A stretch of DNA of 64,000 bases from Minisyncoccota bacterium (GTDB lineage: Bacteria; Patescibacteriota; Minisyncoccia; UBA6257; JAGOQP01). The DNA is taken from NCBI GenBank assembly GCA_017991375.1, contig JAGOQP010000006.1, positions 3,200 to 67,199 on the forward strand, in the 5' to 3' direction. Position numbers and translations under genes: made by a program. Below are positions 1 through 64,000 of this stretch, piece by piece; positions within the stretch are counted from its first letter, which is position 1; the number at the start of each line of letters is the position of its first letter. The notes under the pieces were generated by a model, which worked only from the letters and a program-made list of their open reading frames with translations, was not told where the DNA came from and made no database searches.

Positions 1-1527
1 CTTTCAAATTTTTGGGCCGCGAAAAAAGCGGGGCTCACGATCGTGGGGGCGATAAACAAGGTTGATATGAACCTTCCAAACTACGAGGCAGTACTCCATG
101 AAACGGCGGACTTATTGGAGTGTGATCCAAGCGACATTCATCGTATATCGGGAAAAACAGGAGATGGGGTAAAAGAACTTCTTGACGACCTTATCACACG
201 CGTCCCCGCTCCATTGCGCCCACAAGACACCAACACACTCAACGCGTTATCAGCAAGCTCACGCGACGTCGGGAGAGCGCTCATTTTCGATTCGTTCTAT
301 GACGATCATAAAGGAATTATAGCAGTCGTGCGAGTGATCAACGGATCGTTTAGCGAGGGAAATGACATTGAGTTTATCGCTGTTCGAGAACGATTCAAAG
401 TAAAAGAGGTTGGTTATTTTATTCCTCGCGCGTCGCAAACACATCACATTACCGAAGGAGAAATTGGATATATAGTAACGGGGCTCAAGGACCCGAATAA
501 AATAAAAATTGGAGACACGGTAGTCACCGGAATACGGGCGCACGACAGTCATCTTCGCTCCATAACGTTGGCGGGGTACAAAGAGCCGCGCCCGGTTGTG
601 TTTGTATCTTTTTTCCCCGATGATGCGGATCGCTACGATGATTTAAAAAAATCCCTTGATCGATTGCGCCTCAATGATGCGTCGTTTGTGTTTGAACCCG
701 ATTTTAACGAAGTGCTTGGGCGCGGATTTAAAGGAGGATTTTTGGGAAAACTTCATTTTGAAATAACCGCCCAACGTCTTGAGAGAGAGTTTGGAGTTAA
801 AACAACCACCTCGTTTCCTTCGGTTACCTATCGCGTCAAAACAGATGTAAAAAAATTACCCGGAACATTAATCCCCGACCCGGACGGGCTCATAACCATT
901 TACAACCCAAAAGATCTCCCCGATGAATATCAAGAGATTTATGAACCGATGATTGCGGTTGAGATTGTATGTCCGTCATATTTGCTGGGAGCCATTCTTT
1001 CGCTCAAAGAATCGTTTCGATGGGAACAAATAGATACCCACACACTCGGAGAAAAATTAATTATAAAAACGACTATGCCTCTCGCCGAGCTTATCTCTGA
1101 TTTTGACGATCGTCTCAAATCAATATCTGGTGGCTTTGCATCGTTTGGATACGAAGAAGCCGGATTACAAAGGGCAAACCTTGCTCGTATGGACATACTC
1201 GTCGCCGGAGAGCTTGTCCCAGGACTTTCTCGAATTCTTCCAAAACATACCATTGAGCGCCAAGCACGCACGATGGTTTCTCGTCTCAAAGACACGCTCC
1301 CCCGCCAACAATTTGCGCAGGCGATTCAAGCGCGCGTTGGGGGCCGTTTTGTCGCGCGCGAAACTATTCCCGCGCTCCGCAAAGATGTGACCGGCTACCT
1401 TTACGGTGGAGACCGAACAAGAAAAATGAAGCTTTGGAAAAAGCAAAAGGAGGGAAAAAAGAAATTGCTTTCCATGGCAAAAGTGCGAATCAGCGCTGAG
1501 GATTTTAAGAAACTGCTAGCGAAGTAA
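1..1527 (+). CDS. lepA: Translation elongation factor 4 (LepA), 5'-truncated at the window edge
   Basis: The frame is open to position 1. The C-terminus YGGDRTRKMKLWKKQKEGKKKLLSMAKVRISAEDFKKL is the typical LepA C-terminal domain. About 90 N-terminal residues, including the GTPase G1 motif, lie outside the window. Confidence 0.85.
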   Translation, partial: LSNFWAAKKAGLTIVGAINKVDMNLPNYEAVLHETADLLECDPSDIHRISGKTGDGVKELLDDLITRVPAPLRPQDTNTLNALSASSRDVGRALIFDSFYDDHKGIIAVVRVINGSFSEGNDIEFIAVRERFKVKEVGYFIPRASQTHHITEGEIGYIVTGLKDPNKIKIGDTVVTGIRAHDSHLRSITLAGYKEPRPVVFVSFFPDDADRYDDLKKSLDRLRLNDASFVFEPDFNEVLGRGFKGGFLGKLHFEITAQRLEREFGVKTTTSFPSVTYRVKTDVKKLPGTLIPDPDGLITIYNPKDLPDEYQEIYEPMIAVEIVCPSYLLGAILSLKESFRWEQIDTHTLGEKLIIKTTMPLAELISDFDDRLKSISGGFASFGYEEAGLQRANLARMDILVAGELVPGLSRILPKHTIERQARTMVSRLKDTLPRQQFAQAIQARVGGRFVARETIPALRKDVTGYLYGGDRTRKMKLWKKQKEGKKKLLSMAKVRISAEDFKKLLAK

Positions 1528-1644
1528 ACAAAGCTCTTTGGTCTCGTATCATTAGTCTCTGATCTCTGGTTAGCAAGAATTCTTACATTCCGTTAATGAT
1601 TAAAGATAAAAGATCAACGATGATCACGTTGGTTGTAGTTTTCT

Positions 1645-1668
1645 TTACTGTTATTTGTGATATACTAA
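1645..1668 (+). promoter_or_regulatory. Putative extended -10 promoter for the pilin-like gene
   Basis: tttgTGaTATACT (TGn plus TATACT) lies about 45 nt upstream of the ORF start. Confidence 0.35.
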
Positions 1669-1705
1669 TAAAAAGAATAATCGCGTTGTACGCGATAATT
1701 ATCAT

Positions 1706-3523
1706 ATGGACACATCTTTTTTTGCTCCCATGCAACTCCGGTCGAGAAAAGGGTTTACGCTTACTGAGCTGCTTATTTATTTGGGAATTTTTGCGATAGT
1801 CGCGGGGACGCTCACTGGCATACTCACTACGGTCACCCGTACCCAAGTTCAAGAATCATCCCAAACGACAGTTACGGGAGAATTAAACTTTTCAATGCAA
1901 ACCATTCAACGACTCGTGCAAGAGTCAAGTTTGATTGACATACCGACAGGAACCGCTACCTCCACTCTTGTGCTTAAAATGAAAGACGCGCAAGATCCAT
2001 CGGGAGATCTTTCAAAGATATACTACACAAAAATATACGCAAGCAATGGACGCATCTATGTGGAAGAGCAACCCAATACCGCGCAACCAATCACGAGCGA
2101 TAAGGTGGTAGCTAACACACTTGAATTCAAAAAGTTCACTCAATATCCCGGAAAAGATGTGGTGCAAATTGATTTGGCATTATCTGACGCGATACAAGTG
2201 GCGGGACAGACAATTACTCGCTCATTGCGCTCGGCAATATCACGCGCGTCGGCAGCTACGTTTGATTCCGACTTGCTTCCTGGCACGGATAACACATACT
2301 CCATTGGCACATGGCCAACCCCTCGATGGAAAGATGCTTCGTTTTCGGGATTGATGACGATAGGAAACACCTCTTCTGGTGGGACGCTTAAGTTGATCGG
2401 GAAAACGGGAACCTCTTTGGACTACACCATTGACACTGCCACGGGAGGATATCTCCGATTCAAATCGGCAAGCGCAACCGCGACACCATTTGTTATTACC
2501 AGTTCGGGAAATATAGGCATCGGAACAAGCTCTCCGATATATGCTTTAGATGTTTCGGGAATTATCAGCGCGGCACAACAACCGGGAAGCACAAGTAGCG
2601 CAATGATTATTGTTAATCAAAAAAATGTTGCCGGAAGTTACGGCGCGTGGGGCATCGCGTCACGCAACGCGAGCAATCTTGGTTTTTATAACTGGGGTAG
2701 AGGTGGAGACGCGCTTACTATCACCGCAAGTAGCTCAGGGTTTGTTTTTAATTTTAATGGAAGTCGTCTTACCAATCTTGTCTCGCCCACTGCCAGCAGT
2801 GACGCGGCGACGAAAGAATACGTTGACGCCGCCGCTGGTGGAGGAGCATCAAAATCACAATACTTTTCATCTAGTGGCACGTTCACGGTACCTTCTCAAG
2901 TAACACTAGTATGGGTGACCGCATGGGGTGGCGGCGGTGGCGGCGGTGGCGGATGTCAAGCAACTGCGGGCGCAAGTGGAGGCGGAGGAGGAGAAATCGT
3001 ATACCGTTACCCGGTGACGGTAACTGGAGGGCAAAATATTACGGTAACCATTGGATCAGGTGGTAGTGGCGGCGCATACCAAACAGCAACATGTCTTATA
3101 TCATCAGGAACAAATGGATCTGATACTACATTTGGATCTTATGTAACCGCAAAAGGTGGTATAGCAGGATATGGTAGTGGTGGAGCTGGTGGAGGTGTTG
3201 GGGGAGGAGATGGAGGAACCGAGGGAGTAAATGGATCACGAGGAATATACTCAGCATACACTATGGGTGGCGCTGGGGGTGGCGGTGGATCAGATAGTAG
3301 CGGAAACGCGAGTGATGGAGGACCGTCCCCAATGTACGCGGGAGGAATAACAACACATAATGTCCGCCGTGGTGGAGGTGGCGGCGGTGGGTTTAAAGGA
3401 GTCGGCGGAAACGAATCAACATCGGCCGCGGCAAACACAGGAGCTGGAGGCGGTGGCGGAAGTAGCGGTGCATCAGGAGGAAATGGTGGCTCAGGAGGAG
3501 TTATTGTTGAATGGGTGGAATAA
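1706..3523 (+). CDS. Type IV pilin / pseudopilin-like protein with a prepilin N-terminal methylation motif and a very large Gly-rich C-terminal domain
   Basis: The N-terminus MQLRSRKG|FTLTELLIYLGIFAIVAG is a classic prepilin leader plus hydrophobic helix; 1730 is an alternative start. The C-terminal 250 aa is poly-Gly/Ser with in-frame GGT/GGC triplet runs at 2925-2960 and 3360-3390. Confidence 0.7.
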   Translation: MDTSFFAPMQLRSRKGFTLTELLIYLGIFAIVAGTLTGILTTVTRTQVQESSQTTVTGELNFSMQTIQRLVQESSLIDIPTGTATSTLVLKMKDAQDPSGDLSKIYYTKIYASNGRIYVEEQPNTAQPITSDKVVANTLEFKKFTQYPGKDVVQIDLALSDAIQVAGQTITRSLRSAISRASAATFDSDLLPGTDNTYSIGTWPTPRWKDASFSGLMTIGNTSSGGTLKLIGKTGTSLDYTIDTATGGYLRFKSASATATPFVITSSGNIGIGTSSPIYALDVSGIISAAQQPGSTSSAMIIVNQKNVAGSYGAWGIASRNASNLGFYNWGRGGDALTITASSSGFVFNFNGSRLTNLVSPTASSDAATKEYVDAAAGGGASKSQYFSSSGTFTVPSQVTLVWVTAWGGGGGGGGGCQATAGASGGGGGEIVYRYPVTVTGGQNITVTIGSGGSGGAYQTATCLISSGTNGSDTTFGSYVTAKGGIAGYGSGGAGGGVGGGDGGTEGVNGSRGIYSAYTMGGAGGGGGSDSSGNASDGGPSPMYAGGITTHNVRRGGGGGGGFKGVGGNESTSAAANTGAGGGGGSSGASGGNGGSGGVIVEWVE

Positions 3524-3537
3524 AAATAAATCAAAAA

Positions 3538-3570
3538 CCCCTTTGTATCACGCAAGAGGGTTTTATTTTT
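3538..3570 (+). terminator. Rho-independent terminator of the pilin-like gene
   Basis: CCCCTTTG-tatcacg-CAAGAGGG hairpin followed by TTTTATTTTT, immediately after the stop at 3521-3523. Confidence 0.6.
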
Positions 3571-3669
3571 GAAAATAATATTTTATAATCGTTTCAGACC
3601 TGGGGAAAAGAGCTGGCCGATCTTTTCCTCGTTCCCAATGCCCTACCGCATGGGAAGGCCTTAGCGGCT

Positions 3670-3750
3670 GCCGCAAGAGTCAGGTGGTCAAGTAGCGCAA
3701 GCGAACGACCTTGTACACATTATCCTGACGCAGTTCTTGCGGCTTTTTTT
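3670..3750 (+). ncRNA. Candidate small structured RNA or compound terminator
   Basis: A long imperfect hairpin runs gccgcaaga-GTCAGG-tGGTC-aagtaGC-GCAA-GCgaac-GACC-...-CCTGAC-gcagt-tcttgcggc and is followed by T7. It carries a GNRA-type GCAA apical loop. It stands apart from the pilin terminator and has no ORF. Confidence 0.3.
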
Positions 3751-3819
3751 ATTTTATTTACTATAAACACTCTTTATTCTTCTGCTTCACTGGTTTGACT
3801 ACACCCATCCTTCAACTAT

Positions 3820-4233
3820 TTATCTACCGTGACATTTCTTATATTTCTTGCCCCGTATGAATCCTCTACATCCCTTTGAGTCACAACAGCATTTAAACGG
3901 CTCTTCAATGTACGCGATTTTGTCATAATCAATGGTAATTTCTTCTCCTTTTTTAATGTCTTGTAATGCATACCCGATTCTTTCTCTTTCTTCAACATTC
4001 GGCTCGCAAGAGTGATTGATATAACTCCCTGGTGGCTCAATAATTTCATACTCATCCTCCCCGATTTGATCAAGATGTACTTTGTCCCTCTCTGAAAGAT
4101 TTTGAATATCGTCAAAATCAACAACTTTTCCTTTTTTCAAAACATACAAAACATCGCCTTTCTTAAAATCTTTTAAGGCGAATAGTCCATTTCCGTGTTT
4201 ATCGCTTTTCTTGATTTCTATAAATTGATTCAT
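3820..4233 (-). CDS. SET-domain protein (lysine methyltransferase-like) with post-SET CxCx4C and a SEC-C-like KKYKKCHG tail
   Basis: GNGLFA, NHSCEPN, EITIDY and CCCDSKGC motifs. The C-terminal GKKYKKCHGR is nearly identical to the SecA C-terminus in this window (GKKYKKCHGK). Confidence 0.8.
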   Translation of the reverse strand: MNQFIEIKKSDKHGNGLFALKDFKKGDVLYVLKKGKVVDFDDIQNLSERDKVHLDQIGEDEYEIIEPPGSYINHSCEPNVEERERIGYALQDIKKGEEITIDYDKIAYIEEPFKCCCDSKGCRGFIRGKKYKKCHGR

Positions 4234-4253
4234 ATTACTTACAATAACACCTC

Positions 4254-4751
4254 TTATACTTCTTTCCCATTTTCAAGAAAAGTCACTTTCTCTGAGAAGT
4301 TTAGAAGTATCTTAGACAATCTATTTACCATTGTTGGGGTCAACAATTGATAAGCCTCGGCTATATCAACATATCTAGCATCACCAATTTCTTTTGATGG
4401 AGCAATCTCTGTTAATTCCTTTCTTGATAATTCCTGTCCTTGAAAAATAAATATGACCTCACCGTCTTCTCCGATATTTCGATATTCAATTCCAACCAGT
4501 TTGAAATAGTGCGAAGGAAGGTTTAACGATATTTCTTCTTTAATCTCTCTTAGAAGTCCCTGTATTGGAGTTTCTTGTTCCTCAACTCCTCCGCCAGGAA
4601 GTCCGAAATAATCAGAATCTAGATCTTTCAATACAAGAATCTGTCTCTTGTTCTTTAGAAATATTGCTCTTGAAGTTAGATGAATCATTTTATTTCCCAT
4701 GGCATTTCTTATCCTCCTCACTAAAGCTACGGATGGATTGCAAAATGTCAC
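4254..4751 (-). CDS. NUDIX hydrolase
   Basis: Nudix box GLPGGGVEEQETPIQGLLREIKEEISL (GX5EX7REUXEEXGU). GTG start at 4751, or ATG at 4700. Confidence 0.8.
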   Translation of the reverse strand: MTFCNPSVALVRRIRNAMGNKMIHLTSRAIFLKNKRQILVLKDLDSDYFGLPGGGVEEQETPIQGLLREIKEEISLNLPSHYFKLVGIEYRNIGEDGEVIFIFQGQELSRKELTEIAPSKEIGDARYVDIAEAYQLLTPTMVNRLSKILLNFSEKVTFLENGKEV

Positions 4752-4772
4752 TTACCGTGACATTTCTTGATC

Positions 4773-5267
4773 TTATTCCTGTGTCCACAGGGAATTTATA
4801 TCATCTGGTAGATGATCTATCCCCTGGAATTCCTTCACGACAATTGATTTTATTCCCTGCCTGATTTCCGGCTTTACATAAGTTATTGTCATTTCTTTTT
4901 CCCCGCCTATACTTTCGCAATCGTCCTCGATAAGAATATCTGGGATAACCTTTTCGGCTATATCTTTGTATAATTCCCCACCTTCCCTGAACAACACCAT
5001 TCCATCTGGGAAATTATACTTTTTCAAAACTGATTTATCCTTTTCTACATCAACCGCCGATTCATGGGAACTCAAGTAGATAATTTCTGCACCCTGTCGT
5101 TTCCAATTGTTCAACTTTTCTAAAGCATTTCCTACAGGGATATAGGATTCATAATCAAGAACTGACTCTTCTCGTTCCATACTTTGCCGCACTCGTTCCT
5201 CTCGAGTCTTTCCTGTCGCGTTTCTATGCATAATTGTTGTTCCATGAAGGAAAATCAATATTTTCAT
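4773..5267 (-). CDS. Hypothetical protein (MKILIFLHGTT...), possibly frameshifted before a C-terminal SEC-C zinc motif
   Basis: ORF 4773-5312 trimmed to the MKIL start to avoid overlap with secA. In the adjacent frame, directly across the stop, the sequence reads IPCGHRNKIKKCHGK* (4748-4792), a SEC-C motif. Confidence 0.5.
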   Translation of the reverse strand: MKILIFLHGTTIMHRNATGKTREERVRQSMEREESVLDYESYIPVGNALEKLNNWKRQGAEIIYLSSHESAVDVEKDKSVLKKYNFPDGMVLFREGGELYKDIAEKVIPDILIEDDCESIGGEKEMTITYVKPEIRQGIKSIVVKEFQGIDHLPDDINSLWTQE

Positions 5268-5271
5268 AGTT

Positions 5272-7860
5272 TTATTTTCCGTGACACTTTTTATATTTCT
5301 TGCCGGAGCCACAAGGGCACGGATCGTTTCTGCCTACGTGTTGGCCATTACCAACGACGCCACTCGCCCCTGTCTTGTTCGCACTCATTTGTGTCTTGTT
5401 AGTGTTTATCTGTGTTCCTCGAAAGACATTGGTAAACACCCACATTTGAGCATTTGCAATAAGATCCTTAAAAAGCCCATAGCTTTCGCGCTTATATTCA
5501 ACAAGTGGGTCTTTTTGACCATAGGCACGCATACGTACCGATTCCATAAGTGCCTCCAAGCTGTCCAGGTGGTTAACCCAAAACATATCAAATGCCGACA
5601 ATATACGCGCTCCTATGGTGGCATCACCAACTACCGTGACAATTTGTTCCTCTATGACGTTGGGGAGTTTTTGTTTTGCTCTTAGAAGAGATATTACCTC
5701 TTCGTTTAGCGCTTCCTCGTTTATAGACAATCCGCTGTCGGAACAAAACCGAGCGAGATCAAAAGAAAGCACGTGCTCCTGCTGATCATTATCGGAATGA
5801 ATGCCTGATTCCCACGCAACAACAAACCGAGAGAGTGTTTCCAAGGTGATATCCCTAAGAACCTCAGCGCTTTCCCCCATCTCAATACGCTCAAGCATAT
5901 GTTGGCGCCGACGATACACCGCGCTCCGTTGTTTGTTGAGTACATCGTCATATTCAAGAAGATGCCGCCGCGCATCAAAGTTAAGCCCTTCAACTTTTTT
6001 CTGCGCTTCTTCAACCACGCGAAGCACGATTCCCGATTCGATTGGCACATCATCGGGCATGTTGAGTCGCGTCATTAACGATTGAACACGCTCACCACCA
6101 AATATTCTCATAAGATCATCTTCGAGCGAGAGGAAAAATTGTGTTTCACCTGGATCCCCCTGTCTTCCCGCGCGTCCACGTAATTGATTATCAATACGAC
6201 GTGCCTCGTTGCGTTGCGTACCAAGCACAAAAAGTCCCCCACATTGTTTAACATGTTCGGCCTTGATCATATCAATGGGGTTTCCACCAAGCACAATATC
6301 AACTCCTCGACCGGCCATATTAGTCGCAAGCGTTACCGCCCCAGGGCGTCCCGCTTGGGCGATAATTTCTCCTTCTCGTTCATGATTCTTCGCGTTGAGT
6401 ATTTCGTGACTAACACCCGCGTGAAGCAATTGTGCCGATAGTAATTCGTTTTCGTCGATAGAAGTAGTACCAATAAGCACGGGCTGTCCTCTAAGTGCCC
6501 GCTCTTTAACCACGCGAACGATCTGATCGTATTTAACCTCTTTGTTTTTAAAAATGAGATCTGGTCGATCGGTACGCTGGCGCGGCTTGTTGGTAGGAAT
6601 AGTAACAACGTCAAGATGATACACTTTGTGAAATTCTTCACTAGACGTTGCGGCTGTTCCAGTCATGCCCGATATTTTTTCGTATAAACGAAAATAGTTT
6701 TGAATCGTAATCTGCGCGTATGTTTTTGATTCCTCCTTAATTGCTACTCCTTCTTTTGCCTCTATGGCCTGGTGCAATCCGCCTGAGTATCGTCTTCCAG
6801 GCATCAGACGACCGGTAAACTCATCGACAATAATAACTTCTCCATTTTTTATCACGTAATGCCTATCACGAGAAAAAAGCGCCTTGGCTTTGAGTGATTC
6901 ATCAAGATAGTGAACCAATCGCGCATGTTGGGTATCGTATATGTTCTCGATAGAGAGCGCCTTTTCAATAGCGGCAATACCGGCATCAGTTATTTGTACT
7001 GAGCGTGCTTTTTCGTCTACCACATAATCGCTGTCTCGAGAGAGCCCGCCGACCAACCGAGCAAAAATCTTATAGTACTCCCCCGCCTGCGTGTCTGGAG
7101 CCGAGATAATAAGCGGCGTGCGGGCCTCGTCAATAAGAATACTGTCCACCTCATCAATAATGGCAAAATAGCGCCCCCGCTGAACCTGTCCAGAAACAGA
7201 ATAGGCAAGATTATCCCGCAGGTAATCAAATCCAAACTCGTGGTTAGTCCCATAAACGATATCGGTTTGATATGCTTCTTTTCGAGAAACGGGTTTTAGA
7301 AATTCTTTTTGCACGCGAAAACTTCCGGTGGTGTCACGCTCCTCGTCGATAAGCACATCGCCCTCGGGCGCTATCGTCCATGAGGGATCATACATAAACG
7401 CATGATCATGGATAATACACGAAGTACTCATTCCAAGCGCGTGATAAATCTGCCCCATCCACACCGCGTCACGTTGCGCGAGATAATCATTAACTGTAAT
7501 AACATGAACTCCTTTTTTAGTGAGTGCGTGCAGATACGCGGGAGCGGTAGCCGCGAGCGTTTTTCCTTCACCAGTACTCATTTCCGCGATAGCTCCTTGA
7601 GCGATAACCATACCCCCCATTAATTGGACATCAAAGTGGCGTTGTCCCAAAGTGCGTTTTGCCGCCTCTCGCACAAGAGCAAATGCTTGCGGAAGCGCGT
7701 CATCCAATGATTGCTGCCCTGAGCGTACCGATTCTCCAAGGCGTACGCTTTCTTGACGTAACGCATCCAAAGAAAAGTCGGCATAGGTATGCTCATACGC
7801 CCCAATCGCTTCCACGCGCTGGCGATAACGCCGCATCGGATCAAAAAACCGTTTAAACAT
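5272..7860 (-). CDS. secA: Preprotein translocase ATPase SecA
   Basis: 862 aa with full-length SecA architecture, DEAD-like motor motifs, and the C-terminal zinc motif CPCGSGKKYKKCHGK. Confidence 0.95.
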   Translation of the reverse strand: MFKRFFDPMRRYRQRVEAIGAYEHTYADFSLDALRQESVRLGESVRSGQQSLDDALPQAFALVREAAKRTLGQRHFDVQLMGGMVIAQGAIAEMSTGEGKTLAATAPAYLHALTKKGVHVITVNDYLAQRDAVWMGQIYHALGMSTSCIIHDHAFMYDPSWTIAPEGDVLIDEERDTTGSFRVQKEFLKPVSRKEAYQTDIVYGTNHEFGFDYLRDNLAYSVSGQVQRGRYFAIIDEVDSILIDEARTPLIISAPDTQAGEYYKIFARLVGGLSRDSDYVVDEKARSVQITDAGIAAIEKALSIENIYDTQHARLVHYLDESLKAKALFSRDRHYVIKNGEVIIVDEFTGRLMPGRRYSGGLHQAIEAKEGVAIKEESKTYAQITIQNYFRLYEKISGMTGTAATSSEEFHKVYHLDVVTIPTNKPRQRTDRPDLIFKNKEVKYDQIVRVVKERALRGQPVLIGTTSIDENELLSAQLLHAGVSHEILNAKNHEREGEIIAQAGRPGAVTLATNMAGRGVDIVLGGNPIDMIKAEHVKQCGGLFVLGTQRNEARRIDNQLRGRAGRQGDPGETQFFLSLEDDLMRIFGGERVQSLMTRLNMPDDVPIESGIVLRVVEEAQKKVEGLNFDARRHLLEYDDVLNKQRSAVYRRRQHMLERIEMGESAEVLRDITLETLSRFVVAWESGIHSDNDQQEHVLSFDLARFCSDSGLSINEEALNEEVISLLRAKQKLPNVIEEQIVTVVGDATIGARILSAFDMFWVNHLDSLEALMESVRMRAYGQKDPLVEYKRESYGLFKDLIANAQMWVFTNVFRGTQINTNKTQMSANKTGASGVVGNGQHVGRNDPCPCGSGKKYKKCHGK

Positions 7861-7902
7861 AGTGGACCTGCACCCTAGCAGAAAAAGAATGGTTATACAA
7901 TA

Positions 7903-8253
7903 TTATTGTTTTTCCTCCCGCGCAACTCGAGAACGTCGCGTTTCTGTTTTTTCTTTTACATCTTGCATTTGAACTTTAAGGCGATCCTTCGCAAGATCGA
8001 CCGCGCGACGCGCGTCGACATCTTGTTGCTCTATGCGAATCGTTTTCTTCCCCATAATAAGCATCAACTCAACGTAGTACACCTCTCCTTTATGATGATG
8101 AGCTGTGGTGCGCGCTACCTCCACGCGAAGAACGACATCCTCCCTTTTTCCCAATCGTCCCAAATAACGATCGAGTGTATTCATACGCAAGAGTATGTAC
8201 TCTTTGAGCGCCGCGGTCACGACCAAGTTGGTTGCCTTAATGATTATTTTCAT
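7903..8253 (-). CDS. hpf: Ribosome hibernation promoting factor (HPF/RaiA family)
   Basis: 116 aa. It carries the beta-alpha-beta-beta-beta-alpha signature residues (YxxLRVEV...HHKGEVYYVEL...DVDARRAVDLAKDRL). Confidence 0.8.
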   Translation of the reverse strand: MKIIIKATNLVVTAALKEYILLRMNTLDRYLGRLGKREDVVLRVEVARTTAHHHKGEVYYVELMLIMGKKTIRIEQQDVDARRAVDLAKDRLKVQMQDVKEKTETRRSRVAREEKQ

Positions 8254-8338
8254 AGTATGTACGATAGTATCAGTATACCATGTCTAAAAAGGTAAACAAA
8301 AATCCCCCCGATGTAATATCGAGGGGCCTTTTTGTCGC

Positions 8339-8422
8339 TTATCGGCGCTTTTTTGCATGTTTCTTTGTGGCCTTCTTTGCTTTCTTTGCCACTTTCTTCT
8401 TTGCAACTTTCTTCTTTGCCAT
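8339..8422 (-). CDS. Putative 27-aa lysine-rich micro-protein (MAKKKVAKKKVAKKAKKATKKHAKKRR)
   Basis: ATG at 8422 with GGGAAG 13 nt upstream. The stop TAA is followed by a hairpin plus T-run terminator (8300-8335). It is not in the ORF track because it is shorter than 60 aa. Confidence 0.3.
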   Translation of the reverse strand: MAKKKVAKKKVAKKAKKATKKHAKKRR

Positions 8423-8631
8423 AATATCTGTTGCTTCCCGCGTGCGTAACGCGCGCAGAAAAATTTTATTCTTCATCCAACGAATTAAAATTGCCGACCA
8501 ATCAATTTTTTCGTTGAAGTAGTATTTTCATACTTCCTACAAGTAATTATATAACAAACGCTCACACAAAAAAACAAAAACTGTGGATAACTTTCAAAAA
8601 AGTCCCCGCGCAAAGCGAAAAAACAAAAAAA

Positions 8632-9681
8632 TTACCGACGCGCAACGTATTCTATCTCTTCTTCGAGCGTAATTGAGAATTTTTTTTGTATCACGCGTCG
8701 CGCATATGCTATTAAACGCGTCACGTCACGAGCAGTCGCCGCGCGAGTACGAATGAGAAAGTTTGGATGTTGTGACGACAACATCACGCCATTCACACGA
8801 GCGCCTTTAAGGCCTGCGGCGTCTAATAATGCCGCCACCGGAATAAGCGGAAAGGGGTCTTTTTTAATACAGTGGGTAAAACGCGCGCGCACTGTCGAAG
8901 ATACAGCGCTCAATGGAACGTTCTTAAATGTACTACCTAGTGTTGGATAACGCATAGGGTGATGCTTAAGACGATACGCGCGGCACGCGCGGGCGTATGT
9001 TATTTCTTGAGCAATCGACGCGTTTGGCGTGAGAGAAAAAAGAACACGCGTAATAACCAACAACCTTTTTTTGTGTTGCTCTTTAAATGCGCTTGCGCGA
9101 TACCCAAAACGACACGAGCGTTTTGATCGCCACGAAGCGACAAAAGAGGTTGGCGAAAAAGAAATTGACTCTACGCGCGAAACACAATTTTCCATTTGCC
9201 CCCCAAACGCTCCCGCGTTTCCTCTTACCGCTCCACCAACACTCCCCGGAAGTCCGCGCGCCCACGCAAGACCGCCGTAACGACGACGCAACGCGTACAA
9301 AACAACACGGCGCATAGAAACGCCGGCTCCTACTAAGAGATGGCCGTCGCCGCAGTCAACGATACCGCCAATACGAACCACCACTATAAGTCCATTAAAA
9401 AAACCATCGGCAAAAAAAGTATTAGTCCCTTCTCCAATAAAATGAACGCGCGATAATAAATGATCCTGCGTGATCCACCAATCCATCACGCGCGCGAGCT
9501 GTTTTGTCGTTTTCACTATAACAAAAAAGCGGGCAACACCGCCCACTCCTAAACGACTGTATGCAGATAAAGAAATATGTGACAAGACGCCAGAAGGAAT
9601 ATTCATAGAAAAGACCGGCACGGTCGTTGCAACAACGAACGTGCCGGACCGTAAATGCCTACGGTAACCGGTAGACTCCAT
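8632..9681 (-). CDS. murB: UDP-N-acetylenolpyruvoylglucosamine reductase MurB
   Basis: FAD-binding and substrate motifs GLAWARGLPGSVGGAVRGNAGAFGG. Confidence 0.85.
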   Translation of the reverse strand: MESTGYRRHLRSGTFVVATTVPVFSMNIPSGVLSHISLSAYSRLGVGGVARFFVIVKTTKQLARVMDWWITQDHLLSRVHFIGEGTNTFFADGFFNGLIVVVRIGGIVDCGDGHLLVGAGVSMRRVVLYALRRRYGGLAWARGLPGSVGGAVRGNAGAFGGQMENCVSRVESISFSPTSFVASWRSKRSCRFGYRASAFKEQHKKRLLVITRVLFSLTPNASIAQEITYARACRAYRLKHHPMRYPTLGSTFKNVPLSAVSSTVRARFTHCIKKDPFPLIPVAALLDAAGLKGARVNGVMLSSQHPNFLIRTRAATARDVTRLIAYARRVIQKKFSITLEEEIEYVARR

Positions 9682-9759
9682 TTTTTTGTGAGTTAAGTGA
9701 GTGCTCGGTCACCGTCTAACCAGTATACCAAAACAAATCATAAGAGCAAGTACAAAAAA

Positions 9760-9787
9760 CCCACCCCCGACGTTAGTCGGGGGTGGG
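9760..9787 (-). terminator. Rho-independent terminator downstream of the gtrA-like gene
   Basis: Perfect 12-bp stem CCCACCCCCGAC-gtta-GTCGGGGGTGGG, followed by a T-run on the minus strand. Confidence 0.6.
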
Positions 9788-9999
9788 AAAATGGCAACAC
9801 TCTTCTATCGATATCATCGTAAGAGAATGTGCACTTAACTCGCTTAGCAGTATACACCCACTCGTTTAAAAAGTCAAGAGTCATTGTCGCGCGCAACAAA
9901 GTATGGAGCACTCCATTCCTGTCGCGGGTAAATGCACAACAATAAACACAACACGTACTCCTTGCCGGATAGCTAAAAACAACCTACGGAAAACCAGTG

Positions 10000-10620
10000 T
10001 TATTTTTTTACGAATACCAGAAACTTATATCCTAAGAAATTCCACATCAAAGACACCACGGTCGCAAGGGCCGCGCCAATATTGGCCCATTGAGCAGGAG
10101 AAACTTGGCCAGGAGCGTTTATAACATTCACTAAAAATGAGGCAACCCCCACGTTTATTCCAAATCCAATAATACTTACCAAGAAGAACTTGCCGATCTC
10201 CTGGGCTGAGGCGGACCCTTTTTGATCAAACGTCCAATATTTATTCCAAAAATAGCTCCCGGTACTCGCGACAATAAACGATAACCCTTTAAATCCGGCA
10301 AACCATATTCCCGCGGCAACGCCACTTACCGCAATAAGCATATTGAGCACTCCCCAATCCAAGAACGTGTTAAACGCTCCTACTGCGACAAATTTTGCGA
10401 GTTGTAACACAATAGGAAATACCCGCGCTACCAAAGAAGCGACCCATAAAGCAACCATCGCCCCAACAGTGAAACAAACAATTGCTCCAACGGCCATACC
10501 CCACGTTAGCGGCAAGAAACTAATGCGAAGATTATATAGAATAGGAATAAGAAAAATACCAAAGAAAAATCCTATAACACCAACTAAAAAAATATCGTGC
10601 TTAGTAATAGTTTGTTGCAT
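10000..10620 (-). CDS. GtrA-family membrane protein (polysaccharide/lipid-sugar flippase-like)
   Basis: Duplicated GtrA-like halves: FVAVGAFNTFLDWGVLNMLI and ...NFLGYKFLVF, with multiple TM helices. Confidence 0.65.
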   Translation of the reverse strand: MQQTITKHDIFLVGVIGFFFGIFLIPILYNLRISFLPLTWGMAVGAIVCFTVGAMVALWVASLVARVFPIVLQLAKFVAVGAFNTFLDWGVLNMLIAVSGVAAGIWFAGFKGLSFIVASTGSYFWNKYWTFDQKGSASAQEIGKFFLVSIIGFGINVGVASFLVNVINAPGQVSPAQWANIGAALATVVSLMWNFLGYKFLVFVKK

Positions 10621-10690
10621 ATAGATACAGCATACATCTTAACCAGAAATAAGTCACGCGCTTACATAGTTAGTGCTCCCACTAGACAAT

Positions 10691-10720
10691 AAAACATCTC
10701 CCGCGTGAGGAGATGTTTTA
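10691..10720 (-). terminator. Bidirectional hairpin terminator
   Basis: AAAACATCTCC-cgcgtga-GGAGATGTTTT is a perfect 11-bp stem with A/T-rich arms. Confidence 0.5.
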
Positions 10721-10747
10721 TTGCTTTAAGTACTTTTTTTGCGCCAG

Positions 10748-10963
10748 CTACTCCACTTTTAAGTTAAATGGAATAGTGACATCTTGAGAAGTTGAGGTGC
10801 TCGCGTACGATGGCGCGGGAGTTGGAGTTGGAGTGGCTTGGCGATCAGTCGCGTTCGGTAATATAAACATAAGATCCGAAAGCCCAATGATCGTTATAAG
10901 ACCAACAATACCAACCAACGCTGCGAGTACCGATTTTTTCTTACCTGATCTCATACATAACAT
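10748..10963 (-). CDS. Possible small single-TM membrane protein
   Basis: MRSGKKKSVLAALVGIVGLITIIGLS hydrophobic helix followed by a Thr/Pro/Ser-rich tail. It overlaps the end of the SIMPL gene by 23 nt. Confidence 0.3.
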   Translation of the reverse strand: MLCMRSGKKKSVLAALVGIVGLITIIGLSDLMFILPNATDRQATPTPTPAPSYASTSTSQDVTIPFNLKVE

Positions 10964-11720
10964 TTACGTTTACACTCACCTCTTGACTTCCCGGCTCAAT
11001 AGACGGCGCGGCCTTCATTACAGCGCCACCACCATATCCACCGCGTCCATCGAATGAACTATAGATCGGATAATTTTCTTGTGAATAATCGGAAACATTC
11101 ATAACGCGCCCGAGCGACAAACCGTTTTGCTCTGCGATACGTTCCGCTTTTTCACGCGCTTTTGCAAACGCTCCTTCGCGTGCTTGCGTAAGATATGTTT
11201 CGGGATCATCTATGCTAAACGAAATAGTTCCTATTTGGTTAATACCCAATGTTGGCAATTTATCCAACAAAGAAGATGTTTTAGTAAAGTCACGAATTTT
11301 TACCGTCACTGTTTGCGTGAGCGAATAACGGGCAATTCTAGGAACAAACTCCCCATATCCGAGTTGCTGTGGTTGGGTATATATGGGAGAGAGTTGGTAT
11401 CCGGTGGTTTTTATATCTTTTTCTTCAACGCCTTGTTCTTTTACAAACAAAATGGCGGCGTTCATCTTTTTATTATTATCCTCTATAACAGAGGTAACAG
11501 ATGCGCCCTCGGTAACTACTGAAAACGAAAGGGTTGCAATATCCGGTTTTGCGGTAACCTTGTCCGATGCCGAGACAGACAGAGTGCGAGCCGCCATAAG
11601 CGACGATGAATACCGCGCCCACGGTCCCCAAAACATAGCATACACCGCCAACACGACCGCGATAACCACACCGGCTGAGATAACCCGATATAACGAATCT
11701 TTTGCTAATTGCTGATCCAT
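10941..11720 (-). CDS. SIMPL/DUF541-domain protein (YggE-like periplasmic protein)
   Basis: An N-terminal TM segment is followed by TAKPDIATLSFSV...IKTTGYQL...TVTVKIRD, the DUF541 signature. Confidence 0.75.
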   Translation of the reverse strand: MDQQLAKDSLYRVISAGVVIAVVLAVYAMFWGPWARYSSSLMAARTLSVSASDKVTAKPDIATLSFSVVTEGASVTSVIEDNNKKMNAAILFVKEQGVEEKDIKTTGYQLSPIYTQPQQLGYGEFVPRIARYSLTQTVTVKIRDFTKTSSLLDKLPTLGINQIGTISFSIDDPETYLTQAREGAFAKAREKAERIAEQNGLSLGRVMNVSDYSQENYPIYSSFDGRGGYGGGAVMKAAPSIEPGSQEVSVNVNVMYEIR

Positions 11721-11770
11721 AAATAATTACATTGTTAATTAATAATACTATGACACATTGTACAATGACG

Positions 11771-12502
11771 TTAGGTACGACGATTTGTGGCGCGAATGAT
11801 TTTTTCGATCTGAGCAGGTACGAGCCCCACAGAGCCAATTAAAAACCCATCAAATACTGACCGCGCGCAGAGCGACTCAATAGTTTTTCCACTAACACTC
11901 CCTCCATAGAGCACCTTCACCATATTAGTTTTTGACTGACGATGCATATATCTTTTTATCTCTGTCGCTATCGCCGCCGCGTGATCTGGGTCAACTGTCT
12001 TATGACCACCAATCGCCCACACTGGTTCGTACGCAATAATAAGAGGGCCCAGGAAAGATTTTTTTAAAGAGCCCAATTGCTTTTTGACGAATAACCACGC
12101 GCGATGAGTGCTTGTGCGAGCCCATTCCCCAACACACACGATTGGCGTTATGTTATATTCTGCCGCCAATGCGCATTTTTTTGCAACGAGCGCATCGGTT
12201 TCGCGTAACTCTCTTCTACGCTCCGAGTGCCCGACTATAACGTACCGCACGCCATGACGCGCGAGCAATGCTGAAGGAACTTGCCCTGTGTGAGAACCAA
12301 CAGAAACGACTGCTACGTCTTGTGATGCCAACATAACCGACGGAGCCACCAACGCGCCAACGCTCTCTATGTCTACAAACGACGGAGCTACTATTATGCG
12401 CGCTTTGGGAAACAGTTTGGCGCCACGATTTACGCTCGCGATTAATTGTAAAACGGTTTTCTTTTTGAGCGGATGTGCTTTCCAGTTAAATACAACAAGC
12501 AT
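11771..12502 (-). CDS. tpiA: Triosephosphate isomerase
   Basis: Motifs NWKAH, VGHSERR, AYEPVWAIGGHK and YGGSV. Confidence 0.9.
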   Translation of the reverse strand: MLVVFNWKAHPLKKKTVLQLIASVNRGAKLFPKARIIVAPSFVDIESVGALVAPSVMLASQDVAVVSVGSHTGQVPSALLARHGVRYVIVGHSERRRELRETDALVAKKCALAAEYNITPIVCVGEWARTSTHRAWLFVKKQLGSLKKSFLGPLIIAYEPVWAIGGHKTVDPDHAAAIATEIKRYMHRQSKTNMVKVLYGGSVSGKTIESLCARSVFDGFLIGSVGLVPAQIEKIIRATNRRT

Positions 12503-12509
12503 ACAGTTA

Positions 12510-13154
12510 TTATACCATAGGAGTTTTATCTTTTCGTGAACGCCACAACGAAGACCCGTGCGCCCACAACCAATAGAGTCCGCCTACACATAATATGCCC
12601 GCAACAGCATAACTGAATATGTGAAGATAGGGAGTAATATCATGCCAATGTTCGCCAAGCCAGAACCCCGCGAGCGTCAGGAGCGCAGACCAAATTAATG
12701 ATCCCACAAAGGTAAAAAAACTAAATCGCCCTAGCCGAGCACGCGCCAGCCCCGCAGGAAGAGAAATAAATGTACGCACCACAGGAAGCAAACGAGAGAA
12801 AAACGCGGCGCCATCTCCCCAGCGATCAAACCACTGTTGAGCCCGCTCCAACGCGGCATCGGGAATAAGTACACGAAGAAAACGACTCTTTAATCGAAAC
12901 AATATGATCCATTGAGCACACCAATATGAAATTAAAGACCCAACCAGATTTCCCAACGCGCCAATAGTTATCACCCACCACAACGAAAGTTTGCCCTGCG
13001 AAGCCAAAAATCCCGCAAATGGCATCGTAACCTCCGATGGAATAGGAATGTTGGCACTTTCAAGAACCATAAGAAAAAACACACCCCAGTACCCAAGGGC
13101 ATCAATAGCGGAAATAGTCCATTGCGAAAGAGTCGCTAATAATTGAGTGACCAT
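12510..13154 (-). CDS. DedA/SNARE-associated family membrane protein
   Basis: GYWGVFFLMVLESANIPIPSE... is the DedA motif; multiple TM helices. Confidence 0.8.
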   Translation of the reverse strand: MVTQLLATLSQWTISAIDALGYWGVFFLMVLESANIPIPSEVTMPFAGFLASQGKLSLWWVITIGALGNLVGSLISYWCAQWIILFRLKSRFLRVLIPDAALERAQQWFDRWGDGAAFFSRLLPVVRTFISLPAGLARARLGRFSFFTFVGSLIWSALLTLAGFWLGEHWHDITPYLHIFSYAVAGILCVGGLYWLWAHGSSLWRSRKDKTPMV

Positions 13155-13176
13155 GAAAAGAAATGAAATAAGGAAG

Positions 13177-14190
13177 CTAATTTTCTCTCATATCCCGAGC
13201 CGCTTCTTCTGGAAAAATGGGATTTATTTCTATACCTGTTCCCAGTTCAAATCCGGCAGAGATATTAAGTTTTGGAACAACATCGATATGCCAATGATAG
13301 TGCGTATGTGATTTTTTGTCGCGCATAGGAGCGGTATGAATGAAAAAGTTGAGATCTGAATGTGCGCACGCGCGCGGAATTTGTTTCATAACCCATGAGA
13401 GCAGATGAGATACCGCGCTCATAGTTTTATCGTCGGTGTCTTCAAAAAACGCGTTATGCTTTTTTGGCAAAATAGTTACCTGATATGGTTCTTTTGACGC
13501 AAAGGGCGCCAGCGCGATTGCGTGAGCATTTTCGCGAATAACGCGTACTTTTTCTTTTTTTTCGGCGCGTATAACGTCACAATGCACACATCGCGTGTGT
13601 GTCTGATAGTACTTTTTAGAAACAGAGAGAGCGTGCGTAATCGTATAGGGCACCAGGGGAAGAGCAATGAGTTGATAGTGTGGGTGATACAGCGACGCGC
13701 CGGCCAATGGCCCCCAATTATGAAATAGCGACGCGTACGCGCATTGAGGATCTTTGGCATACATCCGATACCGAAGCGCGTAGGCACGAAGCACATCAGT
13801 TGCCGCGCTAGCAGAAAGAAGATAAAAAGGTTTATCGTGAGATCGAGTAATAATAAGATCGTGATACCCGATTCCATCAGTACTATGATAGAGCTCTTTT
13901 TTTATCGCACGTGAAGTGGCGATGTTGTCGCGAGAAAGCGCGGGGAATTTGTTTGGCAGTACTTGCAATGTCCACGATGACGCTCTTCCATTTGGAGAAA
14001 AGAAAAAATACGGCTCCTCGTTGCCCGACGCTTGTGGATTTTCAAACGGGCAAGAAGACAGCGAACTCTTTTTTTGAGAGACACCATCTTTCTTTGGTTT
14101 AAAATCACTGGGTTTTTTTCGCGCGTCTCGCTTTGGGGCAAATAGTACCCACTCTCCAGTTGTTATGTGATAGCGAAATTCTGATAACAT
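13177..14190 (-). CDS. galT: Galactose-1-phosphate uridylyltransferase (type 1 GalT, HIT family)
   Basis: FRYHITTGEWVLFAPKRDARKKP aligns with the E. coli GalT N-terminus. HPHYQ active-site motif. 337 aa. Confidence 0.75.
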   Translation of the reverse strand: MLSEFRYHITTGEWVLFAPKRDARKKPSDFKPKKDGVSQKKSSLSSCPFENPQASGNEEPYFFFSPNGRASSWTLQVLPNKFPALSRDNIATSRAIKKELYHSTDGIGYHDLIITRSHDKPFYLLSASAATDVLRAYALRYRMYAKDPQCAYASLFHNWGPLAGASLYHPHYQLIALPLVPYTITHALSVSKKYYQTHTRCVHCDVIRAEKKEKVRVIRENAHAIALAPFASKEPYQVTILPKKHNAFFEDTDDKTMSAVSHLLSWVMKQIPRACAHSDLNFFIHTAPMRDKKSHTHYHWHIDVVPKLNISAGFELGTGIEINPIFPEEAARDMREN

Positions 14191-14351
14191 AATAACCCTA
14201 TTATACCGTATTTATGGCACGAGAAACAACGAAATAAAATATCTAATAAAAGCTATCAACAAAGCCATATTTATTCCTCCTATATAAACAAAAAAGATCA
14301 ATTATAAAAGTTATATCAATATTGGTTGTATAAAAAACAGGCCCCCGGGCA

Positions 14352-14374
14352 TCTTTGGAAAGATTGCCCAAGAG
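14352..14374 (-). terminator. Hairpin terminator downstream of hypothetical gene A
   Basis: GGGCATCTTT-ggaa-AAGATTGCCC, followed by a T-run on the minus strand. Confidence 0.4.
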
Positions 14375-14382
14375 CCAAATGT

Positions 14383-15009
14383 TCAAAGGGAATCGCAAGA
14401 AAAAACCTGACCGCCCCCGATCCAGTCATTCGGGTCGTCAAGCGAATTTGAGCTGACGTACCAAACGCCATAGCCGGCGTTCCAGTTGACGCCAACTGCC
14501 CAAAGCATGCCCTCGGCGCCTCGAACGTAGAAAATGTTGGGAACGCCGTTAGTTAGAAGCAACCCACTCTGACCTTGACCTTGGAGCTTCAACAACTCCC
14601 AGATCTTGGAAAGTGTGGTCTCCACCTTGGCCTCATCTCCGCCCAACTCGGCTATGATGGGGATGTCGCGGGTGGTATGGCGAAGACGGTAATAAGAGAG
14701 CTTTTGCTCTCCAGATGCTTCCTCCACCTTGGTGAGAAAACGCTCTATGAAATTTCTCCCCAGCCAACCAATCTTGACCGGGGCGCCATTGCTCGTATCC
14801 ACCCTAAAGTGATGGGCGGCGACAAATCTACTTGTTGCCGGCACCGTGACGGCGGACACGAAGTCCAAAAGCTTTTTGGCTGCAGTTTTGTCGGCTTCGG
14901 TAACCGTCACAATCAGATCGCCGGACAGGATACGCTCGACGACCGCCTCGCCGCCGAGCTTGTTGAAGATTGCTTCCACGTGACCTAATGTGAACCTTCC
15001 GTATTTCAT
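14383..15009 (-). CDS. Hypothetical protein, family A (paralog of 20569-21072); member of the conserved-promoter gene set
   Basis: 208 aa with strong RBS GGGAGAAGGAA. About 45% identical to the 20569-21072 product across IGW.G..F.E.FL.KVEE.S....LS...L......PI..ELGG......TL.KI...L..QG.GQ.G.LLTNG..NIFYVR. Confidence 0.7.
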   Translation of the reverse strand: MKYGRFTLGHVEAIFNKLGGEAVVERILSGDLIVTVTEADKTAAKKLLDFVSAVTVPATSRFVAAHHFRVDTSNGAPVKIGWLGRNFIERFLTKVEEASGEQKLSYYRLRHTTRDIPIIAELGGDEAKVETTLSKIWELLKLQGQGQSGLLLTNGVPNIFYVRGAEGMLWAVGVNWNAGYGVWYVSSNSLDDPNDWIGGGQVFSCDSL

Positions 15010-15083
15010 TTCCTTCTCCCTTCCCCGGCTTTTTGCCAGGAAACTTCCCTCTACCCGAGGTTATAGGGTCGCGTTACGCGAGG

Positions 15084-15140
15084 TTTTTAGTGTGCATTAC
15101 GTCTAATTTTTATACCACATATTATGCTATTTGGTCAAGC
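15084..15140 (-). promoter_or_regulatory. Conserved near-consensus promoter plus leader, copy 1 (drives gene A)
   Basis: On the minus strand: TTGACC (15133-15138), the 18-nt spacer aaatagcataatatgtgg, TATAAA (15109-15114), then the leader attagacgtaatgcacactaaaa. A 40-nt block is identical to the copy at 23926-23982. Confidence 0.65.
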
Positions 15141-16989
15141 GATGAGTATAGTACCATTGCAATATTTTCTCCGCGACTGGAACCGCGTTTAAACTCCCCT
15201 CTTTTGCGTCTTCAATAAGCACGAGCAAAGCTATATCCGGCTTGGCAAGATCAATTCCGCAGTACGCGACCACAAAAGCATTTACCTTTTGATTATTTTG
15301 AATTTGAGCGCTTCCCGTTTTTCCGGCGCAGGGCAATGGAATACTTGAGAGCATATGCGCCGTGCCGTATTCCTTGGTTACCGCATCAATCATTCCCTGC
15401 TGAACTTCTTTGATAAGATTTTTTTCTTGTATCTCAAGTTCCTGACTACTCATTGCTGTTTCATGAACAACCGCTCCTGTCGCATCGGTAATACGCGCGA
15501 CAACAAACGGACGCACCATATGTCCCCCGTTGGCAATACTTGCGATATAGCGCAAAAGAGCCAGTGGTGTAATAATTAAATCTCCCTGACCGATTGATAC
15601 GTTGTATGTGTCTCCGATGCGCCATACTTGCCCCGTTCGCTTTTCTTTTATATCTGGATCAGGAAGCGATCCATTATTTTCTGAGGGTAAATCAATTCCT
15701 GTTTTTTCATCAAGCTTGAATACACGCCAATATTTTTTAAGCCGATCGATACCAAGACCCACTACCTTTTCAAATCCTCCCCCTACATAGTAAAAGTATA
15801 CATTGCTTGATCGCGCCAGAGCAGAATACATATTCACCCACCCGTGTGCTTTCCAATCAACAAACCGAGACGGTTTGCTTGGATCGTACGGGTTGGGAAT
15901 TTCAATAAAACCAGTTGAGAGAACAGAAAAAAGTGGGTCAACAATATGCTCCTCAAGAGCCGCCAGGGCCACGAGTGGCTTGATAGTAGAGCCAGGACTA
16001 TATACACCAGAAACAACTCGGTTAAAAAGAGGCTTGCTCGGATCGGTAAAAAGTTTGCTGGTCAGGTTATTATTATCAAAAGTAGGAATACTTACCAACG
16101 CAAGCACTTCTCCCGTTTGTGGATTGAGCGCGAGCCCCACCCCCGCCGTTCGCCCAAGAGAAGAGAGTTGTTTTGAAAGCGCGTCCGAGAGCGCCCTCTG
16201 AAGCCCCGCGTCGATGGTGGTGTAGAGCGCGTCGCCCGCGATTGATTGAGAAACTGTTTTGGTATCAAGCTCATTTCCTTTGGCGTCTTTATAGGTAACC
16301 GCCTGCCCATTTACTCCTCTTAAAAACGAATCGTATTGAAACTCAAGACCACTTTTCCCGATTTCATCGTTAAGCCCAAGCGTAGCATCACGCTCAAGAT
16401 CACGCGGAGCAACTAGACCCGTATAACCGACAACGTGTGAAAAAACATACCCATCAACATAGTTGCGCGAATAAGTACTTTGAATGACCAGGGAAGGAAT
16501 AGAAAGTTTTTTTATCTCTATAAGTTGATCGACGGTAAGCGAGCGCGCAAGCGGAAGATACGCCTGACGTTCTAAGTCCATGGTAAGTAATTGATTTTTT
16601 AACGCCGCCACGTCTAGTGGTAAAATAGCACCTATTTGATTAAGCACCTCATCAATGGTTTCTCTTTTTTTAAGTAACTGGGACGCGTTTAAGCTTGCCG
16701 AAAATCCTGGTTCGTTTTTTACCAATGGTTCTCCGAACCGATCATAAATCACGCCACGAGGCGCGCTTAAAATGGTCTGCTGACCGGCGTTGGTTAGCGC
16801 GCGCGACGCATAAGTACTATGCGATAAAAATAAATACCCCACGCGCATCACTACTATGCCCGCGACACACACCACGATAAAAGCGCACAGCGCAAAAACA
16901 CGAGGGGAAATCGGGCGGTCAATAGGAGTAAGTCCGTCGGACACACCGTCAAAGATTGCGTCTTCTAAACCGATTCGTTTCTTGTCCAT
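15127..16989 (-). CDS. mrdA: Peptidoglycan D,D-transpeptidase PBP2 (MrdA)
   Basis: SxxK (GSTIKP), SSN (ARSSNVYF) and KTG (AGKTGSA) motifs. N-terminal TM anchor. Start trimmed to MDKKRIG. Part of the mreBCD cluster. Confidence 0.85.
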   Translation of the reverse strand: MDKKRIGLEDAIFDGVSDGLTPIDRPISPRVFALCAFIVVCVAGIVVMRVGYLFLSHSTYASRALTNAGQQTILSAPRGVIYDRFGEPLVKNEPGFSASLNASQLLKKRETIDEVLNQIGAILPLDVAALKNQLLTMDLERQAYLPLARSLTVDQLIEIKKLSIPSLVIQSTYSRNYVDGYVFSHVVGYTGLVAPRDLERDATLGLNDEIGKSGLEFQYDSFLRGVNGQAVTYKDAKGNELDTKTVSQSIAGDALYTTIDAGLQRALSDALSKQLSSLGRTAGVGLALNPQTGEVLALVSIPTFDNNNLTSKLFTDPSKPLFNRVVSGVYSPGSTIKPLVALAALEEHIVDPLFSVLSTGFIEIPNPYDPSKPSRFVDWKAHGWVNMYSALARSSNVYFYYVGGGFEKVVGLGIDRLKKYWRVFKLDEKTGIDLPSENNGSLPDPDIKEKRTGQVWRIGDTYNVSIGQGDLIITPLALLRYIASIANGGHMVRPFVVARITDATGAVVHETAMSSQELEIQEKNLIKEVQQGMIDAVTKEYGTAHMLSSIPLPCAGKTGSAQIQNNQKVNAFVVAYCGIDLAKPDIALLVLIEDAKEGSLNAVPVAEKILQWYYTHRLTK

Positions 16990-17432
16990 AGTGTAGTAAG
17001 AAAAAGAAGAGCTCCCGCGACGACCGTATAGAGAACCTCCAAAAGAAATGGCAACGAAAACACGGAATCCCAAAATCCCAACGACACCCACCACAACGCG
17101 CATAAAGCGCCGATCACAAGCGCGCATATACTAAAGGTGCGTCTAAAAATAATAAACCGCATTAAGAGAAAAACCACCACCGCCATGAGTACGAGTACGA
17201 TATACTCTATCTGAAAAAAAGAAACATACTTCTCCCACCATACGGCGACAAGCGCAAAAAATGAAAAAAGAAACGCGTCTGAAACAACAAAAGCGAGAAC
17301 CACAATGAACGCGATGAATGACTGCGGACGAACAAGTGGAGTGGCACTTTCTATATATGTGAGCGCAATAAACACCCCAAGGAGAATGAGAGCTTTCACA
17401 AACGTATTAAAAACAACGTGCCGATCGTGCAT
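16965..17432 (-). CDS. mreD: Rod shape-determining protein MreD-like membrane protein
   Basis: 155 aa, polytopic membrane protein, located between mreC and mrdA. Confidence 0.55.
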   Translation of the reverse strand: MHDRHVVFNTFVKALILLGVFIALTYIESATPLVRPQSFIAFIVVLAFVVSDAFLFSFFALVAVWWEKYVSFFQIEYIVLVLMAVVVFLLMRFIIFRRTFSICALVIGALCALWWVSLGFWDSVFSLPFLLEVLYTVVAGALLFLTTLWTRNESV

Positions 17433-18121
17433 TATTTTGATGAAATAATAAAAACGGTGGTTAGGTCTTTGAGCACATATGGAACATCAACCGTTGCCTC
17501 AAAAAAAGCACCCGCCGCGTCTTCACTGACCGCCCCCACCGACCCCACCACTAACCCATAGGGAAGATCTTTTGACGCGGACACAATGCGATCTCCCGCG
17601 CCAATGTGTTTTGTTTTATCAATAAGCCCCACACGTGGAGAAACGCCTCCATACAGCAATCCATTTACCTCATCTTTTCCAATCTTTACCGGAAGTGAAA
17701 AAGTTGGGTCATAGAGTGTTACCACTTCGCTCTGATCGGAACGAGTGCGCGCGACCACGCCTACCAATGTCGTTTTGGAAATAACCACCGCCTGACCAAC
17801 ACGAACATGATGATCGTCTCCCACAGTAATATACACACGACTTTTAACATTGAACGGGTACAACGCAAAAACTTTTGCAGGGAGATAGGCGCCTCCCGCG
17901 GGAAGCGCGATGCCTTGTTCCAACACGTTGATGATGTTTTGTAAATCAAACACTGTTTGCTTTAACGTAAGATTTTCTTGCTCAAGAGATGGCGCGCGCA
18001 CTAGTGCTTTAAAAAAATGCCCAATACCAAAATCCGAATGAGGGATAAAAAAACCAGTCCCAAAAATGAGCGCCAGCACCGCGATCGAGGCAATAAGCCA
18101 AGTACGTTTTTTCATACGCAA
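17432..18121 (-). CDS. mreC: Rod shape-determining protein MreC
   Basis: N-terminal TM, a coiled-coil segment (LTLKQTVFDLQNIINVLEQ), then a beta-rich domain. Sits immediately downstream of mreB. Confidence 0.8.
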   Translation of the reverse strand: MRMKKRTWLIASIAVLALIFGTGFFIPHSDFGIGHFFKALVRAPSLEQENLTLKQTVFDLQNIINVLEQGIALPAGGAYLPAKVFALYPFNVKSRVYITVGDDHHVRVGQAVVISKTTLVGVVARTRSDQSEVVTLYDPTFSLPVKIGKDEVNGLLYGGVSPRVGLIDKTKHIGAGDRIVSASKDLPYGLVVGSVGAVSEDAAGAFFEATVDVPYVLKDLTTVFIISSK

Positions 18122-18139
18122 AAAATGGGGAACGAGCGC

Positions 18140-19180
18140 CTATTCAACGTTTATTGGTTTGAGAGAAAGTGAAAAAACGCTCTTATATTTTTCTATATTC
18201 TCAACCGCAACACCGGTTCCACGCACCACGCACGTAAGCGGATCATCAACAAGCACTGTTTTTACCTGAAGCTCTTTTTCAATAAGTTGCGGCAACCCAC
18301 GTAATAAACTACTTCCTCCCGAAAGATACATGCCATGACGAAGAATATCACCCGAAAGTTCCGGTGGTGTCTTTTCTATAGTGTCACGGATCGCCTCAAC
18401 AATCTGCTTGAGCAACGGAAATAGCGCCATACGAACCTGCGCGTCCCTAATGAGCACTTCTTTAGGAAGCCCCGTAGAAAGATCTCGTCCACTTATGGCA
18501 ATTTCAAGCTTTTCATCGGTTGGAAGCGCCGATCCGATGTCCATTTTTACTTTTTCGGCAGTCGCCTCTCCAATTGCCATTTTGAAATCCTCGCGAATCA
18601 TACGAACAATTTCATCATTGAGCCGATCTCCGGCAACTTTAAGACTGCGAGAAACCACCACGCCACCCATAGAAATAACCGCAATTTCAGTTGTTCCCCC
18701 TCCAATATCAATAACCATACTTGCGGTCGGCTCATCAATGGGAAGCCCGGCTCCGAGCACCGCGGCGATCGGTTCCTCAAGTAGATACACGCTGGATGCG
18801 CCGGAAGAAACCACCGCGTCTTCAACTGACTTGCGTTCAACTTCGGTGAGATTAGTGGGAACCGCGACCACGGCACGCACATAGTTAAAAAGAGAGCGCG
18901 TGCGTATGCGCGAGAGGAAATGTTTGAGAATCTCTTCGGTCATAATGTAATCGGAAATCACGCCATTGACTAATGGACGAATAACATCAATATTCGCGGG
19001 CGTGCGTCCAAGCATGCGCTTGGCCTCATCGCCAATCGCTTTTGTTTGCCCTGTTTTTGTGTTAACCGCGACAACGGTCGGTTGGTTGATAATAATACCC
19101 TCTCCTTTTACATATACCAATGAATTGGCGGTCCCCAGATCAACACCGATGTCGGTTCGCACTGTATCCCAAAAAGCCAT
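18140..19180 (-). CDS. mreB: Actin-like rod shape protein MreB
   Basis: DIGVDLGTANSLVYV..., with phosphate-1/2 and adenosine motifs across the full-length 346 aa. Confidence 0.9.
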   Translation of the reverse strand: MAFWDTVRTDIGVDLGTANSLVYVKGEGIIINQPTVVAVNTKTGQTKAIGDEAKRMLGRTPANIDVIRPLVNGVISDYIMTEEILKHFLSRIRTRSLFNYVRAVVAVPTNLTEVERKSVEDAVVSSGASSVYLLEEPIAAVLGAGLPIDEPTASMVIDIGGGTTEIAVISMGGVVVSRSLKVAGDRLNDEIVRMIREDFKMAIGEATAEKVKMDIGSALPTDEKLEIAISGRDLSTGLPKEVLIRDAQVRMALFPLLKQIVEAIRDTIEKTPPELSGDILRHGMYLSGGSSLLRGLPQLIEKELQVKTVLVDDPLTCVVRGTGVAVENIEKYKSVFSLSLKPINVE

Positions 19181-19212
19181 AAAATAAGTACCTACATCCC
19201 CCGCATTACTTA

Positions 19213-20469
19213 CTAACTGCTTCTACCATACTGTGTTATGTCGGAAAAATCAACTAGCGTAGGAGCATCTTGGGTGCGATATTTAACTTCAACACGATCT
19301 CCCGTTTTTGCGCTTATAACCATACGCACGGGAATACCAATAAGATCGCTTTCGGCAAATTTTTCACCCGCACTCACGTCCAAGCGATCATCAAACAAAA
19401 CCTCAACCCCGTGCTCAATAAGCGTCTCGTACACTTTGTGCGCGTGTTGCGTAATTGATTCATTCGCGTTTGCATCAGAACCATACAACGCAACCACATG
19501 AACATCGAAAGGAGCGATTGATGAGGGCCAAATAAGCCCACGATCGTCATGAAAAAGTTCCGCGCATATTCCCATAAGACGAGACACTCCCATGCCGTAA
19601 CACCCCATCAGCACCGGTTGAGAAGATCCCTCTTTGTCGGTATAACATAACTCAAATGGAGCGGAATATTTTGTCTGCAATTTAAATATATTAGCTACTT
19701 CAGACGCGCGTTGCTCAACCAAATCAGCGCTCCCACAGGAGGGACACGTTGATTGTTGGCTTATAATCTCTTTATTTACTGCCACTCGGCACGCAGAACA
19801 TATAAAAATAGTGTCCTCTCCACGCTCAAAAACAGTTTGATACTCGTGTGAATACGGCGAAAATGTTCCCCCTGAGGCAAATGTTTTATATGTCTTTTGA
19901 GCGATGCCGATATCAACAAATATGCGTTCATACGCCTGCTCCACGCGTTCATAGTACGCGTGCAAATCTTCCTCGTTAGAATGAAACGAGTAAAGATCTT
20001 TCATAATAAACTCCCTCCCACGCAGTATACCCGATTTCGCGCGCGGCTCGTCACGAAATTTTGTCTGTATCTGATAAAACCCGAGGGGAAGTTCTTGGTA
20101 TGAGAAGATTGCTTTTTGCGCGAGAGGCGTAACAATTTCTTCGTGTGTAGGTCCTAGCGCGTATTCTTTATCATCGCGCGCGGCAATCTTAAAGAGTACA
20201 TCAAGTTCGTCCCACCGTTTTGTTTTTTGCCAATTTTCTTTTGGGTGGAGCATCGGCATCACTATTTCATGCGCGCCAAGATTATCCATATGTTTTTTGA
20301 TGACACGCTCGATTTTTTTGATAACGCGAAGCCCAAGCGGCAAATAGGTATACACTCCAGCCATCAATTTATCAATAAACCCAGCGCGCACAAGGATTTG
20401 CGCGTTATATGCCTCTTCGTCCTTTGGAAATTCTTTTTTTATAAACCGAGGAAGTGTGGACTGTAACAT
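19213..20469 (-). CDS. proS: Prolyl-tRNA synthetase, compact form lacking the INS editing domain
   Basis: The N-terminus aligns with E. coli ProS (ILVRAGFIDKLMAGVYTYLPLGLRV). Motif 2 FRDEPRAKSGILRGREFIMKDLYSFH. Only 418 aa. Confidence 0.85.
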   Translation of the reverse strand: MLQSTLPRFIKKEFPKDEEAYNAQILVRAGFIDKLMAGVYTYLPLGLRVIKKIERVIKKHMDNLGAHEIVMPMLHPKENWQKTKRWDELDVLFKIAARDDKEYALGPTHEEIVTPLAQKAIFSYQELPLGFYQIQTKFRDEPRAKSGILRGREFIMKDLYSFHSNEEDLHAYYERVEQAYERIFVDIGIAQKTYKTFASGGTFSPYSHEYQTVFERGEDTIFICSACRVAVNKEIISQQSTCPSCGSADLVEQRASEVANIFKLQTKYSAPFELCYTDKEGSSQPVLMGCYGMGVSRLMGICAELFHDDRGLIWPSSIAPFDVHVVALYGSDANANESITQHAHKVYETLIEHGVEVLFDDRLDVSAGEKFAESDLIGIPVRMVISAKTGDRVEVKYRTQDAPTLVDFSDITQYGRSS

Positions 20470-20520
20470 AGGGATAGATATTATATGGCTTTAGAATAGC
20501 ACACTATTTCACAAAAAAAA

Positions 20521-20548
20521 GACCCCAAGGCACGAATGCCAAGGGGTT
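20521..20548 (-). terminator. Hairpin terminator of gene A' with a central TT-TT mismatch and UUCG loop
   Basis: Minus strand: CCCCTTGGCA-ttcg-TGCCTTGGGG followed by TCTTTTTTTT. Confidence 0.55.
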
Positions 20549-20568
20549 ATGAAAACAAAACCAAAGAA

Positions 20569-21072
20569 TCAACGAGGATTACGAGAGAAAACCTGAGAGT
20601 CAGCGTCGTAACTCAAAAGACAAGACAACGACCTAGATTCGATACCCCAAAAATCGCCGCCCCAGTAAAGGAAAACCGAACAGAGTTCGCCATAAATATC
20701 ACGAACATAGAATATGTTGAAGTGTCCATTAGTCAGAAGAATACCACCTTGCCCACGCCCCTGGGACACAAGAAATTTATTGATCTTAAAAAGAGTCGTT
20801 TCGATTCCATCTTCGCCACCTAACTCAGAGACAATAGGGGCATCACAAGAAGCTCTCGTGAGAGTAAAGATTGAGAGATTGTGATCTTCTGACATCTCCT
20901 CCACTTTGGGCAGAAAATGCTCAGTAAAATGAGGCCCAATCCACCCAATGAGAACGGGTTCATGTTCCGATTCATAAAGACGAAAGTGACGAATGGCGAT
21001 AAAGTTGGCTGGACTTTGAATCTTGATAGCGCCAATGGGTTCAAGAAGACGGATTACCGAGTTTTTATCCAT
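20569..21072 (-). CDS. Hypothetical protein, family A' (paralog of 14383-15009)
   Basis: 167 aa. Its own promoter is TTGACT-18 nt-TATTAT (21137-21166) with a related leader gaacgcacattaactaaaag. Confidence 0.7.
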   Translation of the reverse strand: MDKNSVIRLLEPIGAIKIQSPANFIAIRHFRLYESEHEPVLIGWIGPHFTEHFLPKVEEMSEDHNLSIFTLTRASCDAPIVSELGGEDGIETTLFKINKFLVSQGRGQGGILLTNGHFNIFYVRDIYGELCSVFLYWGGDFWGIESRSLSCLLSYDADSQVFSRNPR

Positions 21073-21136
21073 TGCGCCCCCCTTTTCTTCCGATGATTCA
21101 TCGGATTCTTTTAGTTAATGTGCGTTCTACAATCAT

Positions 21137-21166
21137 ATAATATCACACATCATACCATTCAGTCAA
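21137..21166 (-). promoter_or_regulatory. Promoter of gene A' (same -35/18-nt/-10 architecture as the conserved promoter family)
   Basis: TTGACT (21161-21166) and TATTAT (21137-21142) with an 18-nt spacer. Confidence 0.5.
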
Positions 21167-21233
21167 GATTAAGCGGTAATGTGTTTATATAAGTTCATCT
21201 CCCTGTTATTGATCGTTAGTGGTTAGTCATCAG

Positions 21234-22277
21234 TTAAAGTAGTTTAACCACATCTTTCACTGTCACCACTAACATCAACAAAAGCAACAAGCCAAACCCA
21301 ACGCCGTTAACAATTTGCTGTACCTGGGTACTCACTGGAGATCCTTTTATTTTTTCGGCAATCAAGAAAATAATGCGCCCTCCATCCAACGCTGGGAATG
21401 GAAATATATTAATGGCCGCTAAATTGAGTGAGATGAGCGCTACCAAATTGAGCACATACAAGAACCCAAGCCCTGCCGCCTGTGATGTTGCTTTAAAAAT
21501 TCCAATGGGTCCAGATACCTGCCCCCATAAGCTTTCGCCCCCAAAAATACTAGCAACAAGCTTAAAAAGCATCACATAAATAAAACTAAAAATGCGCCCG
21601 GCTGATTTAAGCGCCTCCCAGAGAGCGGACGGTATAGACATTCGTTCAACTCCACCATTTGAGAGCGCAACCCCTAAAGCCCCCTCTCCGATTGGAGGAT
21701 TTTCACGCGGAACGACCACTATATCCTTTTTTTCGCCGCTATGACGAAGAGAGAGTGCGATTTCTTTCCCTTTGTGTTGATTGATATACGAAACAAATTG
21801 ATCCACTTCTTGATGCTCAAGAATGATATCACCCGCCTCAATACCCACCTGCGCGGCGGGGGATCCAGGCGCAACATCGGTAACAACAATGGATGGCTCG
21901 CTCCCTACCATAAAAATTATTGAAAGCAGTGCCCACCCAAGAACAAAGTTCATCGCTACGCCAGCAAAAAGTACGAGCGCTCTTTGCCATATCGGTCGAG
22001 CCGCAAAGTTTTGTGGTGCGCCAATAGATTCGTTATTTTGAATTATTTCAGAGCTCTGTCCGTCTTCCCCTGCAATCTTTACAAATCCTCCCAAAGGAAT
22101 CGCGTTAATGCTCCACAAGACACCGTTTTTCATCCACCCTTTTATGCGCGGAGGGAATCCAAACCCAAATTCTTCAACGCGCATATTACTCAGACGAGCA
22201 ACGACAAAATGCCCGAATTCATGCACGAGCACCAGCACCGCCAATACGGCTAAAAAAATGATGACGTCTATAATCAT
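21234..22277 (-). CDS. rseP: Site-2 protease RseP (M50 zinc metalloprotease with PDZ domain)
   Basis: HEFGHF (HExxH) in TM1, a PDZ-like middle region, and a C-terminal LDGG motif. Confidence 0.85.
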   Translation of the reverse strand: MIIDVIIFLAVLAVLVLVHEFGHFVVARLSNMRVEEFGFGFPPRIKGWMKNGVLWSINAIPLGGFVKIAGEDGQSSEIIQNNESIGAPQNFAARPIWQRALVLFAGVAMNFVLGWALLSIIFMVGSEPSIVVTDVAPGSPAAQVGIEAGDIILEHQEVDQFVSYINQHKGKEIALSLRHSGEKKDIVVVPRENPPIGEGALGVALSNGGVERMSIPSALWEALKSAGRIFSFIYVMLFKLVASIFGGESLWGQVSGPIGIFKATSQAAGLGFLYVLNLVALISLNLAAINIFPFPALDGGRIIFLIAEKIKGSPVSTQVQQIVNGVGFGLLLLLMLVVTVKDVVKLL

Positions 22278-22440
22278 ATAAGTTGGATGTAAAACAATAA
22301 ACGTGGAACGGACAATAAACTGAGACTAACGACCGAAGATTGTTTCCCTGTCTCTGATCAAGAATTAATGGCTAAGGATTATTATTTTATTCCATTGTTG
22401 GTCGTAAGTTGTGAGTTGTTAGTTGGCGCATTCGTAGCCA

Positions 22441-22470
22441 TTCGTATCATTCGTACGTATTAGCATATTA
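22441..22470 (-). promoter_or_regulatory. Three direct ATTCGTA/TACGAA repeats at about 10-bp spacing upstream of rseP
   Basis: ttcgtagcca ttcgtatcat tcgtacgtat. A similar TTCGTAT cluster lies at 61788-61830 upstream of ybeY. Confidence 0.3.
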
Positions 22471-22497
22471 GCATCATGAAACATTTTTATCTTCTCC

Positions 22498-23046
22498 CTA
22501 TTCGTTTATCTCCACTATCTTTTTCTCCAAAAGCGCGTCAACCGATGCGTTAAATCCGTCTATGGATTTTTGCATATCTTCTCCTATCTTAAAATGCTCA
22601 TCTTCAGTAATGGAACCACTTTTTTGCTCTTCGGCGAGTTCTTTTTTTAACTCATCGCGCGTGGTACGAGACCTGATGCGCGTGTCTTCAACTTTTGATT
22701 TTACTAATTTAATAATTTCATCTCGCCGTTCTTGAGAAAGAGAAGGGAGATTCACATGAATAGTTGTTCCATCAGCAGCCGCTTGAACACTTAGTTTTTC
22801 TGAGATGGCATTGCACACCGCGTTGATAATTGATTTATCCCAAATGCTTATCTGAATTTCTCGCGGTGGAACAATAGAAATCGTTCCCAGTTGTTTAATC
22901 GCCATTCGTTGTCCATAACAATCAACAGTAATATCCTCAACGAGTGCGGCAGTTGGCCGAGATCCACGAATAGCTCCTAATTCGCCTTTGAGCGCGTTAG
23001 CAATATCATCTAGCTGTTTTTGTAATTTTTGTGAAATAGTATGCAT
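22498..23046 (-). CDS. frr: Ribosome recycling factor
   Basis: Aligns to RRF over 183 aa (…VEDITVDCYGQRMAIKQLGTISIVPP…LPSLSQERRDEIIKLVK…). Start trimmed to MHTISQ. Confidence 0.85.
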   Translation of the reverse strand: MHTISQKLQKQLDDIANALKGELGAIRGSRPTAALVEDITVDCYGQRMAIKQLGTISIVPPREIQISIWDKSIINAVCNAISEKLSVQAAADGTTIHVNLPSLSQERRDEIIKLVKSKVEDTRIRSRTTRDELKKELAEEQKSGSITEDEHFKIGEDMQKSIDGFNASVDALLEKKIVEINE

Positions 23047-23096
23047 AGGTAGTATCCCAATTCTACTGTATTTATCCCCCACGCGCAAACAAAAAA

Positions 23097-23138
23097 GGGA
23101 CCAAGGATTCACGTGTGGGACACGGGAATCCAAGGTCC
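23097..23138 (-). terminator. Hairpin terminator of gene B; GGACCTTGG...CCTTGGTCC type with a central TT-TT mismatch
   Basis: Minus strand: GGACCTTGGATTC-ccgtgtcccacacgt-GAATCCTTGGTCCC followed by TTTTTTG. Same architecture as the hairpin after the DGR VR. Confidence 0.55.
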
Positions 23139-23161
23139 TACCTATCAGCGAGTGAAGTGTG

Positions 23162-23791
23162 CTACTTGCCAGAGACCGCCAAACGCCTGTTCCGACCGAG
23201 ACAGTTATTCACCTTTTGCCAATATAGATGCCAACCCTTGTCGCTTTGGTCCAGATACGGATAGTAACGGTGGCCACCCTTGCCGAAGACGATGAGCCCC
23301 GGACCATCGATGCAGATCTTCCCCCGTAACCCCATGATGGCAGGAAATTCGTTCTGGTGATCTACCAGCCACATAAGGTGCTGATAGCCAAGCATCTGAC
23401 CGGCAAGAGGAGAACGGCGACGTTCGTACTCGAAGCCGTTAACAAACTCCTCTTCTGAACGAAGCACTGTCCCGAGGATGAGCGTGAGAGCATCAACGGG
23501 CGAGGTGTCGCTCTCGATGCCCCTATTCCAGGAAAACTTCACCTTGAGGTCGGCGAGAATGGGTCGTGGGAGGGCGGGGATGGGAATGGAAAGTGGTTCC
23601 AGTTGGCGAAAAAAATAGCCACTTTCGCTCACCCGAAAACCCCCTCGGATGAAGAGGGAGAATTCTCTCCCCGTCTGTTTGGGATTGACAATACCGACCT
23701 GAACCTGCTCAATCGATAGCTGGCTCCAGTCGGTGTTGGCGGCCAAAGCCGCCAACAAGGTAAACACCTGTTCATTACTCGGACAAGGCAT
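23162..23791 (-). CDS. Hypothetical protein B (Trp/Tyr-rich C-terminus); member of the conserved-promoter gene set
   Basis: Start trimmed to MPCPSNE, with GGGGGAG RBS. It ends ...GCAAG-TAG, like the DGR target gene. C-terminus GWHLYWQKVNNCLGRNRRLAVSGK. Confidence 0.6.
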   Translation of the reverse strand: MPCPSNEQVFTLLAALAANTDWSQLSIEQVQVGIVNPKQTGREFSLFIRGGFRVSESGYFFRQLEPLSIPIPALPRPILADLKVKFSWNRGIESDTSPVDALTLILGTVLRSEEEFVNGFEYERRRSPLAGQMLGYQHLMWLVDHQNEFPAIMGLRGKICIDGPGLIVFGKGGHRYYPYLDQSDKGWHLYWQKVNNCLGRNRRLAVSGK

Positions 23792-23925
23792 AATTTTCTC
23801 CCCCACGGCGGACTTTAACGCTCATGCTTTATTGCAGAACGTTTCCTCTTCGCCGCAGTATTTAGAACACAAAACAATTATGTCCTAAGCACTGCGGCAA
23901 GTATCACAACTAATACCCAAGCAGT

Positions 23926-23982
23926 ATTTTAGTGTGCATTACGTCTAATTTTTATACCACATATTATAGTAGTAGGTCAAGA
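23926..23982 (-). promoter_or_regulatory. Conserved near-consensus promoter plus leader, copy 2 (drives gene B)
   Basis: TTGACC (23975-23980), spacer aaatagcataatatgtgg, TATAAA (23951-23956), leader attagacgtaatgcacactaaaatac. Confidence 0.65.
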
Positions 23983-24010
23983 TTTGATGAGTCGACGTGT
24001 TTATTATAAA

Positions 24011-24043
24011 CAACCAACCCCGACGTTACGTCGGGGTTGGTTG
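24011..24043 (-). terminator. Rho-independent terminator of the BNR-repeat gene
   Basis: Perfect 14-bp stem AACCAACCCCGACG-tta-CGTCGGGGTTGGTT. It is related to the 9760-9787 hairpin. Confidence 0.55.
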
Positions 24044-24107
24044 TCCTTGATGCTATGTAATAAATTATCCGTTGTTGGTTGTGTGTTGTCAGTTGTAAGT
24101 CAACGCT

Positions 24108-25199
24108 CTACATAGACAAGATCGCTCGCCCACCAATAAAGAAGAAATGATTGATACGCATTGAGTTGTTGAGCTCGGTAATAGTCCAGTTGGTTCCCCC
24201 ATCGGTGCTACGATACATTTTTGTTCCAGAAACCGCGTACAACACACCACGCGAAACCCCAAATGCGTCTATGCGCGTTTTTTGAATAGGAATATGTTTG
24301 AGCAACGCGTATGATGATCCATTGTTATAACTGACCCATATACCTTGAGCATTAAGTGAGTAGATAGTGCCATCGCTGTCAATGTGAATCGCGCTCACCT
24401 TTGGCGCAAAGAGAAATCCTCCTCCAGGAGCTGCTAGTTTTTTAAACGGTTTTTCCAAATGTGTTCCATACATAACAGAGCCGGACTTAAGAAGCAAGAA
24501 GAAGGTCCCCGTGGGCGACTGCTTGATCGCGATAATGGGAGACGAGAGCACATTTACCACACGAGATTCTTTGGTTGCCAAATGGTAATGAATTAGCTGA
24601 CCATTTGAAACGGCAATATACAAACTGTTTCCACTGCGGTACATATCGTAGGCGGCCTCGTTGTCAAACGAAATAAGTGGATCCAAATGAAAGAAGTAAT
24701 CCCACGTACGATACACATACCCCTTAGTACCATCAAACACGGAAATAAAGTAGTCCTCGCCATTTCCCGATGCGGGAAGCACCTTAAATACCATCGATGA
24801 GGAATTTATCTCGTTGTTCGAAGAGGTAAAACGATTCCAGGTAAGTCCTCCATCACGACTCAAAAACAATCCACGATCGGTTGAAGCATACAATTGGTTC
24901 TCGCGAAGATTCCCATCAACATCAAACACTTTAAGTGGCGCCGAGTCATCGACAATAACTTGATGAATGTTTTTAAAATGATCAAATGAAATCAGAAATT
25001 GCCCCACCGAACTTGACCAGTCAGTTTCAACCGCGGCCAGCGCCGACGCAAAAAGACCACCGCCATCAAACATATCGGCTAGTGGATTATCAATAGAGAT
25101 TCCTAAGTACGACGCGCCAAAAAAGATGACCACCGCGGCGGCGCACAGGACAAGAATAAATATAAGTAGATCGTCCATAGTATGATATATAACAACCAT
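24108..25199 (-). CDS. Membrane-anchored BNR/Asp-box repeat beta-propeller protein (Ycf48-like)
   Basis: N-terminal TM. Repeated S-x-D-x-G-x-T-W motifs (STDRGLFLSRDGGLTW and STDGGTNW). Confidence 0.6.
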   Translation of the reverse strand: MVVIYHTMDDLLIFILVLCAAAVVIFFGASYLGISIDNPLADMFDGGGLFASALAAVETDWSSSVGQFLISFDHFKNIHQVIVDDSAPLKVFDVDGNLRENQLYASTDRGLFLSRDGGLTWNRFTSSNNEINSSSMVFKVLPASGNGEDYFISVFDGTKGYVYRTWDYFFHLDPLISFDNEAAYDMYRSGNSLYIAVSNGQLIHYHLATKESRVVNVLSSPIIAIKQSPTGTFFLLLKSGSVMYGTHLEKPFKKLAAPGGGFLFAPKVSAIHIDSDGTIYSLNAQGIWVSYNNGSSYALLKHIPIQKTRIDAFGVSRGVLYAVSGTKMYRSTDGGTNWTITELNNSMRINHFFFIGGRAILSM

Positions 25200-25261
25200 A
25201 GAACAAAAATCCTCTTTGCGAAGTTATCATTACTGAAAGAATAAACTGTATGGTAGCAATA

Positions 25262-26200
25262 CTAGCCACGCGGACGAGTCATATCCCACAGCAATGAGCG
25301 TAACGCGAGTCGCTTATTAACCGGCGTGGTAGCAAGAAGCGACCACGTCTTACACAAAGCGCCCAATTCCCGCGCGTGCTCTATCGGATGCGCGCACAAC
25401 TGAGATATAAGAACTTCCATCCATCCAAAAATACTTGACGGACGAACATGTTCATATTCCAGAAGATCATCGATAACACTTTCAATGGCGTCTGCCGAAG
25501 AAAGAGTGCCACGTACAACTCGTTGCGCAAGCGTTTCAAGGCGACTATGTGATTCGCGTTGTCTTTTTGTTGTATGGTTCTCTAAAAATGAAATCGCTCT
25601 CCCAATACAACCAGCCGATTGATTCGCGCAAAGCTGTACCGTAGGTGCGTCTATTATATCATATTTGGACAAAAAGTCAAGTATTTGCGTGTCAGAAAGC
25701 GGCCCCATATGGATCTTCAAAAAACGTGAAGAAATAGTGGGTAAAATCGCGCTTGGATCGCTTGCGGTGGCAATAATAAGGGCATGATCTGGCGGTTCCT
25801 CTAGGGTTTTTAAGAGAGCGTTTTGAGCAATGGTATTTAAACGATGGATGTCCCGAATAAGGGCTACTCGATAGGGAGAGGCAACGGGGTGTTGGTATAA
25901 AAACCGCTCAAGCTCTCGAATCGCATCTATACCAGAAACACCAGCATCCTCCCCTTCTTCGTGAGCATCATTACCGGCACACACGATGTGTGTCTCAGAA
26001 AGAGTAACATTTGGTTTTTCAAACACCGATCGTTCAAGATAGTGCGCTAACGATTGCGCGAGTAAAAATTTTCCCGCTCCATCGGGACCAAACAAAAGAT
26101 ACGCGTGTGAAAACTCTCGCGCATCCGCAAGTCGTTTGAAATCAGACACTAGTGAGTCGTAACCGTACATAATTGACCAACAACCAACAACAAACAACAA
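25262..26200 (-). CDS. holB: DNA polymerase III delta' subunit
   Basis: HAYLLFGPDGAGK clamp-loader P-loop-like motif; SRF-like motif TISSRF. The start may be at 26170 (MYGYD). Confidence 0.75.
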   Translation of the reverse strand: MLFVVGCWSIMYGYDSLVSDFKRLADAREFSHAYLLFGPDGAGKFLLAQSLAHYLERSVFEKPNVTLSETHIVCAGNDAHEEGEDAGVSGIDAIRELERFLYQHPVASPYRVALIRDIHRLNTIAQNALLKTLEEPPDHALIIATASDPSAILPTISSRFLKIHMGPLSDTQILDFLSKYDIIDAPTVQLCANQSAGCIGRAISFLENHTTKRQRESHSRLETLAQRVVRGTLSSADAIESVIDDLLEYEHVRPSSIFGWMEVLISQLCAHPIEHARELGALCKTWSLLATTPVNKRLALRSLLWDMTRPRG

Positions 26201-26316
26201 ACGATTTAATGAGCTTCATTTACCCTCATTCGGGTCTGATCCTGAGGACTCATCCCTCAGAGTCTAAGACAAAGCAAACAACAAATTGTCGTAAGTTGTG
26301 GGTTGTTAGTTGTATG

Positions 26317-27327
26317 TTATTTCTTGTTAAGCAACGTGCGTTTGTAGACATCTAAGTGGCTGAGAATAAGTCCGGTGCCCTTAGCGACACAAAAAAGCGG
26401 CTCTTCGGCGACATACGCATTTACCCCAAGTGTGCGTTTTAAAAACGCGGGCAAGTTTTCTATATGAGCACCCCCACCCGAGAGAATAACCCCTTTTTCC
26501 ATAATATCGGCAACAAGCTCAGGGGGTGTTTGATTAAATACTTGCTGAATAGCTGAAGCAATCTCCACTAATTGCGGATGGAGCGCTTCGGCAATTTCAT
26601 TTGAAGTAATCATGAGATCGCGTGGTAAACCAGACGTCACATCGCGTCCGCGCACATGATGTTCTTTCTTTGAGCGAGTTGAAATAGCCGAACTAATGGC
26701 AATTTTTACATTCTCGGCGGTTTGCTCTCCGATATAGAGCGAGTACTTTTTCTTGATGTATTCCGAAATCGCCTGATCAAATTTGTTTCCCGCGATACGC
26801 AAGCTCGCCCACGAAACAATGTTCCCCAACGATACCACCGCCACTTCACTTGTTCCGCCACCGATGTTGATAATCATATTTCCCGAATGCGAGTTTATAG
26901 GGATACCTGCTCCCAACGCAGCCAGTAGCGGTTCTTTGACAATGTATGCTTGTTTGGCACCTGCTTCGACCGCGGCGTTTTCAACCGCGCGTCGCTCAGT
27001 TTGCGTGATACCCGCGGGAACGGATATAACTACGTCTGGTTTGATAAACGCGTTAAACGAACCAGCCGCTTTAACAATAAAATATTTTAAAAGCGCCTTG
27101 GTAATGTAGTAGTCGGCAATCACCCCATCTTTGAGAGGTTTGTAAGCGACAATATCAGCGGGGGTTTTTCCGATCATATCCTTTGCCTCGCGTCCCACGG
27201 CAATCACTTTATTATCAGGAGCAGAAAGCGCGACCATGGTGGGTTCGTTGATAACAAATCCTCGCGAGGGAACAAAAACAACGGTGTTTGCTGTCCCGAG
27301 GTCAATACCTATTTTTTTGGTAAACAT
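26317..27327 (-). CDS. Second MreB/Mbl-family actin-like protein
   Basis: KKIGIDLGTANTVVFV... Full-length MreB fold, 336 aa, about 50% identical to the mreB at 18140-19180. Confidence 0.85.
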   Translation of the reverse strand: MFTKKIGIDLGTANTVVFVPSRGFVINEPTMVALSAPDNKVIAVGREAKDMIGKTPADIVAYKPLKDGVIADYYITKALLKYFIVKAAGSFNAFIKPDVVISVPAGITQTERRAVENAAVEAGAKQAYIVKEPLLAALGAGIPINSHSGNMIINIGGGTSEVAVVSLGNIVSWASLRIAGNKFDQAISEYIKKKYSLYIGEQTAENVKIAISSAISTRSKKEHHVRGRDVTSGLPRDLMITSNEIAEALHPQLVEIASAIQQVFNQTPPELVADIMEKGVILSGGGAHIENLPAFLKRTLGVNAYVAEEPLFCVAKGTGLILSHLDVYKRTLLNKK

Positions 27328-27635
27328 GATGGAGTAATCGTTAATCTTTGACTATTAATCGTTGACCAGAAGTGGGGGAAGGTCGTTGTATTGATTATTT
27401 ATCTTTAATCGTTAACTACTGACTGAAAGTGGCAAAAACAACCACTAATTATTAATTTGTATCCTCGTTAGATTTTAACAACAGCATGCTTCTTGAGTAA
27501 AGGATTAACAGTCAATAGTCAATGATTGTTCTTGCCATCCTACCCCCTTTTTTCACAAAAATCAAAGTTTTATGTACAAAAAGAGCCCCCCAGCATTTGC
27601 CCTTCGGTTAAGGATTAATAGTCAATGATTAATGA

Positions 27636-28895
27636 TTATTCCCCCCTCTCTATCTTCGCCCCTAATGCGCGAAGCTTTCCATCAAGATCTTCGTAACCTC
27701 TGTCTATATAATCAATCGTGTCAACAACCGTTTCTCCCTGAGCAATAAGACCCGCAAGCACCACCGCGACACCACCACGAATATCCAAACTAGAGACGTG
27801 AGTACCTTTTAATTTAGTAGGGCCCTCAATAATCGCCCGATTGGGATTTTGAATTTCAACACGCGCCTTCATTAGCTTAAGCTCTTCAAGATACTTAAAG
27901 CGCCCCTCAAACATTGTGTCAAACACTTCGGTTTTTCCGTTTGCTTGAGTCATAAGCACCGCGTATTGCGGTTGAAGATCTGTCGCGAATCCTGGATATG
28001 GGCGCGGGTCAATATCCTGCGGTACGAGCTCGTCATGATGATGTGTGGTAATGTAAGACGCTCCTTCTCGTTCGCTTATACTAAACCGCGCTCCCGCATC
28101 AGCAAGTTTTTTGAGAAACAAATCACTATGACATAGACGCATAGGTCCCACGGTGATCTGAGAATTAGTGAGCACACCAGCGATAAGGTATGTCCCCGCT
28201 TCGATGCGATCGGGAAGCACCTCATGCTCAACACCATGCAAAGACGAAACTCCATCAACAGTAATACTATGAGTCCCCGCCCCACTGATACGAGCTCCCA
28301 TCGCGTTAAGAAAGGCGGCAAGATCTTCTATTTCTGGCTCAGCAGCCGCAACATGTATGTGTGTAGTACCCGATGAAAATACCGCCGCCATAAGAGCATT
28401 TTCGGTCGCGGTTACGCTCATTTTTTTGAGTACTACGTGAGCGGCTTTTGGTTTTCCATTGAGATAGAACTTTTCGTCCTTGTATTCAATAGAAACACCC
28501 ATTTGCTTAAACACATCAAGATGATCGTCTATCGGTCGAGATCCAATAAGACACCCCCCAGGTTGACTAAATATTGCCGAACCAAACCGCGCCAAAAGTG
28601 GTCCAATGAGCACAATGGATCCGCGCAATTTTTTACACAAATGTTCATCAAGATGAGATGATGAGACACCCGTGGGATCGATTCGCACAATGTTTCCCTC
28701 ACGCTCAACTCGCGCGCCAAGCCCGGTAAGAATTTCTAGTAACTTCTCAATATCAGTAATGCGTGGGACATTAGTAATAACGCACGGAGACGACGCAAGG
28801 ATCGTGGCGGGAATAATTTTAAGGGCCGCGTTTTTTGCTCCTTTAATGGCGACCTCCCCAGACAGAGAACACCCTCCAGTGATAGTAAATTTCAT
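27636..28895 (-). CDS. murA: UDP-N-acetylglucosamine 1-carboxyvinyltransferase MurA
   Basis: MKFTITGG...LSGEVAIKGAKNAALKIIPATILA... Active-site Cys region ...LKKLRGSIV... Start trimmed to MKFTI. Confidence 0.9.
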   Translation of the reverse strand: MKFTITGGCSLSGEVAIKGAKNAALKIIPATILASSPCVITNVPRITDIEKLLEILTGLGARVEREGNIVRIDPTGVSSSHLDEHLCKKLRGSIVLIGPLLARFGSAIFSQPGGCLIGSRPIDDHLDVFKQMGVSIEYKDEKFYLNGKPKAAHVVLKKMSVTATENALMAAVFSSGTTHIHVAAAEPEIEDLAAFLNAMGARISGAGTHSITVDGVSSLHGVEHEVLPDRIEAGTYLIAGVLTNSQITVGPMRLCHSDLFLKKLADAGARFSISEREGASYITTHHHDELVPQDIDPRPYPGFATDLQPQYAVLMTQANGKTEVFDTMFEGRFKYLEELKLMKARVEIQNPNRAIIEGPTKLKGTHVSSLDIRGGVAVVLAGLIAQGETVVDTIDYIDRGYEDLDGKLRALGAKIERGE

Positions 28896-29021
28896 AAAAT
28901 AAAAGATTGAAAACAATAGGCAAGCTACGCTATAATTCCTTTGATTATAGGGCGTTATGCCTATTATTTGCAATACGTCAGAGAGAGCGTGGTTAGCTGT
29001 ATATCACACCTCATCAACCTT

Positions 29022-30323
29022 ATGACCCATTCTTTTCGTAAAAAGATATTCTGGATATTTGTAGCTCTATTTGTACTGTTGGCAACCGCGGTGATGTTTT
29101 ATTCAAAAGGATTTCGTTTTGACATACAAACACTTTCCGTAACCAAAACGGGAGCAATTGAAATAGAGAGTACTCCCCGCGCGGTTAATATATACCTCAA
29201 CGAGGAACCATATAAAAACGAATCTAATCTGATACAAAAGGGAACGCTCATTAGTGGTGTTTTGCCGGCACGATACCGACTCGTACTCAAGAAAGAAGGG
29301 TTTTACGACTATGAAAAAAACATTGACGTGCGAGAAAACAGTGTCGTGCGCGTGCTTAACGCGCTCCTTACTCCCACCTCACTCACTATCTCCACTAGCA
29401 GCATACGAGCAACGGGAACACTTATTGCCGATTTTGACCCAGCTGGCAGAGTTATTATAGCCAATGAATCCACGTTCTCACACACTGTTTTTGCGCTTGA
29501 TGGTAATGCAACTCCCACTAACATCAACGCAACAATAGCTTCATTCTTTAAACAAAAAATCGAAAAAGTGTTGTTCTACCCAAAAGAAACAAATAAATTT
29601 CTTGTTAAAACAGCAAAAGGTATTTACCGTGTTGATATAAAAACAAAAGAAGCAACGCCAATCGCGACAAGCTCGATAGTGTTTTTTAAAAAAAGTGGCG
29701 ACAACCTACTGGTGGTTGCGCACCAACCAAAACCCATACAAAAAAAGGGTGTAAAAGCAACGACCACTCCCGCGCTTGCCGATACACTTTCGGTTATTGA
29801 CCTTACACTCAACACCGTTGGATCAACAATCGTTCTTCCTCTTACCACCGCGACCATAAAAGACGTGTCGTTTTCAAATAATCGACTCGCTCTTCTTTTT
29901 GAAAACGGCGATGCGTATATCCAAGAAACCGCCGGGGCTAATATGCTCAAGATCGCGCACGACGCGCAACGCGTACAGTTTTCTCCGGATGGAACAAAAA
30001 TACTTTATCAAGATATCGATGGAAAAACGTTTGTGCGCTTATTGGAAGATGACATAGTATCATTGGACGCGCAAAAAGGGTCAATGCTCCGCATAGCGCT
30101 TATTGATGCCAGCCGCATAAAAGATGTATGGTGGCACTGGGATTCGTATCATCTTATCATCCGCTACCCAAACAAAATAACACTCGCGGAAATAACAAGG
30201 ACCGAACCAAACAACCACTCAACACTCACCCAGGCAACGGGAATAACGTGGTACGATCAATCGACGAAGGCATTGTACATACTCTCTGAAAACAAATTAA
30301 CGCGAGCATCGCTTGAATGGTAA
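29022..30323 (+). CDS. Hypothetical membrane-anchored protein with a PEGA-like domain
   Basis: N-terminal TM (IFWIFVALFVLLATAVMFY), then AVNIYLNEEPY...GVLPARYRLVLKKEGFYDYEKNIDV, which is PEGA-like. Confidence 0.5.
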   Translation: MTHSFRKKIFWIFVALFVLLATAVMFYSKGFRFDIQTLSVTKTGAIEIESTPRAVNIYLNEEPYKNESNLIQKGTLISGVLPARYRLVLKKEGFYDYEKNIDVRENSVVRVLNALLTPTSLTISTSSIRATGTLIADFDPAGRVIIANESTFSHTVFALDGNATPTNINATIASFFKQKIEKVLFYPKETNKFLVKTAKGIYRVDIKTKEATPIATSSIVFFKKSGDNLLVVAHQPKPIQKKGVKATTTPALADTLSVIDLTLNTVGSTIVLPLTTATIKDVSFSNNRLALLFENGDAYIQETAGANMLKIAHDAQRVQFSPDGTKILYQDIDGKTFVRLLEDDIVSLDAQKGSMLRIALIDASRIKDVWWHWDSYHLIIRYPNKITLAEITRTEPNNHSTLTQATGITWYDQSTKALYILSENKLTRASLEW

Positions 30324-30365
30324 TAACAAAAATCTCCCACGATGATTTGTGGGAGATTTTTGTTA

Positions 30366-30845
30366 TTAGCGTTTTGACCACTGCGGAGATTTGCGCGCTT
30401 TCTTGAGACCGTATTTCTTTCGCTCAACCATACGCGGATCGCGAGTAAGAAACCCAAATACTTTGAGTTTTTTGCGAAGTTGTTCATCGTGTTTTACGAG
30501 CGCTCGAGCGATACCATGGCGTACCGCTTGCGCTTGAGATGAGATTCCTCCTCCAGTAACTGAAACCGTGATAACAAACAACCCCAGTAAGTCAGTTTTT
30601 GAAAGTGGGCTTAAAATCAACTTTCGATGCTGTGCCAACGGAAAATATGTTTCCAATGATTTTCCATTTACCGTAACGTGAGAAGAAGATGTTTCGGTAT
30701 GTTCCCCCTCTTTGGGAGCGTGGGGCGCGGTGACAATGCGAACACGCGCGACAGACGTTTTTCTACGCCCAACGCCTTCGGTGTACTTTCCGGCTTTTGC
30801 TTTTAGCGTATGAGTATCACTCTTTTTGGTAATTTTGTGCTCCAT
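30366..30845 (-). CDS. rpsI: 30S ribosomal protein S9 with an N-terminal extension and internal insertion
   Basis: [19 protein letters not shown] and the C-terminal [17 protein letters not shown]. Confidence 0.9.
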
Positions 30846-30847
30846 AG

Positions 30848-31189
30848 TTACTCAATAATGAGATTTTTAATGCGAATCGCCTGTAATTTGTTTTTTGGCA
30901 GCATATGCAACACCGCTTGGCGTAGCACATACCCTTTACCATGTTTGGCGATAACGTCTTTCATCGGCCTTTCTTTCAGATGCCCAATTTGCGTAGTATG
31001 CGCGTAGTATATTTTTTGTTCCTCCTTATTGCCACCCACGGTGAGATCGTTGATATTCTTGAGAATCACTCGATCGGACCCCGCGAGACGAGGATCATAA
31101 GACGGGCTTTTTTTCCCTTGCAAAATCATCGCCGCCTCTGACGCGACACGACCTAAACGCTTTTGGGAACAGTCAATGATATAGTCCAT
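30848..31189 (-). CDS. rplM: 50S ribosomal protein L13
   Basis: [22 protein letters not shown]...[19 protein letters not shown]... Confidence 0.9.
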
Positions 31190-31207
31190 AAACGTAGTAT
31201 GCGTGAA

Positions 31208-33346
31208 TTATTTTTTACCTTCAACAATTAGTTGCTCAATGTTTTTTGGAACCTCCTCATAGTGAGAAAACTCCATCGTAAATGATCCGCGCCCTTGAGT
31301 CATTGAGCGTAATTTGGTCGCGTACCCAAACATTTCAGCAAGTGGCACCATCGAATCAATAACTTTTACCGAGGCGCGATCCCCTAATTCTTCGATACGA
31401 CCGCGCTTGGCAGACAAATCACCCGTTACATCTCCCAGAAAATCAGCGGGGGCAATGACCTGAACTTTCATAATCGGCTCAAGCAATACCGGCTTTGCGG
31501 CCTTTGCCGCGTCTTGAAACGCCATGGAACCGGCAATTTTAAACGCCGCTTCTGATGAGTCGACTTCGTGGTACGATCCATCGTAAAGAGTAACCTCAAC
31601 ATCGATAACCGGGTACCCCGCAACCACACCACGCGACATTGCTTCTTTGATACCCTTTTCAATAGGAGAGATAAATTCTTGTGGAATAACTCCTCCTTTA
31701 ATTTGGTTAACAAATACAAACCCCTTACCACGCTCAAGTGGAGCGATTCTGATTTTACAATGTCCATACTGACCTTTTCCACCGGATTGACGAATGTATT
31801 TTCCTTCGGCTTCGGCATTGTTTTTGATTGTTTCTTTGTATGAAACCTGTGGACGTCCTACGATTGCTTCGACGCTAAATTCGCGCTTCATACGATCAAC
31901 TAAGATTTCCAAATGCAATTCTCCCATACCCCAGATAATCGTTTCTCCGGTTTCGGCATTTCCCGTAACGCGAAATATTGGATCTTCGTCGGAAAGACGC
32001 TTTAAGGCCATACCAAGTTTTTCTTGGTCTGCTTTGGTTTTTGGCTCAATGCGCAAATTAATAACCGGCTCGGGGAAAGTGATTTTTTCAAGCACAATTG
32101 GATGTGCTGGATCACACAACGTGTCTCCGGTAGTGGTATTTTTGAGTCCAACAATCGCCCCCAGGTCCCCAGTGCGCATTTCCTCGACATCTTCTCGGTG
32201 ATTGGCGTGCATACGCACAATACGACCAATACGTTCTTGATTGTCTTTGGTCGCGTTAAGTACGTACGATCCCTTAGCGAGCACGCCACTATAAATACGG
32301 AAGTAGGTTAGGTTTCCCACAAACGGATCGGTGGCGATTTTGAATGCGACCGCCGTAAGTGGTTGGTCGTCGGACGGCGTGCGTGAAAGTTCTTGGCCCG
32401 TAGCAGGATCAGTTCCCTTGATTGGTTTTGATTCGGTGATATCAAGCGGCGAAGGAAGATAATCAATAACACCATCGAGCATGAGCTGGACCCCTTTGTT
32501 GCGCAATGCCGATCCACAAAATACAGGCACTAAGTCGGTCGCGATAGTCGCGGCTCTAAGCACACGACGCAAATCGGAAACGGAAATTTCTTCTCCCGCC
32601 AAATAGCGCTCCATAAGCGCTTCATCTTTTTCAACAATTTTTTCAACAAGTAATGCGCGCTTGGCATCAATTTCAGTAACCATATCAGCGGGAATATCTA
32701 TGCGAGTAAGTTCTTCTCCATGCTCCCCTCCGAATGAGTACGCGCATCTTTCTATAAGATCAATAACTCCTTTGAAGTTCTCTTCAAGTCCAATAGGAAG
32801 CTGTACTTGCACCGCGTTAGGCGTTAAGCGCTCTATGATGGACTCAAATGATTTTTGGAAACTTGCTCCCATGCGATCCAACTTATTCACAAAACAAATG
32901 CGCGGCACTTTATACTTGTCGGCTTGTCGCCACACTGTTTCTGATTGCGGTTCAACGCCCGCGACACCATCGAATACCGTGACGCCACCATCAAGCACGC
33001 GTAAACTGCGCTCAACTTCGGCGGTAAAATCAACGTGTCCCGGCGTATCAATAATGTTAATACGATGCTCGTGTTCGTTTCGAACCGCTTGCACGTCAAC
33101 ACCAGACGCGCTGGTCATGCGAATAGGAGTCCAAAAACAAGTCGTTGCGGCTGAGGTGATAGTAATACCACGTTCTCGCTCTTGTTCCATCCAGTCCATA
33201 GTCGCTTCTCCTTCGTGCACCTCTCCGATTTTGTGAGAAATACCCGTGTAAAAGAGAATGCGTTCGGACACAGTGGTCTTACCCGCGTCGATGTGAGCAA
33301 TAATTCCAATGTTTCGATACTTTTCTAATGGATACTGTTTAGCCAT
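31208..33346 (-). CDS. fusA: Elongation factor G
   Basis: [22 protein letters not shown] and NKLDR GTPase motifs. Full five-domain length, 712 aa. A small insertion follows switch I. Confidence 0.95.
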
Positions 33347-33382
33347 AAATGTTCAGAAAATAAGTAGTGTAGTAATAGAATG

Positions 33383-33850
33383 TTAGCCCCTAAAATGCGC
33401 GAACGCGCGGTTTGCCTCGGCCATTTTGTGGACGTTTTGTTTCTTTCTAATTGCCGCTCCGTCGTTGTTGTACGCGGCAACAATCTCATCGGCAAGTTTT
33501 TGCGCCATTGGCTTTCCTTTGACGCCTTCAGCTCCACTAATCATCCAGTTGCATGCCAAGAAAAACTTACGAGTGGGACGCACCTCACGCGGGACTTGGT
33601 AGTTGGCACCACCAATACGCTTTGAAACCACCTCAAAAAGCGGTGACGCATTTTCGATTGCTTGGTCAAAAACTTCAAGCGCGTCTTTTTTTGTTCGCTT
33701 GGCGACTTCATCAAGCGCGGAATATACCACGCTCTGCGCGACGGTTTTTTTCCCATCTTTCATGAGATAGTTAATAAACCGCGCCACTGTTAAACTGTTA
33801 TGTTTTATATCTGGCTCGATATCTCGCTTGTAATTTCGCTTTTTTCTCAT
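33383..33850 (-). CDS. rpsG: 30S ribosomal protein S7
   Basis: 155 aa; typical S7 N-terminus MRKKRNYKRDIEPD..., and ...MAEANRAFAHFRG. Confidence 0.95.
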   Translation of the reverse strand: MRKKRNYKRDIEPDIKHNSLTVARFINYLMKDGKKTVAQSVVYSALDEVAKRTKKDALEVFDQAIENASPLFEVVSKRIGGANYQVPREVRPTRKFFLACNWMISGAEGVKGKPMAQKLADEIVAAYNNDGAAIRKKQNVHKMAEANRAFAHFRG

Positions 33851-33910
33851 AGATCGTTAATGCCGACACGTCAAACCACAACCTTTTGTTGTTTGTTATC
33901 GGCTATTGGT

Positions 33911-34327
33911 TTATTGTTTTTTTGCTCGCTTTACTCCGTATTTACTTCGCTCTTGTTTGCGATTAGTAACTCCAGTGGTATCAAATCGTCCTCGCACAAC
34001 ATGATAACGAACGCCGGGAAGATCTTTAACACGCCCACCACGAACCATCACCACCGAGTGCTCTTGCAGGTTGTGTCCTTCTCCAGGAATGTAGGCGGTT
34101 ACCTCCATACCGTTAGTGAGACGAACGCGCGCCACTTTGCGCAACGCTGAGTTTGGTTTCTTTGGTGTAGTAGTAAACACTTTTGTGCACACCCCGCGCT
34201 TAAACGGCGATCCTGAATCAACTGGTCGATTTTTGATGGTATTAAAATAATACCCGAGCGCTGGTGATTTTGACTTTTTTGTTCCCTGTTTGCGGGAACC
34301 GCGAACTAACTGATTAATCGTTGGCAT
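33911..34327 (-). CDS. rpsL: 30S ribosomal protein S12
   Basis: [10 protein letters not shown]... [19 protein letters not shown]...[13 protein letters not shown]. Start trimmed to MPTINQ. Confidence 0.9.
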
Positions 34328-34640
34328 TATGTGTAAGCTAATAACTAATAACACGACGGGCAATCGCCCATCTTGGTAACTAGTACCAATCAGCAAGATT
34401 GATATACGTCCGTTTAATATGCGCTACGAAACGTGATTAAAGAGACAAAAAGCCACTTTTACCACACGCATAAGAGCTAGCGTGATAAGAGAACACCACG
34501 CCAACAGTGCAAAAACTATACCAGAAAAGAGTGCGGAGTGTCAAATTGAGCAGTGGTTAGTGAACAGTGACTAGTAGTCAACGAAAGAAGTAATCATTTA
34601 TCTTTAATCATTAACCGGGGCTCATCGTTTTACGTCTTGC

Positions 34641-35249
34641 CTACACAAGCAACCGATACAGTCCATTTACAATGGGAATAATGAGTTCAAAACCGAATAG
34701 AACGAATAAAATAATAAGCCACCAACCGTAACGTTCTGCCGCTAATTCAAACCGAGAAAAACGTCCCGGAAGCAACGAGAAAAGAACTTTTGAGCCATCA
34801 AGTGGTGGAATAGGAACAAGGTTAAAAACCATAAGTCCCAAATTAATAGCGATAGTAATTTGCAATAACACGGGTTGGATTACAACGCCGGCAAACGGCG
34901 TCCTCAGTAGAAGCGCCGCGATAATCGCAAGCACTAAATTACTCGCTGGCCCCGAGAGCGCGATAAGCCCTCCCCCACGACGAGGATTTGAAAGATTCAT
35001 TGGGTTATAGGGAACGGGACGAGCCCACCCAAGCACAAAACCACCCCCCGAAAGCATATAGAGCCCGAGCGGCAAGAGCACTGATCCAAAAGGATCGATG
35101 TGCGCCAATGGATTGAGTGTTAGTCGCCCCGCGTCTTTTGCGGTTGTGTCTCCCAACCAATACGCGACCAATCCATGCATAACCTCATGAACAATGACGG
35201 AAAAAATAAGGATGACTAACTGGAAAAGCACCAAAACACCTTCTGACAT
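34641..35249 (-). CDS. M50-family (site-2 protease-like) zinc metalloprotease, small form
   Basis: HEVMHG (HExxH) in TM1; second zinc ligand region ...NLVLAII...; 202 aa. Confidence 0.7.
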   Translation of the reverse strand: MSEGVLVLFQLVILIFSVIVHEVMHGLVAYWLGDTTAKDAGRLTLNPLAHIDPFGSVLLPLGLYMLSGGGFVLGWARPVPYNPMNLSNPRRGGGLIALSGPASNLVLAIIAALLLRTPFAGVVIQPVLLQITIAINLGLMVFNLVPIPPLDGSKVLFSLLPGRFSRFELAAERYGWWLIILFVLFGFELIIPIVNGLYRLLV

Positions 35250-35262
35250 ATAGTAATTTTAT

Positions 35263-36492
35263 TTATTGATTTAACGTATCGCGCGCAAATGATTTTATTT
35301 GTTCAATGGAAAACGACGGGGAGGGCGCTTGAATAATTTTTGTATGGTTAATATTCCCCATGGTCAAAGAGATGGAAGCTACGGACCAATCGCCCAACAC
35401 CAGTGATCCCGCGATGGGGATCAGAACCATACGATACACTATTTGCGTGGAAGGAACAATCCATATAGACATACGCGACTGATCAAGAATCGTTTTTATT
35501 GAATCGCACAGAGGCGTACGCGCTACGTTCTGACAATAGTCAAAAAACGCATCCTCCCACGCGGGAGAAAGAGTAACACCGTAGCGAGAAAAAGAAGTAT
35601 TGTTTTCGCGCGCATCTCCTTCATATACAACTTCAAGCGGTGCGGTTTTTAGAGAAGCAAAAGAGTTATACGACGCCTCGCCCATCACCCCATCGAAAAA
35701 TCGCCGCGATGAGACAGGAGCAAGAAATCCAGTATCGTGCGTGGAAGTAGATAGTGCCACCCACCTCCCCAGTGATTTTTGAGCAATAGTAAAATCGGAC
35801 GACGTAGGAAGGAGAAAGCGATCTGAAAGTTTTATAAAAAGACCTGATGACGCGTATGGTTTTATAAACGTACCCTCCCACAACAACGTGCTTGTGCTTA
35901 ATAATTCCCCGTTAAAAAATGAGAACAAAACAGAATGTGAGTAATCAGGAATTGTTTGTACAACGCCGTACGCCGAAAGAGAAATGGGTCCACTGGAAAA
36001 AAGTACGTTGTCCCAAAGAAGTTTTGTTTTTTCCTCTGTATGCGCTACTACGCCAGAAGCATGCCCGACATACTCATATGAGGACGTATTGAGGAGTGAA
36101 AAGAGCGCTCGGCGCACTACCTGTTGAGGAGAATGGGTTATGGAGCGCCACCAAGCGACGCCGCCCCCTATGCCAATAATAATCACCACGAGTGAAACAA
36201 TGACAAGCACTCGATGAGATGAGATAAAAGAAAAAAATGCGGGGGTCGGAGCATGATCTTCGGAAGTAATGCGGTCACTCACGCGTGAAACATGTTGTAC
36301 ATAAGAGCTTCTTGGATACTTTCCAGTTAGAAAATAAGCAGGTATTTTACCTTCTCGATCAAGTTCGGAAAACGTCTGAATAATATCTTTGTATGAAAAG
36401 CCGGCAAAAATACAATCGCTTATAATTTGCTCTTTAGTACTTCCCCGTTCAATGTGCGCGATAATGCTCTGCTTTAGATCATGTTGGGGCAT
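35263..36492 (-). CDS. Hypothetical single-pass membrane protein
   Basis: Long ORF with an internal TM (VLVIVSLVVIIIGIGGGVAWW) and no recognisable domain. Start trimmed to MPQHD. Confidence 0.45.
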   Translation of the reverse strand: MPQHDLKQSIIAHIERGSTKEQIISDCIFAGFSYKDIIQTFSELDREGKIPAYFLTGKYPRSSYVQHVSRVSDRITSEDHAPTPAFFSFISSHRVLVIVSLVVIIIGIGGGVAWWRSITHSPQQVVRRALFSLLNTSSYEYVGHASGVVAHTEEKTKLLWDNVLFSSGPISLSAYGVVQTIPDYSHSVLFSFFNGELLSTSTLLWEGTFIKPYASSGLFIKLSDRFLLPTSSDFTIAQKSLGRWVALSTSTHDTGFLAPVSSRRFFDGVMGEASYNSFASLKTAPLEVVYEGDARENNTSFSRYGVTLSPAWEDAFFDYCQNVARTPLCDSIKTILDQSRMSIWIVPSTQIVYRMVLIPIAGSLVLGDWSVASISLTMGNINHTKIIQAPSPSFSIEQIKSFARDTLNQ

Positions 36493-36681
36493 ATAAGATA
36501 AGTATAAAGGGGAAGGGAGAAAATGGAAAGAGAAACAGACGATCATTCATCTTTGATCCTTAATCCTTAACCACATCCTATAGCTCGTTCCACGTGCCCT
36601 TCCGTAGTCCGCCCTTGGCGGACGTAGGAGGGCTAATCACTATTTTTGTCCTTCGACAAGCTCAGGACGAGCTTGCGCTTG

Positions 36682-36698
36682 TCGGGCTGCGGGGAATC
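36682..36698 (-). repeat. 17-nt exact duplicate of the tRNA-Pro 3' end (T-stem/acceptor)
   Basis: tcgggctgcggggaatc occurs at 36682-36698 and, within the tRNA, at 36864-36880. Confidence 0.6.
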
Positions 36699-36820
36699 TC
36701 ACGTCGTCCCTCATATACATTCGGGACTCTTTCAAAACCCTCAGTTTTTCCGCCTGAGGCGGACTATACGGGAAACTGCTAGTTTCCCGACCCCTTCCTG
36801 ATTCAATTCTCTTGAACCCA

Positions 36821-36855
36821 GACAAAAATAAAACCCCTCCATTCGGAGAAGTTTT
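36821..36855 (-). terminator. Rho-independent terminator of tRNA-Pro
   Basis: Minus strand: AAAACUUCUCC-gaau-GGAGGGGUUUU, an 11-bp stem with two GU pairs, followed by AUUUUUG. Confidence 0.6.
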
Positions 36856-36863
36856 GTTTTCGT

Positions 36864-36934
36864 TCGGGCTGCGGGGAATCGAACCCCGGCTACAAGACCC
36901 CCAGCCTCGCGTACTACCATTATACGACAGCCCG
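36864..36934 (-). tRNA. tRNA-Pro (anticodon GGG), 71 nt, CCA not encoded
   Basis: Hand-folded cloverleaf. Acceptor CGGGCUG/CAGCCCG with C1:G72 (the bacterial tRNA-Pro hallmark). D-arm GUAU-AAUGGUA-GUAC. Anticodon arm CGAGG-CUGGGGG-UCUUG with G37. T-arm CGGGG-UUCGAUU-CCCCG. Confidence 0.7.
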
Positions 36935-37017
36935 ATCAACAACCACCGCCAGTATACCTCAAAATTTCATATAACAAAAATCCTCTTCGCTGAAAAAGAG
37001 GATTTCATATAGTAATA

Positions 37018-37203
37018 TTATTTTCCTTTTGATTGTTTTTTGATGCACGACGTACACGCAACAACACGCTTTCCATGAGCGTCTTTCATTGTCTGCAGGT
37101 TGGGATACTTACGAGACCAGTTAACTGGATTATATTTACCACGCAATTTCTTGCGCGTTCCTCCCATCCGCGATCCTTTTCCACAAATAGAACACTGTTT
37201 CAT
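37018..37203 (-). CDS. rpmB: 50S ribosomal protein L28
   Basis: MKQCSICGKG...PNLQ...VVACTSCIKK has the bL28 Cys pattern. Start trimmed to MKQC. Confidence 0.8.
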   Translation of the reverse strand: MKQCSICGKGSRMGGTRKKLRGKYNPVNWSRKYPNLQTMKDAHGKRVVACTSCIKKQSKGK

Positions 37204-37406
37204 AAAATAATACCAAAAGACAGTAGCTATACTATACACGAAAGAGCCCTGCGGTCAAGACTTTTCGCCTAAGTAGGCAAGTGGGTGGGCTCTGCCTCTA
37301 CCCACAGGCAAAGGCACGGGCGCCCTCCCAGTAAAGACTATTTGTCCGAAAGTCTTTTAGCAGGACTCACTGGTATGGTAACAAGTGCGCTACCGAAAGT
37401 CAAAAA

Positions 37407-38483
37407 CTACAACCCGAGTTGCTTACTCATCTGACAGATTAATGAAACCACCACGGGAGGAGGAAGCAAACTGTAGCATAAAACGCCGTTTTCATCGCTC
37501 ACTGACCACTTTTGCTCGGACACAGAAACAGCGTTAGTTGCTGGATCTACCGAATACACATACGCGGGGGTGATTTCATAATCATCAACCTCTTGATCAG
37601 CAACAGACACAGGAACTGAGTTTCGCAAAAATATTTTTGACACCCCGTTAAAATCGATGAGCGAGCGCGTAACGGTGTTATCAAGCTCAATACGATCACG
37701 GATGACTTCTATGCCAAGATTATCACCCTCCTTGGGAACCATACGCGTCCCGTGACACGCGGGATTGTCGCACATAAGATAAAATTCTTTTGTGGTCGCG
37801 TCGTACCCCACCTCTTTTGTTCTGAGAAGTTTTAAATTTCGTGGAGTGTGGCACTCGGGACAGACCACGCGATAACGAATGCGTTCATCAACAACGCTCT
37901 CGGGAACATCAATAAATACAAAAAAATCCGGATCATCACGATATCCCATAAGATCTCTAAAGTACATTGAGTAAGAAATTTGATCGAGATCGCGGGGAAA
38001 CCCATCAATAAAAAGCGCTTTATGTTCCGCTTTATCAATCTCTCGACGTAAAAGCGCGAGAATCAATTCCGTAGGAAGCAACTTGGATGCAGAGCGCCCC
38101 AAGAGCGCGTCAAGAGATTGTTCAAGTGAGAGCGCCCCACGATAATTTTTTTGAAGATACGTTAGTAATTCCTCTTTGCTCTCCGGTTGCTCCATAGCAT
38201 GGTGCACGCTACGCACAATATCTCCCACGGAAATGTGCGCAACCCGATCGGAGCCAATGATTTCAGCAAACGCTTTTGCGTACGTTCCCTTGCCAGAATT
38301 TTTCTTTCCCATAAGAAACGCGACAAAAGTGTTTTTGCTTAAGTATTCTTTTAACTTCTCTATTTCAGTCCCTGCTTTAAGAGTAAAATATTGTTTTCGT
38401 TGCGCGAGATCATCTAGTAAAAATTTCTGATTAGACTCTCCTCGTCCCTTTGTTTTAAACACGGGGAATTCATATCCTTTCAT
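37407..38483 (-). CDS. Adenylate kinase-family nucleoside monophosphate kinase with N- and C-terminal extensions
   Basis: P-loop GKKNSGKGT, FIDGFPRDLDQ, and a zinc LID CPECH...CDNPACHG. At 358 aa it is longer than the typical ~215-aa enzyme. Confidence 0.6.
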   Translation of the reverse strand: MKGYEFPVFKTKGRGESNQKFLLDDLAQRKQYFTLKAGTEIEKLKEYLSKNTFVAFLMGKKNSGKGTYAKAFAEIIGSDRVAHISVGDIVRSVHHAMEQPESKEELLTYLQKNYRGALSLEQSLDALLGRSASKLLPTELILALLRREIDKAEHKALFIDGFPRDLDQISYSMYFRDLMGYRDDPDFFVFIDVPESVVDERIRYRVVCPECHTPRNLKLLRTKEVGYDATTKEFYLMCDNPACHGTRMVPKEGDNLGIEVIRDRIELDNTVTRSLIDFNGVSKIFLRNSVPVSVADQEVDDYEITPAYVYSVDPATNAVSVSEQKWSVSDENGVLCYSLLPPPVVVSLICQMSKQLGL

Positions 38484-38505
38484 ACTGTTTTGTAGTGGTA
38501 ATTTA

Positions 38506-39942
38506 TTATTCTTTTTTCTTTTTTATTTCTAATCCTAACTCACCCAGTTGTCTTTCGTTTGCCAAAGAAGGAGCATCCATAACCGATGTTTGACCCTTTG
38601 AACTTACCGGAAACGCAATAACTTCTCGTATATTTGGTTCGTTGGCAAGAACCATCACCAACCGATCAAGTCCGGGCGCCATTCCCGCGTGAGGCGGAGC
38701 GCCGTACTCATACGCTCGAATAAGATGACCAAATCGTTCATCAACTTCTTGCGGAGAAAGCCCCATAATTTCAAACACCTTTTTTTGCACAGTGGGGTTT
38801 GAGATGCGCACGCCGCCAGAAGCCATTTCATATCCATTACACACCAAATCGTATTGACATGCTCGCAGTTCGCCTAAACGCTCTCCTTTCATTAGCTGAT
38901 CAATATGTTCTGGCTTTGGAGCGGAAAACGGATTGTGAGCAAACGTGTAACGCTTTTCGTCCTCATCAAACTCAAACAGCGGAAAGTCAACAACCCACGC
39001 GAACGCCAATTCGTTTGGATCTTCCTTGTTTTGACGTATATCAAACTTGTCCGCGCCAAACTGTTTGAGCGCTTCTTCGTGAGTAAAGACGGGGAATGGC
39101 TTTGTGGTTACCTTTTTTCCACACGACTCGGCAATGTGTATCATCATCCCCTCAACCATATCACGCACGTCTTTTTCGGAAACAAATGACATCTCCAAAT
39201 CAATTTGTGTATGTTCAAATTGTCTATCACCTCGCAAGTCCTCATCGCGAAACGCGTGAGCGAGTTGATAATATCGTTCAAATCCAGCAATCATCAGTAG
39301 TTGTTTATATTGTTGCGGCGCCTGTGGGAGCGCGTAGAATTTCCCGGGATAAAATCGCGACGGCACCAAAAAGTCACGCGCGCCCTCGGGAGATGTTTTA
39401 GTAAGGGTGGGTGTCTCAATTTCAACAAAGCCATTGCGATTGAGATACTCTCGCGCGAGCGTGGCGACCTTGTGTCGCAATATAATGTTGTCCCGCATAC
39501 GAGGACGCCTCAGATCAAGGTATCGAAATTCCATTCGTGTTTCTTCATTGATGTCTCGTCCATCACCACTCACGTCAAAAGGAGGCGTTTGAGATTTTCC
39601 TAAGACAACCATATCCCGCGCTTCTATTTCTATTTTTCCCGTTGGAAGATTTTCATTTACTAAATTATCTGGGCGATCTTTCACCAGGCCACTCACGCGC
39701 ACAACCCATTCGTTACGCAATTCCTGCGCGGCAGCATAAAGCGCCTCTCCACTCCAAGGACCAAAAACAACCTGGCATATCCCGCTTCTGTCGCGAAGAT
39801 CAATAAAGATAATCTTTCCGTGATCGCGCCGATTATCAACCCATCCAAAAAGCTCAACCTCTTGGCCCGTGCGATGTGCGGTATCAACGATCCACGTTTG
39901 TTTCATACGCATTACGATACACAAAAAAAGAGCTTTCTGCAA
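38506..39942 (-). CDS. aspS: Aspartyl-tRNA synthetase, compact form without the GAD insertion
   Basis: N-terminal OB fold. Motif 2 FRDEDLRGDRQFEHTQIDLEMSF. Motif 3 GMAPGLDRLVMVL. The start may be at 39906. Confidence 0.85.
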   Translation of the reverse strand: MQKALFLCIVMRMKQTWIVDTAHRTGQEVELFGWVDNRRDHGKIIFIDLRDRSGICQVVFGPWSGEALYAAAQELRNEWVVRVSGLVKDRPDNLVNENLPTGKIEIEARDMVVLGKSQTPPFDVSGDGRDINEETRMEFRYLDLRRPRMRDNIILRHKVATLAREYLNRNGFVEIETPTLTKTSPEGARDFLVPSRFYPGKFYALPQAPQQYKQLLMIAGFERYYQLAHAFRDEDLRGDRQFEHTQIDLEMSFVSEKDVRDMVEGMMIHIAESCGKKVTTKPFPVFTHEEALKQFGADKFDIRQNKEDPNELAFAWVVDFPLFEFDEDEKRYTFAHNPFSAPKPEHIDQLMKGERLGELRACQYDLVCNGYEMASGGVRISNPTVQKKVFEIMGLSPQEVDERFGHLIRAYEYGAPPHAGMAPGLDRLVMVLANEPNIREVIAFPVSSKGQTSVMDAPSLANERQLGELGLEIKKKKE

Positions 39943-39948
39943 ATAATA

Positions 39949-40800
39949 TTATCGTACCCGAGACACCACCAATGCCCCATTATCCCAGGTAACGCGCATA
40001 GTTCCTTCTCGATCGGTACGTAATAGGCGCGCCCCCACGCGAGAGATACGCTCCAAAGTGCTTGACGCAGGATGTCCATAGCTGTTTTTCCCAACCTCAA
40101 TAATCGCAAGTAGTGGACGCACCTGTTCCAAAAAAGAATATGATGACGCGTATGCCGATCCATGATGCGCCACTTTCAAAATCTGAGCCGATAAATCCCC
40201 TGTTAAGCGCGTATCTAGTGTACTAGTAATATCACCCGCAAAAAGAATCTTTTGTCTCTCGTGCTCATAGCGAATAATGAGCGATGCGTCGTTGTCGGTA
40301 TGTTTTTTTGAAAGATATTCACGTGTTGGCCACAATACGGTCATACGATTATCACTCCCCCACGAAATAACACTCCCAGCATAAAGAGCTACCAAGGGAA
40401 CATGCGCGGTATTGGTCGCAGCTAAAACTTCGTCGTACAGATCGGTTTTGTCCCCATTCCATACCACCACGCCAACACGATACACCCTCAGCAAGTGGAA
40501 TAGGCCCCCAACGTGATCACGATCCAGATGAGAAAGTACAACCATATCAACGCGTTTTTCTCCCCACGGCGTAATACGATCAAAAACATCGAGCACCGAC
40601 CCATCACGTCCAACATCAACAGCAACCACCACATTATCAGACGCAATAATGTTCGCGTCGGCCTGCCCAACATCAAGAAAGTACGCGCCACTAAACGAAC
40701 GAGGAAATAAGTTATATCCATACACAAAAATAACCGCGCACAATAACGCGATGAGCACTCCCCATGTAATAAAAAAATCTCGTTTAGAGTTCATACCCAC
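39949..40800 (-). CDS. comEC: ComEC/Rec2 metallo-beta-lactamase domain protein (second half of a split ComEC)
   Basis: LSHLDRDHVGG (HxDxDH) and KVAHHGS, with its own N-terminal signal anchor. Confidence 0.75.
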   Translation of the reverse strand: MGMNSKRDFFITWGVLIALLCAVIFVYGYNLFPRSFSGAYFLDVGQADANIIASDNVVVAVDVGRDGSVLDVFDRITPWGEKRVDMVVLSHLDRDHVGGLFHLLRVYRVGVVVWNGDKTDLYDEVLAATNTAHVPLVALYAGSVISWGSDNRMTVLWPTREYLSKKHTDNDASLIIRYEHERQKILFAGDITSTLDTRLTGDLSAQILKVAHHGSAYASSYSFLEQVRPLLAIIEVGKNSYGHPASSTLERISRVGARLLRTDREGTMRVTWDNGALVVSRVR

Positions 40801-42241
40801 GTTTAGTTAAATACCTATACAATAAAAACGTACCGCCTATGAGTGCCATGTAATACACAACCGTTGCAACCCACGACCACGATAACGAATACGACCCCTC
40901 CGATCCAAAAAAGATAATAACCGCGCTCATATATCGTAACGGCAAAAAAGCTATTGCCCCAAAAAAGACCCCGAGGAAAGGAAGAAGGATGCGCACGCAT
41001 CCGGCACAAAAAGAAAACATCATAGCAAAAGGAACGAGCGGCAAAACAAGCATATTAGAAAGAATGCTCCATACCGAAATCGTTTTAAACACCGACGCTA
41101 AAACAGGAAACACCGCCATTTGCGCTCCCACGGTTTGAGATAATATATGTACCACAAAGCGTATGGCAATATGAGCGCCTACAACCATCTGGTCACACAG
41201 AGGACCAATAACACCCATACCAAAAAGAGAGAGGAACGAAAGAATACATCCAATATCGTGCGTGATAATGAGAGGATTGTAGAGAACCATACAAAACGCC
41301 GCCACTACAACACTTTGAGAAAAACTATACACTCGCGACCACATATACGCCCCAATCGAGAGAATCCCCATGAGCGCCGCGCGCACCACGGAACTTTCGG
41401 CGCCAGTCATAACAACAAACAATACCACTCCACACACAACAGTGATACTTGCTATACGCCGTTTGAATATCAGACCAAAAAACGCCCATATCACAGCGAC
41501 TACAATAGTAATATTATACCCAGAGAGAGCCACCAGATGTGTCGTCCCACTATTCTTCATCGCGTCTTTAAACAACGCGGAAAATCCCGCGCTATCTTTT
41601 CCAAGCAACAACCCCGCCGCTAATGCCGCCTCTTGCCGAGGCAATACGCGTAACAATGCGTGAGAAAAATAAGCACGAAAAGCAAACAGATCGCGAGCAA
41701 TACTCCATTGGCCACTCTGATGAGACACGATGGTAGCAAAAGGCATAATCCCTCCGACCCCAGATAGCGATAGATAAGAACTTGCCTCATCTAATGGCGT
41801 TAGATCACCCATGAGCGTAATACTATCCCCATACGACAACGACCGATATGGCTCTGTATACGCCGCCACGATTCCTCCTTCTTTTTGTCTCACTATGACG
41901 CGAGTAGATTTATCGCTGACGCGCGGAGAGGCAATAATAACTCCCTGGACTCGAGCATTCAACGAATGCGCCACTTTTGACTGTGTATCAAAAAGATAGC
42001 GCTCCCTCCACTGCGCGTACCAAAAACCCACCAACACTATAACAATTAACGGGACAAAAAAGAGCGCTCTCGCGCCCCACTCTGCCGCCCAAAAAACACA
42101 CGCGCAAAGAATGCCCCCCGCTACCACTATATAAACAAAAACGGCGCGCGCGCCGATCTGTTGAAGTAATACTCCTACAATAAACAGAACAAAAACCCAA
42201 AATGCTTTTTGGCTTAGCGTCATAATCAAACCAATAGACAC
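40784..42241 (-). CDS. comEC: ComEC/Rec2 competence-channel membrane domain protein (first half of a split ComEC)
   Basis: 485-aa polytopic membrane protein with the DUF4131/Competence domain arrangement. It overlaps the MBL ORF by 17 nt. Confidence 0.7.
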   Translation of the reverse strand: MSIGLIMTLSQKAFWVFVLFIVGVLLQQIGARAVFVYIVVAGGILCACVFWAAEWGARALFFVPLIVIVLVGFWYAQWRERYLFDTQSKVAHSLNARVQGVIIASPRVSDKSTRVIVRQKEGGIVAAYTEPYRSLSYGDSITLMGDLTPLDEASSYLSLSGVGGIMPFATIVSHQSGQWSIARDLFAFRAYFSHALLRVLPRQEAALAAGLLLGKDSAGFSALFKDAMKNSGTTHLVALSGYNITIVVAVIWAFFGLIFKRRIASITVVCGVVLFVVMTGAESSVVRAALMGILSIGAYMWSRVYSFSQSVVVAAFCMVLYNPLIITHDIGCILSFLSLFGMGVIGPLCDQMVVGAHIAIRFVVHILSQTVGAQMAVFPVLASVFKTISVWSILSNMLVLPLVPFAMMFSFCAGCVRILLPFLGVFFGAIAFLPLRYMSAVIIFFGSEGSYSLSWSWVATVVYYMALIGGTFLLYRYLTKRGYEL

Positions 42242-42243
42242 TA

Positions 42244-43245
42244 TTAATCACCAATTATTTCAGTAAGTGCTGTCTCAAAATCTTTTGTGGATAACGCAGG
42301 ATCTTCTTTAAGTCCATAAAAAGCTCCCATAACTTTTGTTGGATCTACCATCATAATAGGAACTCCTTTGCGTTTTATATATCGCAAAACACGAAGTTGT
42401 TCTTTAAACCATTCGCTCCCCACCTCCGCCATATGATCAAGTTTTTGCGCGGCTGCATGTATAATCTTTTTCTTTCTATCAGCCTGTCCCTCATCGGAAG
42501 ACGGGTCCACCTGCGTTAGATCAACCTTCCCTCTTCGTATCCATCCAACACCACGACTTAGAAGAGATCTTTTATACGTTCCACGAGATGGCAATACATA
42601 CACGACAAATTGATAACCATCGGGAGCACCGTCTGATCCGTCAATTCGAGTATATGTTCCATTTTCTTCTCGTTGTTCATCTAAACCGTGGACATCCTCA
42701 ACAACATAGACATCTGCCGAAACACGCGGAGGAAATATTTTGTCATAATCGCGATCAAATGACACGACTCGCAACTGAGACATACGAGCTTCAAGTTCTT
42801 TTGCGAATGCTTTACGCATCGTTGCTTTACCAGAAGATCCAATACCACTCACTAATATATAAAACGGCTCGTTTGTTTCTTTTCGATGATGTTCAATTTC
42901 CTGGACAACATGCTCAACAGCATCACCAAAACACTCTAATTTCTGCAAACGTTTCTCGGGAGAACGTAAAAAACCGCGCTGAGGCATCGCGGGGTCCAAT
43001 GGAGCAACAAGATCCAACCCCAGATGATTTAACGCCACCAGCGCATCCTCGTCTTCAGCAAACTCAGGAGTGTTTGTTTCCTGCGCCTTAAACTCTCTAA
43101 GATGTTTTTGGGTCAATCGAAACCATTCTTGGTCTTGATCTTCTACAGAAAGCCGACTAAGACGTCCCCAAACACGAGGATTGTGTTGTTCAATATTTAT
43201 CTGAGAGGCTGTTTTTTCTTTTGGTTGTTCAAACGGTCGTTCCAT
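42244..43245 (-). CDS. Hypothetical P-loop NTPase/kinase
   Basis: Walker A ILVSGIGSSGKAT. Confidence 0.45.
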   Translation of the reverse strand: MERPFEQPKEKTASQINIEQHNPRVWGRLSRLSVEDQDQEWFRLTQKHLREFKAQETNTPEFAEDEDALVALNHLGLDLVAPLDPAMPQRGFLRSPEKRLQKLECFGDAVEHVVQEIEHHRKETNEPFYILVSGIGSSGKATMRKAFAKELEARMSQLRVVSFDRDYDKIFPPRVSADVYVVEDVHGLDEQREENGTYTRIDGSDGAPDGYQFVVYVLPSRGTYKRSLLSRGVGWIRRGKVDLTQVDPSSDEGQADRKKKIIHAAAQKLDHMAEVGSEWFKEQLRVLRYIKRKGVPIMMVDPTKVMGAFYGLKEDPALSTKDFETALTEIIGD

Positions 43246-43250
43246 ATATT

Positions 43251-44234
43251 TTATAGAGTTTTTATAGTAGTTGATATCATTATTTTATTATATTCTATCT
43301 GAGACATTTGGACAAACAATCCATCGAGTGCTTTGTTCCATTCTGTGGCATCTCGGTTTCCATACACATAGTGGAGCGCAAACGCAAGAGAGCGCTCTAA
43401 TATCGCAAATTGTATTGCAGAAATAAGACTTTTCCGTTCTCCAGCGGTTAAAACTCTATGTTTGAAATATTCCTCCATAAGCGCTTTAAAACGCGTATTA
43501 TTCCATCGTCTCCAATTGCTATCAAAACACCACCCGCGACACGCTTGGCCGACATCTAAGATCAAAGGCCCATAATAAGCGCGGTCAAAATCAATTATTT
43601 GTACGATGCGATCTTTGTTCCATAGAATATGTCGCTTACCAAGATCTTCATGAATGGTTCCCATGGGAAGAGAGGATGAAAAGTAAAGAGTTTTTAAAAA
43701 TCGCTTATACATAATAACAAATGCGCGTCGTTTCGGCCCACCACTCTTTTCTATATCATAAACATCTTCCTTAAAGTGACGGACTGTTGTTGGTACGTCA
43801 AATACATGAGTACGTGCGTGAGTTGTTTTAAATCTTTTGATGGCAGTGTGAAATCGCCCTAATAATTCTCCAAATCGTCTAACATCAGAAACAGTCGGAT
43901 TGAGCTTTTCTTTTCCTTTCACAAATTTTCGTATGTATCCAAAATGATTATTCCAAAAAATGACACGCTCACCACATTTATTAGAAAGGGGAACTTCAAC
44001 AGGAAGTCCTTTTTTATGTAAATACGCTAATAACTCTATTTCAGCTTTGATTTCTTTCTTGCTACGCCATCGATGCCCATCGGGACATAAACGTAAGAAA
44101 TATTTTTCTTTTGAGGTTTGTATATAAAACGCGATGTTCCCACTAGTAACAAGCCGTTGGATGCGCTTGGGCTTAATACCAAAGCTTTTTATTATAAGCA
44201 CTATTTCATTCCGTGATGGTAATATCATAATCAA
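43251..44234 (-). CDS. Aminoglycoside/choline-kinase-like phosphotransferase (APH family)
   Basis: Brenner motif HEDLGKRHILWN and Mg-binding IIDFDRA. Confidence 0.6.
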   Translation of the reverse strand: MIMILPSRNEIVLIIKSFGIKPKRIQRLVTSGNIAFYIQTSKEKYFLRLCPDGHRWRSKKEIKAEIELLAYLHKKGLPVEVPLSNKCGERVIFWNNHFGYIRKFVKGKEKLNPTVSDVRRFGELLGRFHTAIKRFKTTHARTHVFDVPTTVRHFKEDVYDIEKSGGPKRRAFVIMYKRFLKTLYFSSSLPMGTIHEDLGKRHILWNKDRIVQIIDFDRAYYGPLILDVGQACRGWCFDSNWRRWNNTRFKALMEEYFKHRVLTAGERKSLISAIQFAILERSLAFALHYVYGNRDATEWNKALDGLFVQMSQIEYNKIMISTTIKTL

Positions 44235-44758
44235 AACTCAAATCCTACTAACGCTTTTTTTCCTTTGGTAAAGGGATGTTTTAGTTCTTTCATTTCGGTT
44301 GCAAGATCAGCTCGTTTTATGAAGCTCGCCGGAGCTCCTCTTCCTGATAATACCACAATCATATGTTGCGGTTCACGACGAATAACTCTAAGCACCTCAG
44401 CTACTCGTAGCAGTTTCAACGTCACCGCGACATTTACTTCATCAAGCGCGACTATGTCCCATTTTTTTGACTGAATAGCCAAAGCAGCTTTTTTAAGTGT
44501 CTCTTTGGCCGCTTTTTTATGAACAGAAAAAGGGAGTTTATCTCCTAAAATACCCACGAACCCTTTTCCCCCACGACGAATTTCAAATGCTTTCTTAAAT
44601 TTTGAATACTTGTCTAAAAACTTATGCTCACCAGAAATCCAGGGACCCTTTATAAACTGAAACATAATAACACGTTTGCCCTGCCCCACCGCGCGCATCA
44701 TTTGCCCTAATGTTGCGGTAGTTTTTCCTTTCCCATTTCCGGTAAAAACGACAATCAT
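44231..44758 (-). CDS. cobO: Cob(I)yrinic acid a,c-diamide / corrinoid adenosyltransferase (CobO/BtuR family)
   Basis: MIVVFTGNGKGKTTATLG P-loop characteristic of CobA/CobO. Start trimmed. Confidence 0.75.
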   Translation of the reverse strand: MIVVFTGNGKGKTTATLGQMMRAVGQGKRVIMFQFIKGPWISGEHKFLDKYSKFKKAFEIRRGGKGFVGILGDKLPFSVHKKAAKETLKKAALAIQSKKWDIVALDEVNVAVTLKLLRVAEVLRVIRREPQHMIVVLSGRGAPASFIKRADLATEMKELKHPFTKGKKALVGFEF

Positions 44759-44855
44759 GAAATAAGTATAGAGTGAAAAGTGAGATGTGGAAAGCTCTCC
44801 TATACTCATCTTTAATGATTTTTTCTGCTTTCCACTAACCACTGATCACTACTCA

Positions 44856-45989
44856 CTATTGAATAACCCCTCCCCCTAACGCACGTCCCCAGTGAGAATA
44901 AAACACCGCCGATTGCCCAGACGCGGGAAACAATTTTTCTTTTGAACCAAACAAAAGAGTGCCGTTTTGCGTTGAGCCCGCGCCAACGAGCGTTGCGCGT
45001 AAAAGTCGTTGACGATATCGCACACGAACAAGACAGTTAACGCGTTGTTTGTGATCGTACGTCGCACGCGAAGCGCTATCAAGCCAATTAATATCAGTGA
45101 TAGCGCACTCATTGCCATACAAACATTCATCACCCTCATATGCGACAATGAGTTGATTACGCGTAATATCTTTTTTTACCACATAGTACGATTTTCCTGC
45201 TGTGTTTGAAAATCCATGCTTCTGACCGACAGTATAAAACCATACCCCATCGTGCTCACCTACTTTTTTGCCATGCATATCGATAATATCGCCATGAGTA
45301 ATGGGAATGTTGTTTTTGAGAAATTCATCAAACTTAAACTTTCCTAAAAAGCACACCCCCTGTGAATCTTTTTTATCTGCCGTTGGAATCCCAGCTTTGC
45401 GCGCAATAGCGCGCACTTTCTTTTTGGTCAGATGCCCAATAGGAAAGAGAATTTTTTCAAATCGCTCGCGCGGAACCTGCCACAAGAAATATGTTTGATC
45501 TTTTGATAAGTCATTTGCCTGGTAGAGAGCATGCTCTTTTTGTATCAACCACTTACCAAAACTAACTTTTGTTTTTAGACGAGCATAGTGCCCAGAGGCG
45601 ACATAATCGGCACCCAACTCTATGGCCTTATCAAAAAACAGCCCGAATTTGATAGCGCTATTGCACACCACATCGGGATTTGGCGTGATGCCCTTTCTAT
45701 AACCATCTAAGAGATACGACACCACGCGCTGTTTATATTCTTTTTCAAGATCAAAAACATAAAAAGGAATACCCAAGTGTTGGGCTACCCGTCGAGCATC
45801 CTCTCCCTCCTTATCTTGACAGCCATCAACATTGTACCCACGAATAAAGCCGCCGATCACTCGATATCCTTGTTTTTGCAAAAGCAATGCCGCGACAGAC
45901 GAATCCACGCCTCCAGACATCGCAACGAGAACTTTTTTATTTTTTTTATTTTTGGAAAACATTTCTTCTAAGGTTATATGTATTTCCAT
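44856..45989 (-). CDS. mnmA: tRNA-specific 2-thiouridylase MnmA
   Basis: PP-loop KVLVAMSGGVDSSVAALLL; the C-terminal domain is conserved. The start may be at 45962, which overlaps the RT 3' end by 17-44 nt. Confidence 0.9.
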   Translation of the reverse strand: MEIHITLEEMFSKNKKNKKVLVAMSGGVDSSVAALLLQKQGYRVIGGFIRGYNVDGCQDKEGEDARRVAQHLGIPFYVFDLEKEYKQRVVSYLLDGYRKGITPNPDVVCNSAIKFGLFFDKAIELGADYVASGHYARLKTKVSFGKWLIQKEHALYQANDLSKDQTYFLWQVPRERFEKILFPIGHLTKKKVRAIARKAGIPTADKKDSQGVCFLGKFKFDEFLKNNIPITHGDIIDMHGKKVGEHDGVWFYTVGQKHGFSNTAGKSYYVVKKDITRNQLIVAYEGDECLYGNECAITDINWLDSASRATYDHKQRVNCLVRVRYRQRLLRATLVGAGSTQNGTLLFGSKEKLFPASGQSAVFYSHWGRALGGGVIQ

Positions 45990-46929
45990 GCTTTATCAAT
46001 CCAAGATAGGAGTTGACAACTTGAGAGCTGTTAGTAGTCCGCAGTTTTTTTATCATCTTTCTTTTTGTGGAAGTTCTCAGGATTCTGTGGTCAGGAAAGG
46101 AAACCCAACCAAGAAAGTCGATGCCCGAAGATAATGCTTTTATAGAAACCTTGCCGGAATGAAGATGAAGTTTAAGGTTATGTTCGAGGAAATGGGATGT
46201 TTGGGAGATGAGGTTGATGAGATAATCCCTGTTTTCCGACAAAACAACAAAATCATCCGCGTATCTGATGTAACACTTCACTCTGAGGATATGCTTTATA
46301 TATTGATCAAAGGAGTTCATATAGACATTAACAAAGAGCTGGGAAGTGAGATTCCCAAGGGGAAGACCAACATCATCTTTTGTTGAGTGAAAACTGTTTA
46401 TGATTTCTTCAAAAAGCCAGATAATACCCTTGTCTGGAATGTACTGTTTGAGAGTAGAGATAAGAATTTGATGGTCTATATTGTCAAAGAACCTTCTGAT
46501 ATCACACTTGAGAGCCCAACAGGTTTTGGTGTTGTTCTGGCTGACTATATAAAAATAATTTCTGAGTTGATTTATGGCCTTGTGAGTTCCTTTATTGAGA
46601 CGACAAGAATAAGATGTATGGGAGAAAGTTTTATCAAAGAAGGGATAAAGGATTCTGTAGATGGCATGGTGTAATAATCTGTCTCTAACTTGAGCTTTGC
46701 TGATAATTCGAGGTTTAGGGTCAGATATTTTGAATTGTTCGTATCCTCCGTGTTTGTAGGTTTTGTTTTGAAGATCGTTACGAAGTGATATAATATTATT
46801 CATCAGTTGGAATTGAAATAACTGGACATCAGATTTGTTTCTTTTTCCTCTGATAAACTCCCTCCAGGCGAAAAGCAGATTATCAATACTGATAATATCT
46901 TCAAAGTTATGATTCAATATAATTTTCAT
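45946..46929 (-). CDS. Diversity-generating retroelement reverse transcriptase
   Basis: Collinear similarity to Bordetella phage bRT: NLLFAWREF.RGKR, DPKPR.IS...RDRLLHHAI, YSCRLNKGTH, motif A CDIRRFFDNIDH, motif B GLPLGNLTSQLFVNVY (the DGR SQ variant), motif C IRYADDFVVL, and GIDFLGW. Confidence 0.88.
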   Translation of the reverse strand: MKIILNHNFEDIISIDNLLFAWREFIRGKRNKSDVQLFQFQLMNNIISLRNDLQNKTYKHGGYEQFKISDPKPRIISKAQVRDRLLHHAIYRILYPFFDKTFSHTSYSCRLNKGTHKAINQLRNYFYIVSQNNTKTCWALKCDIRRFFDNIDHQILISTLKQYIPDKGIIWLFEEIINSFHSTKDDVGLPLGNLTSQLFVNVYMNSFDQYIKHILRVKCYIRYADDFVVLSENRDYLINLISQTSHFLEHNLKLHLHSGKVSIKALSSGIDFLGWVSFPDHRILRTSTKRKMIKKLRTTNSSQVVNSYLGLIKHGNTYNLRRNVFQK

Positions 46930-46945
46930 AAAGATTTTTCTTTAA

Positions 46946-46955
46946 CCCCCCCCCC
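46946..46955. repeat. C10/G10 homopolymer tract in the divergent RT/avd promoter region
   Basis: cccccccccc lies 17 nt upstream of the RT start codon and between the putative -35 and the TATAAT (46968-46973) of avd. Confidence 0.8.
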
Positions 46956-46990
46956 GCAACAATCTGACTATAATACAGAAGCTGGTTGGT

Positions 46991-47317
46991 GTGTATAAGT
47001 TATGGCATGAGTTTCTAAATCATTTTCATAAACAATCCAGATACACATTGGGAGAAAAGATTGATAATTTGTTTATTGAAATAATAGAGTTAGTTTTTAC
47101 AGCTATACATCTGAGCAAAGATCAAAAATTTCCGTATCTGCAGAAAGCCAGTATAAAGTTGGATATTCTAAAATTTTTTGTTCAAATGACTTGGGAAATG
47201 GGAATTTTGGACAATAAAAAATATGTTTTGCTTTCGGAAGATTTAGAAGAAATTGGTAAAATGTTGGGAGGATGGTTGAGGCAGTTTATAAAAAACTCCC
47301 CGCAGAAAGCGAGGTGA
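46991..47317 (+). CDS. avd: DGR accessory variability determinant (Avd, four-helix-bundle protein)
   Basis: 108 aa. The C-terminus EDLEEIGKMLGGWLRQFIKN matches bAvd VLIAEVGRILGSWIARVNRK. GTG start. Divergent from the RT. Confidence 0.65.
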   Translation: MYKLWHEFLNHFHKQSRYTLGEKIDNLFIEIIELVFTAIHLSKDQKFPYLQKASIKLDILKFFVQMTWEMGILDNKKYVLLSEDLEEIGKMLGGWLRQFIKNSPQKAR

Positions 47318-47321
47318 AAAC

Positions 47322-47456
47322 AAAACGACTTTCGGAATCCAACGACGCGGCAGTAGGAGTTGAAGTTGTTACTGAGCCAATTGTCGTTCCGATTCCACTG
47401 GCCATCGTTGAAGTTCAGGTACTGAACGTTGCGATTGCCGTTCTCGTCGAGCAGAA
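47322..47456 (-). repeat. DGR template repeat (TR)
   Basis: 135-bp direct repeat of 47794-47928. At all 12 mismatched positions this copy has A on the minus strand, and the codons are AAC/AAT-rich (NGNRNVQYLNFNDGQWNRNDNWLSNNFNSY). Confidence 0.85.
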
Positions 47457-47741
47457 ATGTATGCGACACCATCTATGCCACCATCCCTTAAATACTTTCG
47501 GGATTGAATATTGCTTGGAATCTCCTCCGACAATTATCGGAGTAATTCTCCAGCGTCGCATACCAAGTTGTTTTATTTTTGGAAATATGCAAACTCCCTG
47601 ACGCAAGGCGTACCCGGCGTCACTCTCATTACACATATTTCAGAATTCGGTCGCGTAAAGCCCTGCCTACCAGTAGGCAAACCGCACGCATACGAACCTA
47701 ATATCCGTTTCCACCATATCAGTTTTGTTGAAAATTTAAAA

Positions 47742-47788
47742 GGGACCAAGGAGTCAAGCGCGGCAAGGCGCAAGAACTCCAAGGTCCC
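47742..47788 (-). promoter_or_regulatory. GC hairpin immediately 3' of the VR (DGR target-site hairpin / terminator)
   Basis: Minus strand: GGGACCTTGGAGT-tcttgcgccttgccgcgcttg-ACTCCTTGGTCCC followed by a T-run; central TT-TT mismatch. It lies 10 nt after the target-gene stop. Confidence 0.6.
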
Positions 47789-47793
47789 AAGGG

Positions 47794-47928
47794 AAAACTA
47801 CTTGCGGAATCCAACGACGCGGCAGCAGGAGTTGAAGTAGCTACTGAGCCAATAGTCGTTCCGATACCACTGGCCAACGTGGAAGATCAGGCACTGAACG
47901 TGGCGATTGCCGTACTCGTCGAGCAGAA
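47794..47928 (-). repeat. DGR variable repeat (VR) at the 3' end of the target gene
   Basis: It differs from the TR at 12 positions, all TR adenines (coding strand). Encodes ...LLDEYGNRHVQCLIFHVGQWYRNDYWLSSYFNSCCRVVGFRK*. Confidence 0.85.
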
Positions 47929-48391
47929 CCGTACCGGGGAAGATCAGTACGAACTTCTGCCACTCTTCCGGAACGAGTTCCGGATGGGTAGCTAGACGCT
48001 CGAATGTCCGGTTGCCCGCAGGGAAGGTCTTGGCGAGAGAGCGCTTGAGCATCTCCTCGCCATTAACGCAGGACTCGCCGGCAGAGCAGAACTCGATCAA
48101 CTCGAGCTCCACGTCCTTGCCGGCAAAGGGCTCTTCGTGGTTTTCTGCGACCTCCTTTGCCCAAGGGGGCAGAGTGAGAGCGGAGGGGAGAACAAGGCGA
48201 ATGATGTTGCGCGCCTTCCGCCCAGCCTCCACGATATCGCCAGCCCATTTGTCAATGAGCGGCGACCCGTCCTTGAGGGCATTGTACACGTCCTCGATTG
48301 TGCCACCAAGCCGCTCGACCGCCCTGAAAAGGGCGATGAAAAAGCTGGCGGCAAACCCAAGCCCACTCACGATTGAAGTATTCTTAGCCAT
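47798..48391 (-). CDS. DGR target (variable) protein, small secreted/membrane-anchored
   Basis: Start trimmed to MAKNTSIVSGLGFAASFFIALF (signal/TM) with RBS GGGGGAGGAAG. The VR forms the C-terminal 44 aa. Confidence 0.7.
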   Translation of the reverse strand: MAKNTSIVSGLGFAASFFIALFRAVERLGGTIEDVYNALKDGSPLIDKWAGDIVEAGRKARNIIRLVLPSALTLPPWAKEVAENHEEPFAGKDVELELIEFCSAGESCVNGEEMLKRSLAKTFPAGNRTFERLATHPELVPEEWQKFVLIFPGTVLLDEYGNRHVQCLIFHVGQWYRNDYWLSSYFNSCCRVVGFRK

Positions 48392-48491
48392 ATCTTCCTC
48401 CCCCGGCCCCTCGTTCCGACTCCCATCGGAACCCCAGACCGTTTTGTAGCGCTTCACTCCTCCTCGAGCTCATCTCTTAAAGAAGTTCAGC

Positions 48492-48560
48492 GTTTGTATG
48501 CAGTTTTTGACACATAACATATATGTTATGTCTACATTGACCCAAAAACTGCATACAAAC
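48492..48560 (-). promoter_or_regulatory. 17-bp perfect inverted repeat flanking a 20-bp palindrome in the target-gene leader
   Basis: gtttgtatgcagttttt ... aaaaactgcatacaaac, with the inner palindrome acataacatatatgttatgt. It lies between the promoter (48602-48631) and the start codon. Confidence 0.6.
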
Positions 48561-48574
48561 ATCTTCCACAAGTA

Positions 48575-48640
48575 GTATTTTAGCGTGCTTTTAACAAACA
48601 GATTATAACATATTATATGCTATTTTGTCAAGTGCTTTCG
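48575..48640 (-). promoter_or_regulatory. Conserved near-consensus promoter plus leader, copy 3 (drives the DGR target gene)
   Basis: TTGACA (48626-48631), spacer aaatagcatataatatgt (18 nt), TATAAT (48602-48607), leader ...aaaagcacgctaaaatac. Confidence 0.65.
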
Positions 48641-48759
48641 GGATGAAATTAGTTATTTGAAAAAATATAAACACATCGTTTTAAAAAGCAAAGGCGCTCT
48701 CTCAAGCGCCTTCCATCTCCGTTTTTAGTTATTATTAATAATTGCCAATTACAAGTCAT

Positions 48760-49332
48760 CTACTTTCCCTTCTCCACTCTTTCAACATATTCTCCGGTTT
48801 CTGTATTTATTCTAATAATATCCTCCTCTCCAATGAAGAATGGAACATTGACTTTGGCTCCTGTTTCAATAGTAACCTGCTTTGATCCCCCAGACGCAGT
48901 ATCCCCTTTAATCGCCGGGGGGCATTCGGTAATCGCAAAATCCATTTTGATGGGAAGTTGAATACGAATTAACTTTTCGTTCCACATAAGCGCGGTGGCT
49001 TCGGTATTGGCCTTGAGAAACTGAGACGACATTCCCAGTTGATCACTCGTGAGCGAAAATCTGTTCTTAGGATTTCCCACTTCATCAAACCAATACTGGC
49101 CACGATTCTCATAGAGAAAACGCACCTGTTTGCGATCAATATCGGCCTCCTGAAACTCATCTGATCCTTGAAACGATGTCTCTTTGACTTTGCCGGTAAT
49201 AACTTCTTTAAGCTTCACCTTCATAACCGGCTTTCTCTGTTGCATACGTAAAAAATTGGCCTCTAAGACCTCATAAATTGAGTTTTCAAATTCAATGATG
49301 TGCCCTGGACGGACTTCGTTATATGAAAGCAT
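48760..49332 (-). CDS. efp: Elongation factor P
   Basis: 190 aa; KOW-like N-terminal domain with the GKG loop region; three-domain length. Confidence 0.9.
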   Translation of the reverse strand: MLSYNEVRPGHIIEFENSIYEVLEANFLRMQQRKPVMKVKLKEVITGKVKETSFQGSDEFQEADIDRKQVRFLYENRGQYWFDEVGNPKNRFSLTSDQLGMSSQFLKANTEATALMWNEKLIRIQLPIKMDFAITECPPAIKGDTASGGSKQVTIETGAKVNVPFFIGEEDIIRINTETGEYVERVEKGK

Positions 49333-49449
49333 AGATGTAGGTAACTAACAACAAACAACTTACGACTTACGACTGAAGGTGAAAAAACCATTGATTATAC
49401 GGCGGGATATGGGACAGAAAAACCTTCGTCAAAAATCAATGGTAAATGA

Positions 49450-50973
49450 TTAAGGATTATTTTCGTCTTCCTTCTCTTCGCTATTTTTTGATTGTTCTCC
49501 TTCCGACGATTTATGTGATAATGCTTGACGAATAATTTCTTGCAAACTTACTACGTCCGACGGTTCGGCGGGTGCTTTTTTATCATGAGATGTATTCTCG
49601 TGTCGCTGGCCACCTCCATTTCTAGGACGAAGCGCTTCGTCAAGCGATCGTTCATTTTTTCTAAGTACTGTTTCAGACACCGTGGTTGCCGAAGCGTTAA
49701 TATACTCCGAGGCAATTTTTTCTTCAACTTTTGCCCGTGGAAGCGCGTATTTCTCCCGCGACGCCTGGAGGATGGTATCAAAAAGAGAAACCGAAGGCAA
49801 GTGAAGTGGTGACAATGTGCGCGCGGAAAATGGTTTTGACGAAACACCATCAATCATTAAATTGACGTATATGTTGAAGTTGGGAAGGTTCACAAAATCG
49901 TTTGCTAAAAATGACGGCGCGAATTCTTTTTCCAACGCCTCGCCGTCTATCGCGCCAACACGAAACACGATCATAGTACCAACGTTTCCAAATATAGCGG
50001 CACGCACGGTATCATCAAGTTGTTCAATATACTGGTGCGCCAAGACAAGCGAAAGGCGGTATTTACGCGCTTCAGAAAGAATGTTTGCAAACGATTCGGT
50101 AGCGAAGTTTTGAAATTCGTCGACATAGAGATAAAAATCTCTCCGCTCCTCCATAGGAATGTTGACGCGGGACATTGCCGCCAACTGAATTTTGGTGATA
50201 AGCATCGCCCCCAAAAGCGCGGAGTTGTCTTCTCCTATTTTTCCTTTTGACAAGTTAACAATGAGAATTTTCCCCTCGTCCATTGCTTTGCGCACATCAA
50301 ACGATGAATGTACTTGCCCGATGATATTGCGAATGAGTGGATTTGAGACAAATTGCCCAATTTTATTTTGAATGGCGGCGACTGCTTCGGTTTCAAACTT
50401 TTGTGAATATTTTGAGTATTCATCTACCCAAAACGAGCGGACCACTGGGTCTTGTAGATTCTCCACAATCCCCTTGCGGTATTCTTTATCCGAAAACATC
50501 TTCATGATCCCCAGTAACGTTGAATTTGGATATTCCAATAGCGCGAGAAGGGTGTTATTGAGAATATACTCCATACGGGCGCTCCACACATCGGGCCAAA
50601 TTTTCTTAAACACCGACATGATACCCGAAGCAACCAAGTGTCGTAGCTCAAAATCAACTCGTTCGAGAGGATTAAACGCTATGGGGAACGCCGTGTCTGA
50701 AGGATCAATATAAATAACATCATCAACGCGTTGTTCGGGAATCATACGCACCGCGTCTTCGGCAAATTCGCCGTGCGGATCAATAATGCACACCCCTCGT
50801 CCCGCCACAATATCTGAGATGGCCATATTGGAAAGCAACGTACTTTTCCCCGTGCCTGATTTTCCCAATATGTACATGTGCTGTCTGCGATCTCTGATTT
50901 TAATGCCAAATTTCCGCTCCTCATTGCGGAAATTAGTTGAACCAAACAGCAAAATGTCGTTATCGTTTGCCAT
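49450..50973 (-). CDS. FtsK/HerA-superfamily (VirB4/VirD4/DUF87-like) P-loop ATPase
   Basis: Walker A ILGKSGTGKST, CIIDPHGE, Walker B LYVDEFQNF, and the C-terminal RKYRLSLVLAHQ motif. Confidence 0.65.
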   Translation of the reverse strand: MANDNDILLFGSTNFRNEERKFGIKIRDRRQHMYILGKSGTGKSTLLSNMAISDIVAGRGVCIIDPHGEFAEDAVRMIPEQRVDDVIYIDPSDTAFPIAFNPLERVDFELRHLVASGIMSVFKKIWPDVWSARMEYILNNTLLALLEYPNSTLLGIMKMFSDKEYRKGIVENLQDPVVRSFWVDEYSKYSQKFETEAVAAIQNKIGQFVSNPLIRNIIGQVHSSFDVRKAMDEGKILIVNLSKGKIGEDNSALLGAMLITKIQLAAMSRVNIPMEERRDFYLYVDEFQNFATESFANILSEARKYRLSLVLAHQYIEQLDDTVRAAIFGNVGTMIVFRVGAIDGEALEKEFAPSFLANDFVNLPNFNIYVNLMIDGVSSKPFSARTLSPLHLPSVSLFDTILQASREKYALPRAKVEEKIASEYINASATTVSETVLRKNERSLDEALRPRNGGGQRHENTSHDKKAPAEPSDVVSLQEIIRQALSHKSSEGEQSKNSEEKEDENNP

Positions 50974-50980
50974 ATATACA

Positions 50981-52189
50981 TTATTCCCCCAATGGAAGAT
51001 TTACGGGCGCTTCTGAGGTGCGTGATTGAATCGCTTGCAATTTAGGGGCCTTTACCACACTGGTAGGAAAATGAAACAATGTCGCGAGTTCTTCGATGCT
51101 CACCACTGGCAGATCTTCATCCACCAATCGCCCCGAATATCCAAACTTTCGCTGAACATAAAGATCATACACTCTACGTTTTTTGGAAAGTGATTTGTAT
51201 TTTTTATACCACTTAAAAACACGTGTAAGCACGCCTCCGGTAACGGTTACTAGTCGATCGGGCTTAAGCGCGTTGAGATGGTTTGCGTTAAATTGCTGAA
51301 ACGCCCCCATGACCGAAGCAACGTTAAGTGCAGTAAATTCTTTGCGATTGTCTATATACACAAATCGCATGCAGAGTTGAAACACTTGTTTTGAACATTT
51401 TCGCTCAATAGATTCTATAACTTCCCGATCTCCCGGCGTCATACGAAACATGGCCATATTTTTCGCCGTTGGATCATCACTTGCGCCCTTTTTTTCGATA
51501 AATGCTTTAATTTCGTTTTGGCCTTCGTCTTTAAGTGATGCTGTTGGTGAAAAAAGAAGTTGTATCCACACCATCTCGTCGCTTTTTAGTTTTGACATTG
51601 CCTCAAAGATGGTTGCTAGAGGATCGATACGTTTTTCTTCTTTTGGTGCGTCTTCAAAGTACGAGTACGTACGAAGTGGATAGGGGTGTTTTTTTACGAG
51701 CGAAAATCCTGTCCCCCATAAATCCCACGCATCGTTAGGAAGGTGTCGAGGAAGTTCTTGTGTGTAATCCTGCGAGAGTATGAGCTCGGCGTCAGGATAT
51801 TGGGCATAGATTGCCGATTCAAAGAGATTTTTATGTGTTTTGGGAATGCGCGCATAGAATGAAATACCCCCTCCTCGTCCCACTAATTCAAACGACATCC
51901 AAATTTCTACCTTTCCATCAAGATATTTATCCAACGGTTTTATGCCAAACGAGTACATTCCATACAAGCTCGCAAAAACCTGCTCCATTGATTTGATAGA
52001 TTTCATAGATTCGCGCGGAACACGAATCTCATACATAAGCCATTCAATTTTTGATACAAAAGCGGCTCGTCGTGCCATCAATCGAATTTCCCACCACATC
52101 GCAAATAGAAAAAGCGGCACCACAAACCACAGCACAGTGGCAATACTGTTAAAGGCGCTTGAAGTGGTGAGTTGTACTAAATCATTCAT
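50981..52189 (-). CDS. Hypothetical membrane-anchored partner of the ATPase
   Basis: N-terminal TM (IATVLWFVVPLFLFAMWW). Its stop abuts the ATPase start 8 nt away. Confidence 0.45.
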   Translation of the reverse strand: MNDLVQLTTSSAFNSIATVLWFVVPLFLFAMWWEIRLMARRAAFVSKIEWLMYEIRVPRESMKSIKSMEQVFASLYGMYSFGIKPLDKYLDGKVEIWMSFELVGRGGGISFYARIPKTHKNLFESAIYAQYPDAELILSQDYTQELPRHLPNDAWDLWGTGFSLVKKHPYPLRTYSYFEDAPKEEKRIDPLATIFEAMSKLKSDEMVWIQLLFSPTASLKDEGQNEIKAFIEKKGASDDPTAKNMAMFRMTPGDREVIESIERKCSKQVFQLCMRFVYIDNRKEFTALNVASVMGAFQQFNANHLNALKPDRLVTVTGGVLTRVFKWYKKYKSLSKKRRVYDLYVQRKFGYSGRLVDEDLPVVSIEELATLFHFPTSVVKAPKLQAIQSRTSEAPVNLPLGE

Positions 52190-52275
52190 ATCCCTTTATG
52201 GTAATAGTACACAAAAAATGCCCCTAAAACAAATCCCGCCCTTTTGGTATTACGAAAAGGGCGGGATGAGTGTTT

Positions 52276-53304
52276 TTAGGCAATGTAATATCGTCCATCA
52301 GAGAGACGCTTGAAATACTTCTTGTTCTGAAGATTGAGCACGATCGTATTGTGTTTTAGCACACGTTGTTGACTCACCAGCTGGACAACGCGATCAACAT
52401 GCGATGGGCCATTTTTTTTGAGCAATTTATGAATAATCTCACGAGCGGTCCCTTCCTCAATACCAAACTCCTTGAGTGAGTACAACCCACGCCCCACGAG
52501 CACAAAGCGTTTATCTTTGATGAGTTCATTGTGCACGGTCTGGGGATGAGCTTTCTTACTATCAAAGCGAACCTTATTAATCTCTTGCGCGATATCACGA
52601 AAATGGAGCGGAGAGCGACGCTTCTTGAGGATGAGATATGATTTATCACGAACAGTTTTCGGTTTTATCTCCGGCCACGAAACAAGTCCCGTATCACCAA
52701 AGGGGCTCACCGCAAATAGTTTTGAGTTGAGTAAAAAGTTAAGAGCGATAAAATCACTCATCTTGTGCTGACGAGCGGCTTGAGCAAATAACTCGTCAAA
52801 TTTCTTGCGTTCAATGACGGCTTCTTTTTTTGTTTTGAGAATCTGAGCAACTTTCGCAATGAATCGCTTGAGTTCTTTAACGTGGTCCGGTTTTAAATAC
52901 CAAAAACCATGGAATTCTTTATTATCCAGAAAAAATTCTGGCGAGCGGAATATGCCAAAAAGCAATTCTACATAGGGCTCACTCAATGCCTGGTCACGCA
53001 AAACAAATTTGAGATCGTTGATAAGAAAGTCGGCGCGGCGCACCCCTCCAACACTTTCCAGATGATCTATACTCTTTTTATAGATACCCAAAAGACGATC
53101 GTTGTCTTGCGCGTGTTTCTCCAATACTTTAAGTGCCGCAACCTCAATTTGGCGCACTCGTTCACGAGTAACACCATATCTTTTTCCAAGAAGCGCCAAT
53201 GTTTTGGGTTTTCCCCCTCCAATACCAAAGCGCTGGACGATAACTTCTTTTTGACGACCTGCAAGTGCGCGCGGCACTAGTTCATCGAGTAATTGTTTAA
53301 GCAT
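52276..53304 (-). CDS. Sigma-70 region-4 (HTH) domain protein with a long unique C-terminal extension
   Basis: The N-terminus RQKEVIVQRFGIGGGKPKTLALLGKRYGVTRERVRQIEVAALKVL is a classic sigma70 r4 HTH. Regions 2 and 3 are absent. Confidence 0.5.
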   Translation of the reverse strand: MLKQLLDELVPRALAGRQKEVIVQRFGIGGGKPKTLALLGKRYGVTRERVRQIEVAALKVLEKHAQDNDRLLGIYKKSIDHLESVGGVRRADFLINDLKFVLRDQALSEPYVELLFGIFRSPEFFLDNKEFHGFWYLKPDHVKELKRFIAKVAQILKTKKEAVIERKKFDELFAQAARQHKMSDFIALNFLLNSKLFAVSPFGDTGLVSWPEIKPKTVRDKSYLILKKRRSPLHFRDIAQEINKVRFDSKKAHPQTVHNELIKDKRFVLVGRGLYSLKEFGIEEGTAREIIHKLLKKNGPSHVDRVVQLVSQQRVLKHNTIVLNLQNKKYFKRLSDGRYYIA

Positions 53305-53365
53305 ACAATAGAAACGTTTTTATAAAACCCTCCCACCCTCCCTCTGGTAGGGGTGTTTGAGGGCT

Positions 53366-54274
53366 CTATTTTGTTGTCTTCTTATTTCTACCAAAATTAT
53401 ACCAAATAGTCAATAGCGGGCTCGCGATGAAGATAGACGAGTATGTTCCAATAACAGTCCCTATAAGCAAGACAAGAGTAAAGTACCGCAGAGACGGAGC
53501 CCCCACTATAAGCATTACCAGAAGCATCAAGAACAGTGTTAGCGAGGTATTTATTGAACGCGCCATAGTTTGGTTAACACTTTCGTTGACCACTTCTTCG
53601 AATGGCTGGTTTCTGCGGCTCAATAAATTCTCACGAATACGATCAAAAACAACAATCGTGTCATGAACCGAAAAACCCATAATAACCAAGAGCGCGACGA
53701 TAAAGTTCGAATCCATTTCAACACCCTTTAGATACCCCAACAACGCAATAACGCCAGTGGGTACGATTACATCGTGAAGTAATGCGATAAGAGTCGCAGT
53801 CCCATATTTCCACGAAGCAACAGGAAATGATACTTTACGAAATGAAATGGCGATATACACAGAGATCCCCAAAAGCACAAGCACAATAGCCCAGAGAGCT
53901 TTTGAGCGCAGTTGATCGCCAACCGCTGGGCCAATCGCTTCAAAACGAAGTTCCTCCACTGATCCAAACGTCCTAGTAAATTCTTTAAGCAATTCCTGAT
54001 GGCGTATCTCATCCACGTTTTGCATTTTAATTAACAGGGAACGAGATGATGTTTCACGATACGCAACTGCCTCGATATTGCTTTTGTTTTTAAGATAATC
54101 AACGACTGATTGCTCACTCACCGCAGGATCAGAAAAACGAATCTGCCAAAGAGCTCCCCCTGTAAAATCAATCCCTGCCTTGAGACCAAACACGGCAATT
54201 GCCACTATACTTACGATAACCAGTACGACCGAGAAAGAGAGATATATTTTTTTGTGTCCTATGATGTTCATCAT
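53366..54274 (-). CDS. secF: Protein translocase subunit SecF
   Basis: Six-TM SecF topology with conserved periplasmic-loop motifs. Immediately downstream of secD. Confidence 0.9.
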   Translation of the reverse strand: MMNIIGHKKIYLSFSVVLVIVSIVAIAVFGLKAGIDFTGGALWQIRFSDPAVSEQSVVDYLKNKSNIEAVAYRETSSRSLLIKMQNVDEIRHQELLKEFTRTFGSVEELRFEAIGPAVGDQLRSKALWAIVLVLLGISVYIAISFRKVSFPVASWKYGTATLIALLHDVIVPTGVIALLGYLKGVEMDSNFIVALLVIMGFSVHDTIVVFDRIRENLLSRRNQPFEEVVNESVNQTMARSINTSLTLFLMLLVMLIVGAPSLRYFTLVLLIGTVIGTYSSIFIASPLLTIWYNFGRNKKTTK

Positions 54275-54277
54275 ATA

Positions 54278-55555
54278 TTAGTGAATTGCCTCTTTAACAA
54301 ACACGCGCATAAGATTACGCGTTACGGTAATAGCGGTAAACATGCTAATGACCACACCAATAAAAAGTGTGAGCGCTAATCCTTTGACAAAACTTGAGGT
54401 AAAGTTAAAGAGAATGAACGTGGTAATCATGGTGCTTACGTTTGAATCACGAATAGATGGCCACGCGCGACGGAATCCTTCTTTAATAGCAAGACCTTTG
54501 GCAAGTCCTCGTTTAAGCTCTTCCTTCGTGCGTTCAAAGATAAGGATGTTCGCGTCAACGGCCATACCAATAGAAAGCAGGAACCCCGCAATGCCCGCCA
54601 AAGACAAGGTAACAAAAATTTTAAAGAAAATGAGAGAAAACACTATGTACACCGCGAGCGCGATAGACGCCAACACACCATTAAATCGATAATACGAGAT
54701 CATAAACAGCATAATAACGAGCGTGCCAATGAGTCCCGCAAGTAATGATTTATTGAGTGAGTCGCGACCCAAACTCGCGCCAACGGTCTGCTGACTTTCA
54801 AGCGCAATGGGAGCTGGAAGTGCCCCGGCGTTAAATCGTTGCACGAGTTCTTTTGCGGTCTTTGCGGTAAAATTTCCCGAAATAACGGCCTTGCCCCCGG
54901 AAATCTTTTCTCTTACCACTGGTTCACTAATAGGTTGGTTATCTAGAAAGATGCCCACCACCTTGCCGACATTTTGTTCGGTAATTTGCTCAAAAAGTTT
55001 TCCTCCTTCGGTGGTAAATTCCAAAGCAACCTGCGCCTCCGCTGTTGTCTGATTAAACTCAAGCGTCGCGCGCTTTATATACTTTCCATTGAGCGCTGTG
55101 GGCACATACACTGCCTTATCTCCTTCGCCTTGAACGGCTCTAAAATCAAGGTATGGAGTAAGCCCAATTTCATCAATAGCTTTACTAACATCAGAAACGC
55201 CGGCAAGCTCTATAATAAGATAATAATCCCCTCCGCTTTGAGAGATTACTACTTGTGGCTCGCGAACACCAAAAAGATTGATGCGTTTTTCAATAACATC
55301 TCGAAGCCCAGCGGCTGTTTCTTGCCGATTAGCATCGGGCACCTGGGACATATCAATCTTGTAAGTAAGATGAGCGCCCCCAACAAGATCAAGCCCTAGT
55401 TTCCACGGCATGTGTTCGTTGAGCCATTTTTTTCCTGGAATTGGATTAAGTTTGTCGCTCTGAACAATAAAGAGAGCGCCGATAATAGTAACGACACAAA
55501 GAATAACGAGAAACAAAATCGTTTTTGATCTATTCATTGGCCACGATAATACCAC
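54278..55555 (-). CDS. secD: Protein translocase subunit SecD
   Basis: 425 aa; N-terminal TM, large periplasmic domain, C-terminal five-TM bundle. Confidence 0.9.
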   Translation of the reverse strand: MVLSWPMNRSKTILFLVILCVVTIIGALFIVQSDKLNPIPGKKWLNEHMPWKLGLDLVGGAHLTYKIDMSQVPDANRQETAAGLRDVIEKRINLFGVREPQVVISQSGGDYYLIIELAGVSDVSKAIDEIGLTPYLDFRAVQGEGDKAVYVPTALNGKYIKRATLEFNQTTAEAQVALEFTTEGGKLFEQITEQNVGKVVGIFLDNQPISEPVVREKISGGKAVISGNFTAKTAKELVQRFNAGALPAPIALESQQTVGASLGRDSLNKSLLAGLIGTLVIMLFMISYYRFNGVLASIALAVYIVFSLIFFKIFVTLSLAGIAGFLLSIGMAVDANILIFERTKEELKRGLAKGLAIKEGFRRAWPSIRDSNVSTMITTFILFNFTSSFVKGLALTLFIGVVISMFTAITVTRNLMRVFVKEAIH

Positions 55556-55639
55556 TTGAAACGATAAAAATCAAACGAACAACAGCAACGAACAGTGATT
55601 AGTGGATAGTGAGTAGTGAGAGAACGTAACTACCATATT

Positions 55640-55675
55640 TGACCCCTTTTTTCACGATCGTGAAAAAAGGGGTCA
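55640..55675. terminator. 36-bp perfect palindrome (bidirectional terminator) between nrdJ and secD
   Basis: TGACCCCTTTTTTCACGATCGTGAAAAAAGGGGTCA. Confidence 0.6.
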
Positions 55676-55926
55676 AAAATATTAGCAGAAGAAATCATTA
55701 ACTACTAATCCTTAACCGAAGGACGTATATAGTACTATGCCCTCCGAAGCTCGTAGAACAAAGGAGGGTTTCGTACCGCGTCCATCCAAATCCACCATTG
55801 ACGGAGAAGAGAGACATGCTACGTTCTCTCTCGCCAAGAGCGTACAATAACAAACAAAAGCAGAAAACACACCCTACAAAATCTTCTTCGTTGTTGGTGG
55901 TGAGTTTTTTGTTGTTTGGTTAACCT

Positions 55927-58509
55927 CTACAAGCTACACAGTTTGCACTTAACGGTTCCATTGAAGTCGGTTCCTCCGTTGGGATCATCGCCGCCCGCCT
56001 TTTCTGGCGTTGATGAAGTAAGTGTCGGAGAGAGATCGAGCGTCCCTTGGCTATCATCGTTAGCCGCGGCCTCTTTGTACACCGCGAGCCCCTTTGCCTT
56101 TTCATCTTTAAGAGACACAAGATCGCTATCATCCTTGTCTTTATCTTTCTTTGATTTATCTTTCTTATCTTTGTCCCCCGAAACAAGCACCTGGCTGACA
56201 ATTGACCCATCGCGATATACGGTGACATCTTTACATCCAAGTTTATACGCAAGCACGTATGCTTCTTTGACATCATCCACGGTCGCGTCTGAAGGGAAAT
56301 TATTTGTTTTTGATATGGACGAGTCGGTCCATTTTTGAAACGTCGCAAGTGCTCTGATGTGGTCGGCTGGTGTAATATCATGTGCCGTTACGAACGTGCG
56401 CTTTATTTTCTCGGGAATATAAGGAAGGTGAGCGATGCTTCCTGAATGAGCAACCACATCTTTTATAAGCTCATCGTCCATAAGACCTTCTTTTTGCATT
56501 CGGTGTTCAAATACCGGATCAACATAGTAGAAGTTGCCAACAGTTACGCGCTTTTCAAACACCAAGCTATATACTGGTTCGATGCCCGAGGAACACCCTG
56601 CAAGCATTGAGATAGATCCTGTAGGCGCTATAACGGTGGTGTATCCATTCCTAATTCCCACCTTCTTTACGTCGCGAGAAAGCGCTGTCCAATCAAAGTG
56701 CCAACTTTTCTTATCGTGAAAACCAGAAAACGGCAACCTCCCCTCTTTATAGAATGACTGATCAAACGACGGAAGCGCTCCACGTGTTTTTGCCAATGCA
56801 ATTGATTGCGCGTGCGAGTGATATGCCACAAACTCCATAAGTTCGTCCATAAAATCAAGCCCTGCCTTGCCATTGTACGGAAGTTCGAGTTCATACAACA
56901 CATCTCCAATGCCCATGACTCCCAAACCAATTTTGCGAGTAAAAAGGGCCATTTCTTCTATTTCTCTGAGCGGATATTTGTTGATATCAACGACATTATC
57001 CAAAAATCTCGTCGCGATCGCAATCGCGCGGTTTAGCTCGTCCCAATCAATCACCGCTTTGCCACCGTTGTGCTTTTTAACAAACGCCCACACGTTAAGT
57101 GATCCTAAATTGCACGACTCAAATGGATAGAGGAGCACTTCTCCGCATGGATTGGTAGTTACAATCGGCCCCAAGTGTTTGAAAAATGGATTGTACTCGT
57201 TGACGCGATCATAGAAAATAATACCGGGCTCGGCTGACTCCCATGCCTGATACGCGAGCATATCAAACAGCTGCCGTGGATCAATATACGCGGAAACTTT
57301 TTTTGTACGCGGATTTACCAATGGATAGGGCTCTTTCTTTTCGTAGTATTTCCAAAAATCATCCATAAGTAACACGGAGATGTTGAAGTTCCGCAACGCT
57401 TTATTTCCTTCTTTTGCTTTAATGAATTTTGCGATGTCTGGGTGATTAGAATTTAAAATACCCATATTCGCGCCACGACGAATACCTCCTTGCTTGATAA
57501 CATCGGTCATATTGTCGTACATCGTCATAAAACTAATAGGACCAGATGCAACACCACCAGTTGATTTTACGATATCTCCTTCGGGTCTCAGTTTTGAGAA
57601 ATTGTACCCCACGCCACCTCCTTCTTTAAAAATAATAGAGGCGGACTTGAGAGAATCCATAATACCACCAATATCGTCGGGAACATCCAATACAAAACAC
57701 GCACTTCCCATTCCAAGCGGGTTTCCAAAATTTGCTATTGCTGGTGTATTGGGCATAAACTTGCGCGAAACCATAAGATCGTAGTATTCAGCAACTTCTT
57801 TTTCGTATTTATCAAACGATCCGTTTTTAATAAGCGCCACAAATTCTTTCCACGATACTTTCATCTGGCCATTGCGCGCAAAGCGATGATACAAACGGTG
57901 TACTGCTTGCAAGTGGTACCTATTAAGCGCGTATGATCCGATATATAATTTACCCTCCGAGGCAACAGAGTCGAACGACCCATCAATGGGAAACTCCGGA
58001 TTTTTCTTTCCTGATTTTTTAAATACTTTTGTATCGTAAAAAAGCGATGGCAACATGCCGTGAACCGCAACGCGAGTAAAAAGTTCTTTGGGAGATTCAA
58101 TAACACGTCCCTCGTCATCTTTGCGTAAGTAACGCGCGACCAGCACTCGTAACGCGTTTACGTCGAACTTCTTATCAACGTCGTCAATCTCACTTTTATT
58201 GAGTACCTGTGCTTTTTCTTGTCGAAGTTGAGCGCGGTGTTGGCGGTAGAGGATGTACGCCTTTGCTACCTTGGCAAGCCCCCCTTCAATAAGGGTATGC
58301 TCAATAACATCCTGTACCTGCTCAACGGTGGGAATGCTCCCTTTTTTTATAGAGGACTCCAACTGGGATACAATGGTCGCGGTTAAGCTTTCCGCTTTTT
58401 CCCAATCGGGATTGCCCACCGCCGAGGATGCTTTGAAGATAGCAGTGGCTATTTTTTTTGAATCAAAGGGGACTTTTGTACCGTTGCGCTTTAGGATGTG
58501 TGTAATCAT
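55927..58509 (-). CDS. nrdJ: Class II (adenosylcobalamin-dependent) ribonucleotide reductase NrdJ with N-terminal ATP-cone
   Basis: ATP-cone ILKRNGTKVPFDSKKIATAI. Active site NPCGEVLLYPFESCNLGSLNV. A K/D-rich low-complexity insert near the C-terminus. Terminal redox pair CKLCSL. Confidence 0.85.
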   Translation of the reverse strand: MITHILKRNGTKVPFDSKKIATAIFKASSAVGNPDWEKAESLTATIVSQLESSIKKGSIPTVEQVQDVIEHTLIEGGLAKVAKAYILYRQHRAQLRQEKAQVLNKSEIDDVDKKFDVNALRVLVARYLRKDDEGRVIESPKELFTRVAVHGMLPSLFYDTKVFKKSGKKNPEFPIDGSFDSVASEGKLYIGSYALNRYHLQAVHRLYHRFARNGQMKVSWKEFVALIKNGSFDKYEKEVAEYYDLMVSRKFMPNTPAIANFGNPLGMGSACFVLDVPDDIGGIMDSLKSASIIFKEGGGVGYNFSKLRPEGDIVKSTGGVASGPISFMTMYDNMTDVIKQGGIRRGANMGILNSNHPDIAKFIKAKEGNKALRNFNISVLLMDDFWKYYEKKEPYPLVNPRTKKVSAYIDPRQLFDMLAYQAWESAEPGIIFYDRVNEYNPFFKHLGPIVTTNPCGEVLLYPFESCNLGSLNVWAFVKKHNGGKAVIDWDELNRAIAIATRFLDNVVDINKYPLREIEEMALFTRKIGLGVMGIGDVLYELELPYNGKAGLDFMDELMEFVAYHSHAQSIALAKTRGALPSFDQSFYKEGRLPFSGFHDKKSWHFDWTALSRDVKKVGIRNGYTTVIAPTGSISMLAGCSSGIEPVYSLVFEKRVTVGNFYYVDPVFEHRMQKEGLMDDELIKDVVAHSGSIAHLPYIPEKIKRTFVTAHDITPADHIRALATFQKWTDSSISKTNNFPSDATVDDVKEAYVLAYKLGCKDVTVYRDGSIVSQVLVSGDKDKKDKSKKDKDKDDSDLVSLKDEKAKGLAVYKEAAANDDSQGTLDLSPTLTSSTPEKAGGDDPNGGTDFNGTVKCKLCSL

Positions 58510-58641
58510 GAGAATATGGTGCGTTATGTTGATAAAAAGAATAGACAAACTGAGAATCACCAGCGAATCTCTGTACGATACGCACTATAGCGGTGCGTAT
58601 CGACTGGGTTCCGAACGATCAAATGAATTTGTAAAAAGCTT

Positions 58642-59931
58642 TTATTTCTTGCGACCCTTTTTTCGCAAGAAGGTGGGAATATCCCACTGACGATCCTCTT
58701 CTTCTGGTTCTGTCGTTTCTGGTGGCTCGGTTTTAGGGGGTCGATCTTTTTCTTCTTTCGGAGGAGGCGAGGCAACGGTTTTGGTTTCTACTATAAGACC
58801 ACTCTCAAACACCGTCGGTCCCCGAGAAAATGATGAAAAATCGGAAAAGAGAGATGAATTTCTTCCAAACGCTTGCCCAAAACCAGTTGCGATTAACGTT
58901 ACTTTAAGCTGTCCCTTACTGAGCTTACGATCATAGTATGTGCCAAAAATAATTTTTGCCGACGAATCAACGTGATCAGAAACAAGTCGAGCAATTTCGT
59001 TAACTTCGTTCATGGTTATGTCGCGCAAACCAGATACAGCAAAAAGAACACCACGCGCACCATCAATAGAGGTATCTAACAACGGTGAGTTAAGCGCGGT
59101 GTTTGCCGCGGTGATTGCCCGCTCTTTCCCCTGCGCCACACCAACGCCAATAATAGATGCTCCCGATCCTTGAATGATTGTTTTTATATCAGCAAAATCA
59201 ACATTGATAATACCGGGGGCGATGATGAGTTCAGCAACGCCAAGCACCGCATTCTTAAGAACCTCATCAATTGCTTCAAACGCTTTATTTAAAGATGTTT
59301 CTTTTTCTATGACAGAAAAAATGCGATCATTGGCGATGGTGATATAGGTGTCAACACGATCTTTTAATTTAGCGAGTGCTTCAAGCGCGATATCAGATCG
59401 CTGTTTGCCTTCAAATGAGAATGGCTTGGTAACCACGGCGGCGGTGAGAATTCCCATGTCTTGCGCGATTTCCGCGATCACAGGCGTCGCGCCGCTTCCT
59501 GTTCCTCCACCAAACCCCGCGGTGAGAAACACCATATCGGCCCCAGAGAGTGCGGCGGCAATTTCTTCTCGACTTTCTTCGGCGGCCGCGCGCCCGAGCT
59601 CAGGGTTCATACCCGCTCCTCGTCCATGCGTTGTTTGTTTACCAATGTATAACTTCTTTTTTGCTCGACACGACTCAAGGTCTTGGACATCGGTATTTAT
59701 AGCAATAAGATCAACCCCCTTGGGGAAATAGTCATACATGCGAGTAATCGCATTTCCTCCACATCCTCCCACGCCAACCACTTTTATTTTGGTAGCTCCG
59801 GTACTATGTGGGTGTATAGACTGCTTTAGCTTTATATGAGAAACAACCTTGGGCATGTCAGCACGCCCACGCGCGTGGGATTGATGAGAGTGTTTTGGAG
59901 TATTTTTTCTTTTTTTTGTAGCCATACTCAA
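58642..59931 (-). CDS. ftsZ: Cell division protein FtsZ
   Basis: Tubulin signature GGGTGSGATPVIAEIA; NTD and CTD are intact; basic C-terminal tail. Confidence 0.95.
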   Translation of the reverse strand: MSMATKKRKNTPKHSHQSHARGRADMPKVVSHIKLKQSIHPHSTGATKIKVVGVGGCGGNAITRMYDYFPKGVDLIAINTDVQDLESCRAKKKLYIGKQTTHGRGAGMNPELGRAAAEESREEIAAALSGADMVFLTAGFGGGTGSGATPVIAEIAQDMGILTAAVVTKPFSFEGKQRSDIALEALAKLKDRVDTYITIANDRIFSVIEKETSLNKAFEAIDEVLKNAVLGVAELIIAPGIINVDFADIKTIIQGSGASIIGVGVAQGKERAITAANTALNSPLLDTSIDGARGVLFAVSGLRDITMNEVNEIARLVSDHVDSSAKIIFGTYYDRKLSKGQLKVTLIATGFGQAFGRNSSLFSDFSSFSRGPTVFESGLIVETKTVASPPPKEEKDRPPKTEPPETTEPEEEDRQWDIPTFLRKKGRKK

Positions 59932-61170
59932 TTAAGAAGCCCACAACGTACGCAAGAAGCGCGACACCCATGATCCACCAGATACAAATTCACTGTTTTT
60001 CTTAAAAACATCAGCGCGCGATAGCAATAAACCAAAAGCAACGGACATATCGGGATCGTCTACGAGTTGAGCCAATTGCGCGTTGGAAAGCTCACACTCC
60101 TCTATGTTTGGCATACCAATCTTAGCATCGATACGCAGTTCCTCTCGAGCAATATCCACCATACCTCTTAGTTTTGACCCACCGCCAGTAATAACCGCAC
60201 CCGCTGGAAGTTTCCCCGCGAGACCGACCATCTTGAGTTCGCTGTTAATAAGTTCAAATATTTCTCGCACGCGTGATTCTATGATTTCAGCTACAAACTT
60301 CTTTGACACTTGTCCCGAACGCCCCTCTTCAAAATCACCCATCTCAATACGATCTTTAGTAGAAACATCTCGCGCGGCTGCGCACCCAAGTGTCAGTTTC
60401 AATTTTTCGGCAGACGCAACAGAACATTTGAGACCAAGTGCAATGTCATTGCTGATATTACCAGACCCCACCGGAAGAACCTTGGCGGTTACCAATCTTC
60501 CATCCTGATACACCACAATGCCGGTTGTATCAAATCCCATATCAACAAGCACAACGCCAAGATCTCGTTGTTTGCGAGAGAGCACCGCACGCTCGGACGC
60601 GAGTGGCGCAAAATACAACGTGCCATCAAATCCTCCTTTTTTCCCCGCAACCAGTTCAGCAACTTTTTTTGAATTCTTTGAGATGGATGAAAAGACCGCA
60701 ATGAGTACTACATTTGCTTCAAGTTTTTTTCCAGAGAGTCCTACAACATTAGTGCCATCAACTTCTATATCATCAATAATAAATTCTCTCGGGAATGAAT
60801 GGATGATCTCCCACCCGGGAGGAATGTTAACCGCGGTTGAATCTTTGATTACCCGATCTACGTCCTCCTGAATAATTTCAAAATCGGAATGCGGAATGAC
60901 TAACGTTGACTTGGAAAGGATGATTTTACTCCGAGAACCAGACACGCTAAAGATTAAATTTTTAATACATCGCGCGTCAAAGTGTCGCACTTCGCTTAAT
61001 ACTTCAAAAAGACTCTTGACTGTTTCCTCTGGATATACAATCTCACCTTTTTTGATCCCGCTGGATGATTTTTTTATCGCCTTAACAATAACCAGCGAAC
61101 CATCTTTTTTGAGTTCGCCGATGAGCGCTTTAATACGTGAAGATCCAAGATCGATTGCGGTGAGATACAT
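59932..61170 (-). CDS. ftsA: Cell division protein FtsA
   Basis: Actin-fold ATPase with IDLGSSRIKALIGE phosphate-1. Directly upstream of ftsZ. Confidence 0.9.
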   Translation of the reverse strand: MYLTAIDLGSSRIKALIGELKKDGSLVIVKAIKKSSSGIKKGEIVYPEETVKSLFEVLSEVRHFDARCIKNLIFSVSGSRSKIILSKSTLVIPHSDFEIIQEDVDRVIKDSTAVNIPPGWEIIHSFPREFIIDDIEVDGTNVVGLSGKKLEANVVLIAVFSSISKNSKKVAELVAGKKGGFDGTLYFAPLASERAVLSRKQRDLGVVLVDMGFDTTGIVVYQDGRLVTAKVLPVGSGNISNDIALGLKCSVASAEKLKLTLGCAAARDVSTKDRIEMGDFEEGRSGQVSKKFVAEIIESRVREIFELINSELKMVGLAGKLPAGAVITGGGSKLRGMVDIAREELRIDAKIGMPNIEECELSNAQLAQLVDDPDMSVAFGLLLSRADVFKKNSEFVSGGSWVSRFLRTLWAS

Positions 61171-61269
61171 AGAAAGTTACTCAAATTGTAAACAAATACA
61201 ACCGACAATGCAAACACGCGCGACATACAAAAAACCCTCATAGAATGAGGGTTTTTAAAAAATTACACA

Positions 61270-61698
61270 TCACGGTTGACGTAACGTGGCAAGTTTTTGC
61301 AATAAACGTTTTTCAACACGCTCCATCTTCTTGGTATCACTTTTTTTCTTATGGTCGTAACCCTTAAGATGTAATATACCATGCACAATCATGTGCGTAA
61401 TGTCTTGATCGTGCGCGCGAATAAATTCTGGGCTGAGATAAATTTCTCCAAGCACTCGATATACGCTTTTAGGGAACACAAAATGACGCGGTGGTTGTAT
61501 ACTTAACACGTTTGTCGAACAATTTTTTCCTAAAAATAGTTTGTTAAGATGTTGGATTTGTTTTTGCGTGACGAGAGTTATTTCAAAAGAGATTTTGTTC
61601 ACACGCAAAAGCGCGCATGTCTTTTTTGCCACGCGAAGGACATATTTTTCATACCGAATAAATGTTTCTGATGTAGATAAAATTGAAATACGGGTCAT
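61270..61698 (-). CDS. ybeY: Endoribonuclease YbeY (rRNA maturation factor)
   Basis: Zinc motif HGILHLKGYDH. Confidence 0.85.
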   Translation of the reverse strand: MTRISILSTSETFIRYEKYVLRVAKKTCALLRVNKISFEITLVTQKQIQHLNKLFLGKNCSTNVLSIQPPRHFVFPKSVYRVLGEIYLSPEFIRAHDQDITHMIVHGILHLKGYDHKKKSDTKKMERVEKRLLQKLATLRQP

Positions 61699-61982
61699 GG
61701 AAATGAAGTGATTAGTGAGTAGTGGTCAGTGGAAAGCAGAAAAAATCATTAATCATTGACTATTAATCCTTAACCGAAGGACGTATATCGTATTTGGTAT
61801 TTCGTATATTCGTATTGTCTCATTCGCAATAAGTTTGCCCTGATTTATAGTGAGTGTAATCGAACTAGCGAACGGAGTAAATCGAAGGGTATTTCGTAGT
61901 ATTAGATAGTCATTAATCATTGACCCCGCAGCGTTCATCGTTATACGTGCAACTCATTTATATATTGATCGCTGACCGAAAG

Positions 61983-64000
61983 CTACTGATACATATTCAC
62001 ATACGCTCGAGTACTGGAACCAAAGTATCCCGTGCCTTTGGTAAGCCCCACGGGATCAAGAATTTCTTTGAGGTGGGTATCTTGAAACTTGATAAGAGCT
62101 CGTTTAGTGAGAGCGCCAAAGAAAGAGGTCTCGTGGCCAAAAGATCCTGTGCCTTGGGTCGTGAGAGGAAACCCATGGGTATTGAGATACTGCTGGAGAT
62201 ACTTCACCTCAGGATGCGTCATGCCCACAGAAAGAGAGGTAGTGAAGGTATAAGATGAGGTGGCAGTGGTTGGAGAGAGAGCTGAGAGTAACAGTAACGA
62301 GCGCCCCCCACTAGTATTGCTTGAAGTGGCAGGAGTCGTGGTAGCGACATGTTCAAGACGCATCGCGTGAGATGAGTAGCCACCCGTATATGTGACAGAA
62401 AGAGTGCCAGCATCATCGGTAGTACAGACACCTACTGCGTCACAGGTCGGGCCAGTCATGGTCATGGGAACCACGCCATCAACTTTGAAGCGATAAGAAG
62501 AGGATGGGAGTAGATCACCAATGGTAAAGGTGGTGGTGGTAACGTTGGATGAGGAAATGATCCACTCTTTGATAGTGGACTGCCACGATGAAATCGTAAT
62601 ATCAAGCGATCCTGATGAGAACGAAGGGGTTAGCAAAACCGCATCGAGTGTCTTGGTGGTATGAGCGGGAACGGAAACCGTGACGGTAGTGGTGGCGTCA
62701 GCGAAAATAGTGTTTGACGCGGAGGTAAAGGGATGAGAGAAGCTTGAGAGGGTAAGGGTGGTTGAGGTAGTGGTGGTAAGAGGATTTTCAAGAACAATAG
62801 AGGCAGAGGTGGTAGCGGTTGAAGGAGCGGTAGCGGAAAGCACATACACATTGGTATTGGAGATTGATTTGATCGCGGGTGTAGTGGTGTATTGGTAGGT
62901 AAAATCAGCATACGAAGGTTGAGCGGGAGTGGTTTGCCAAGAAGGATTAGTACCCTTGAGCTTGAGGGCGAGCCAATACCAGGACTGGGGAGTATCCATG
63001 GACCAGTTGAGAGTAGAGAGGGTTTTATTAGCCCACGTGTAAGTAGTAGTGGCTGAGATGGAGCTACTTGCATCAACATTATTATCGTAGGAAACAAATC
63101 GTTGAGCACCGATGTATCCAACAGCTGATGTTCTGTACCAACTATATGTATCTATGCTAGAAAGATTGGAAATCGGATATGGAAACGGAATAATGTCTGG
63201 AGAGTTTTGAATCCAATCAGCACAATTCCATGTTTCAATAATAGATGGGGTTGTAAAAGAAAGAGATTTAGCATCTGATCCTGATCCGATTGGTTGTCCG
63301 TGGGTTGTTTTAATCCCTCTAAAATAATATCTGATTACATAAGAATTAGCGTCGCCAACAAAAAAAACAAAATCTTTTTTTGAAGTGTTATTATTAGAAT
63401 CGACAACAAGAATGGACAGGGAATATATACCCGTCCTTGTCGGTACAAAATAATTGAATAGCTGATTGTCTGCTTTGTTAGTCGTTAGTGAATCAGAGCG
63501 TGGGCTTAAAGCAATGGAATAACTGCAATCTGAGCATGATGTCCCATTAATATTAAAAAGTGAGATTGTTGATGTAACTGTTTCATTTATATTCGCCAAC
63601 CTTATCTTCTCGGTAAATGAAACCATCGCGCTGGTTGTTCCAATGCCATATAAAAATTGGTTATTAGTATAAACATTCCCCGAGGAAATATCGTAAAGTT
63701 CACGAACACTCTCTCTGATAATGTTCCCAGTTAGTGTGTTAGAATTTGAACTAATTTCCAAATTAATTCCATTATTATTAGAATACAAACTGTTATCGAT
63801 GTAGTTATTTGATCTTGACATAACCGAGTAAATTCCAATTTCGTTGTTACTCAGATAATTTCTTGAGAAAACGCTAGATTGAACCCTCAACAAAGAAACC
63901 CCATATCCACCATTGCTGATATTATTGTCCTCGATAGATAGATTTATACCTGACTGCAAAAAGACACCAAGAGTACTTGAGCTGATGATATTATTTTGGA
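61983..64000 (-). CDS. Secreted right-handed beta-helix repeat protein with a C-terminal peptidoglycan-binding domain; 5' end beyond the window
   Basis: N-terminal parallel beta-helix/NosD-like repeats (NNISNGGYGVSLL..., NNNGINLEISSN...). C-terminal PG_binding_1-like domain (HPEVKYLQQYLNTHGF...LTKRALIKFQ). The frame is open to the window end. Confidence 0.6.
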   Translation of the reverse strand, partial: QNNIISSSTLGVFLQSGINLSIEDNNISNGGYGVSLLRVQSSVFSRNYLSNNEIGIYSVMSRSNNYIDNSLYSNNNGINLEISSNSNTLTGNIIRESVRELYDISSGNVYTNNQFLYGIGTTSAMVSFTEKIRLANINETVTSTISLFNINGTSCSDCSYSIALSPRSDSLTTNKADNQLFNYFVPTRTGIYSLSILVVDSNNNTSKKDFVFFVGDANSYVIRYYFRGIKTTHGQPIGSGSDAKSLSFTTPSIIETWNCADWIQNSPDIIPFPYPISNLSSIDTYSWYRTSAVGYIGAQRFVSYDNNVDASSSISATTTYTWANKTLSTLNWSMDTPQSWYWLALKLKGTNPSWQTTPAQPSYADFTYQYTTTPAIKSISNTNVYVLSATAPSTATTSASIVLENPLTTTTSTTLTLSSFSHPFTSASNTIFADATTTVTVSVPAHTTKTLDAVLLTPSFSSGSLDITISSWQSTIKEWIISSSNVTTTTFTIGDLLPSSSYRFKVDGVVPMTMTGPTCDAVGVCTTDDAGTLSVTYTGGYSSHAMRLEHVATTTPATSSNTSGGRSLLLLSALSPTTATSSYTFTTSLSVGMTHPEVKYLQQYLNTHGFPLTTQGTGSFGHETSFFGALTKRALIKFQDTHLKEILDPVGLTKGTGYFGSSTRAYVNMYQ

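Follow-up and report, generated by a model that had tools for sequence, protein, structure and literature searches.

The products of genes A and A' are, with high probability, paralogs in a large, unnamed family of DGR variable proteins in Patescibacteria. Neither has a template in the DNA analyzed; A' appears frozen, and A was either recently detached from its template or is written remotely. Both genes lie on the minus strand of the window, by which we mean the whole 64-kb stretch under analysis, taken from a 71,217-nt contig of a genome of roughly 1 Mb. Gene A (14383–15009) contains a 208-aa ORF and gene A' (20569–21072) a 167-aa ORF, which correspond to NCBI entries MBP6855844.1 and MBP6855850.1, respectively, in the same ‘Candidatus Pacebacteria’ MAG.

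The two proteins align by BLASTP with 71 identities over 165 residues (43%, E = 2e-42). The original prediction called them clear paralogs with three conserved blocks (IGW.G..F.E.FL.KVEE, ELGG...TL.KI and QG.GQ.G.LLTNG..NIFYVR) and aromatic-rich C termini, all of which is borne out by this alignment. It could name no domain in either protein, and searches of Pfam, NCBIfam and PHROG likewise returned no match for A or A'. In tblastn searches of the whole window, each protein recovers only the other (E ~1e-37), with everything else at E ≥ 4. A is a full-length member of its family, consisting of an N-terminal ‘MKY..NKLGG’ helical module, a core and a VR-type tail. A' is a short form that starts at about residue 40 of A and, like other short-form members, lacks the 40-residue N-terminal helical module.

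A word-indexed search recovered 28–29 clusters of close relatives of A, all from Patescibacteria (E from 1.7e-65 to 9e-24), and an exhaustive profile search extended the family to at least 4,054 cluster representatives at E ≤ 1e-3, including 1,088 at E ≤ 1e-30. Against the family profile, A' (listed as P0036) scores 207.6 bits. No Pfam, NCBIfam or PHROG model covers this family. Its alignment shows a conserved core followed by about 40 C-terminal residues in which fixed positions (W, W, W, P, W, QVFSR) are mixed with variable ones. The variable positions are occupied by N/D/Y/S/G/H/C/F/R, the repertoire expected under adenine mutagenesis of AAY codons. Some proteins carry the family domain more than once, with five tandem copies in P0040 (926 aa) and two in P0041 (379 aa).

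To place these genes in their genomic context, we fetched 80 loci with A-family relatives from species-representative genomes and examined 85 loci in all. A homolog of the window's RT (48–63% identity by tblastn) is present in 41 of the 85, which answers positively a check that the original prediction had proposed, namely co-occurrence of relatives of A with a DGR RT. In the RT-positive loci, the RT nearly always lies on the strand of the family gene and starts 0.8–1.4 kb downstream of it. At 39 loci, the last 105–148 nt of the family gene form a VR with a near-repeat, the TR, at a median of 330 nt past the stop codon. Across these 39 pairs, 681 of the 745 VR/TR mismatches (91.4%) fall at TR adenines. 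The consensus of the in-frame TR translations is VLWAVNVNWNDDGWNVNANSVENPNEWNDGNQVFSRN, from which the VRs depart at Asn codons. The closest genomic relative of A, L006 (63% identity), has a TR and an RT immediately downstream. Because of these adenine-biased pairs and downstream RT homologs, the A family is a bona fide DGR variable-protein family, and it is a principal substrate of DGRs in Patescibacteria. Among the 43 loci with at least 3 kb of flank on both sides, a VR/TR pair is absent in 19 (~44%).

We next consider the state of the VR in the two window genes. A codon alignment of 38 TRs, 38 linked VRs, 38 unlinked genes, A and A' defined 11 hypervariable columns, which are AAY in at least 60% of TRs, and 13 scaffold columns, in which TR codons almost never have adenine in positions 1–2. 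The adenine-free scaffold residues are L V A W W V A P W V F S R, and the 11 AAY columns each hold 9–13 different residues in the VRs. The VR-type 3' end of A (14383–14508, minus strand; residues 168–208, MLWAVGVNWNAGYGVWYVSSNSLDDPNDWIGGGQVFSCDSL) can be matched column by column to the TR/VR pairs from the 38 loci, has NNY codons at all 11 hypervariable columns and keeps 10 of the 13 scaffold residues. The corresponding end of A' (20569–20694, minus strand; …ELCSVFLYWGGDFWGIESRSLSCLLSYDADSQVFSRNPR) is degenerate: NNY codons remain at 8 of 11 columns (the exceptions being GAA, AGG and TTG), and 8 of 13 scaffold residues are kept. By NNY codons and scaffold, the tail of A is therefore that of a family member and the tail of A' only partly so. 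Among the scaffold changes in A' are W to C, P to L and W to Y, at codons free of adenine in the TRs. Because homing would reset such non-adenine changes, A' looks like a frozen ex-target that is now evolving through ordinary mutation.

A comparable codon test on A alone has no power (NNY at 4 of 4 informative codons, p = 0.15). Two independent assemblies of the organism carry the substitutions T112A in A and H116Y in A', both outside the VR. The cluster variants of the DGR target likewise differ by a single residue, G183S, where the change does not fall at an adenine, and the VRs are otherwise identical. Identity of the VRs across assemblies is uninformative about activity, since the target that is linked to a TR varies just as little.

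The window contains the canonical RT, Avd, TR and VR that the original prediction had recognized as a DGR. The RT gene (45946–46929, minus strand) matches RVT_1 with E = 5e-25, and the Avd accessory gene (46991–47317, plus strand) matches PF22296 with E = 6e-15. The TR (47322–47461, minus strand) matches only the VR at 47794–47933, at the 3' end of the DGR target gene (TGT; 47798–48457, minus strand). This VR and TR are 89% identical; over 126 nt, 113 positions are identical and 125 are compatible when TR adenines are free to vary. A 138-aa paralog of the target, P0032 (KBC26_00880), is encoded on another contig of the same MAG. Compared at the protein level with the translation of the window TR, most differences in its tail can be explained by adenines and three or four cannot (for example F to V and D to N); judging from this comparison, P0032 may be a second, slightly drifted target.

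No cognate TR for A, A' or the further gene B described below was detected in the 64-kb window by repeat search, sensitive blastn or an adenine-tolerant gapless scan. In the last of these, the best scores for all three genes (at most about 91 of 126, with 90–91 for A and A') fall in the background tail, and the true pair of 47798–48457, which served as positive control, scores 125 of 126. A tblastn search of the window revealed no decayed TR copy. Thus, a DGR-type RT and Avd are present, but the resident TR serves another gene, and neither A nor A' has within the 64 kb the cognate TR, differing at adenines, by which a DGR target is operationally recognized. A, A' and B are detached from any template within the window. 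The original prediction that only one gene is currently diversified stands to the extent that, within these 64 kb, the TR serves solely 47798–48457. Given its intact VR, A would either have lost its template recently or still receive its variable sequence from a TR beyond the window.

Unlinked family genes in other genomes bear on this choice. At informative hypervariable codons, unlinked genes carry NNY in 96% of cases, the same as linked VRs, as compared to 61% in the rest of the gene (Fisher p ~1e-29). Since about 44% of well-flanked family genes are template-less yet share this fresh codon signature, cassette-centered surveys probably undercount DGR targets. Two unlinked genes match a TR of their own genome at all but a few non-adenine positions: L056 differs from the TR of L045 by 16 adenine mismatches and one other in 105 nt, and L009 from the TR of L011 by 23 adenine mismatches and six others in 124 nt. 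A third, L064, is marginal (18 adenine and ten other mismatches in 104 nt), and L035 has decayed. Comparison with TRs from other genomes gives a median non-adenine mismatch fraction of 0.155. Unlinked A-family genes are thus often remote targets and not frozen (L056 at least, and L009 probably), and for this reason we do not claim that A is frozen. The unlinked genes L021 and L026 show five or six non-adenine mismatches in 110 nt to the TR of the closely related L024, a sign that their lineages may have lost or relocated the cassette very recently.

A neighbor-joining tree of the family core intermingles linked members with unlinked ones; the sister of A is the DGR-linked L006, and A' lies just outside this pair on a long branch. 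Synteny supports cassette loss or relocation. In L031, PBP2, a family gene, a TR and an RT occupy the slot that in the window holds PBP2, A and GalT, and in L010 a family gene is followed only by a 50-nt TR remnant and then by PBP2 and GalT. In L018 and L077, an A-family gene sits in the slot occupied by B in the window. L089 (Logan DRR438494), which has 94% nucleotide identity to window positions 52286–64000 with rearrangement, carries at its positions 196–1735 an extra RT (58% identical to the window RT), an Avd and an AAC-rich TR of a third type (..LNDNWANPDNEWNPDNKFVFRLRN), adjoining pth/hisS. No VR for this TR was found on the L089 contig or in the window. The extra cassette makes more than one DGR per genome plausible in this lineage.

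Genes A, A', B and the DGR target also share their flanking architecture. The promoter boxes of A (15085–15139, minus strand; CTTGACC-N18-(TGG)TATAAA, then GCACACTAAAA), A' (21113–21167, minus strand; CTTGACT-N18-(TGA)TATTAT, then GCACATTAA), B (23927–23981, minus strand; 93% identical to the A box over 55 nt) and the target (48578–48632, minus strand) were located by repeat comparison, alignment and pattern scans. The pattern CTTGAC-N18-TAWWWW has five minus-strand sites in the window, four of them upstream of these genes, and GCAC(A/G)(C/T)TAA follows the promoter box at those four sites only. The common promoter that the original prediction described is thereby confirmed. Between the A and B boxes, a perfect run of 42 nt extends from the spacer to about +16 even though the genes are non-homologous, a likeness that, taken from the nucleotide alignment, suggests either that the promoter was copied or that the genes share an operator. 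A near-consensus TTGAC-N17-20-TAnnn(T/A) lies no more than 260 nt upstream of 60 of the 81 A-family genes compared across genomes, mostly at a distance of 70–230 nt. The main enriched upstream 6-mers are −35 and extended −10 words. By eye, a family-wide 5'-leader motif seemed plausible, and we rejected it because k-mer enrichment supports little beyond these two elements. An Rfam search of the whole window found one tRNA only, leaving the shared leaders without a known RNA.

Downstream, a hairpin with a T-run follows the stop codon of A (14340–14376, minus strand; DNA fold of −10.7 kcal/mol, z = −2.95) and of A' (20522–20547, minus strand; z = −4.08), the latter with CCTTGG in both arms. Hairpins past the stop codon occur in all four genes, with z from −2.95 to −5.85 against shuffled sequences, in agreement with the common terminator style noted by the original prediction. 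DGR target recognition is known to involve a hairpin or cruciform past the VR (PMC3240598), and the hairpins of A and A', which begin 7–22 nt past their stop codons, are candidates for such a recognition element. Both linked and unlinked A-family genes have hairpins in this position. Over 76 family genes, the words GACCCT, CTTTGA and CCTTGG are enriched 25–60-fold in the first 70 nt past the stop codon, equally in linked and unlinked genes, and the 70 nt past the A' stop contain three CCTTGG/CTTTGA-type motifs against a background of 0.10. Of the 15 CCTTGG sites on the minus strand of the window, 7 are located just 3' of A', B and the target (20499–20568, 23092–23161 and 47728–47797), and the hairpins of these three genes have CCTTGG in both arms with the TT pairs opposed as internal loops. 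Two other repeats were observed. A ~48-nt repeat (D1), G/T-rich on the plus strand and A/C-rich on the coding minus strand, occurs at 22388–22435, 24065–24112, 26282–26343 and 55884–55931, in intergenic positions immediately 5' of several minus-strand genes. Another intergenic repeat, of 42 nt (AATCATTAACTACTAATCCTTAACCGAAGGACGTATATAGTA), has 93% identical copies at 55693–55734 and 61751–61792, and a third copy at 44812–44857 (91% identical) was found through L086.

Gene B (23162–23806, minus strand) belongs to a second DGR variable-protein family and is likewise unlinked. Its product is 54% identical to P0193, whose gene lies in L093 (6001–8511) with a 132-nt VR/TR pair (20 of 24 mismatches at TR adenines), an Avd and an RT 62% identical to that of the window. 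The B family comprises ~50 close clusters with the tail consensus ..DGxRxxPxLxxxGxRWxLxWxWLxxxLxxxGRxAVSGK, and B itself has one conserved Trp of this tail substituted. By hhalign, B and the TGT family align weakly, with a probability of 45% over 108 columns, and the profile comparison points to B, not A or A', as the distant relative of the window's target. The A family scores 0.4% against the TGT family (0.3% with a deeper TGT+B alignment), and B scores 0.4% against the A family. The original prediction that A and A' are possible relatives of the target is not supported by these values. The C-terminal resemblance on which it drew is best explained not by homology but by writing from AAY-rich templates, which leave N/D/Y/S/G/H/C-rich stretches around fixed Trp residues in both families through a shared adenine-mutagenesis composition. 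The window thus holds one served target, together with three variable-protein genes that no TR in it serves and that come from two unrelated families (A and A', and B). The genome CAYHBW01 resembles it in combining a cassette of the B/TGT type, with adenines accounting for 16 of 19 mismatches, and two unlinked A-family genes.

The N-terminal helical module of A (residues 1–35; MKY..L.LGQVEA..NKLGG..GV..FL.G) is common to A-family proteins and at least one B-family protein (P0210), and it resembles AVERLGGTIEDVY at residues ~45–62 of the DGR target. Its presence in A-family and B-family proteins and its absence from A' and other short forms suggest module shuffling between variable-protein families.

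Structure prediction gave a model of A with a pLDDT of 87.6 and a pTM of 0.75, in which strands are followed by three helices and four C-terminal strands. The model has no Foldseek match at E ≤ 1e-3 and no C-type-lectin-like entry among the top 50 of the PDB or BFVD. The AlphaFold model of the target (pLDDT 82.6, core >94) has a similar order of secondary structure and gives weak, recurrent C-type-lectin-like matches, none of them significant, with TM scores of 0.42–0.52 (Bd2740 C-terminal domain, 0.52; snaclecs, CD72 and BDCA2, 0.42–0.48). In this structural check, which the original prediction had suggested, such matches appeared for the target model and not for that of A. Thirty A-family members showed no FGE-sulfatase, DUF1566 or Lectin_C match at E ≤ 10, and the A-family profile retrieved nothing relevant from PDB sequences. 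In the model of A, the hypervariable residues G173, N175 and N177 and Y184, S186 and N188 are at positions i, i+2 and i+4 of strands 169–177 and 182–189, respectively, and the other hypervariable residues lie in the loop 190–200. This predicted geometry suggests that the hypervariable residues form one variable face, as might suit the putative binding function of A-family proteins.

We propose that in its usual arrangement a family locus would comprise a gene for a ~200-aa protein with its own strong sigma-70-type promoter and a VR as its last ~115 nt, then a hairpin past the stop codon, a TR ~330 nt downstream, and finally Avd and RT. The RT would miscopy the TR RNA at its adenines, and the VR would be overwritten by the resulting cDNA, thereby randomizing ~11 AAY-templated codons that, according to the predicted structure, alternate on two adjacent β-strands and the following loop. 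Within the window, A and A' are detached from such a template, the only TR in the 64 kb belonging to a different target family. The timing of either detachment is something we infer.

Several other explanations were weighed against this one. That A and A' are ordinary duplicated hypothetical proteins, with aromatic Asn/Asp/Gly-rich tails that arose by coincidence and have no tie to DGRs, would fit the missing TR in the window and the missing domain annotation. We give this reading almost no credence, because the 39 independent VR/TR pairs with 91% adenine-specific mismatches, the RT in 41 loci and the column-by-column correspondence of the A tail to TR AAY codons refute it. A stronger contender is that A, and with less likelihood A', is still an active remote target, written in trans from another A-type TR in the genome, which may or may not come with a dedicated RT. 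Unlinked copies matching a resident A-type TR of the same genome (L056 with L045, L009 with L011), the 96% NNY of unlinked genes as a class, the intact scaffold, VR-type 3' end and downstream hairpin of A, the additional RT, Avd and TR cassette in the 94%-identical L089 that is missing from the window, and the documented existence of non-adjacent targets (PMC5758913) all speak for it. It must be set against the lack of an A-matching TR in the 64 kb, the third-type TR of L089 that matches nothing in the window, a VR in A that is identical in independent assemblies differing elsewhere in the gene and, for A', scaffold changes that homing would erase. We regard continued remote writing as a serious possibility that falls somewhat short of probable.

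It is also conceivable that A, A', B and the target form one homologous family of binding proteins with a single, C-type lectin fold. The four genes have the promoter box and hairpin in common; the models of A and the target both place three helices before four or five C-terminal strands bearing the VR; the ‘..KLGG..’ module recurs in the A family, in P0210 and more loosely in the target; and by tblastn the target N terminus matches the N termini of A-family genes in L016, L008, L058 and L075. Against common descent stand the negligible hhalign probabilities between the A family and both the target family and B, the C-type-lectin-like Foldseek matches of the target model as against none for A in PDB or BFVD, and the silence of the FGE-sulfatase, DUF1566 and Lectin_C models, and we judge it unlikely. 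Only slightly less doubtful is a more ambitious proposal, that the A family, with its thousands of members and as one of the commonest DGR targets in Patescibacteria, represents a third DGR-tolerant architecture, neither C-type lectin nor Ig, and that the four window genes of two families, given their common promoter/leader box and CCTTGG-type hairpin, make up a co-regulated repertoire in which cassettes are swapped and old targets kept fixed. We favor the reading that A and A' are template-less members of the A family, which would place two post-detachment stages side by side, one with an intact and one with a drifting VR.

DGRs of CPR bacteria and their domain-less targets have been cataloged (PMC8144416; PMC5758913, in which CPR VRs were left in ‘unknown VR’ classes). 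The targets of these systems, which are ‘clade 2’ DGRs in Roux et al. (2021) and have VRs classed as ‘UVR1-6’ or ungrouped in Wu et al. (2018), are small and chromosomal, with a C-terminal VR (PMC8144416, PMC5758913). They show adenine-specific TR/VR differences, an Avd+RT cassette and no recognizable transmembrane or conserved domain, and the A family fits this description in every respect. We found no tie to a named CPR VR class, the family motif being absent from the searchable text, and A and A' themselves differ in having no cognate TR. Unlinked or remote paralogs of DGR targets were already known; what is new is the assignment of two hypothetical proteins to a definable, unannotated family.

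The Treponema denticola DGR has seven non-adjacent or remote targets (Wu et al. 2018, PMC5758913). A-family genes resemble these in that they can lie far from an RT and in that unlinked copies in related genomes match the resident TR except at adenines. Unlike remote targets, which match a TR by definition, A and A' have no visible match, and the window's one TR is that of a different family. In cyanobacteria, dispersed target paralogs without TR homology have been read as fixed variants (Vallota-Eastman et al. 2020, PMC7517822), and it was proposed that a useful variant, once fixed, is withdrawn from diversification (PMC7517822). A/A' and L013/L035 show the same intragenomic duplication with graded or absent VR/TR homology. 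The cyanobacterial paralogs, however, are C-type-lectin modules, often fused to kinase or caspase-like domains, whereas A and A' are single small proteins of unrecognized fold in a reduced genome. The pair may therefore be useful for learning how organisms with tiny genomes fix or retire hypervariable, putative binding proteins. In Mtd, TvpA, AvpA and TaqVP, variable proteins whose solved structures show the C-type lectin fold (PMC5006420, PMC6328139), the VR occupies C-terminal strands and loops with fixed aromatic residues between the variable positions, and the same is seen in A. Unlike these proteins, A yields a model without a C-type-lectin match and a profile without a sequence link to them, and the window's target gives weak matches. 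The A family is thus a good candidate for structure determination, which would address whether all DGR targets use the C-type lectin fold.

Follow-up and report, generated by a model that had tools for sequence, protein, structure and literature searches.

Background

In the leader of an rRNA operon, boxA, the binding site of NusB/NusE with an 8-nt core that these proteins recognise, precedes the 5' strand of the long-range helix that serves 16S processing. DGRs abound in the candidate phyla radiation, and the cis elements known at the VR end, an IMH and a downstream hairpin in Bordetella phage BPP-1, are DNA signals at the VR 3' end. Repeated or mobile promoters are near-identical promoter segments that lie upstream of non-homologous genes. 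To our knowledge, the transcription of DGR target genes and of the RNA of the template repeat (TR) is essentially undescribed.

Besides rRNA operons, boxA precedes CRISPR arrays (PMC7665894) and is part of the suhB 5' UTR (PMC5725501). The CRISPR boxA was shown experimentally to prevent Rho termination (Stringer et al. 2020, PMC7665894); in that study, comparison with the rRNA leader of the same species served to validate divergent boxes. The suhB boxA acts up to 100-200 nt from the ribosome-binding site, and its outcome is translational repression and Rho termination, not antitermination (PMC5725501). In E. coli, the changes C4T/T6C and C4A abolish boxA function (PMC5725501). Substitution by transversion is not accepted at the positions equivalent to G, C and the next U (PMC3177189).

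The window, a 64-kb stretch of DNA analysed here as a whole, has four copies of the module TTGAC-N18-(TGn)TATAAW-N13-GCACRYTAA on its minus strand, upstream of the genes A, A', B and T. Judged from its sequence, the block is a predicted sigma-70-type promoter together with the first ~35 transcribed nt of DGR variable-protein genes of Patescibacteria (Paceibacteria-type). Its architecture resembles that of an rRNA-operon leader, with a strong predicted promoter, a box of the GYTCTTTRANAA type, predicted to be largely unpaired, within some tens of nucleotides of the transcript start (of canonical sequence in many homologous leaders of DGR targets), a segment complementary to the 3' end of the enclosed gene, and long untranslated structured RNA. 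Unlike in an rRNA operon, the enclosed gene is a protein-coding DGR variable-protein gene, the window boxes (GCACRYTAA) deviate at three of ten positions, and the putative helix is short, at 8-13 bp. The likeness to the CRISPR-array boxA (PMC7665894) lies in a putative boxA-type leader element at an adaptive or hypervariable locus that is not ribosomal and makes long untranslated RNA; the differences are that the element described here is a candidate from sequence, that the downstream RNA is mostly mRNA, and that orphan genes without a TR keep the box. The suhB boxA (PMC5725501) likewise belongs to a protein-coding gene, in its 5' UTR; by that precedent, if it held here, the module would lower and not raise expression of the variable protein.

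DGR-associated genes and their shared promoter module

T (47798-48391, minus strand) encodes 197 aa and is the active DGR target, with its VR at 47794-47933. The VR and the TR (47322-47461, minus strand) form a 140-nt pair in which 13 of the 15 mismatches fall at TR adenines. The gene for the accessory protein bAvd (PF22296; 46991-47317) is on the plus strand, opposite to T, and the DGR reverse transcriptase gene (RT, with an RVT_1 domain; 45946-46929, minus strand) adjoins the target region. The same target-bAvd-RT arrangement is present in the related loci L001, L087, L089 and L094. The VR is followed by a hairpin (47742-47788, minus strand) with arms GGGACCTTGGAG and CTCCTTGGTCCC, a tandem T.T mismatch and then a T-run, and similar CCTTGG hairpins follow B and A' in the window and the VRs of L085, L087, L089, L090 and L095. 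A terminator-like hairpin with a T-run also lies directly after the TR (47298-47314, minus strand), ahead of the RT gene. P0032 is a second T-like gene of the same MAG.

A (14383-15009, minus strand; 208 aa) belongs to a family whose members are DGR targets at 26 or more of 50 related loci, where TR copies with adenine-specific mismatches lie ~330 nt downstream. A' (20569-21072, minus strand; 167 aa) is a paralogue of A. B (23162-23791, minus strand; 209 aa; locus tag KBC26_02720) represents a family with a hypervariable C-terminal scaffold, which bAvd and RT genes follow in L087, L089 and L094; a scan of viral contigs with the B-family alignment gave no match. The set is not one of generic hypothetical genes, as the preliminary description had it, but comprises three families of DGR variable proteins, of which T is active and A/A' and B are targets in relatives; the idea that these genes belong together and are tied to the DGR is supported. 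None of A, A' and B has a TR copy in the window, and their lack of TR similarity rules them out as further targets of the window TR. Plain paralogy with co-diverged promoters is ruled out for A versus B and T, between which hhalign and BLASTP detect no similarity; it does hold for A and A', which are 43% identical in protein and 60% in the module.

An unbiased repeat search of the window returned a single 55-nt family with four members on the minus strand, at 15085-15139 (A), 21113-21167 (A'), 23927-23981 (B) and 48578-48632 (T), whose identities to copy A are 100%, 60%, 93% and 69%. The module had been reported upstream of A, B and T, with a related copy at A', and this is borne out. Copy A consists of a -35 hexamer TTGACC (15133-15138), an 18-nt TGn spacer, a -10 hexamer TATAAA (15109-15114) and the box GCACACTAAAA (15085-15095). 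The stop codon of the PBP2 gene upstream of A (15127-15129) lies inside this spacer. Copy B shares TTGACC (23975-23980), TATAAA (23951-23956) and the box GCACACTAAAA (23927-23937) with copy A, and the two are identical over the 41-mer ATAATATGTGGTATAAAAATTAGACGTAATGCACACTAAAA (15085-15125 and 23927-23967), one nucleotide more than the 40 originally counted. Copy T, the predicted promoter of the DGR operon, has TTGACA (48626-48631), TATAAT (48602-48607) and the box GCACGCTAAAA (48578-48588), and is the sole 12/12 promoter match within 44800-49400. The diverged copy A' has TTGACT (21161-21166), TATTAT (21137-21142) and the box GCACATTAACT (21113-21123), so that the TTGACT-18-TATTAT geometry at 21137-21166 is as claimed.

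TTGACM-N18-TATAAW has exactly three matches in the 64 kb (15109-15138, 23951-23980 and 48602-48631), where shuffled sequences lead one to expect 0.01, and GCACRYTAAMW is found without mismatch only at the four module sites. The concern that the block might be a generic repeat scattered at non-promoter sites is met by the finding of no copy outside promoter positions. All four copies score 10-12 of 12 in the hexamers, with an 18-nt spacer, as befits promoters of the sigma-70 type, and all have TG 1 nt upstream of the -10, giving an extended -10. They lie 58-204 nt upstream of same-strand start codons with Shine-Dalgarno sequences. With a start assumed ~7 nt after the -10, the leaders recompute to ~93 (A), 58 (A'), 153 (B) and 204 nt (T), and the earlier range of 65-180 nt needs correction.

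A near-consensus TTGACA-17/18-(TGn)TATAAT promoter lies upstream in 65 of 80 related loci. By this comparison of predicted promoters, the hexamers, the extended -35 (TTGACAAA) with TGn, and TATAAT are the usual promoter shape of the gene class. The spacer sequence beginning aaatagcata, described as part of the common module, is present in A and T only, the 5' half in B being different (tactact). Conservation does reach beyond the hexamers into transcribed sequence, but much of what is conserved in the spacer appears to be the promoter shape of the class combined with copying or gene conversion. The exact motif of the window type has no match in the 80 related loci. A metagenome-wide search for TTGAC-N17-19-TATAMW-N13-GYACRCTAAAA, in a collection that does not have the window genome among its members, found four loci, one of them from a sister species (L082, with upstream sequence identical to that of L001) and the others at chance level.

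The leader box and its resemblance to boxA

De novo EM motif discovery in the first 60 transcribed nt of 75 homologous leaders gave G[TC][TA]C.TT[GA]A.A, a predicted leader motif that resembles boxA (GYTCTTTRANAA). At 8 bits or more, the motif is present in 52 of the 75 family leaders and in 2 of 56 control promoters. Matches to GYTCTTTRANAA at 10 or more of 11 positions number 15 in 3.9 kb of leader starts and 171 in 1.87 Mb elsewhere, a ~42-fold difference, and the boxA consensus is matched at 9 or more of 11 positions on the sense strand of 30 of the 75 leaders and on the antisense strand of none. The box lies 6-43 nt from the -10 in homologous leaders and 14 nt from it in the window. This location, on the sense strand of the transcribed leader and near its 5' end, with no fixed promoter geometry, is that of boxA. 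The variable offset and the restriction to the sense strand fit an RNA signal and not a promoter site of fixed geometry. The preliminary description had left the choice between a regulator-binding site and an RNA element; the strand bias, the offset range and the presence in 52 of 75 leaders make an RNA element the best reading, and a DNA operator is not supported.

The window boxes themselves, GCACACTAAAA (twice, in A and B), GCACGCTAAAA (T) and GCACATTAACT (A'), are variants. G1, Y2, C4, T7, A8 and A9 are present in every box, and T3 and T5 in none; A, B and T also lack T6, and the A' box has T6 but not A11. They agree with GYTCTTTAANA/GYTCTTTRANAA at seven of ten specified positions, which is short of the boxA consensus. 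Their position-weight scores are 8.6-9.9 bits, a level that ~35 chance matches elsewhere in the window also reach, and as candidate sites they are marked out only by their position and their alignment with homologous leaders. In manual alignments, GTTCTTTAC..CTACTTGTT of L087 aligns with GCACATTAAAATACTACTTGTT of L086 and GCACACTAAAATACTGCTTG of window B, and GTTCTTTAATATTGCGAG of L056 aligns with GCACATTAATAATTGCGG of L026 and GTACACTAAAATATATTGCGAG of L001. Canonical and variant boxes appear to replace each other at the same leader position.

Minimum-free-energy folds leave the box free of pairing in A and T and mostly free in A', and pair it weakly in B. The rpsL-operon leader of the same genome contains the canonical-looking boxA strings TCTCTTTAATCA and GCTCTTAT, which argues against a lineage-wide shift of boxA specificity. 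The rRNA leaders available for comparison are from two distant relatives only, L026 (AGAACTTTAAAAA) and L080 (ATTGAAAACT). There is no rRNA operon in the window or its retrievable flanks (2.4 kb beyond the window, which also hold no further module), and neither nusB nor rho is among the window genes scanned against Pfam (64 kb, part of the ORFs). Rfam covariance models, those of the RT-associated motifs among them, detect at the gathering score only tRNAs in the window and 10 related loci, with no meaningful sub-threshold matches in the leaders or the VR-TR spacer. Box scores are equal in loci with and without a nearby TR, so read-through to the TR and RT could not be the sole role of the box, and a box that serves solely for such read-through is unsupported.

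Leader structure and complementarity to the gene end

The T leader (48392-48595, minus strand; ~204 nt if the start is near 48595) is predicted to fold into a very stable long hairpin at ~48492-48560 (z = -6.3), and the B leader (23792-23944, minus strand; ~153 nt) has a nearly perfect ~51-nt hairpin near 23850-23900 (z = -5.3). In the A leader (15010-15102, minus strand; ~93 nt) the box is followed by a small hairpin and by two hairpins adjoining the ribosome-binding site, CCUC-GGGUA-GAGG and CCUGGC-AAAAA-GCCGGG, which are kept with compensatory changes in A-family leaders. A hairpin is predicted within a few nt of the box in all four window leaders, as in lambda nut, where boxA is followed by the boxB hairpin; unlike in lambda nut, no N protein is found here and the hairpin sequences are not conserved among the four leaders.

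In T, the leader segment directly 3' of the box (ACTACTTGTGGAA, 48564-48576, minus strand) can pair with TTCCGCAAGTAGT (47797-47809, minus strand) over 13 bp, including one G-U. This partner covers the last codons, the stop codon and 1 nt beyond, at the end of both ORF and VR, and it is the VR version, the TR copy differing at the helix centre. As with the BPP-1 cis elements, the site to which the leader is complementary is the 3' terminus of the VR, at which VR and TR differ, and a hairpin lies just downstream (47742-47788); unlike them, the complementary segment is in the 5' leader. No description of a 5'-leader segment complementary to the VR end was found in the literature searched.

In A, the segment AAAAACCT (15081-15088, minus strand), which overlaps the 3' end of the box, complements AGGTTTTT (14401-14408) near the end of the ORF over 8 bp (p=0.005 versus windows in the gene's own body). 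B has two segments within 23895-23924 (minus strand), CTGCTTG at 23918-23924 (paired manually) and TACTTGCCG at 23895-23903, and both complement the ORF end TGGCAAGTA (23163-23171) over 7-9 bp. The B pairing is weaker, with p=0.009 for the first 60 nt of the leader and p=0.1 for the full leader. When the longest contiguous pairing is compared with windows in each gene's own body, complementarity between leader and ORF end has p<=0.05 in 10-11 of 46 loci, and for 8 of the 11 significant loci the distance from the box start to the segment is 7-14 nt. Beside the stop codon, one A-U pair is swapped for G-C, and covariation is statistically weak (n=8), with a score as high as the observed one in 52 of 500 shuffles. 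RNAduplex comparisons of whole leaders with ORF tails are uninformative (median z -0.7), since long spurious duplexes appear.

Discussion

The leading explanation, which we put forward tentatively, is that the leader part of the module acts at the level of RNA, probably as a boxA (Nus-factor) site that has diverged and is flanked by a long-range 5'-3' helix, and that the promoter copies have been homogenised within each genome by copying or gene conversion. Nus binding, antitermination and the formation of the long-range helix are the steps that we infer. The nascent box would recruit NusB/S10, and a Nus-modified elongation complex would form in the way known from rRNA operons and CRISPR arrays. 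With it, RNA polymerase would get through the leader, which is long, untranslated and rich in hairpins, and in the T operon possibly also past the post-VR and post-TR hairpins towards the TR and RT. The complex may also keep the 5' leader near the polymerase, so that the leader pairs with the end of the ORF once that is made, much as the 16S leader pairs with the 16S 3' flank. No link of DGRs to the boxA antitermination machinery was found in the literature, and the one proposed here is read from sequence comparisons.

The strongest alternative, doubtful but deserving weight, is that the box is a conserved RNA element with a job outside the Nus system and that the boxA likeness in relatives is partial or coincidental. 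The element could form one strand, or a flank, of a 5'-3' helix by which the mRNA of the variable protein is circularised or marked; possible effects of the helix are processing by RNase III, a more stable mRNA, or a masked VR end that leaves only TR RNA for the RT to use. Alternatively, the box could bind a DGR-specific or other RNA-binding protein. The window boxes do miss positions that are critical for boxA in E. coli, while boxA strings of canonical appearance are present elsewhere in the same genome. Also in keeping with this alternative, the conserved element in the T and B families (..TAAAATACTACTTG) is longer than boxA, its 3' part complements the ORF end including the stop codon and in the VR rather than the TR version, and long, nearly perfect hairpins of the kind cut by RNase III follow the box. 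However, the significant complementarity (11 of 46 loci) uses the segment after the box or its 3' A-run and not the G..C..TT core, three T-/B-family loci (L085, L089 and L094) have no complementarity, and boxA matches at 9 or more of 11 positions in 30 of 75 leaders are hard to credit as coincidence.

It is unlikely that the leader has no special function and that a strong promoter was simply duplicated or gene-converted among genes of the DGR-target type, the identity in the leader being due to hitch-hiking. As with mobile promoters, A and B are identical at 41 of 41 positions, including the initially transcribed stretch (AATTAGACGTAAT), which in T is entirely different (CTGTTTGTTAAAA), in front of proteins without sequence similarity, and modules cluster by genome, not by family. 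Modules of different families within one genome are 86% (A-B in the window) and 79% (L001-L086 in the sister genome) identical, versus 67-76% for modules of the same family across genomes. Cassette positions on the chromosome also differ between the two genomes: at the efp-mnmA site there is T with the DGR here and a B-family gene in L086. Unlike mobile promoters, the modules are confined to one functional gene class, include a conserved transcribed element and have no transposon-like ends that could be seen. Hitch-hiking cannot account for the retention of a strand-specific motif by 52 of 75 leaders in which the surrounding sequence has diverged completely, and it leaves the complementarity to each gene's own 3' end unexplained.

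A DNA operator in the spacer and/or at +7 to +20, through which a dedicated transcription factor or alternative sigma factor would co-regulate a small regulon, is improbable: the spacer TTGACAAAATAGC recurs in family promoters of L013, L075 and L095 (the L095 promoter is identical to the window T promoter at 27 of 30 positions by manual count), the 18-nt spacer of all four window promoters is unusual, and a gene with sigma-70 region 4 and HARE-HTH domains lies 4 kb upstream of T, but homologues have the box on the sense strand only and at 6-43 nt from the -10, the B spacer differs completely from A and T in its 5' half although the B promoter otherwise equals that of A, the exact module was found in no other genome except that of the sister species, and none of the four modules contains an inverted repeat of at least 8 nt, which rejects a dyad-symmetric (dimeric) operator.

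Significance

If the diverged-boxA reading is right, a boxA-type leader would rank DGR operons with rRNA operons and CRISPR arrays as clients of the Nus machinery. It predicts that NusB-S10 binds synthetic leader RNAs and that metatranscriptomes contain read-through, both of which can be tested for uncultivable organisms. Three variable-protein families unrelated in sequence have a single type of promoter within each genome, which suggests cassette exchange or gene conversion among DGR targets, and a search for the module offers a simple way to spot former or remote targets.

A further-reaching version, speculative and on balance unlikely to hold in full, is that the DGR variable-protein genes of Patescibacteria may be miniature rRNA operons, with a boxA-type Nus site followed by a leader strand whose pairing partner is the far 3' end of the VR (the IMH side, with the stop codon), the ORF being enclosed in the helix. 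If true, Nus-modified transcription and RNA processing would be coupled to DGR biology. This could separate the VR mRNA from the co-transcribed TR RNA, and could mark or mask the VR end such that information passes only from TR to VR. The architecture would then persist on paralogues that are no longer targets and be homogenised between target genes within a genome. The complementarity between the leader and the VR end, if real, would be a new cis feature at the place where the directionality of DGRs is decided.

Promoter-leader modules of the window

The genes A (14383-15009), A' (20569-21072), B (23162-23791) and T (47798-48391), all on the minus strand, are each preceded by a module that joins a promoter to the start of the transcribed leader, as the preliminary description had reported. 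A blind repeat search returned a single 55-nt family with four members, all on the minus strand: module A (15085-15139, the reference copy, 100%), B (23927-23981, 93% identity to copy A), T (48578-48632, 69%) and A' (21113-21167, 60%). The identity claimed for the A and B copies holds over the 41-mer ATAATATGTGGTATAAAAATTAGACGTAATGCACACTAAAA, found at both 15085-15125 and 23927-23967. The pattern TTGACM-N18-TATAAW has exactly three matches in 64 kb where 0.01 are expected, and GCACRYTAAMW, which includes the conserved leader box GCACRYTAA, occurs without mismatch only at the four module sites of the window. All four spacers are 18 nt long, with TG one base ahead of the -10, and none of the four copies counted within these 64 kb of genome lies away from a promoter position. 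With the start assumed about 7 nt past the -10, the leaders measure about 93 (A), 58 (A'), 153 (B) and 204 nt (T).

The promoter spacer of module A, TTGACCaaaTAGcat, contains the stop codon (15127-15129) of PBP2, the gene upstream. The aaatagc string forming the PBP2 gene end there is also present, as non-coding sequence, in the T promoter, which looks as though the module supplied the end of the PBP2 frame. Two similar terminator hairpins, ACCCCCGACGTTAGTCGGGGGT (9755-9787) and CAACCCCGACGTTACGTCGGGGTTG (24008-24040), are present, the second immediately upstream of module B.

Genes and DGR families

T is a genuine target of a diversity-generating retroelement (DGR). Its variable repeat (VR, 47794-47933) differs from the template repeat (TR, 47322-47461) at 15 positions, 13 of them TR adenines, and the DGR includes the accessory gene bAvd (46991-47317, strand opposite to T) and a reverse transcriptase (RT, 45946-46929). 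None of the four proteins has a Pfam match, and hhalign and BLASTP found no sequence similarity between A, B and T. The A/A' family has 29 database relatives, the named ones from Paceibacterota or Minisyncoccia, with a conserved C-terminal scaffold and hypervariable positions. Of 50 related genome loci, 26 have a TR copy some 330 nt downstream, among them the closest relative, L001 (63% identity), and the mismatches are nearly all at TR adenines. The B family (46 relatives) has a scaffold of the same kind, and bAvd and RT come after the gene in loci L087, L089 and L094.

The four genes are thus members of DGR variable-protein families. They had been described as four hypothetical genes, one of them the DGR target; they comprise one active DGR target, T, and three orphan or former members, since the families of A, A' and B are DGR targets elsewhere and no TR-like copy of these genes occurs in the window. 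A further T-like protein of this MAG, P0032 (KBC26_00880), with 71% identity across 68% of T, is encoded outside the window on a different contig of 108 kb, so the window does not show all the members that this gene class has in the genome.

A boxA-like element across the gene class

When homologous leaders are aligned on the -10, the box lies 6-43 nt downstream (median 14). De novo EM motif finding in 75 leaders of 60 nt gave G[TC][TA]C.TT[GA]A.A, with G, C, TT and A near-invariant. This motif resembles the consensus of boxA, GYTCTTTAANA (PMC5725501), of which NusB-NusE bind an 8-nt core (PMC3177189). Scored with the literature consensus and not with the matrix trained here, matches of at least 10/11 number 15 in leader starts totalling 3.9 kb and 171 in the remaining 1.87 Mb, an approximately 42-fold enrichment, and several perfect matches among the latter are family leaders too. 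Matches of at least 9/11 occur on the sense strand of 30 of 75 leaders and on the antisense strand of none, the loci being homologous, so that such counts are not counts of independent events. Boxes of at least 8 bits are found in 52/75 family leaders vs 2/56 other strong promoters of the same loci, a comparison that is partly circular because the matrix is family-trained.

Canonical and variant boxes interchange at one leader position in manual alignments of the upstream sequences: GTTCTTTAC..CTACTTGTT (L087), GCACATTAAAATACTACTTGTT (L086) and GCACACTAAAATACTGCTTG (window B), and likewise GTTCTTTAATATTGCGAG (L056), GCACATTAATAATTGCGG (L026) and GTACACTAAAATATATTGCGAG (L001). Relatives of T carry GTACATTAAAATACTACTTGCG (L090) and GCACCCTAAAGTACTACTTGC (L091). 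The leader element is conserved, sense-strand, position-flexible and boxA-like across the class, and boxA sequence is present in a large fraction of the genomes.

The boxes of the window itself do not have a boxA sequence: they agree at 7 of 10 consensus positions, differing at T3, T5 and mostly T6. In E. coli boxA, C4T/T6C and C4A abolish function (PMC5725501), and the equivalent G, C and U positions do not tolerate transversions (PMC3177189). Their matrix scores are 8.6-9.9 bits, which about 35 chance sites in the window equal. They occupy the boxA-like slot yet match boxA poorly in sequence, and appear to be a diverged version. The rpsL-rpsG-fusA operon has a leader (34440-34500, minus), downstream of its promoter (34515-34544), that contains canonical-looking boxA strings, TCTCTTTAATCA and GCTCTTAT (also given as TGTCTCTTTAATCAC and AGCTCTTATGCG). 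For 16S, the upstream sequences come from two distant relatives, L026 (AGAACTTTAAAAA) and L080 (ATTGAAAACT).

Complementarity between the leader and the end of the gene

The leader sequence adjoining the box is complementary to its own gene's 3' terminus. In T, ACTACTTGTGGAA (48564-48576) and TTCCGCAAGTAGT (47797-47809) are reverse complements over 13 bp, one pair being G-U; the latter takes in the final codons of the ORF and VR, their stop codon and one base past it. The pairing fits the VR version; the corresponding TR sequence, GAAAGTCGT, would interrupt the helix in the middle. The CTACTTG/CAAGTAG pairing is also found in L086, L087, L088, L090, L091 and L095. The base preceding CTACTTG and that following the stop codon change in step (A-U in four sequences, G-C in three). 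In the T and B families the stop codon is part of the complementary stretch. Among A-family leaders, those of the TTGCGAG type pair with the SRN codons closing the ORF, as in L001 (ATTGCGAGAGAA with TTCTCTCGCAAT), L045 and L056. In the window, A has an 8-bp pairing, AAAAACCT/AGGTTTTT (15081-15088 with 14401-14408), B has two options of 7-9 bp (23895-23924 with 23163-23171), the CTGCTTG option being a manual pairing, and the 8-bp match of A' falls short of significance.

With windows from each gene's own body as the control, p<=0.05 is attained at 10-11 of 46 loci where about two are expected, and the complementary segment lies 7-14 nt from the box start in 8 of 11 significant loci. Covariation is weak (n=8): 87.5% of cells are paired vs 22-56% in slid registers, and 52 of 500 shuffles reach the score. 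A helix between leader and ORF end is a well-motivated hypothesis on these sequences. It is rather unlikely that some other role at the RNA level, built around the 5'-3' pairing, accounts for the box; the complementarity is in its favor.

Other structures of the leaders and the DGR operon

Structure prediction leaves the box of A and T unpaired and that of A' mostly so, and pairs the B box weakly; a hairpin is predicted after the box in all four leaders. Very stable long hairpins are found in the B and T leaders (z -5.3 and -6.3). The DGR region has no strong minus-strand promoter other than the T module. The VR is followed by a long hairpin with a T-run (47742-47788, minus), and after the TR, ahead of RT, comes a terminator-like hairpin (47298-47314), so RNA polymerase starting at the T promoter would have to get past both structures to reach TR and RT. 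Box scores are equal in loci with and without a detectable TR; read-through to TR/RT is therefore not the sole purpose of the box.

Hairpins directly 3' of variable-protein ORFs carry CCTTGG in both arms, giving tandem T.T (U.U) mismatches. They occur at 47742-47788 (T), ~23110-23150 (B) and ~20525-20550 (A'), and after the VRs of L085, L087, L089, L090 and L095; B and A' thus retain a DGR-type 3' hairpin without a TR in the window. Similar CCTTGGAG/CTCCTTGG hairpins are present in the 5' leaders of L048, L069 and L038. The non-coding VR-TR spacer of about 330 nt (window 47462-47740, minus) is constant in length across loci and, compared with L090 and L087, has the conserved stretches cggatattaggttcgtatgcg ... 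ccgaattctg ... aatgagag; it looks like the structured 5' part of a DGR RNA. The A leader has two hairpins just upstream of the RBS (15022-15066, minus), CCUC-GGGYA-GAGG and then CCNGGC-loop-GCCNGG, a motif shared by the A-family leaders of L001, L002, L056, L040, L024, L045, L029, L036 and L035, with compensatory changes in three of the four pairs of the CCUC/GAGG stem. Other A-family leaders have a long ttcgccacagcagaaa...tttcctgctgtggcgaa hairpin in common. Rfam has no family for the leaders, the VR-TR spacer, the two-hairpin motif or the ttcgccacagcagaaa...tttcctgctgtggcgaa hairpin.

Promoter form and apparent copying of modules

The promoter is of the consensus type. A near-consensus promoter lies at most 650 nt upstream of the family gene in 65 of 80 related loci, typically TTGACA(AA)-17/18-TGnTATAAT. 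TTGACAAAATAGC is found again in L013, L075 and L095, and the L095 and window T promoters are identical at 27 of 30 positions by manual count. Of the spacer conservation that had suggested a shared regulator site or RNA element, part is the usual promoter shape of the gene class, as the 65 loci and the recurrence of TTGACAAAATAGC indicate, and the rest looks like copying. A equals B through the initially transcribed AATTAGACGTAAT, where T is unrelated; the 5' half of the spacer is common to A and T, not B, and the post-box TACTNCTTG to B and T, not A. Module identity within a genome is 86% (A-B, window) and 79% (A-family vs B-family, sister genome), against 67-76% for the same family across genomes. 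The modules are thus homogenised within genomes. A copied promoter with no function beyond that is an unlikely explanation; homogenisation speaks for it, and the class-wide conservation of the leader element speaks against it.

A DNA operator is very improbable, none of the four modules having an inverted repeat of at least 8 nt. Some 4 kb upstream of the T promoter, a gene with sigma-70 region 4 and a HARE-HTH domain (52276-53304, minus) may encode a DNA-binding regulator, though nothing ties it to the modules.

Genomic context

The window is part of an NCBI MAG named Candidatus Pacebacteria bacterium (locus tags KBC26_). The four loci are single-gene insertions amid same-strand housekeeping genes: mreB-mreC-PBP2-[A]-galT, rseP-[A']-aminoacyl-tRNA synthetase, BNR protein-[B]-frr and efp-[T, TR, bAvd, RT]-mnmA. 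The sister genome GCA_041664185.1 (L086) has a syntenic efp-murC-[..]-mnmA-cobA-comEC site with a B-family gene and without RT; the efp-mnmA interval holds T with TR/bAvd/RT in the window (44856-49332) and murC with the B-family gene there (2812-6890). In L001, the A homologue of the sister lineage, TR, bAvd and RT lie between ybeY and ftsA. Since the sites differ between the lineages, the cassettes change places, by movement or by exchange. At its 5' end the T leader (TAAAATACTACTTGT) is like B-type leaders, and the efp-mnmA site suggests a cassette replaced behind a retained promoter and leader start. Low-complexity repeats (GTTGTTAGTTGTG..., AATCATTAATCATTGACTATTAATCC...) recur between many window genes (22401-22425, 24057-24095, 26288-26326, 27336-27416, 34592-34623, 36541-36572, 55693-55734 and 61744-61792); the copies at 55693 and 61751 are 93% identical over 42 nt.

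Possible function

A Nus-type reading of the box is preferred tentatively, at somewhat less than an even chance. The nascent box would load NusB/S10, and the Nus-modified elongation complex would protect transcription across the long untranslated leader and downstream of it. The complex would also tether the leader to the polymerase and may thereby favor the 5'-3' helix, as has been proposed for 16S rRNA. Alternatively, the same element could repress translation in the manner of suhB (PMC5725501).

The closest systems to a Nus-type leader of this kind are rRNA leaders, boxA upstream of CRISPR arrays (PMC7665894), the boxA of the suhB 5' UTR (PMC5725501) and lambda nut sites. The literature searched contained no paper joining DGR and boxA; papers with both "DGR" and "antitermination" show no apparent connection of the two in their titles and abstracts, and the DGR passages of PMC5737381 concern RT-associated RNA motifs. 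The element is classed as a boxA-type leader on DGR variable-protein genes that has diverged in the window, because boxA sequence is found in a large fraction of genomes with the gene class and not in the window boxes.

Follow-up and report, generated by a model that had tools for sequence, protein, structure and literature searches.

Among the described diversity-generating retroelements (DGRs), the closest relatives of the locus reported here are those of CPR genomes with architecture B3, in which a template repeat (TR) is followed by a reversed accessory variability determinant gene (avd) and then by a reverse transcriptase (RT) gene (Wu et al. 2018, PMC5758913). Published surveys find B3 DGRs enriched in CPR genomes, and CPR DGRs form DGR clade 2 (Roux et al. 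2021, PMC8144416). A second point of reference is the DGR of Bordetella phage BPP-1, which has the gene order mtd-avd-TR-brt and carries the RT-10 motif between TR and RT (Weinberg et al. 2017). The present locus lies in a 64-kb stretch of DNA, analysed as a whole and referred to here as the window, which matches a Candidatus Paceibacterota MAG, in agreement with the "CPR-style" label of the initial annotation. The locus has every part that defines a DGR, each of them intact, and is very probably a complete, chromosomal and recently active DGR of B3 layout in a CPR genome.

The element shows no fundamental difference from the CPR B3 (clade 2) DGRs. It shares with them the TR-(avd reversed)-RT order, a target gene upstream, a Patescibacteria host, and a small target protein that has no recognisable domain and carries the variable repeat (VR) at its C-terminus. 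The same target-TR-(avd reversed)-RT layout, together with adenine bias between TR and VR, was found in about 17 Patescibacteria loci, the layout as such occurs in L001-L018, and placement in the CPR class is by best RT hits, which are to Patescibacteria MAGs at 45-62% identity. The element had been called undescribed, which holds for this instance, although its architecture and lineage are published (PMC5758913, PMC8144416); because the B3 layout is already known, the locus is a further member of the known CPR DGRs. Common to this element and that of BPP-1 are Avd, adenine-specific TR/VR differences and a C-terminal VR with a lectin fold, predicted in the present case. In contrast to the BPP-1 DGR, the element is chromosomal rather than phage-borne, and its target is a protein of 197 aa and not a tail fibre.

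Realignment confirmed a direct repeat of 135 bp, with copies at 47322-47456 and 47794-47928 (offset 472), as first reported. Exactly 12 differences, all at TR adenines, had been claimed; 12 do fall at adenines of the template as read on the minus strand, but the total is 13 (12/13 at A, P=2e-7). At each of the 12, the lower copy has A on the minus strand (T on the plus strand) and the upper copy has C, G or T. The thirteenth is a C in the TR (47327) that is an A in the VR (47799), which yields the TAG stop codon of the target. The TR core (47328-47456, minus strand), beyond which homology to the VR runs on to 47322, comprises 129 bp with 35 adenines, and its mismatches with the VR are at adenines in 12 of 12 cases (hypergeometric P=3e-8). 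The VR (47800-47928, minus strand) sits inside the target open reading frame (47798-48391), at its 3' end, and makes up the last 43 codons. Eleven of the 12 adenine mismatches are at codon positions 1 or 2, all of them amino-acid-changing, and the remaining one, at 47804, is synonymous (CGA to CGC); the TR and VR peptide strings given in the initial annotation were correct. With the TR as query and every A taken as N, no third copy was found in the 64-kb window. At 47804, the VRs of the relatives all have C.

The RT (327 aa; 45946-46929, minus strand) matches Pfam RVT_1 (E=4.6e-25). Its best match among solved structures is Bordetella phage bRT (8ub7_A, E=2.4e-40, residues 10-296 aligned), to which it is homologous over nearly its full length, with motif B and the catalytic box shared: LGNLTSQ aligns with IGSLTSQ of bRT and YADD with YMDD, upholding the resemblance to bRT and the two motifs noted earlier. 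In NCBIfam, the RT has no match to a DGR-specific RT model, and the model that it matches best is one for group II intron RTs, at 146 bits where the cutoff is 300; this would suit an ordinary duplication or paralogous fragment that diverged normally and lies by chance beside an RT of group II intron or retron type. We consider this explanation extremely improbable, as it is opposed by the adenine bias, by a lower repeat copy located outside any conserved open reading frame and within a covarying RNA, by bRT as the nearest solved RT, by a motif that reads SQ and not the intron-type SP, by the presence of Avd, by the recurrence of the same arrangement in many genomes, and by the between-sample comparison given below. 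The avd gene (108 aa; 46991-47317, plus strand) is divergent from the RT gene, and its product passes the Pfam bAvd model (56 bits, cutoff 40) and scores 70.7, under the cutoff of 80, with NCBIfam DivGenRetAVD. The adjacent Avd-like open reading frame noted earlier is an Avd, but its strand is plus, opposite to that of RT, TR and target; this orientation is conserved in 18 relatives.

Evidence for recent activity of the DGR comes from a between-sample comparison with a contig from a second sample (L192, ERR7015365). The two agree at every base of a 2,095-bp stretch of the cassette (47788-45694; 0 mismatches), with TR, avd and RT identical (the TR at 100%), and the genes flanking the cassette show ~1.2% divergence between the two strains. 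The VRs differ at 22 of 135 positions, 19 of which are TR adenines, so the predicted confinement of VR variation to TR adenines was borne out between samples to the extent of these 19 of 22 differences, with an identical TR. Against the TR, this second natural VR allele has 16 mismatches at A and 4 at other bases; the non-adenine difference at 47327/47799 is fixed and common to both alleles, and three non-adenine changes occur in addition to it. This allele also has an A-to-G change at 47802, which indicates that mutagenesis acts up to 2 nt from the stop codon. Position 47804 had been entertained as a fixed IMH/IMH* difference and was given up as a firm claim, as the change at 47802 lies beyond it. 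An independent assembly (SRR11088371) has the same VR as the window except for one G-to-A at a non-adenine position, and another contig (L193) has the window sequence, stops short of the VR and adds no further allele.

It could be argued that the DGR once diversified the VR and is now silent, with the VR alleles persisting as old inherited polymorphisms. The same 12 substitutions are found in two assemblies, the case for activity is built on a comparison of assemblies from different samples, and published surveys give the CPR DGR clade lower activity than average (Roux et al. 2021, PMC8144416). Against this, the absence of differences across the cassette, set beside 22 in the VR and ~1.2% in the flanks, implies that VR turnover outpaces background divergence; the RT, Avd and TR are intact, as are the promoter and the RNA helices. 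A silenced element is thus unlikely, and recent activity is the preferred reading.

The identity of the cassette in two strains whose flanks are 1.2% apart also hints at recent transfer, and its GC content departs from that of its surroundings (32-36% for RT and avd and 58% for the target, against 44% for the window). These observations would fit a cassette borne by a phage or mobile element, with a target that serves as a phage receptor-binding protein and not a cellular one. However, the neighbouring genes in both strains are housekeeping genes (efp, mnmA and a CobA/CobO/BtuR-family gene), phage genes are absent nearby, and the CPR DGR clade is reported to be cellular (PMC8144416). A phage or mobile origin is therefore very unlikely, and we regard the DGR as a chromosomal one.

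The target gene (197 aa, MBP6855878.1; 47798-48391, minus strand) is preceded by a consensus sigma-70 promoter (48602-48631, minus strand; TTGACA-18-TATAAT, 12/12 matches, with TG preceding the -10). Its product has an N-terminal three-helix domain and a C-terminal domain that bears the VR. In a model from 72 sequences, which superseded one of low quality built on 5 (pLDDT 67.6), the VR-bearing domain is predicted to adopt a C-type-lectin fold, one of the folds for which modelling had been suggested and the fold of the DGR variable proteins Mtd (1yu0) and TvpA (2y3c). Neither the target nor any of the 72 family members matched Pfam or NCBIfam models, including those of the lectin/FGE-sulfatase families. 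Across the family, entropy is 2.74 bits at positions where the TR codon bears an A and 1.39 bits elsewhere (P=4e-6). The earlier description of the target as signal-anchored could not be confirmed: a hydrophobic stretch does exist at residues 7-25 (Kyte-Doolittle 1.92), yet in the AlphaFold model it packs into the three-helix bundle, and such a segment occurs in only 14 of 72 members, at varying positions. As the family does not conserve this helix, a signal anchor was not adopted. A paralogue in the same MAG, on another contig (P0003, KBC26_00880; 71% identical), was tried as a second target, and 4 or 5 of its VR residues are unreachable from the window TR by A-to-N changes alone. Leaving aside its ligand and location, the product of the system would, by analogy, be a variable ligand-binding protein.

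Between VR and TR, the window spacer folds with z = -4.65, and comparison among relatives delineates the RNA in which the TR is predicted to be carried. An extended -10 promoter, TGATATGGT (47713-47721, minus strand), would start this RNA near 47706; the pattern TGnTAnnnT occurs 119-157 nt upstream of the structured element described next (covariance model R1) in most of 18 loci, whereas its background frequency is 1.4 per kb. Two helices, A and B (47585-47697, minus strand), were predicted with RNAalifold from 16 loci, and 18 of their 22 predicted pairs show compensatory changes. At the TR 5' end is a structured element (47457-47582, minus strand) consisting of P0a, an invariant ACUUGGU and helices P1, P2 and P3, with both-side changes in 19 of 22 pairs and 88.8% pairing, compared with 34-49% with slid partners. 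The R1 model scores 105 bits at the window, gives one match per relative, and also finds L013, L018, L086, L123 and L132, none of which was used in training. In a metagenome pattern scan for the RNA, 3 of 80 among the matches listed were true, few because the pattern is loose, and all 3 are DGRs. The TR itself is enclosed by a long-range duplex whose 3' strand, P0b (47319-47326, minus strand), pairs with 47570-47577; all 7 pairs of this P0 duplex show both-side changes, and 92.9% of cells are paired, compared with 46-55% with slid partners. Directly 3' of the TR, a terminator scan found a stem-loop with a U-run (47288-47314, minus strand), and a CUCC...GGAG-UUUU hairpin follows the TR in all relatives with differing stem sequences. 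In 207 of 278 DGRs, a stem-loop predicted to bind Avd lies a short distance downstream of the TR (Handa et al.), and the terminator-like stem-loop here is possibly Avd-binding as well.

Two further non-coding signals accompany the cassette. Just after the VR, a CTTGG repeat array with a period of ~8 nt (47740-47797, minus strand) contains an imperfect hairpin (47742-47788) and a T-run; across 16 loci, the first 100 nt past the VR contain CTTGG 30 times against 1.9 expected (P ~1e-25), and the array could be a target-site mark. Between avd and RT, 16 nt upstream of the RT start, is a poly-G tract (G10; 46946-46955, minus strand); the 64-kb window has no other run of G or C that reaches 8 nt. 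Tracts of G8-G14 are found at the corresponding position in L001-L015 and L017, relatives from the CPR clade, and are absent from L016, L018, L024 and other, non-CPR RT loci. Such a tract could act as a slippage-prone on/off switch for hypermutation. At gathering thresholds, an Rfam scan of the window returned one tRNA only and no RT-associated motif, a permissive scan of 47200-47850 gave two chance-level matches to unrelated sRNA families, and the covariance models RT-1 to RT-19, including RT-10, had no match in the TR flanks. For the 5' RNA domain, the TR duplex, the CTTGG arrays and the poly-G tract, no description was found in Rfam 15 or in the literature searched, a coverage that excludes Paul et al. 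2017.

Set against the BPP-1 DGR, these features present both parallels and departures. The TR-bridging duplex is analogous to the BPP-1 duplex termed "cPRT Stop", and the 3' stem-loop to its Avd-binding stem-loop. Unlike BPP-1, the window element does not leave space for a spacer RNA of 140 nt ahead of the terminator-like hairpin and has a large structured domain 5' of the TR; in place of a GC-rich cruciform after the VR it has CTTGG arrays, and the BPP-1 TR-RT motif RT-10 has no Rfam match in it. Taken jointly, B3 DGRs may use a permuted form of the Bordetella TR-spacer RNA, a CTTGG target mark and a poly-G switch, a tentative reading that we hold to be possible rather than probable. In this reading, the ~415-nt RNA may be transcribed as a separate unit, bounded by an extended -10 promoter and a terminator of its own, and its large structured scaffold (A, B, P1-P3 and ACUUGGU) may lie 5' of the TR and be joined by the long-range duplex to the TR 3' end. 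We know of no studies of cDNA priming or target recognition in reversed-avd DGRs.

On the Bordetella phage paradigm and comparative anatomy, from which each step is drawn, the element would work as follows. The minus-strand RNA would run from the promoter near 47721 to the hairpin and U-run near 47290, and its 250-nt structured 5' domain and TR-bridging duplex would recruit an RT-Avd complex. The RT would then reverse-copy the TR into cDNA, misincorporating opposite adenines, and this cDNA would take the place of the VR and thereby alter as many as 22 codons for surface residues of the predicted C-type-lectin fold.

As one more CPR DGR among thousands, the locus adds little by its existence alone. 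Its value is that of a clean natural experiment, in which a base-for-base identical cassette is accompanied by strongly different VRs in two populations, and this contrast supports activity in nature of a little-studied CPR lineage. The target family, with >1,000 representatives, no Pfam model and a minimal lectin fold of ~100 residues, represents a compact scaffold for massive variation. Finally, the conserved set of promoter, 5' RNA domain, duplex, 3' hairpin, CTTGG array and poly-G tract provides defined sequences for mutation in a reconstituted system.

Alignment of 47300-47480 against 47772-47952 on the minus strand yielded a single long ungapped repeat at an offset of 472, and no further copies of the template repeat (TR) or variable repeat (VR) were found elsewhere within the window. 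The initial annotation had reported exactly 12 differences between 47322-47456 and 47794-47928, every one at a TR adenine. A base-by-base recount raised the total to 13 but retained the 12 adenine sites, at which the lower copy has A on the minus strand and the upper copy has C, G or T; the thirteenth is a C (47327) versus an A (47799) that creates the TAG stop of the upper open reading frame. Within the 129-bp core of the TR (47328-47456, paired with the VR at 47800-47928, both minus strand), all 12 mismatches lie on its 35 adenines (hypergeometric probability 3e-8), and 11 of these occupy codon positions 1 or 2 and alter the residue. The TR peptide is also rich in asparagine codons, as had been stated.

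The reverse transcriptase (RT) is encoded at 45946-46929 on the minus strand and matches RVT_1. Among all solved structures, its nearest is the Bordetella phage bRT (8ub7_A, E=2.4e-40, residues 10-296), in which IGSLTSQ and YMDD align with the LGNLTSQ and YADD motifs found here. The accessory variability determinant (Avd) is encoded on the plus strand at 46991-47317, pointing away from the RT and towards the TR; it passes the Pfam bAvd model (56 bits versus a cutoff of 40) and falls slightly under the cutoff of the NCBIfam Avd model (70.7 versus 80). Downstream of the RT on the same strand, the annotated start of mnmA (tRNA 2-thiouridylase) is overlapped by the RT stop over 44 nt (45946-45989), and this same-strand overlap suggests that the RT may be co-transcribed with a housekeeping gene.

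The target protein is identical to MBP6855878.1 from a Candidatus Pacebacteria (Paceibacterota) MAG, and Patescibacteria MAGs are the source of RT relatives at 45-62% identity. About 17 Patescibacteria relatives share both the target(VR)-TR-(avd reversed)-RT order and mismatches at TR adenines. Exactly this layout has been published as architecture B3, “TR-(avd)-RT”, accounting for 90% of a CPR set (Wu et al. 2018, PMC5758913), and a Patescibacteria-restricted clade of diversity-generating retroelements (DGRs) whose targets lack recognisable domains has been described (Roux et al. 2021, PMC8144416). As both layout and clade are published and agree with the layout and host group seen here, the element belongs to an already-described CPR DGR type, and the earlier suggestion that it was undescribed holds for this instance only.

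A contig from a second sample (L192, a Logan contig from ERR7015365) encodes an identical RT protein and provides evidence of VR turnover. It is 98.7% identical to window positions 48633-42946. Over the 2,095 bp that hold the RNA domain together with the TR, avd and RT (47788-45694) no base differs, compared to a difference of ~1.2% in the flanking housekeeping genes and ~2%, mainly amino-acid changes, in the target outside the VR. Of the 22 differences within the 135-bp VR, 19 are at TR adenines. This is the kind of VR heterogeneity proposed as a check in the initial annotation, observed here in a comparison between samples instead of within a single one. Compared with the TR, which the two sequences share, the VR of L192 shows 16 mismatches at adenines and four at other bases; one of these four is the stop-codon difference, which both alleles have. 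The VR of a third assembly (L068, SRR11088371) matches that of the window except for a single G-to-A substitution at a site that is not a TR adenine, and a further contig (L193) stops short of the VR and shows no difference from the window. Because the mismatch-free 2,095 bp lie beside diverged flanks and a diverged target, a recent cassette exchange or selective sweep is suggested by these sequences. Separately, L192 carries a 1,079-bp insertion (L192:215-1293; window junction 48645/48633) that abuts the -35 box of the target promoter on its upstream side; the insertion is probably an IS element, and its protein product, of 335 aa, contains an HTH_38 domain. With its parts, adenine bias and natural VR turnover directly observed, the element is a true DGR of a known CPR type, intact and active in the recent past.

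The target open reading frame (47798-48391, minus strand, 197 aa) begins at an ATG preceded by a good Shine-Dalgarno sequence, which an upstream GTG lacks. Its promoter (48602-48631, minus strand) matches the sigma-70 consensus at 12/12 positions with a TG extension, and the 5' leader downstream of it contains an 18-bp inverted repeat without mismatches (48492-48560, minus strand) whose 33-nt loop encloses a second palindrome; the repeat sequence has no other occurrence in the window. The target had no match in Pfam or NCBIfam, and word-indexed searching recovered only five relatives. When 1.84 billion representatives were searched with a profile, 1,179 matched at E<=1e-3; most are of 110-250 aa and have the C-terminal ~100 residues in common, a domain in which none of 72 scanned family members had a Pfam match. 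Family entropy is 2.74 bits at positions from A-bearing codons of this TR versus 1.39 bits elsewhere (P=4e-6). An AlphaFold model built from a 72-sequence alignment has a pLDDT of 91.7. The target had been described as signal-anchored, which was not supported: residues 7-25 are hydrophobic (Kyte-Doolittle 1.92), yet pack into a helical bundle in the model, and a similar segment occurs in only 14 of the 72 family members, at differing positions, and is not conserved. CPR DGR targets are typically without transmembrane segments (Roux et al. 2021, PMC8144416).

Several further features of the target family were observed. Some long members (P0012, P0014, P0017 and P0021; 346-804 aa) have 2-4 separate profile matches each, and may for this reason hold tandem copies of the small lectin-fold domain. 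Another contig of the same MAG encodes a 138-aa target paralogue (P0003/P0008, KBC26_00880), 71% identical and without the N-terminal domain; its VR-like end is not derivable from this TR through adenine changes alone, and it may represent a second target that is remote or has decayed. The GC content is 58% for the target, 36% for the RT and 44% for the whole window. In most relatives (L001-L017), the target is likewise 10-25 points higher in GC and lower in A than its own RT gene; target genes are also GC-richer and A-poorer than avd and the genome, a shift that spans the whole gene, beyond the VR.

In the Bordetella system, RT-Avd binds the TR-containing RNA, and cDNA that misincorporates opposite adenines then replaces the VR (PMC5758913; bioRxiv 10.1101/2023.10.23.563531). 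By homology, RT-Avd here would bind the TR-bearing RNA, cDNA would be made from it with misincorporation opposite adenines, and the mutagenised cDNA would replace the VR. The RNA elements of the Bordetella phage lie 3' of the TR, whereas avd is reversed here, raising the question of where their counterparts lie. Comparative analysis supplies a candidate answer 5' of the TR. In the window and in L001-L014, L018, L070, L086, L123 and L132, the interval separating the target gene from the TR holds a structured RNA domain of ~250 nt (47457-47706, minus strand) with helices A, B and P1-P3, an invariant ACUUGGU and an extended -10 promoter of its own. Three helices (P1, 12 bp; P2 and P3, 5 bp each) are formed by the ~125 nt abutting the 5' side of the TR, with 19 of 22 pairs changed on both sides and 88.8% of cells paired, versus 34-49% with partners slid; helices A and B, farther upstream, covary in 18 of 22 pairs. 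A covariance model trained on 15 loci and scanned over 0.6 Mb gave one match per B3 locus, including the untrained L013 and L018, and none elsewhere. Three more matches in metagenome contigs each lie directly 5' of an adenine-biased TR, with a reversed avd in both of the contigs long enough to reach its position.

A duplex also bridges the TR, pairing a segment 5' of P1 (47570-47577) with the first 8-10 nt that follow the TR on its 3' side (47319-47326, minus strand). All seven of its pairs show compensatory changes across loci (92.9% paired versus 46-55% slid), the invariant ACUUGGU lies between its 5' strand and P1, and it resembles the “cPRT Stop” duplex of the phage, in which sequences on either side of the TR pair. 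At every locus it is followed by a CUCC...GGAG hairpin and U-run (47298-47314, minus strand) overlapping the final codons of avd, which is convergent; by analogy with the Avd-binding stem-loop predicted just 3' of the TR (Handa et al.), this could be an Avd-binding stem-loop, a terminator, or both. An extended -10 box (TGnTAnnnT) occurs 119-157 nt upstream of the RNA motif in most of 18 loci, against a background of 1.4 per kb. Taken together, the promoter, helices, duplex and 3' hairpin would delimit a discrete RNA of ~415 nt that starts near 47706 and ends near 47290. It had no match, even at permissive thresholds, in Rfam 15, a library that should cover the reverse-transcriptase-associated motifs from Weinberg et al. 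2017, and no description was found in a search of the DGR literature that did not extend to the primary CPR survey.

Two DNA signals accompany this RNA. CTTGG pentamers, also contained within the invariant ACUUGGU, recur with a period of ~8 nt in the 100 nt after each VR across 16 loci (30 observed versus 1.9 expected, 16-fold, P about 1e-25) and may mark the target site; in the window (47740-47797, minus strand) the array folds into an imperfect hairpin with a T-run behind it. A poly-G tract (46946-46955, minus strand), the only G/C run of >=8 in the window, lies in the avd-RT intergenic region shortly upstream of the RT start. G8-G14 occupies the same place in L001-L015 and L017 and is absent in L016, L018, L024 and other, non-CPR RT loci; by this comparison the tract is a feature of this CPR DGR clade alone. 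It could act as a switch prone to slippage, although all three assemblies of this strain have G10. The structured RNA, for its part, may be an RT/Avd-binding scaffold located 5' of the TR in reversed-avd DGRs. The element itself is of moderate interest, and it is these conserved RNA and DNA signals that merit pursuit.

What the first reader, a model, noticed from the sequence alone, without database searches (positions are those of the whole stretch)
46946..46955. C10 homopolymeric tract inside the divergent RT/avd promoter; candidate phase-variation switch for diversification
A run of 10 C (G10 on the RT strand) sits 17 nt upstream of the RT ATG, between a TTTAAC -35-like hexamer and the perfect TATAAT (46968-46973) that would drive avd. 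The current -35/-10 spacing is about 21 nt. Slipped-strand changes of the tract would change promoter spacing for avd and the leader/RBS context of the RT. Homopolymer tracts of this length are rare in this genome window and are classical contingency loci.
Basis: seen in the sequence. Interest (0 to 1): 0.6.

Follow-up and report, generated by a model that had tools for sequence, protein, structure and literature searches.

The report
Slippery C-run inside DGR avd gene
The run of ten C's is real, and it marks a slippery repeat conserved in over a hundred related diversity-generating retroelements of Patescibacteria (candidate phyla radiation, CPR), where it sits inside the start of the accessory gene avd (not in a promoter) and most likely switches that gene, and so targeted hypermutation, on and off by frameshifting.

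Summary
C10 lies at 46946-46955 and is the only G/C run longer than 6 in 64 kb (about 0.05 expected). It sits between a divergent DGR reverse transcriptase (RT, minus strand) and avd (plus strand).

The promoter-spacing reading is not supported. Among about 140 related Patescibacteria DGR loci (RT 56-66% identical), 113 of 137 carry a G6-G14 run at this site. Five others carry a (GT)n or (CT)n repeat there instead.

The repeat lies inside the avd reading frame. Avd starts at an ATG complementary to RT codon His7 (window 46909-46911). Four results support this:
- RT codon 7 is CAT 65 times and CAC twice.
- RT codons 1-7 never use TTA, CTA or TCA (0/75 against 28% elsewhere).
- All 8 loci without a repeat are in frame from that ATG.
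- The bAvd domain begins directly after the tract.

In repeat-bearing loci the three frames are equally common (34:42:30). Tract length differs between near-identical populations in 5 of 11 cases.

In this window C10 is out of frame; C9 or C12 would give a 136-aa Avd.

Best explanation (confidence about 0.6): a simple-sequence contingency switch gating Avd translation and hence DGR activity. I found no description of it in the literature I could search.

The parts
46946..46955 (+). C10 tract (G10 on the RT strand). It lies in the 5' part of the avd reading frame and, on the other strand, in the RT leader 16 nt before the RT ATG.
   Evidence: A homologous G6-G14 run is present in 113 of 137 related loci.
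46909..46911 (+). Inferred avd start codon, ATG. It is the reverse complement of RT codon 7 (His, CAT). With C10 it is one base out of frame with avd.
   Evidence: RT codon 7 is CAT 65 times and CAC twice, against 605:457 elsewhere. All 8 loci without a repeat are in frame from this ATG.
46909..46998 (+). Short ORF produced in the present C10 state: MIQYNFHKDFSLTPPPQQSDYNTEAGWCV, then a stop. Its first 7 codons are antisense to RT codons 7-1. With C9 or C12 it would fuse to avd and give a 136-aa protein.
   Evidence: Read from the sequence. Frame arithmetic: 46991 - 46909 = 82 = 3k+1. The C9 product matches bAvd profile positions 2-106.
46946..47317 (+). The avd reading frame, open from just after TAA 46943-46945 to its stop codon. 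The conserved bAvd domain starts at about 46967. The only in-frame canonical start in the C10 state is GTG 46991, which removes about 12 positions of the domain.
   Evidence: PF22296 bAvd scores E 6e-15 from GTG (profile positions 14-106) and E 1e-15 with the extension (profile positions 2-106).
45946..46929 (-). DGR reverse transcriptase, 327 aa.
   Evidence: RVT_1 E 4.6e-25. It has thousands of Patescibacteria DGR RT relatives.
47322..47461 (-). Template repeat (TR), on the same strand as RT and the target gene and convergent with avd. This is the 'B3' TR-(avd)-RT architecture.
   Evidence: 89% identical to the VR, with 13 of 15 mismatches at TR adenines. Architecture named in PMC5758913.
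47794..47933 (-). Variable repeat (VR) at the 3' end of the target gene.
   Evidence: Of 22 VR differences between the window and strain L001, 19 lie at TR adenine positions.
47798..48457 (-). DGR target gene, 219 aa, with no Pfam domain.
46969..46974 (+). It lies inside avd codons Thr-Ile-Ile. On the minus strand the same bases form weak -10-like hexamers of RT-sense promoter-like sites.
   Evidence: One search lists minus-strand sites 46997..46970 and 46995..46967 (9 of 12 matches) and no plus-strand site.

Best explanation
**What it is.** The C10 tract is this locus's copy of a simple-sequence repeat conserved in the Patescibacteria 'TR-(avd)-RT' class of diversity-generating retroelements. 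The avd and RT genes are divergent, and their 5' ends overlap by 21 bp on opposite strands. Avd begins at the ATG complementary to RT codon His7. It then reads through the complement of the RT start codon and through the repeat, which encodes Pro-Pro-Pro when in frame. Only after that does the conserved four-helix Avd domain begin.

**How it most likely works.** Repeat length changes by slipped-strand mispairing during replication. This places the Avd domain in or out of frame with its start codon. Avd is needed by DGR reverse transcriptases for cDNA synthesis; that requirement was established for the Bordetella phage system and is inferred here. Each length change would therefore switch mutagenic retrohoming on or off in a heritable, reversible and stochastic way.

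**State of this window.** C10 is the OFF state, with TAA directly before the tract in the avd frame. C9 or C12 would be ON.

**Shown here:**
- the tract's conservation, position and length polymorphism;
- the upstream start codon;
- the frame statistics.

**Inferred:**
- that switching occurs within populations;
- that OFF alleles make no functional Avd;
- that Avd loss stops diversification.
For: **1. Conservation and specificity**
- 113 of 137 related loci have a G6-G14 run (mode 9-10), mostly 13-21 nt before the RT ATG.
- In 726 kb of these loci, 109 G/C runs of 7 or more lie at this site and 17 elsewhere. By my inspection, about 3 of the 17 are genuine; the rest are this same tract with a mis-set RT start, or contig-end artefacts.
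- Five loci carry (GT)n or (CT)n at the same place instead. So it is repeat character, not sequence, that is conserved.

**2. The tract is coding**
- The conserved Avd N-terminus (LPIIQK, with synonymous third-position variation seen on inspecting the flanks) starts 7-10 nt after the tract. Often there is no start codon in between.
- Pfam bAvd aligns from profile position 2 directly after the tract.
- RT codon 7 is CAT 65 times and CAC twice, against 605:457 for His codons elsewhere (p = 3e-13).
- RT codons 1-7 never use TTA, CTA or TCA, whose complements are stop codons (0/75 against 1049/3731; p = 3e-11).
- The antisense frame from the ATG to the tract is open in 49 of 50 loci.
- All 114 non-redundant loci have an ATG-initiated ORF running into the tract.
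- All 8 loci that lack a repeat are in frame from that ATG, against 34 of 106 with a repeat (p = 2e-4).
- NCBI annotates the 135-aa in-frame form in the closed genome CP066687.

**3. Frame behaves as expected for a free-running switch**
- The counts are in frame 34, one C too many 42, one C too few 30. This does not differ from uniform (p = 0.35).
- The downstream avd ORF is intact in all loci.

**4. Length polymorphism with identical or near-identical flanks**
- RT protein P0073: G10 in 7 contigs, G9 in 3.
- RT protein P0112: G11 in 4, G10 in 1.
- L046 G9 against L160 G10, with 100% identical 400-nt flanks on both sides.
- L130 against L135.
- RT protein P0089: (CA)11 against (CA)8.

**5. This DGR has been active**
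- 19 of 22 VR differences between the window and L001 lie at TR adenines, although both strains are C10.
Against: - In this window's own lineage the tract is C10 in all three assemblies. Populations P0018, P0062 and P0092 also show no variation.
- No read-level data were available, so heterogeneity within a population is untested. Some ±1 differences between assemblies could be homopolymer consensus errors. The (CA)11 against (CA)8 difference is unlikely to be one.
- In the five polymorphic populations, no observed allele is clearly in frame. This fits drift between the two OFF lengths, but the sample is small.
- One-third in frame is also what an irrelevant tract would give. The case for relevance rests on the loci without a repeat and on the codon-bias tests.
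- A truncated Avd from GTG 46991 (preceded by AGAAG) cannot be excluded for this locus.
- No promoter or transcript end has been mapped.
- Slippage by RNA polymerase or the ribosome on C9-C11 could make every allele leaky.
Confidence: 0.6

Rival explanations
1. The tract is a constitutive slippage or recoding site. RNA polymerase slips on the G/C run, or ribosomes shift +1 or -1 on CCC-C. Every DNA length then yields a small in-frame fraction. The tract acts as an attenuator that keeps Avd low and noisy, rather than as a heritable on/off switch.
For: - C9-C11 allows perfect re-pairing in either direction.
- avd is intact and conserved in all loci although two-thirds are out of frame.
- The window and L001 are both C10, yet their VRs diverged at TR adenines.
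- In polymorphic populations both alleles are out of frame.
Against: - Programmed ribosomal frameshift sites keep one fixed frame relation across homologues. Here the three phases are equally common, including in frame.
- Dinucleotide repeats replace the run in some loci. That points to DNA-level slippage as the shared property.
- Eight loci have dispensed with the repeat and are simply in frame.
- This rival is not exclusive with the main explanation.
Confidence: 0.2
2. One reading: the tract is the spacer of an avd promoter (TTTAAC ... TATAAT), and length changes tune the -35/-10 spacing and so transcription.
For: - A perfect TATAAT lies 13 nt after the tract.
- Promoter-spacer homopolymers are a known class, for example in the Bordetella fim genes (from my own knowledge).
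Against: - The scan reports no plus-strand promoter here.
- 22 nt lie between the two hexamers, and TTTAAC overlaps the tract.
- The TATAAT lies inside conserved avd codons. In relatives it reads ATTATT, ATTATC and similar.
- A transcript from it would lack the conserved N-terminus.
- The codon-bias and frame tests place the start codon upstream of the tract.
Confidence: 0.04
3. The selected function is on the RT strand. The G-run in the RT 5' leader acts as a translation or stability element (for example an extended Shine-Dalgarno-like or G-rich element), or as a non-B DNA element between the divergent genes. Its effect on avd is a tolerated side effect.
For: - The run keeps a fairly constant distance of 13-21 nt from the RT ATG, followed by an AGAAG or AGAGG Shine-Dalgarno-like motif.
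- Weak RT-sense promoter-like sites cluster so that the run would lie near the 5' end of the RT mRNA.
- Poly(dG)·poly(dC), (GT)n and (CT)n can all form non-B DNA (from my own knowledge).
Against: - If avd had merely to tolerate the element, selection should hold its length in frame, yet only one-third are in frame.
- No stable RNA structure involves the run on either strand (z-scores 0.3 and -0.3).
- 13-21 nt is too far from the ATG for a Shine-Dalgarno sequence.
- Loci without the run keep the same gene arrangement.
Confidence: 0.12
4. The run is a chance homopolymer or a sequencing or assembly artefact with no function.
For: Homopolymers are error-prone in sequencing.
Against: - About 0.05 such runs are expected per window.
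- The run is identical in three assemblies.
- It is present at the homologous site in more than 100 loci from many projects and in a closed genome, and almost absent elsewhere in 726 kb.
Confidence: 0.01

Closest known systems
Intragenic simple-sequence contingency loci (poly-G/C tracts near the 5' end of ORFs in Campylobacter jejuni, Helicobacter pylori, Neisseria and Haemophilus)
   Same: - A G/C homopolymer of 8-11 in an AT-rich genome, a few codons after the start codon.
- Length varies between near-identical strains.
- All three frames are represented among genomes.
- Other repeat units occupy the same site in some homologues.
- The downstream ORF stays intact despite out-of-frame consensus sequences.
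   Different: - The gated gene is the accessory factor of a targeted hypermutation system, not a surface antigen or a restriction-modification gene.
- The start codon and first 7 codons are embedded antisense in the divergent RT gene.
- The feature is conserved across a very broad radiation rather than within a few pathogens.
- Switching has not been observed directly.
Diversity-generating retroelements, architecture B3 'TR-(avd)-RT' (Wu et al. 2018, PMC5758913), which is DGR clade 2 of Patescibacteria (Roux et al. 2021, PMC8144416)
   Same: - An RT, an inverted avd and a TR.
- A target gene with a 3' VR, and adenine-specific TR/VR mismatches.
- A target protein with no recognisable domain.
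   Different: - Neither paper mentions a homopolymer, a frameshift in avd or an avd/RT start overlap, as far as term searches of their text show.
- The prototype Bordetella phage DGR has avd on the same strand with no such tract (from my own knowledge).
Promoter-spacer phase variation (Bordetella fim C-tracts, Haemophilus hifA/B TA repeats, Neisseria opc and porA)
   Same: A homopolymer between divergent genes, with a proposed effect on expression.
   Different: Here the tract lies inside the reading frame, and no conserved -35/-10 pair flanks it.
Programmed frameshifting and transcriptional slippage sites (prfB, dnaX, IS element transposases)
   Same: A slippery run separates a short upstream ORF from the functional downstream frame.
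   Different: The frame relation is not fixed across homologues (34:42:30), and no stimulatory structure was found.

Membership tests
Diversity-generating retroelement | A reverse transcriptase of the DGR clade next to a TR/VR pair | tested here: met
   RVT_1 E 4.6e-25. The closest relatives are Patescibacteria DGR-type RTs. A 140-nt TR/VR pair is 89% identical.
Diversity-generating retroelement | TR/VR mismatches concentrated at TR adenines | tested here: met
   13 of 15 mismatches are at TR adenines. 19 of 22 VR differences between strains are at TR adenines, against 26% A content.
Diversity-generating retroelement | An Avd accessory gene | tested here: met
   PF22296 bAvd, E 6e-15 to 1e-15.
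Intragenic simple-sequence contingency (phase-variable) locus | A repeat of mutable length (G/C of about 7 or more) within the ORF, near its 5' end | tested here: met
   C10 begins at about codon 13 of the inferred avd ORF. The upstream start is supported.
Intragenic simple-sequence contingency (phase-variable) locus | Repeat length differs among otherwise identical or near-identical sequences | tested here: inconclusive
   Met in 5 of 11 related populations. Not seen in this window's lineage, which is C10 in 3 assemblies. Assembly consensus only, with no reads.
Intragenic simple-sequence contingency (phase-variable) locus | Length changes move the gene between an intact and a truncated frame | tested here: met
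   In silico, C9 or C12 gives a 136-aa Avd and C10 gives a 29-aa peptide. Across loci all three phases occur equally.
Intragenic simple-sequence contingency (phase-variable) locus | Reversible switching within a clonal population, with a matching protein on/off phenotype | not testable with these tools
   Needs read pile-ups, reporters or proteomics.
Promoter-spacer phase variation | The repeat lies between the -35 and -10 elements (or an activator site and -10) of the regulated promoter | tested here: not met
   No plus-strand promoter was found. The proposed -10 lies inside conserved avd codons and is not conserved. 22 nt separate the proposed hexamers.
Programmed ribosomal frameshift site | The same frame offset between the upstream and downstream ORFs in all homologues | tested here: not met
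   The offsets are 34 in frame, 42 at +1 and 30 at -1.

The most novel reading that the evidence does not exclude
Most DGRs of the Patescibacteria carry a built-in contingency locus. A hypermutable repeat in avd makes the targeted hypermutation system itself phase-variable. Populations would then hold a majority with frozen variable proteins and a small, constantly renewed minority that is actively diversifying. This is two-level bet-hedging, and it would explain how DGR activity is restrained. To accommodate it, the avd and RT genes have co-evolved overlapping antisense 5' ends, with Met and His codons paired reciprocally.
Probability: 0.5. Interest if true: 0.85.

Novelty: new variant of a known kind. 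Interest (0 to 1): 0.78.

Why it matters
How DGR mutagenesis is restrained is a long-standing open question. Uncontrolled diversification would destroy variants that are already adapted.

A conserved, heritable and stochastic on/off gate on Avd would give a simple answer for the largest cellular DGR clade. It would also be testable at once with existing metagenomic reads, by comparing tract length with VR microdiversity.

There is a practical consequence too. Avd genes in these genomes are routinely mis-annotated as truncated, missing or frameshifted. Gene callers gave 46-135 aa products or no call at all for avd at loci of this class.

Finally, the RT's 'invariant' His7 and its biased first codons may reflect the avd start on the opposite strand rather than RT function.

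Tried and rejected
- **Promoter model.** The sigma-70 scan found nothing on the avd strand at the tract. A survey of RT-sense promoter-like sites upstream of the G-run in 114 loci gave only a weak cluster: 22 loci had a -10 element ending 11-17 nt before the run. This is too weak to build on.
- **RNA structure.** Folding both leaders gave z-scores of 0.32 and -0.26. Rfam gave only chance hits elsewhere.
- **A start codon after the tract.** The conserved Leu codon is TTG, CTG or TTA across loci, so it is not a start codon.
- **A directional programmed frameshift.** A subset of 49 loci showed an excess of the 'one C too many' phase (26 against 11 and 12). The excess disappeared in the full non-redundant set (42:34:30, p = 0.35).
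- **Solved structures.** A sequence search of the PDB with Avd gave no significant hit.
- **Literature.** Searches for DGR with homopolymer, slippage, phase variation, simple sequence repeat, frameshift or CPR found no description of this tract. Paul et al. 2017 (PMC5436926), the main paper on CPR DGRs, is not held and could not be checked.
- **More assemblies of this lineage.** Only two samples beyond the source genome were found.

Full report
**1. The observation**

Ten C's occupy 46946-46955. They form the only G or C run longer than 6 in the 64-kb window, which is 44% G+C. The expected number of such runs is about 0.04-0.05. The tract lies 16 nt from the ATG (46929-46927) of a minus-strand ORF, 45946-46929. 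It also lies upstream of a plus-strand ORF that the ORF lister starts at GTG 46991.

**2. Context**

- The minus-strand ORF is a reverse transcriptase (RVT_1, E 4.6e-25). The plus-strand ORF is a bAvd-like protein (PF22296, E 6.4e-15).
- A 140-nt direct repeat, 47322-47461 and 47794-47933, is 89% identical. On the minus strand, 13 of its 15 mismatches are at adenines of the first copy. The first copy is therefore the TR. The second is the VR, at the 3' end of a 219-aa target gene (47798-48457, minus strand).
- The order on the minus strand is target/VR, TR, inverted avd, RT. This is architecture B3, 'TR-(avd)-RT', of Wu et al. 2018. They report it for 90% of their candidate-phyla-radiation (CPR) DGR set (PMC5758913).
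- The RT is 100% identical to a protein from a Candidatus Pacebacteria genome bin.

**3. Other assemblies of the same lineage**

- L002 (SRR11235434) is 100% identical over 4.7 kb. L001 (ERR7015365) is 98.8% identical. Both carry C10.
- Between the window and L001 there are no differences from 45694 to 47788, a block covering RT, avd and TR. The flanks differ by about 1-2%.
- The VR differs at 22 positions, 19 of them at TR adenines. The DGR has therefore been active since the two strains separated.

**4. Relatives**

I used an alignment of RT homologues to fetch 80 loci from species-representative genomes and 80 from metagenomes. Their RTs are 56-66% identical to the window's.

- In every locus with enough upstream DNA, avd is divergent from the RT and directly adjacent to it.
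- 113 of 137 loci carry a G-run of 6-14 on the RT strand. The counts by length are 8:14, 9:34, 10:35 and 11:16. The 3' end of the run mostly lies 13-21 nt before the RT ATG.
- Five of the loci without a G-run carry (GT)n or (CT)n at the same place (L067, L093, L098, L103, L131).
- In 726 kb of these loci, 109 G/C runs of 7 or more lie at this site and 17 elsewhere. By my inspection most of the 17 are the same tract with a mis-set RT start, or contig-end artefacts, which leaves about three genuine ones.

The tract is thus a conserved, site-specific feature of this DGR class. What is conserved is the repeat character, not a particular sequence.

**5. Where avd starts**

- The sequence directly after the tract (in the avd sense) encodes the conserved Avd N-terminus, LPIIQK. 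Its third codon positions vary synonymously, as seen by inspecting the flanks. It begins 7-10 nt after the tract.
- Often there is no ATG, GTG or TTG between the tract and this motif. The conserved Leu codon is TTG, CTG or TTA, so it is not itself a start.
- With those residues included, the Pfam bAvd match covers profile positions 2-106 of 107, starting right after the tract. From GTG 46991 it covers only positions 14-106.

Translation must therefore come from upstream, through the tract. Three independent tests identify the start as the ATG complementary to RT codon His7 (window 46909-46911):

- (a) RT codon 7 is CAT in 65 loci and CAC in 2, whereas His codons elsewhere in the same genes are 605 CAT to 457 CAC (p = 3e-13).
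- (b) In RT codons 1-7, the Leu and Ser codons whose complements are stop codons (TTA, CTA, TCA) are never used: 0 of 75, against 1049 of 3731 elsewhere (p = 3e-11). The antisense frame from that ATG to the tract is open in 49 of 50 loci.
- (c) All 8 loci with no repeat at the site (L016, L018, L077, L083, L099, L105, L113, L154) encode a continuous Avd from that ATG. Among loci with a C-run, 34 of 106 do (Fisher p = 2e-4).

In addition, NCBI's annotation of the closed genome CP066687 calls the in-frame 135-aa form, which overlaps the RT start by 12 nt.

**6. Frame statistics**

- In all 114 non-redundant loci with a C-run, an ATG-initiated ORF runs into the tract.
- Among the 106 loci with a single such ORF, 34 are in frame with avd, 42 have one C too many and 30 have one too few. 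This does not differ from uniform (p = 0.35).
- The avd domain downstream is intact in all loci (E 1e-30 to 1e-47).

An intact gene whose 5' repeat sits in a random frame across genomes is the classical signature of a simple-sequence contingency locus. It argues against a directional programmed frameshift.

**7. Length polymorphism**

I looked up contigs that encode exactly the same RT protein.

- Variable: P0073, G10 in 7 contigs and G9 in 3; P0112, G11 in 4 and G10 in 1; P0089, (CA)11 against (CA)8.
- Not variable: P0018 (6 contigs), P0062 (4) and P0092 (9).
- P0025 is uninformative, because there the tract lies inside the queried protein.
- Among the fetched loci, L046 (G9) and L160 (G10) have 100% identical 400-nt flanks on both sides. 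L130 and L135 also differ at the tract.

In all, 5 of 11 populations vary at the repeat while their flanks are identical or nearly so. In the variable populations the observed alleles are the out-of-frame lengths; for example C9 and C10 occur where C8 or C11 would be in frame. This is what neutral drift between the two OFF lengths would give, but the sample is small.

**8. This window**

The distance from ATG 46909 to the avd frame is 3k+1 nt. With C10 the upstream ORF reads MIQYNFHKDFSLTPPPQQSDYNTEAGWCV and stops at 46996-46998. In the avd frame, a TAA (46943-46945) directly precedes the tract. C9 or C12 would give a 136-aa Avd, MIQYNFHKDFSLTPPPRNNLTIIQKL..., which matches bAvd profile positions 2-106. 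The locus is therefore in an OFF configuration in all three assemblies. A truncated product from GTG 46991 cannot be excluded.

**9. Alternatives**

- The promoter-spacer model fails on position, conservation and spacing.
- No RNA structure involves the tract on either strand, and no Rfam family matches.
- A function on the RT strand, in the leader or as non-B DNA, cannot be excluded. It does not explain why avd is left out of frame in two-thirds of loci.
- Slippage by RNA polymerase or the ribosome on C9-C11 may make OFF alleles leaky. This could act together with DNA-level switching, and it is the main rival.

**10. Novelty**

Term searches of Wu et al. 2018 and Roux et al. 2021 found no mention of a homopolymer in either, and no avd frameshift (Roux et al. 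never use the term avd). Full-text searches of the held library found no description either. Paul et al. 2017 could not be read.

Phase variation by simple-sequence repeats is a known kind of system, and so are DGRs. A conserved repeat gating the DGR accessory gene, together with antisense-overlapping avd and RT starts, appears to be a new variant. It would bear directly on how DGR activity is controlled.

Noticed in passing
window 48633-48645; L001 1215-2293: Strain L001 carries a 1.08-kb insertion encoding a 335-aa protein with HTH_38 and HTH_32 domains, possibly an IS30-like transposase. It sits exactly at the perfect TTGACA-18-TATAAT promoter (48631..48602, minus strand) upstream of the DGR target gene. 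It may silence or re-wire target-gene expression in that strain.
   Followed up: partly
window 45694-47788: The block holding RT, avd and TR shows no differences between the window and L001 over 2,095 nt, while the flanks differ by about 1.1-2%. At the flanking rate about 23 differences would be expected. This suggests recent transfer or gene conversion of the DGR cassette between strains.
   Followed up: no
window 48492-48509 and 48543-48560: A perfect 18-bp inverted repeat with a 33-nt loop lies in the leader of the target gene, between the consensus promoter and the start codon at 48457. Its only Rfam hit is a chance hairpin match.
   Followed up: no
window 47600-48400: The target gene is 53-58% G+C. 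RT and avd are 32-39%, and the window mean is 44%. This is a sharp compositional island.
   Followed up: no
window 47298-47314 (minus strand): A terminator-like hairpin followed by a T-run lies immediately 3' of the TR on the minus strand and overlaps the 3' end of avd. It could end the TR transcript and serve both convergent transcripts.
   Followed up: no
window 48760-49332: efp, which encodes EF-P (the factor that rescues ribosomes stalled on poly-proline), lies next to the DGR. The avd tract encodes Pro-Pro-Pro when in frame. The neighbouring genes differ in other loci, so this is probably coincidence.
   Followed up: partly
related loci L049 and L072: The homologous tract coincides with runs of N or with an implausible C41 run in two assemblies. 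This shows that the site tends to break or confuse assemblers.
   Followed up: no
window 46909-46929 and the homologous sites in relatives: The RT and avd 5' ends overlap antisense by 21 bp with reciprocal pairing: the RT Met1 codon is complementary to Avd His7, and the RT His7 codon to Avd Met1. The conserved RT motif FEDII is read on the avd strand as TGATAATAT, an extended -10-like element 10 nt before the avd ATG. This hints at a near-leaderless avd mRNA. It is an inference only.
   Followed up: partly
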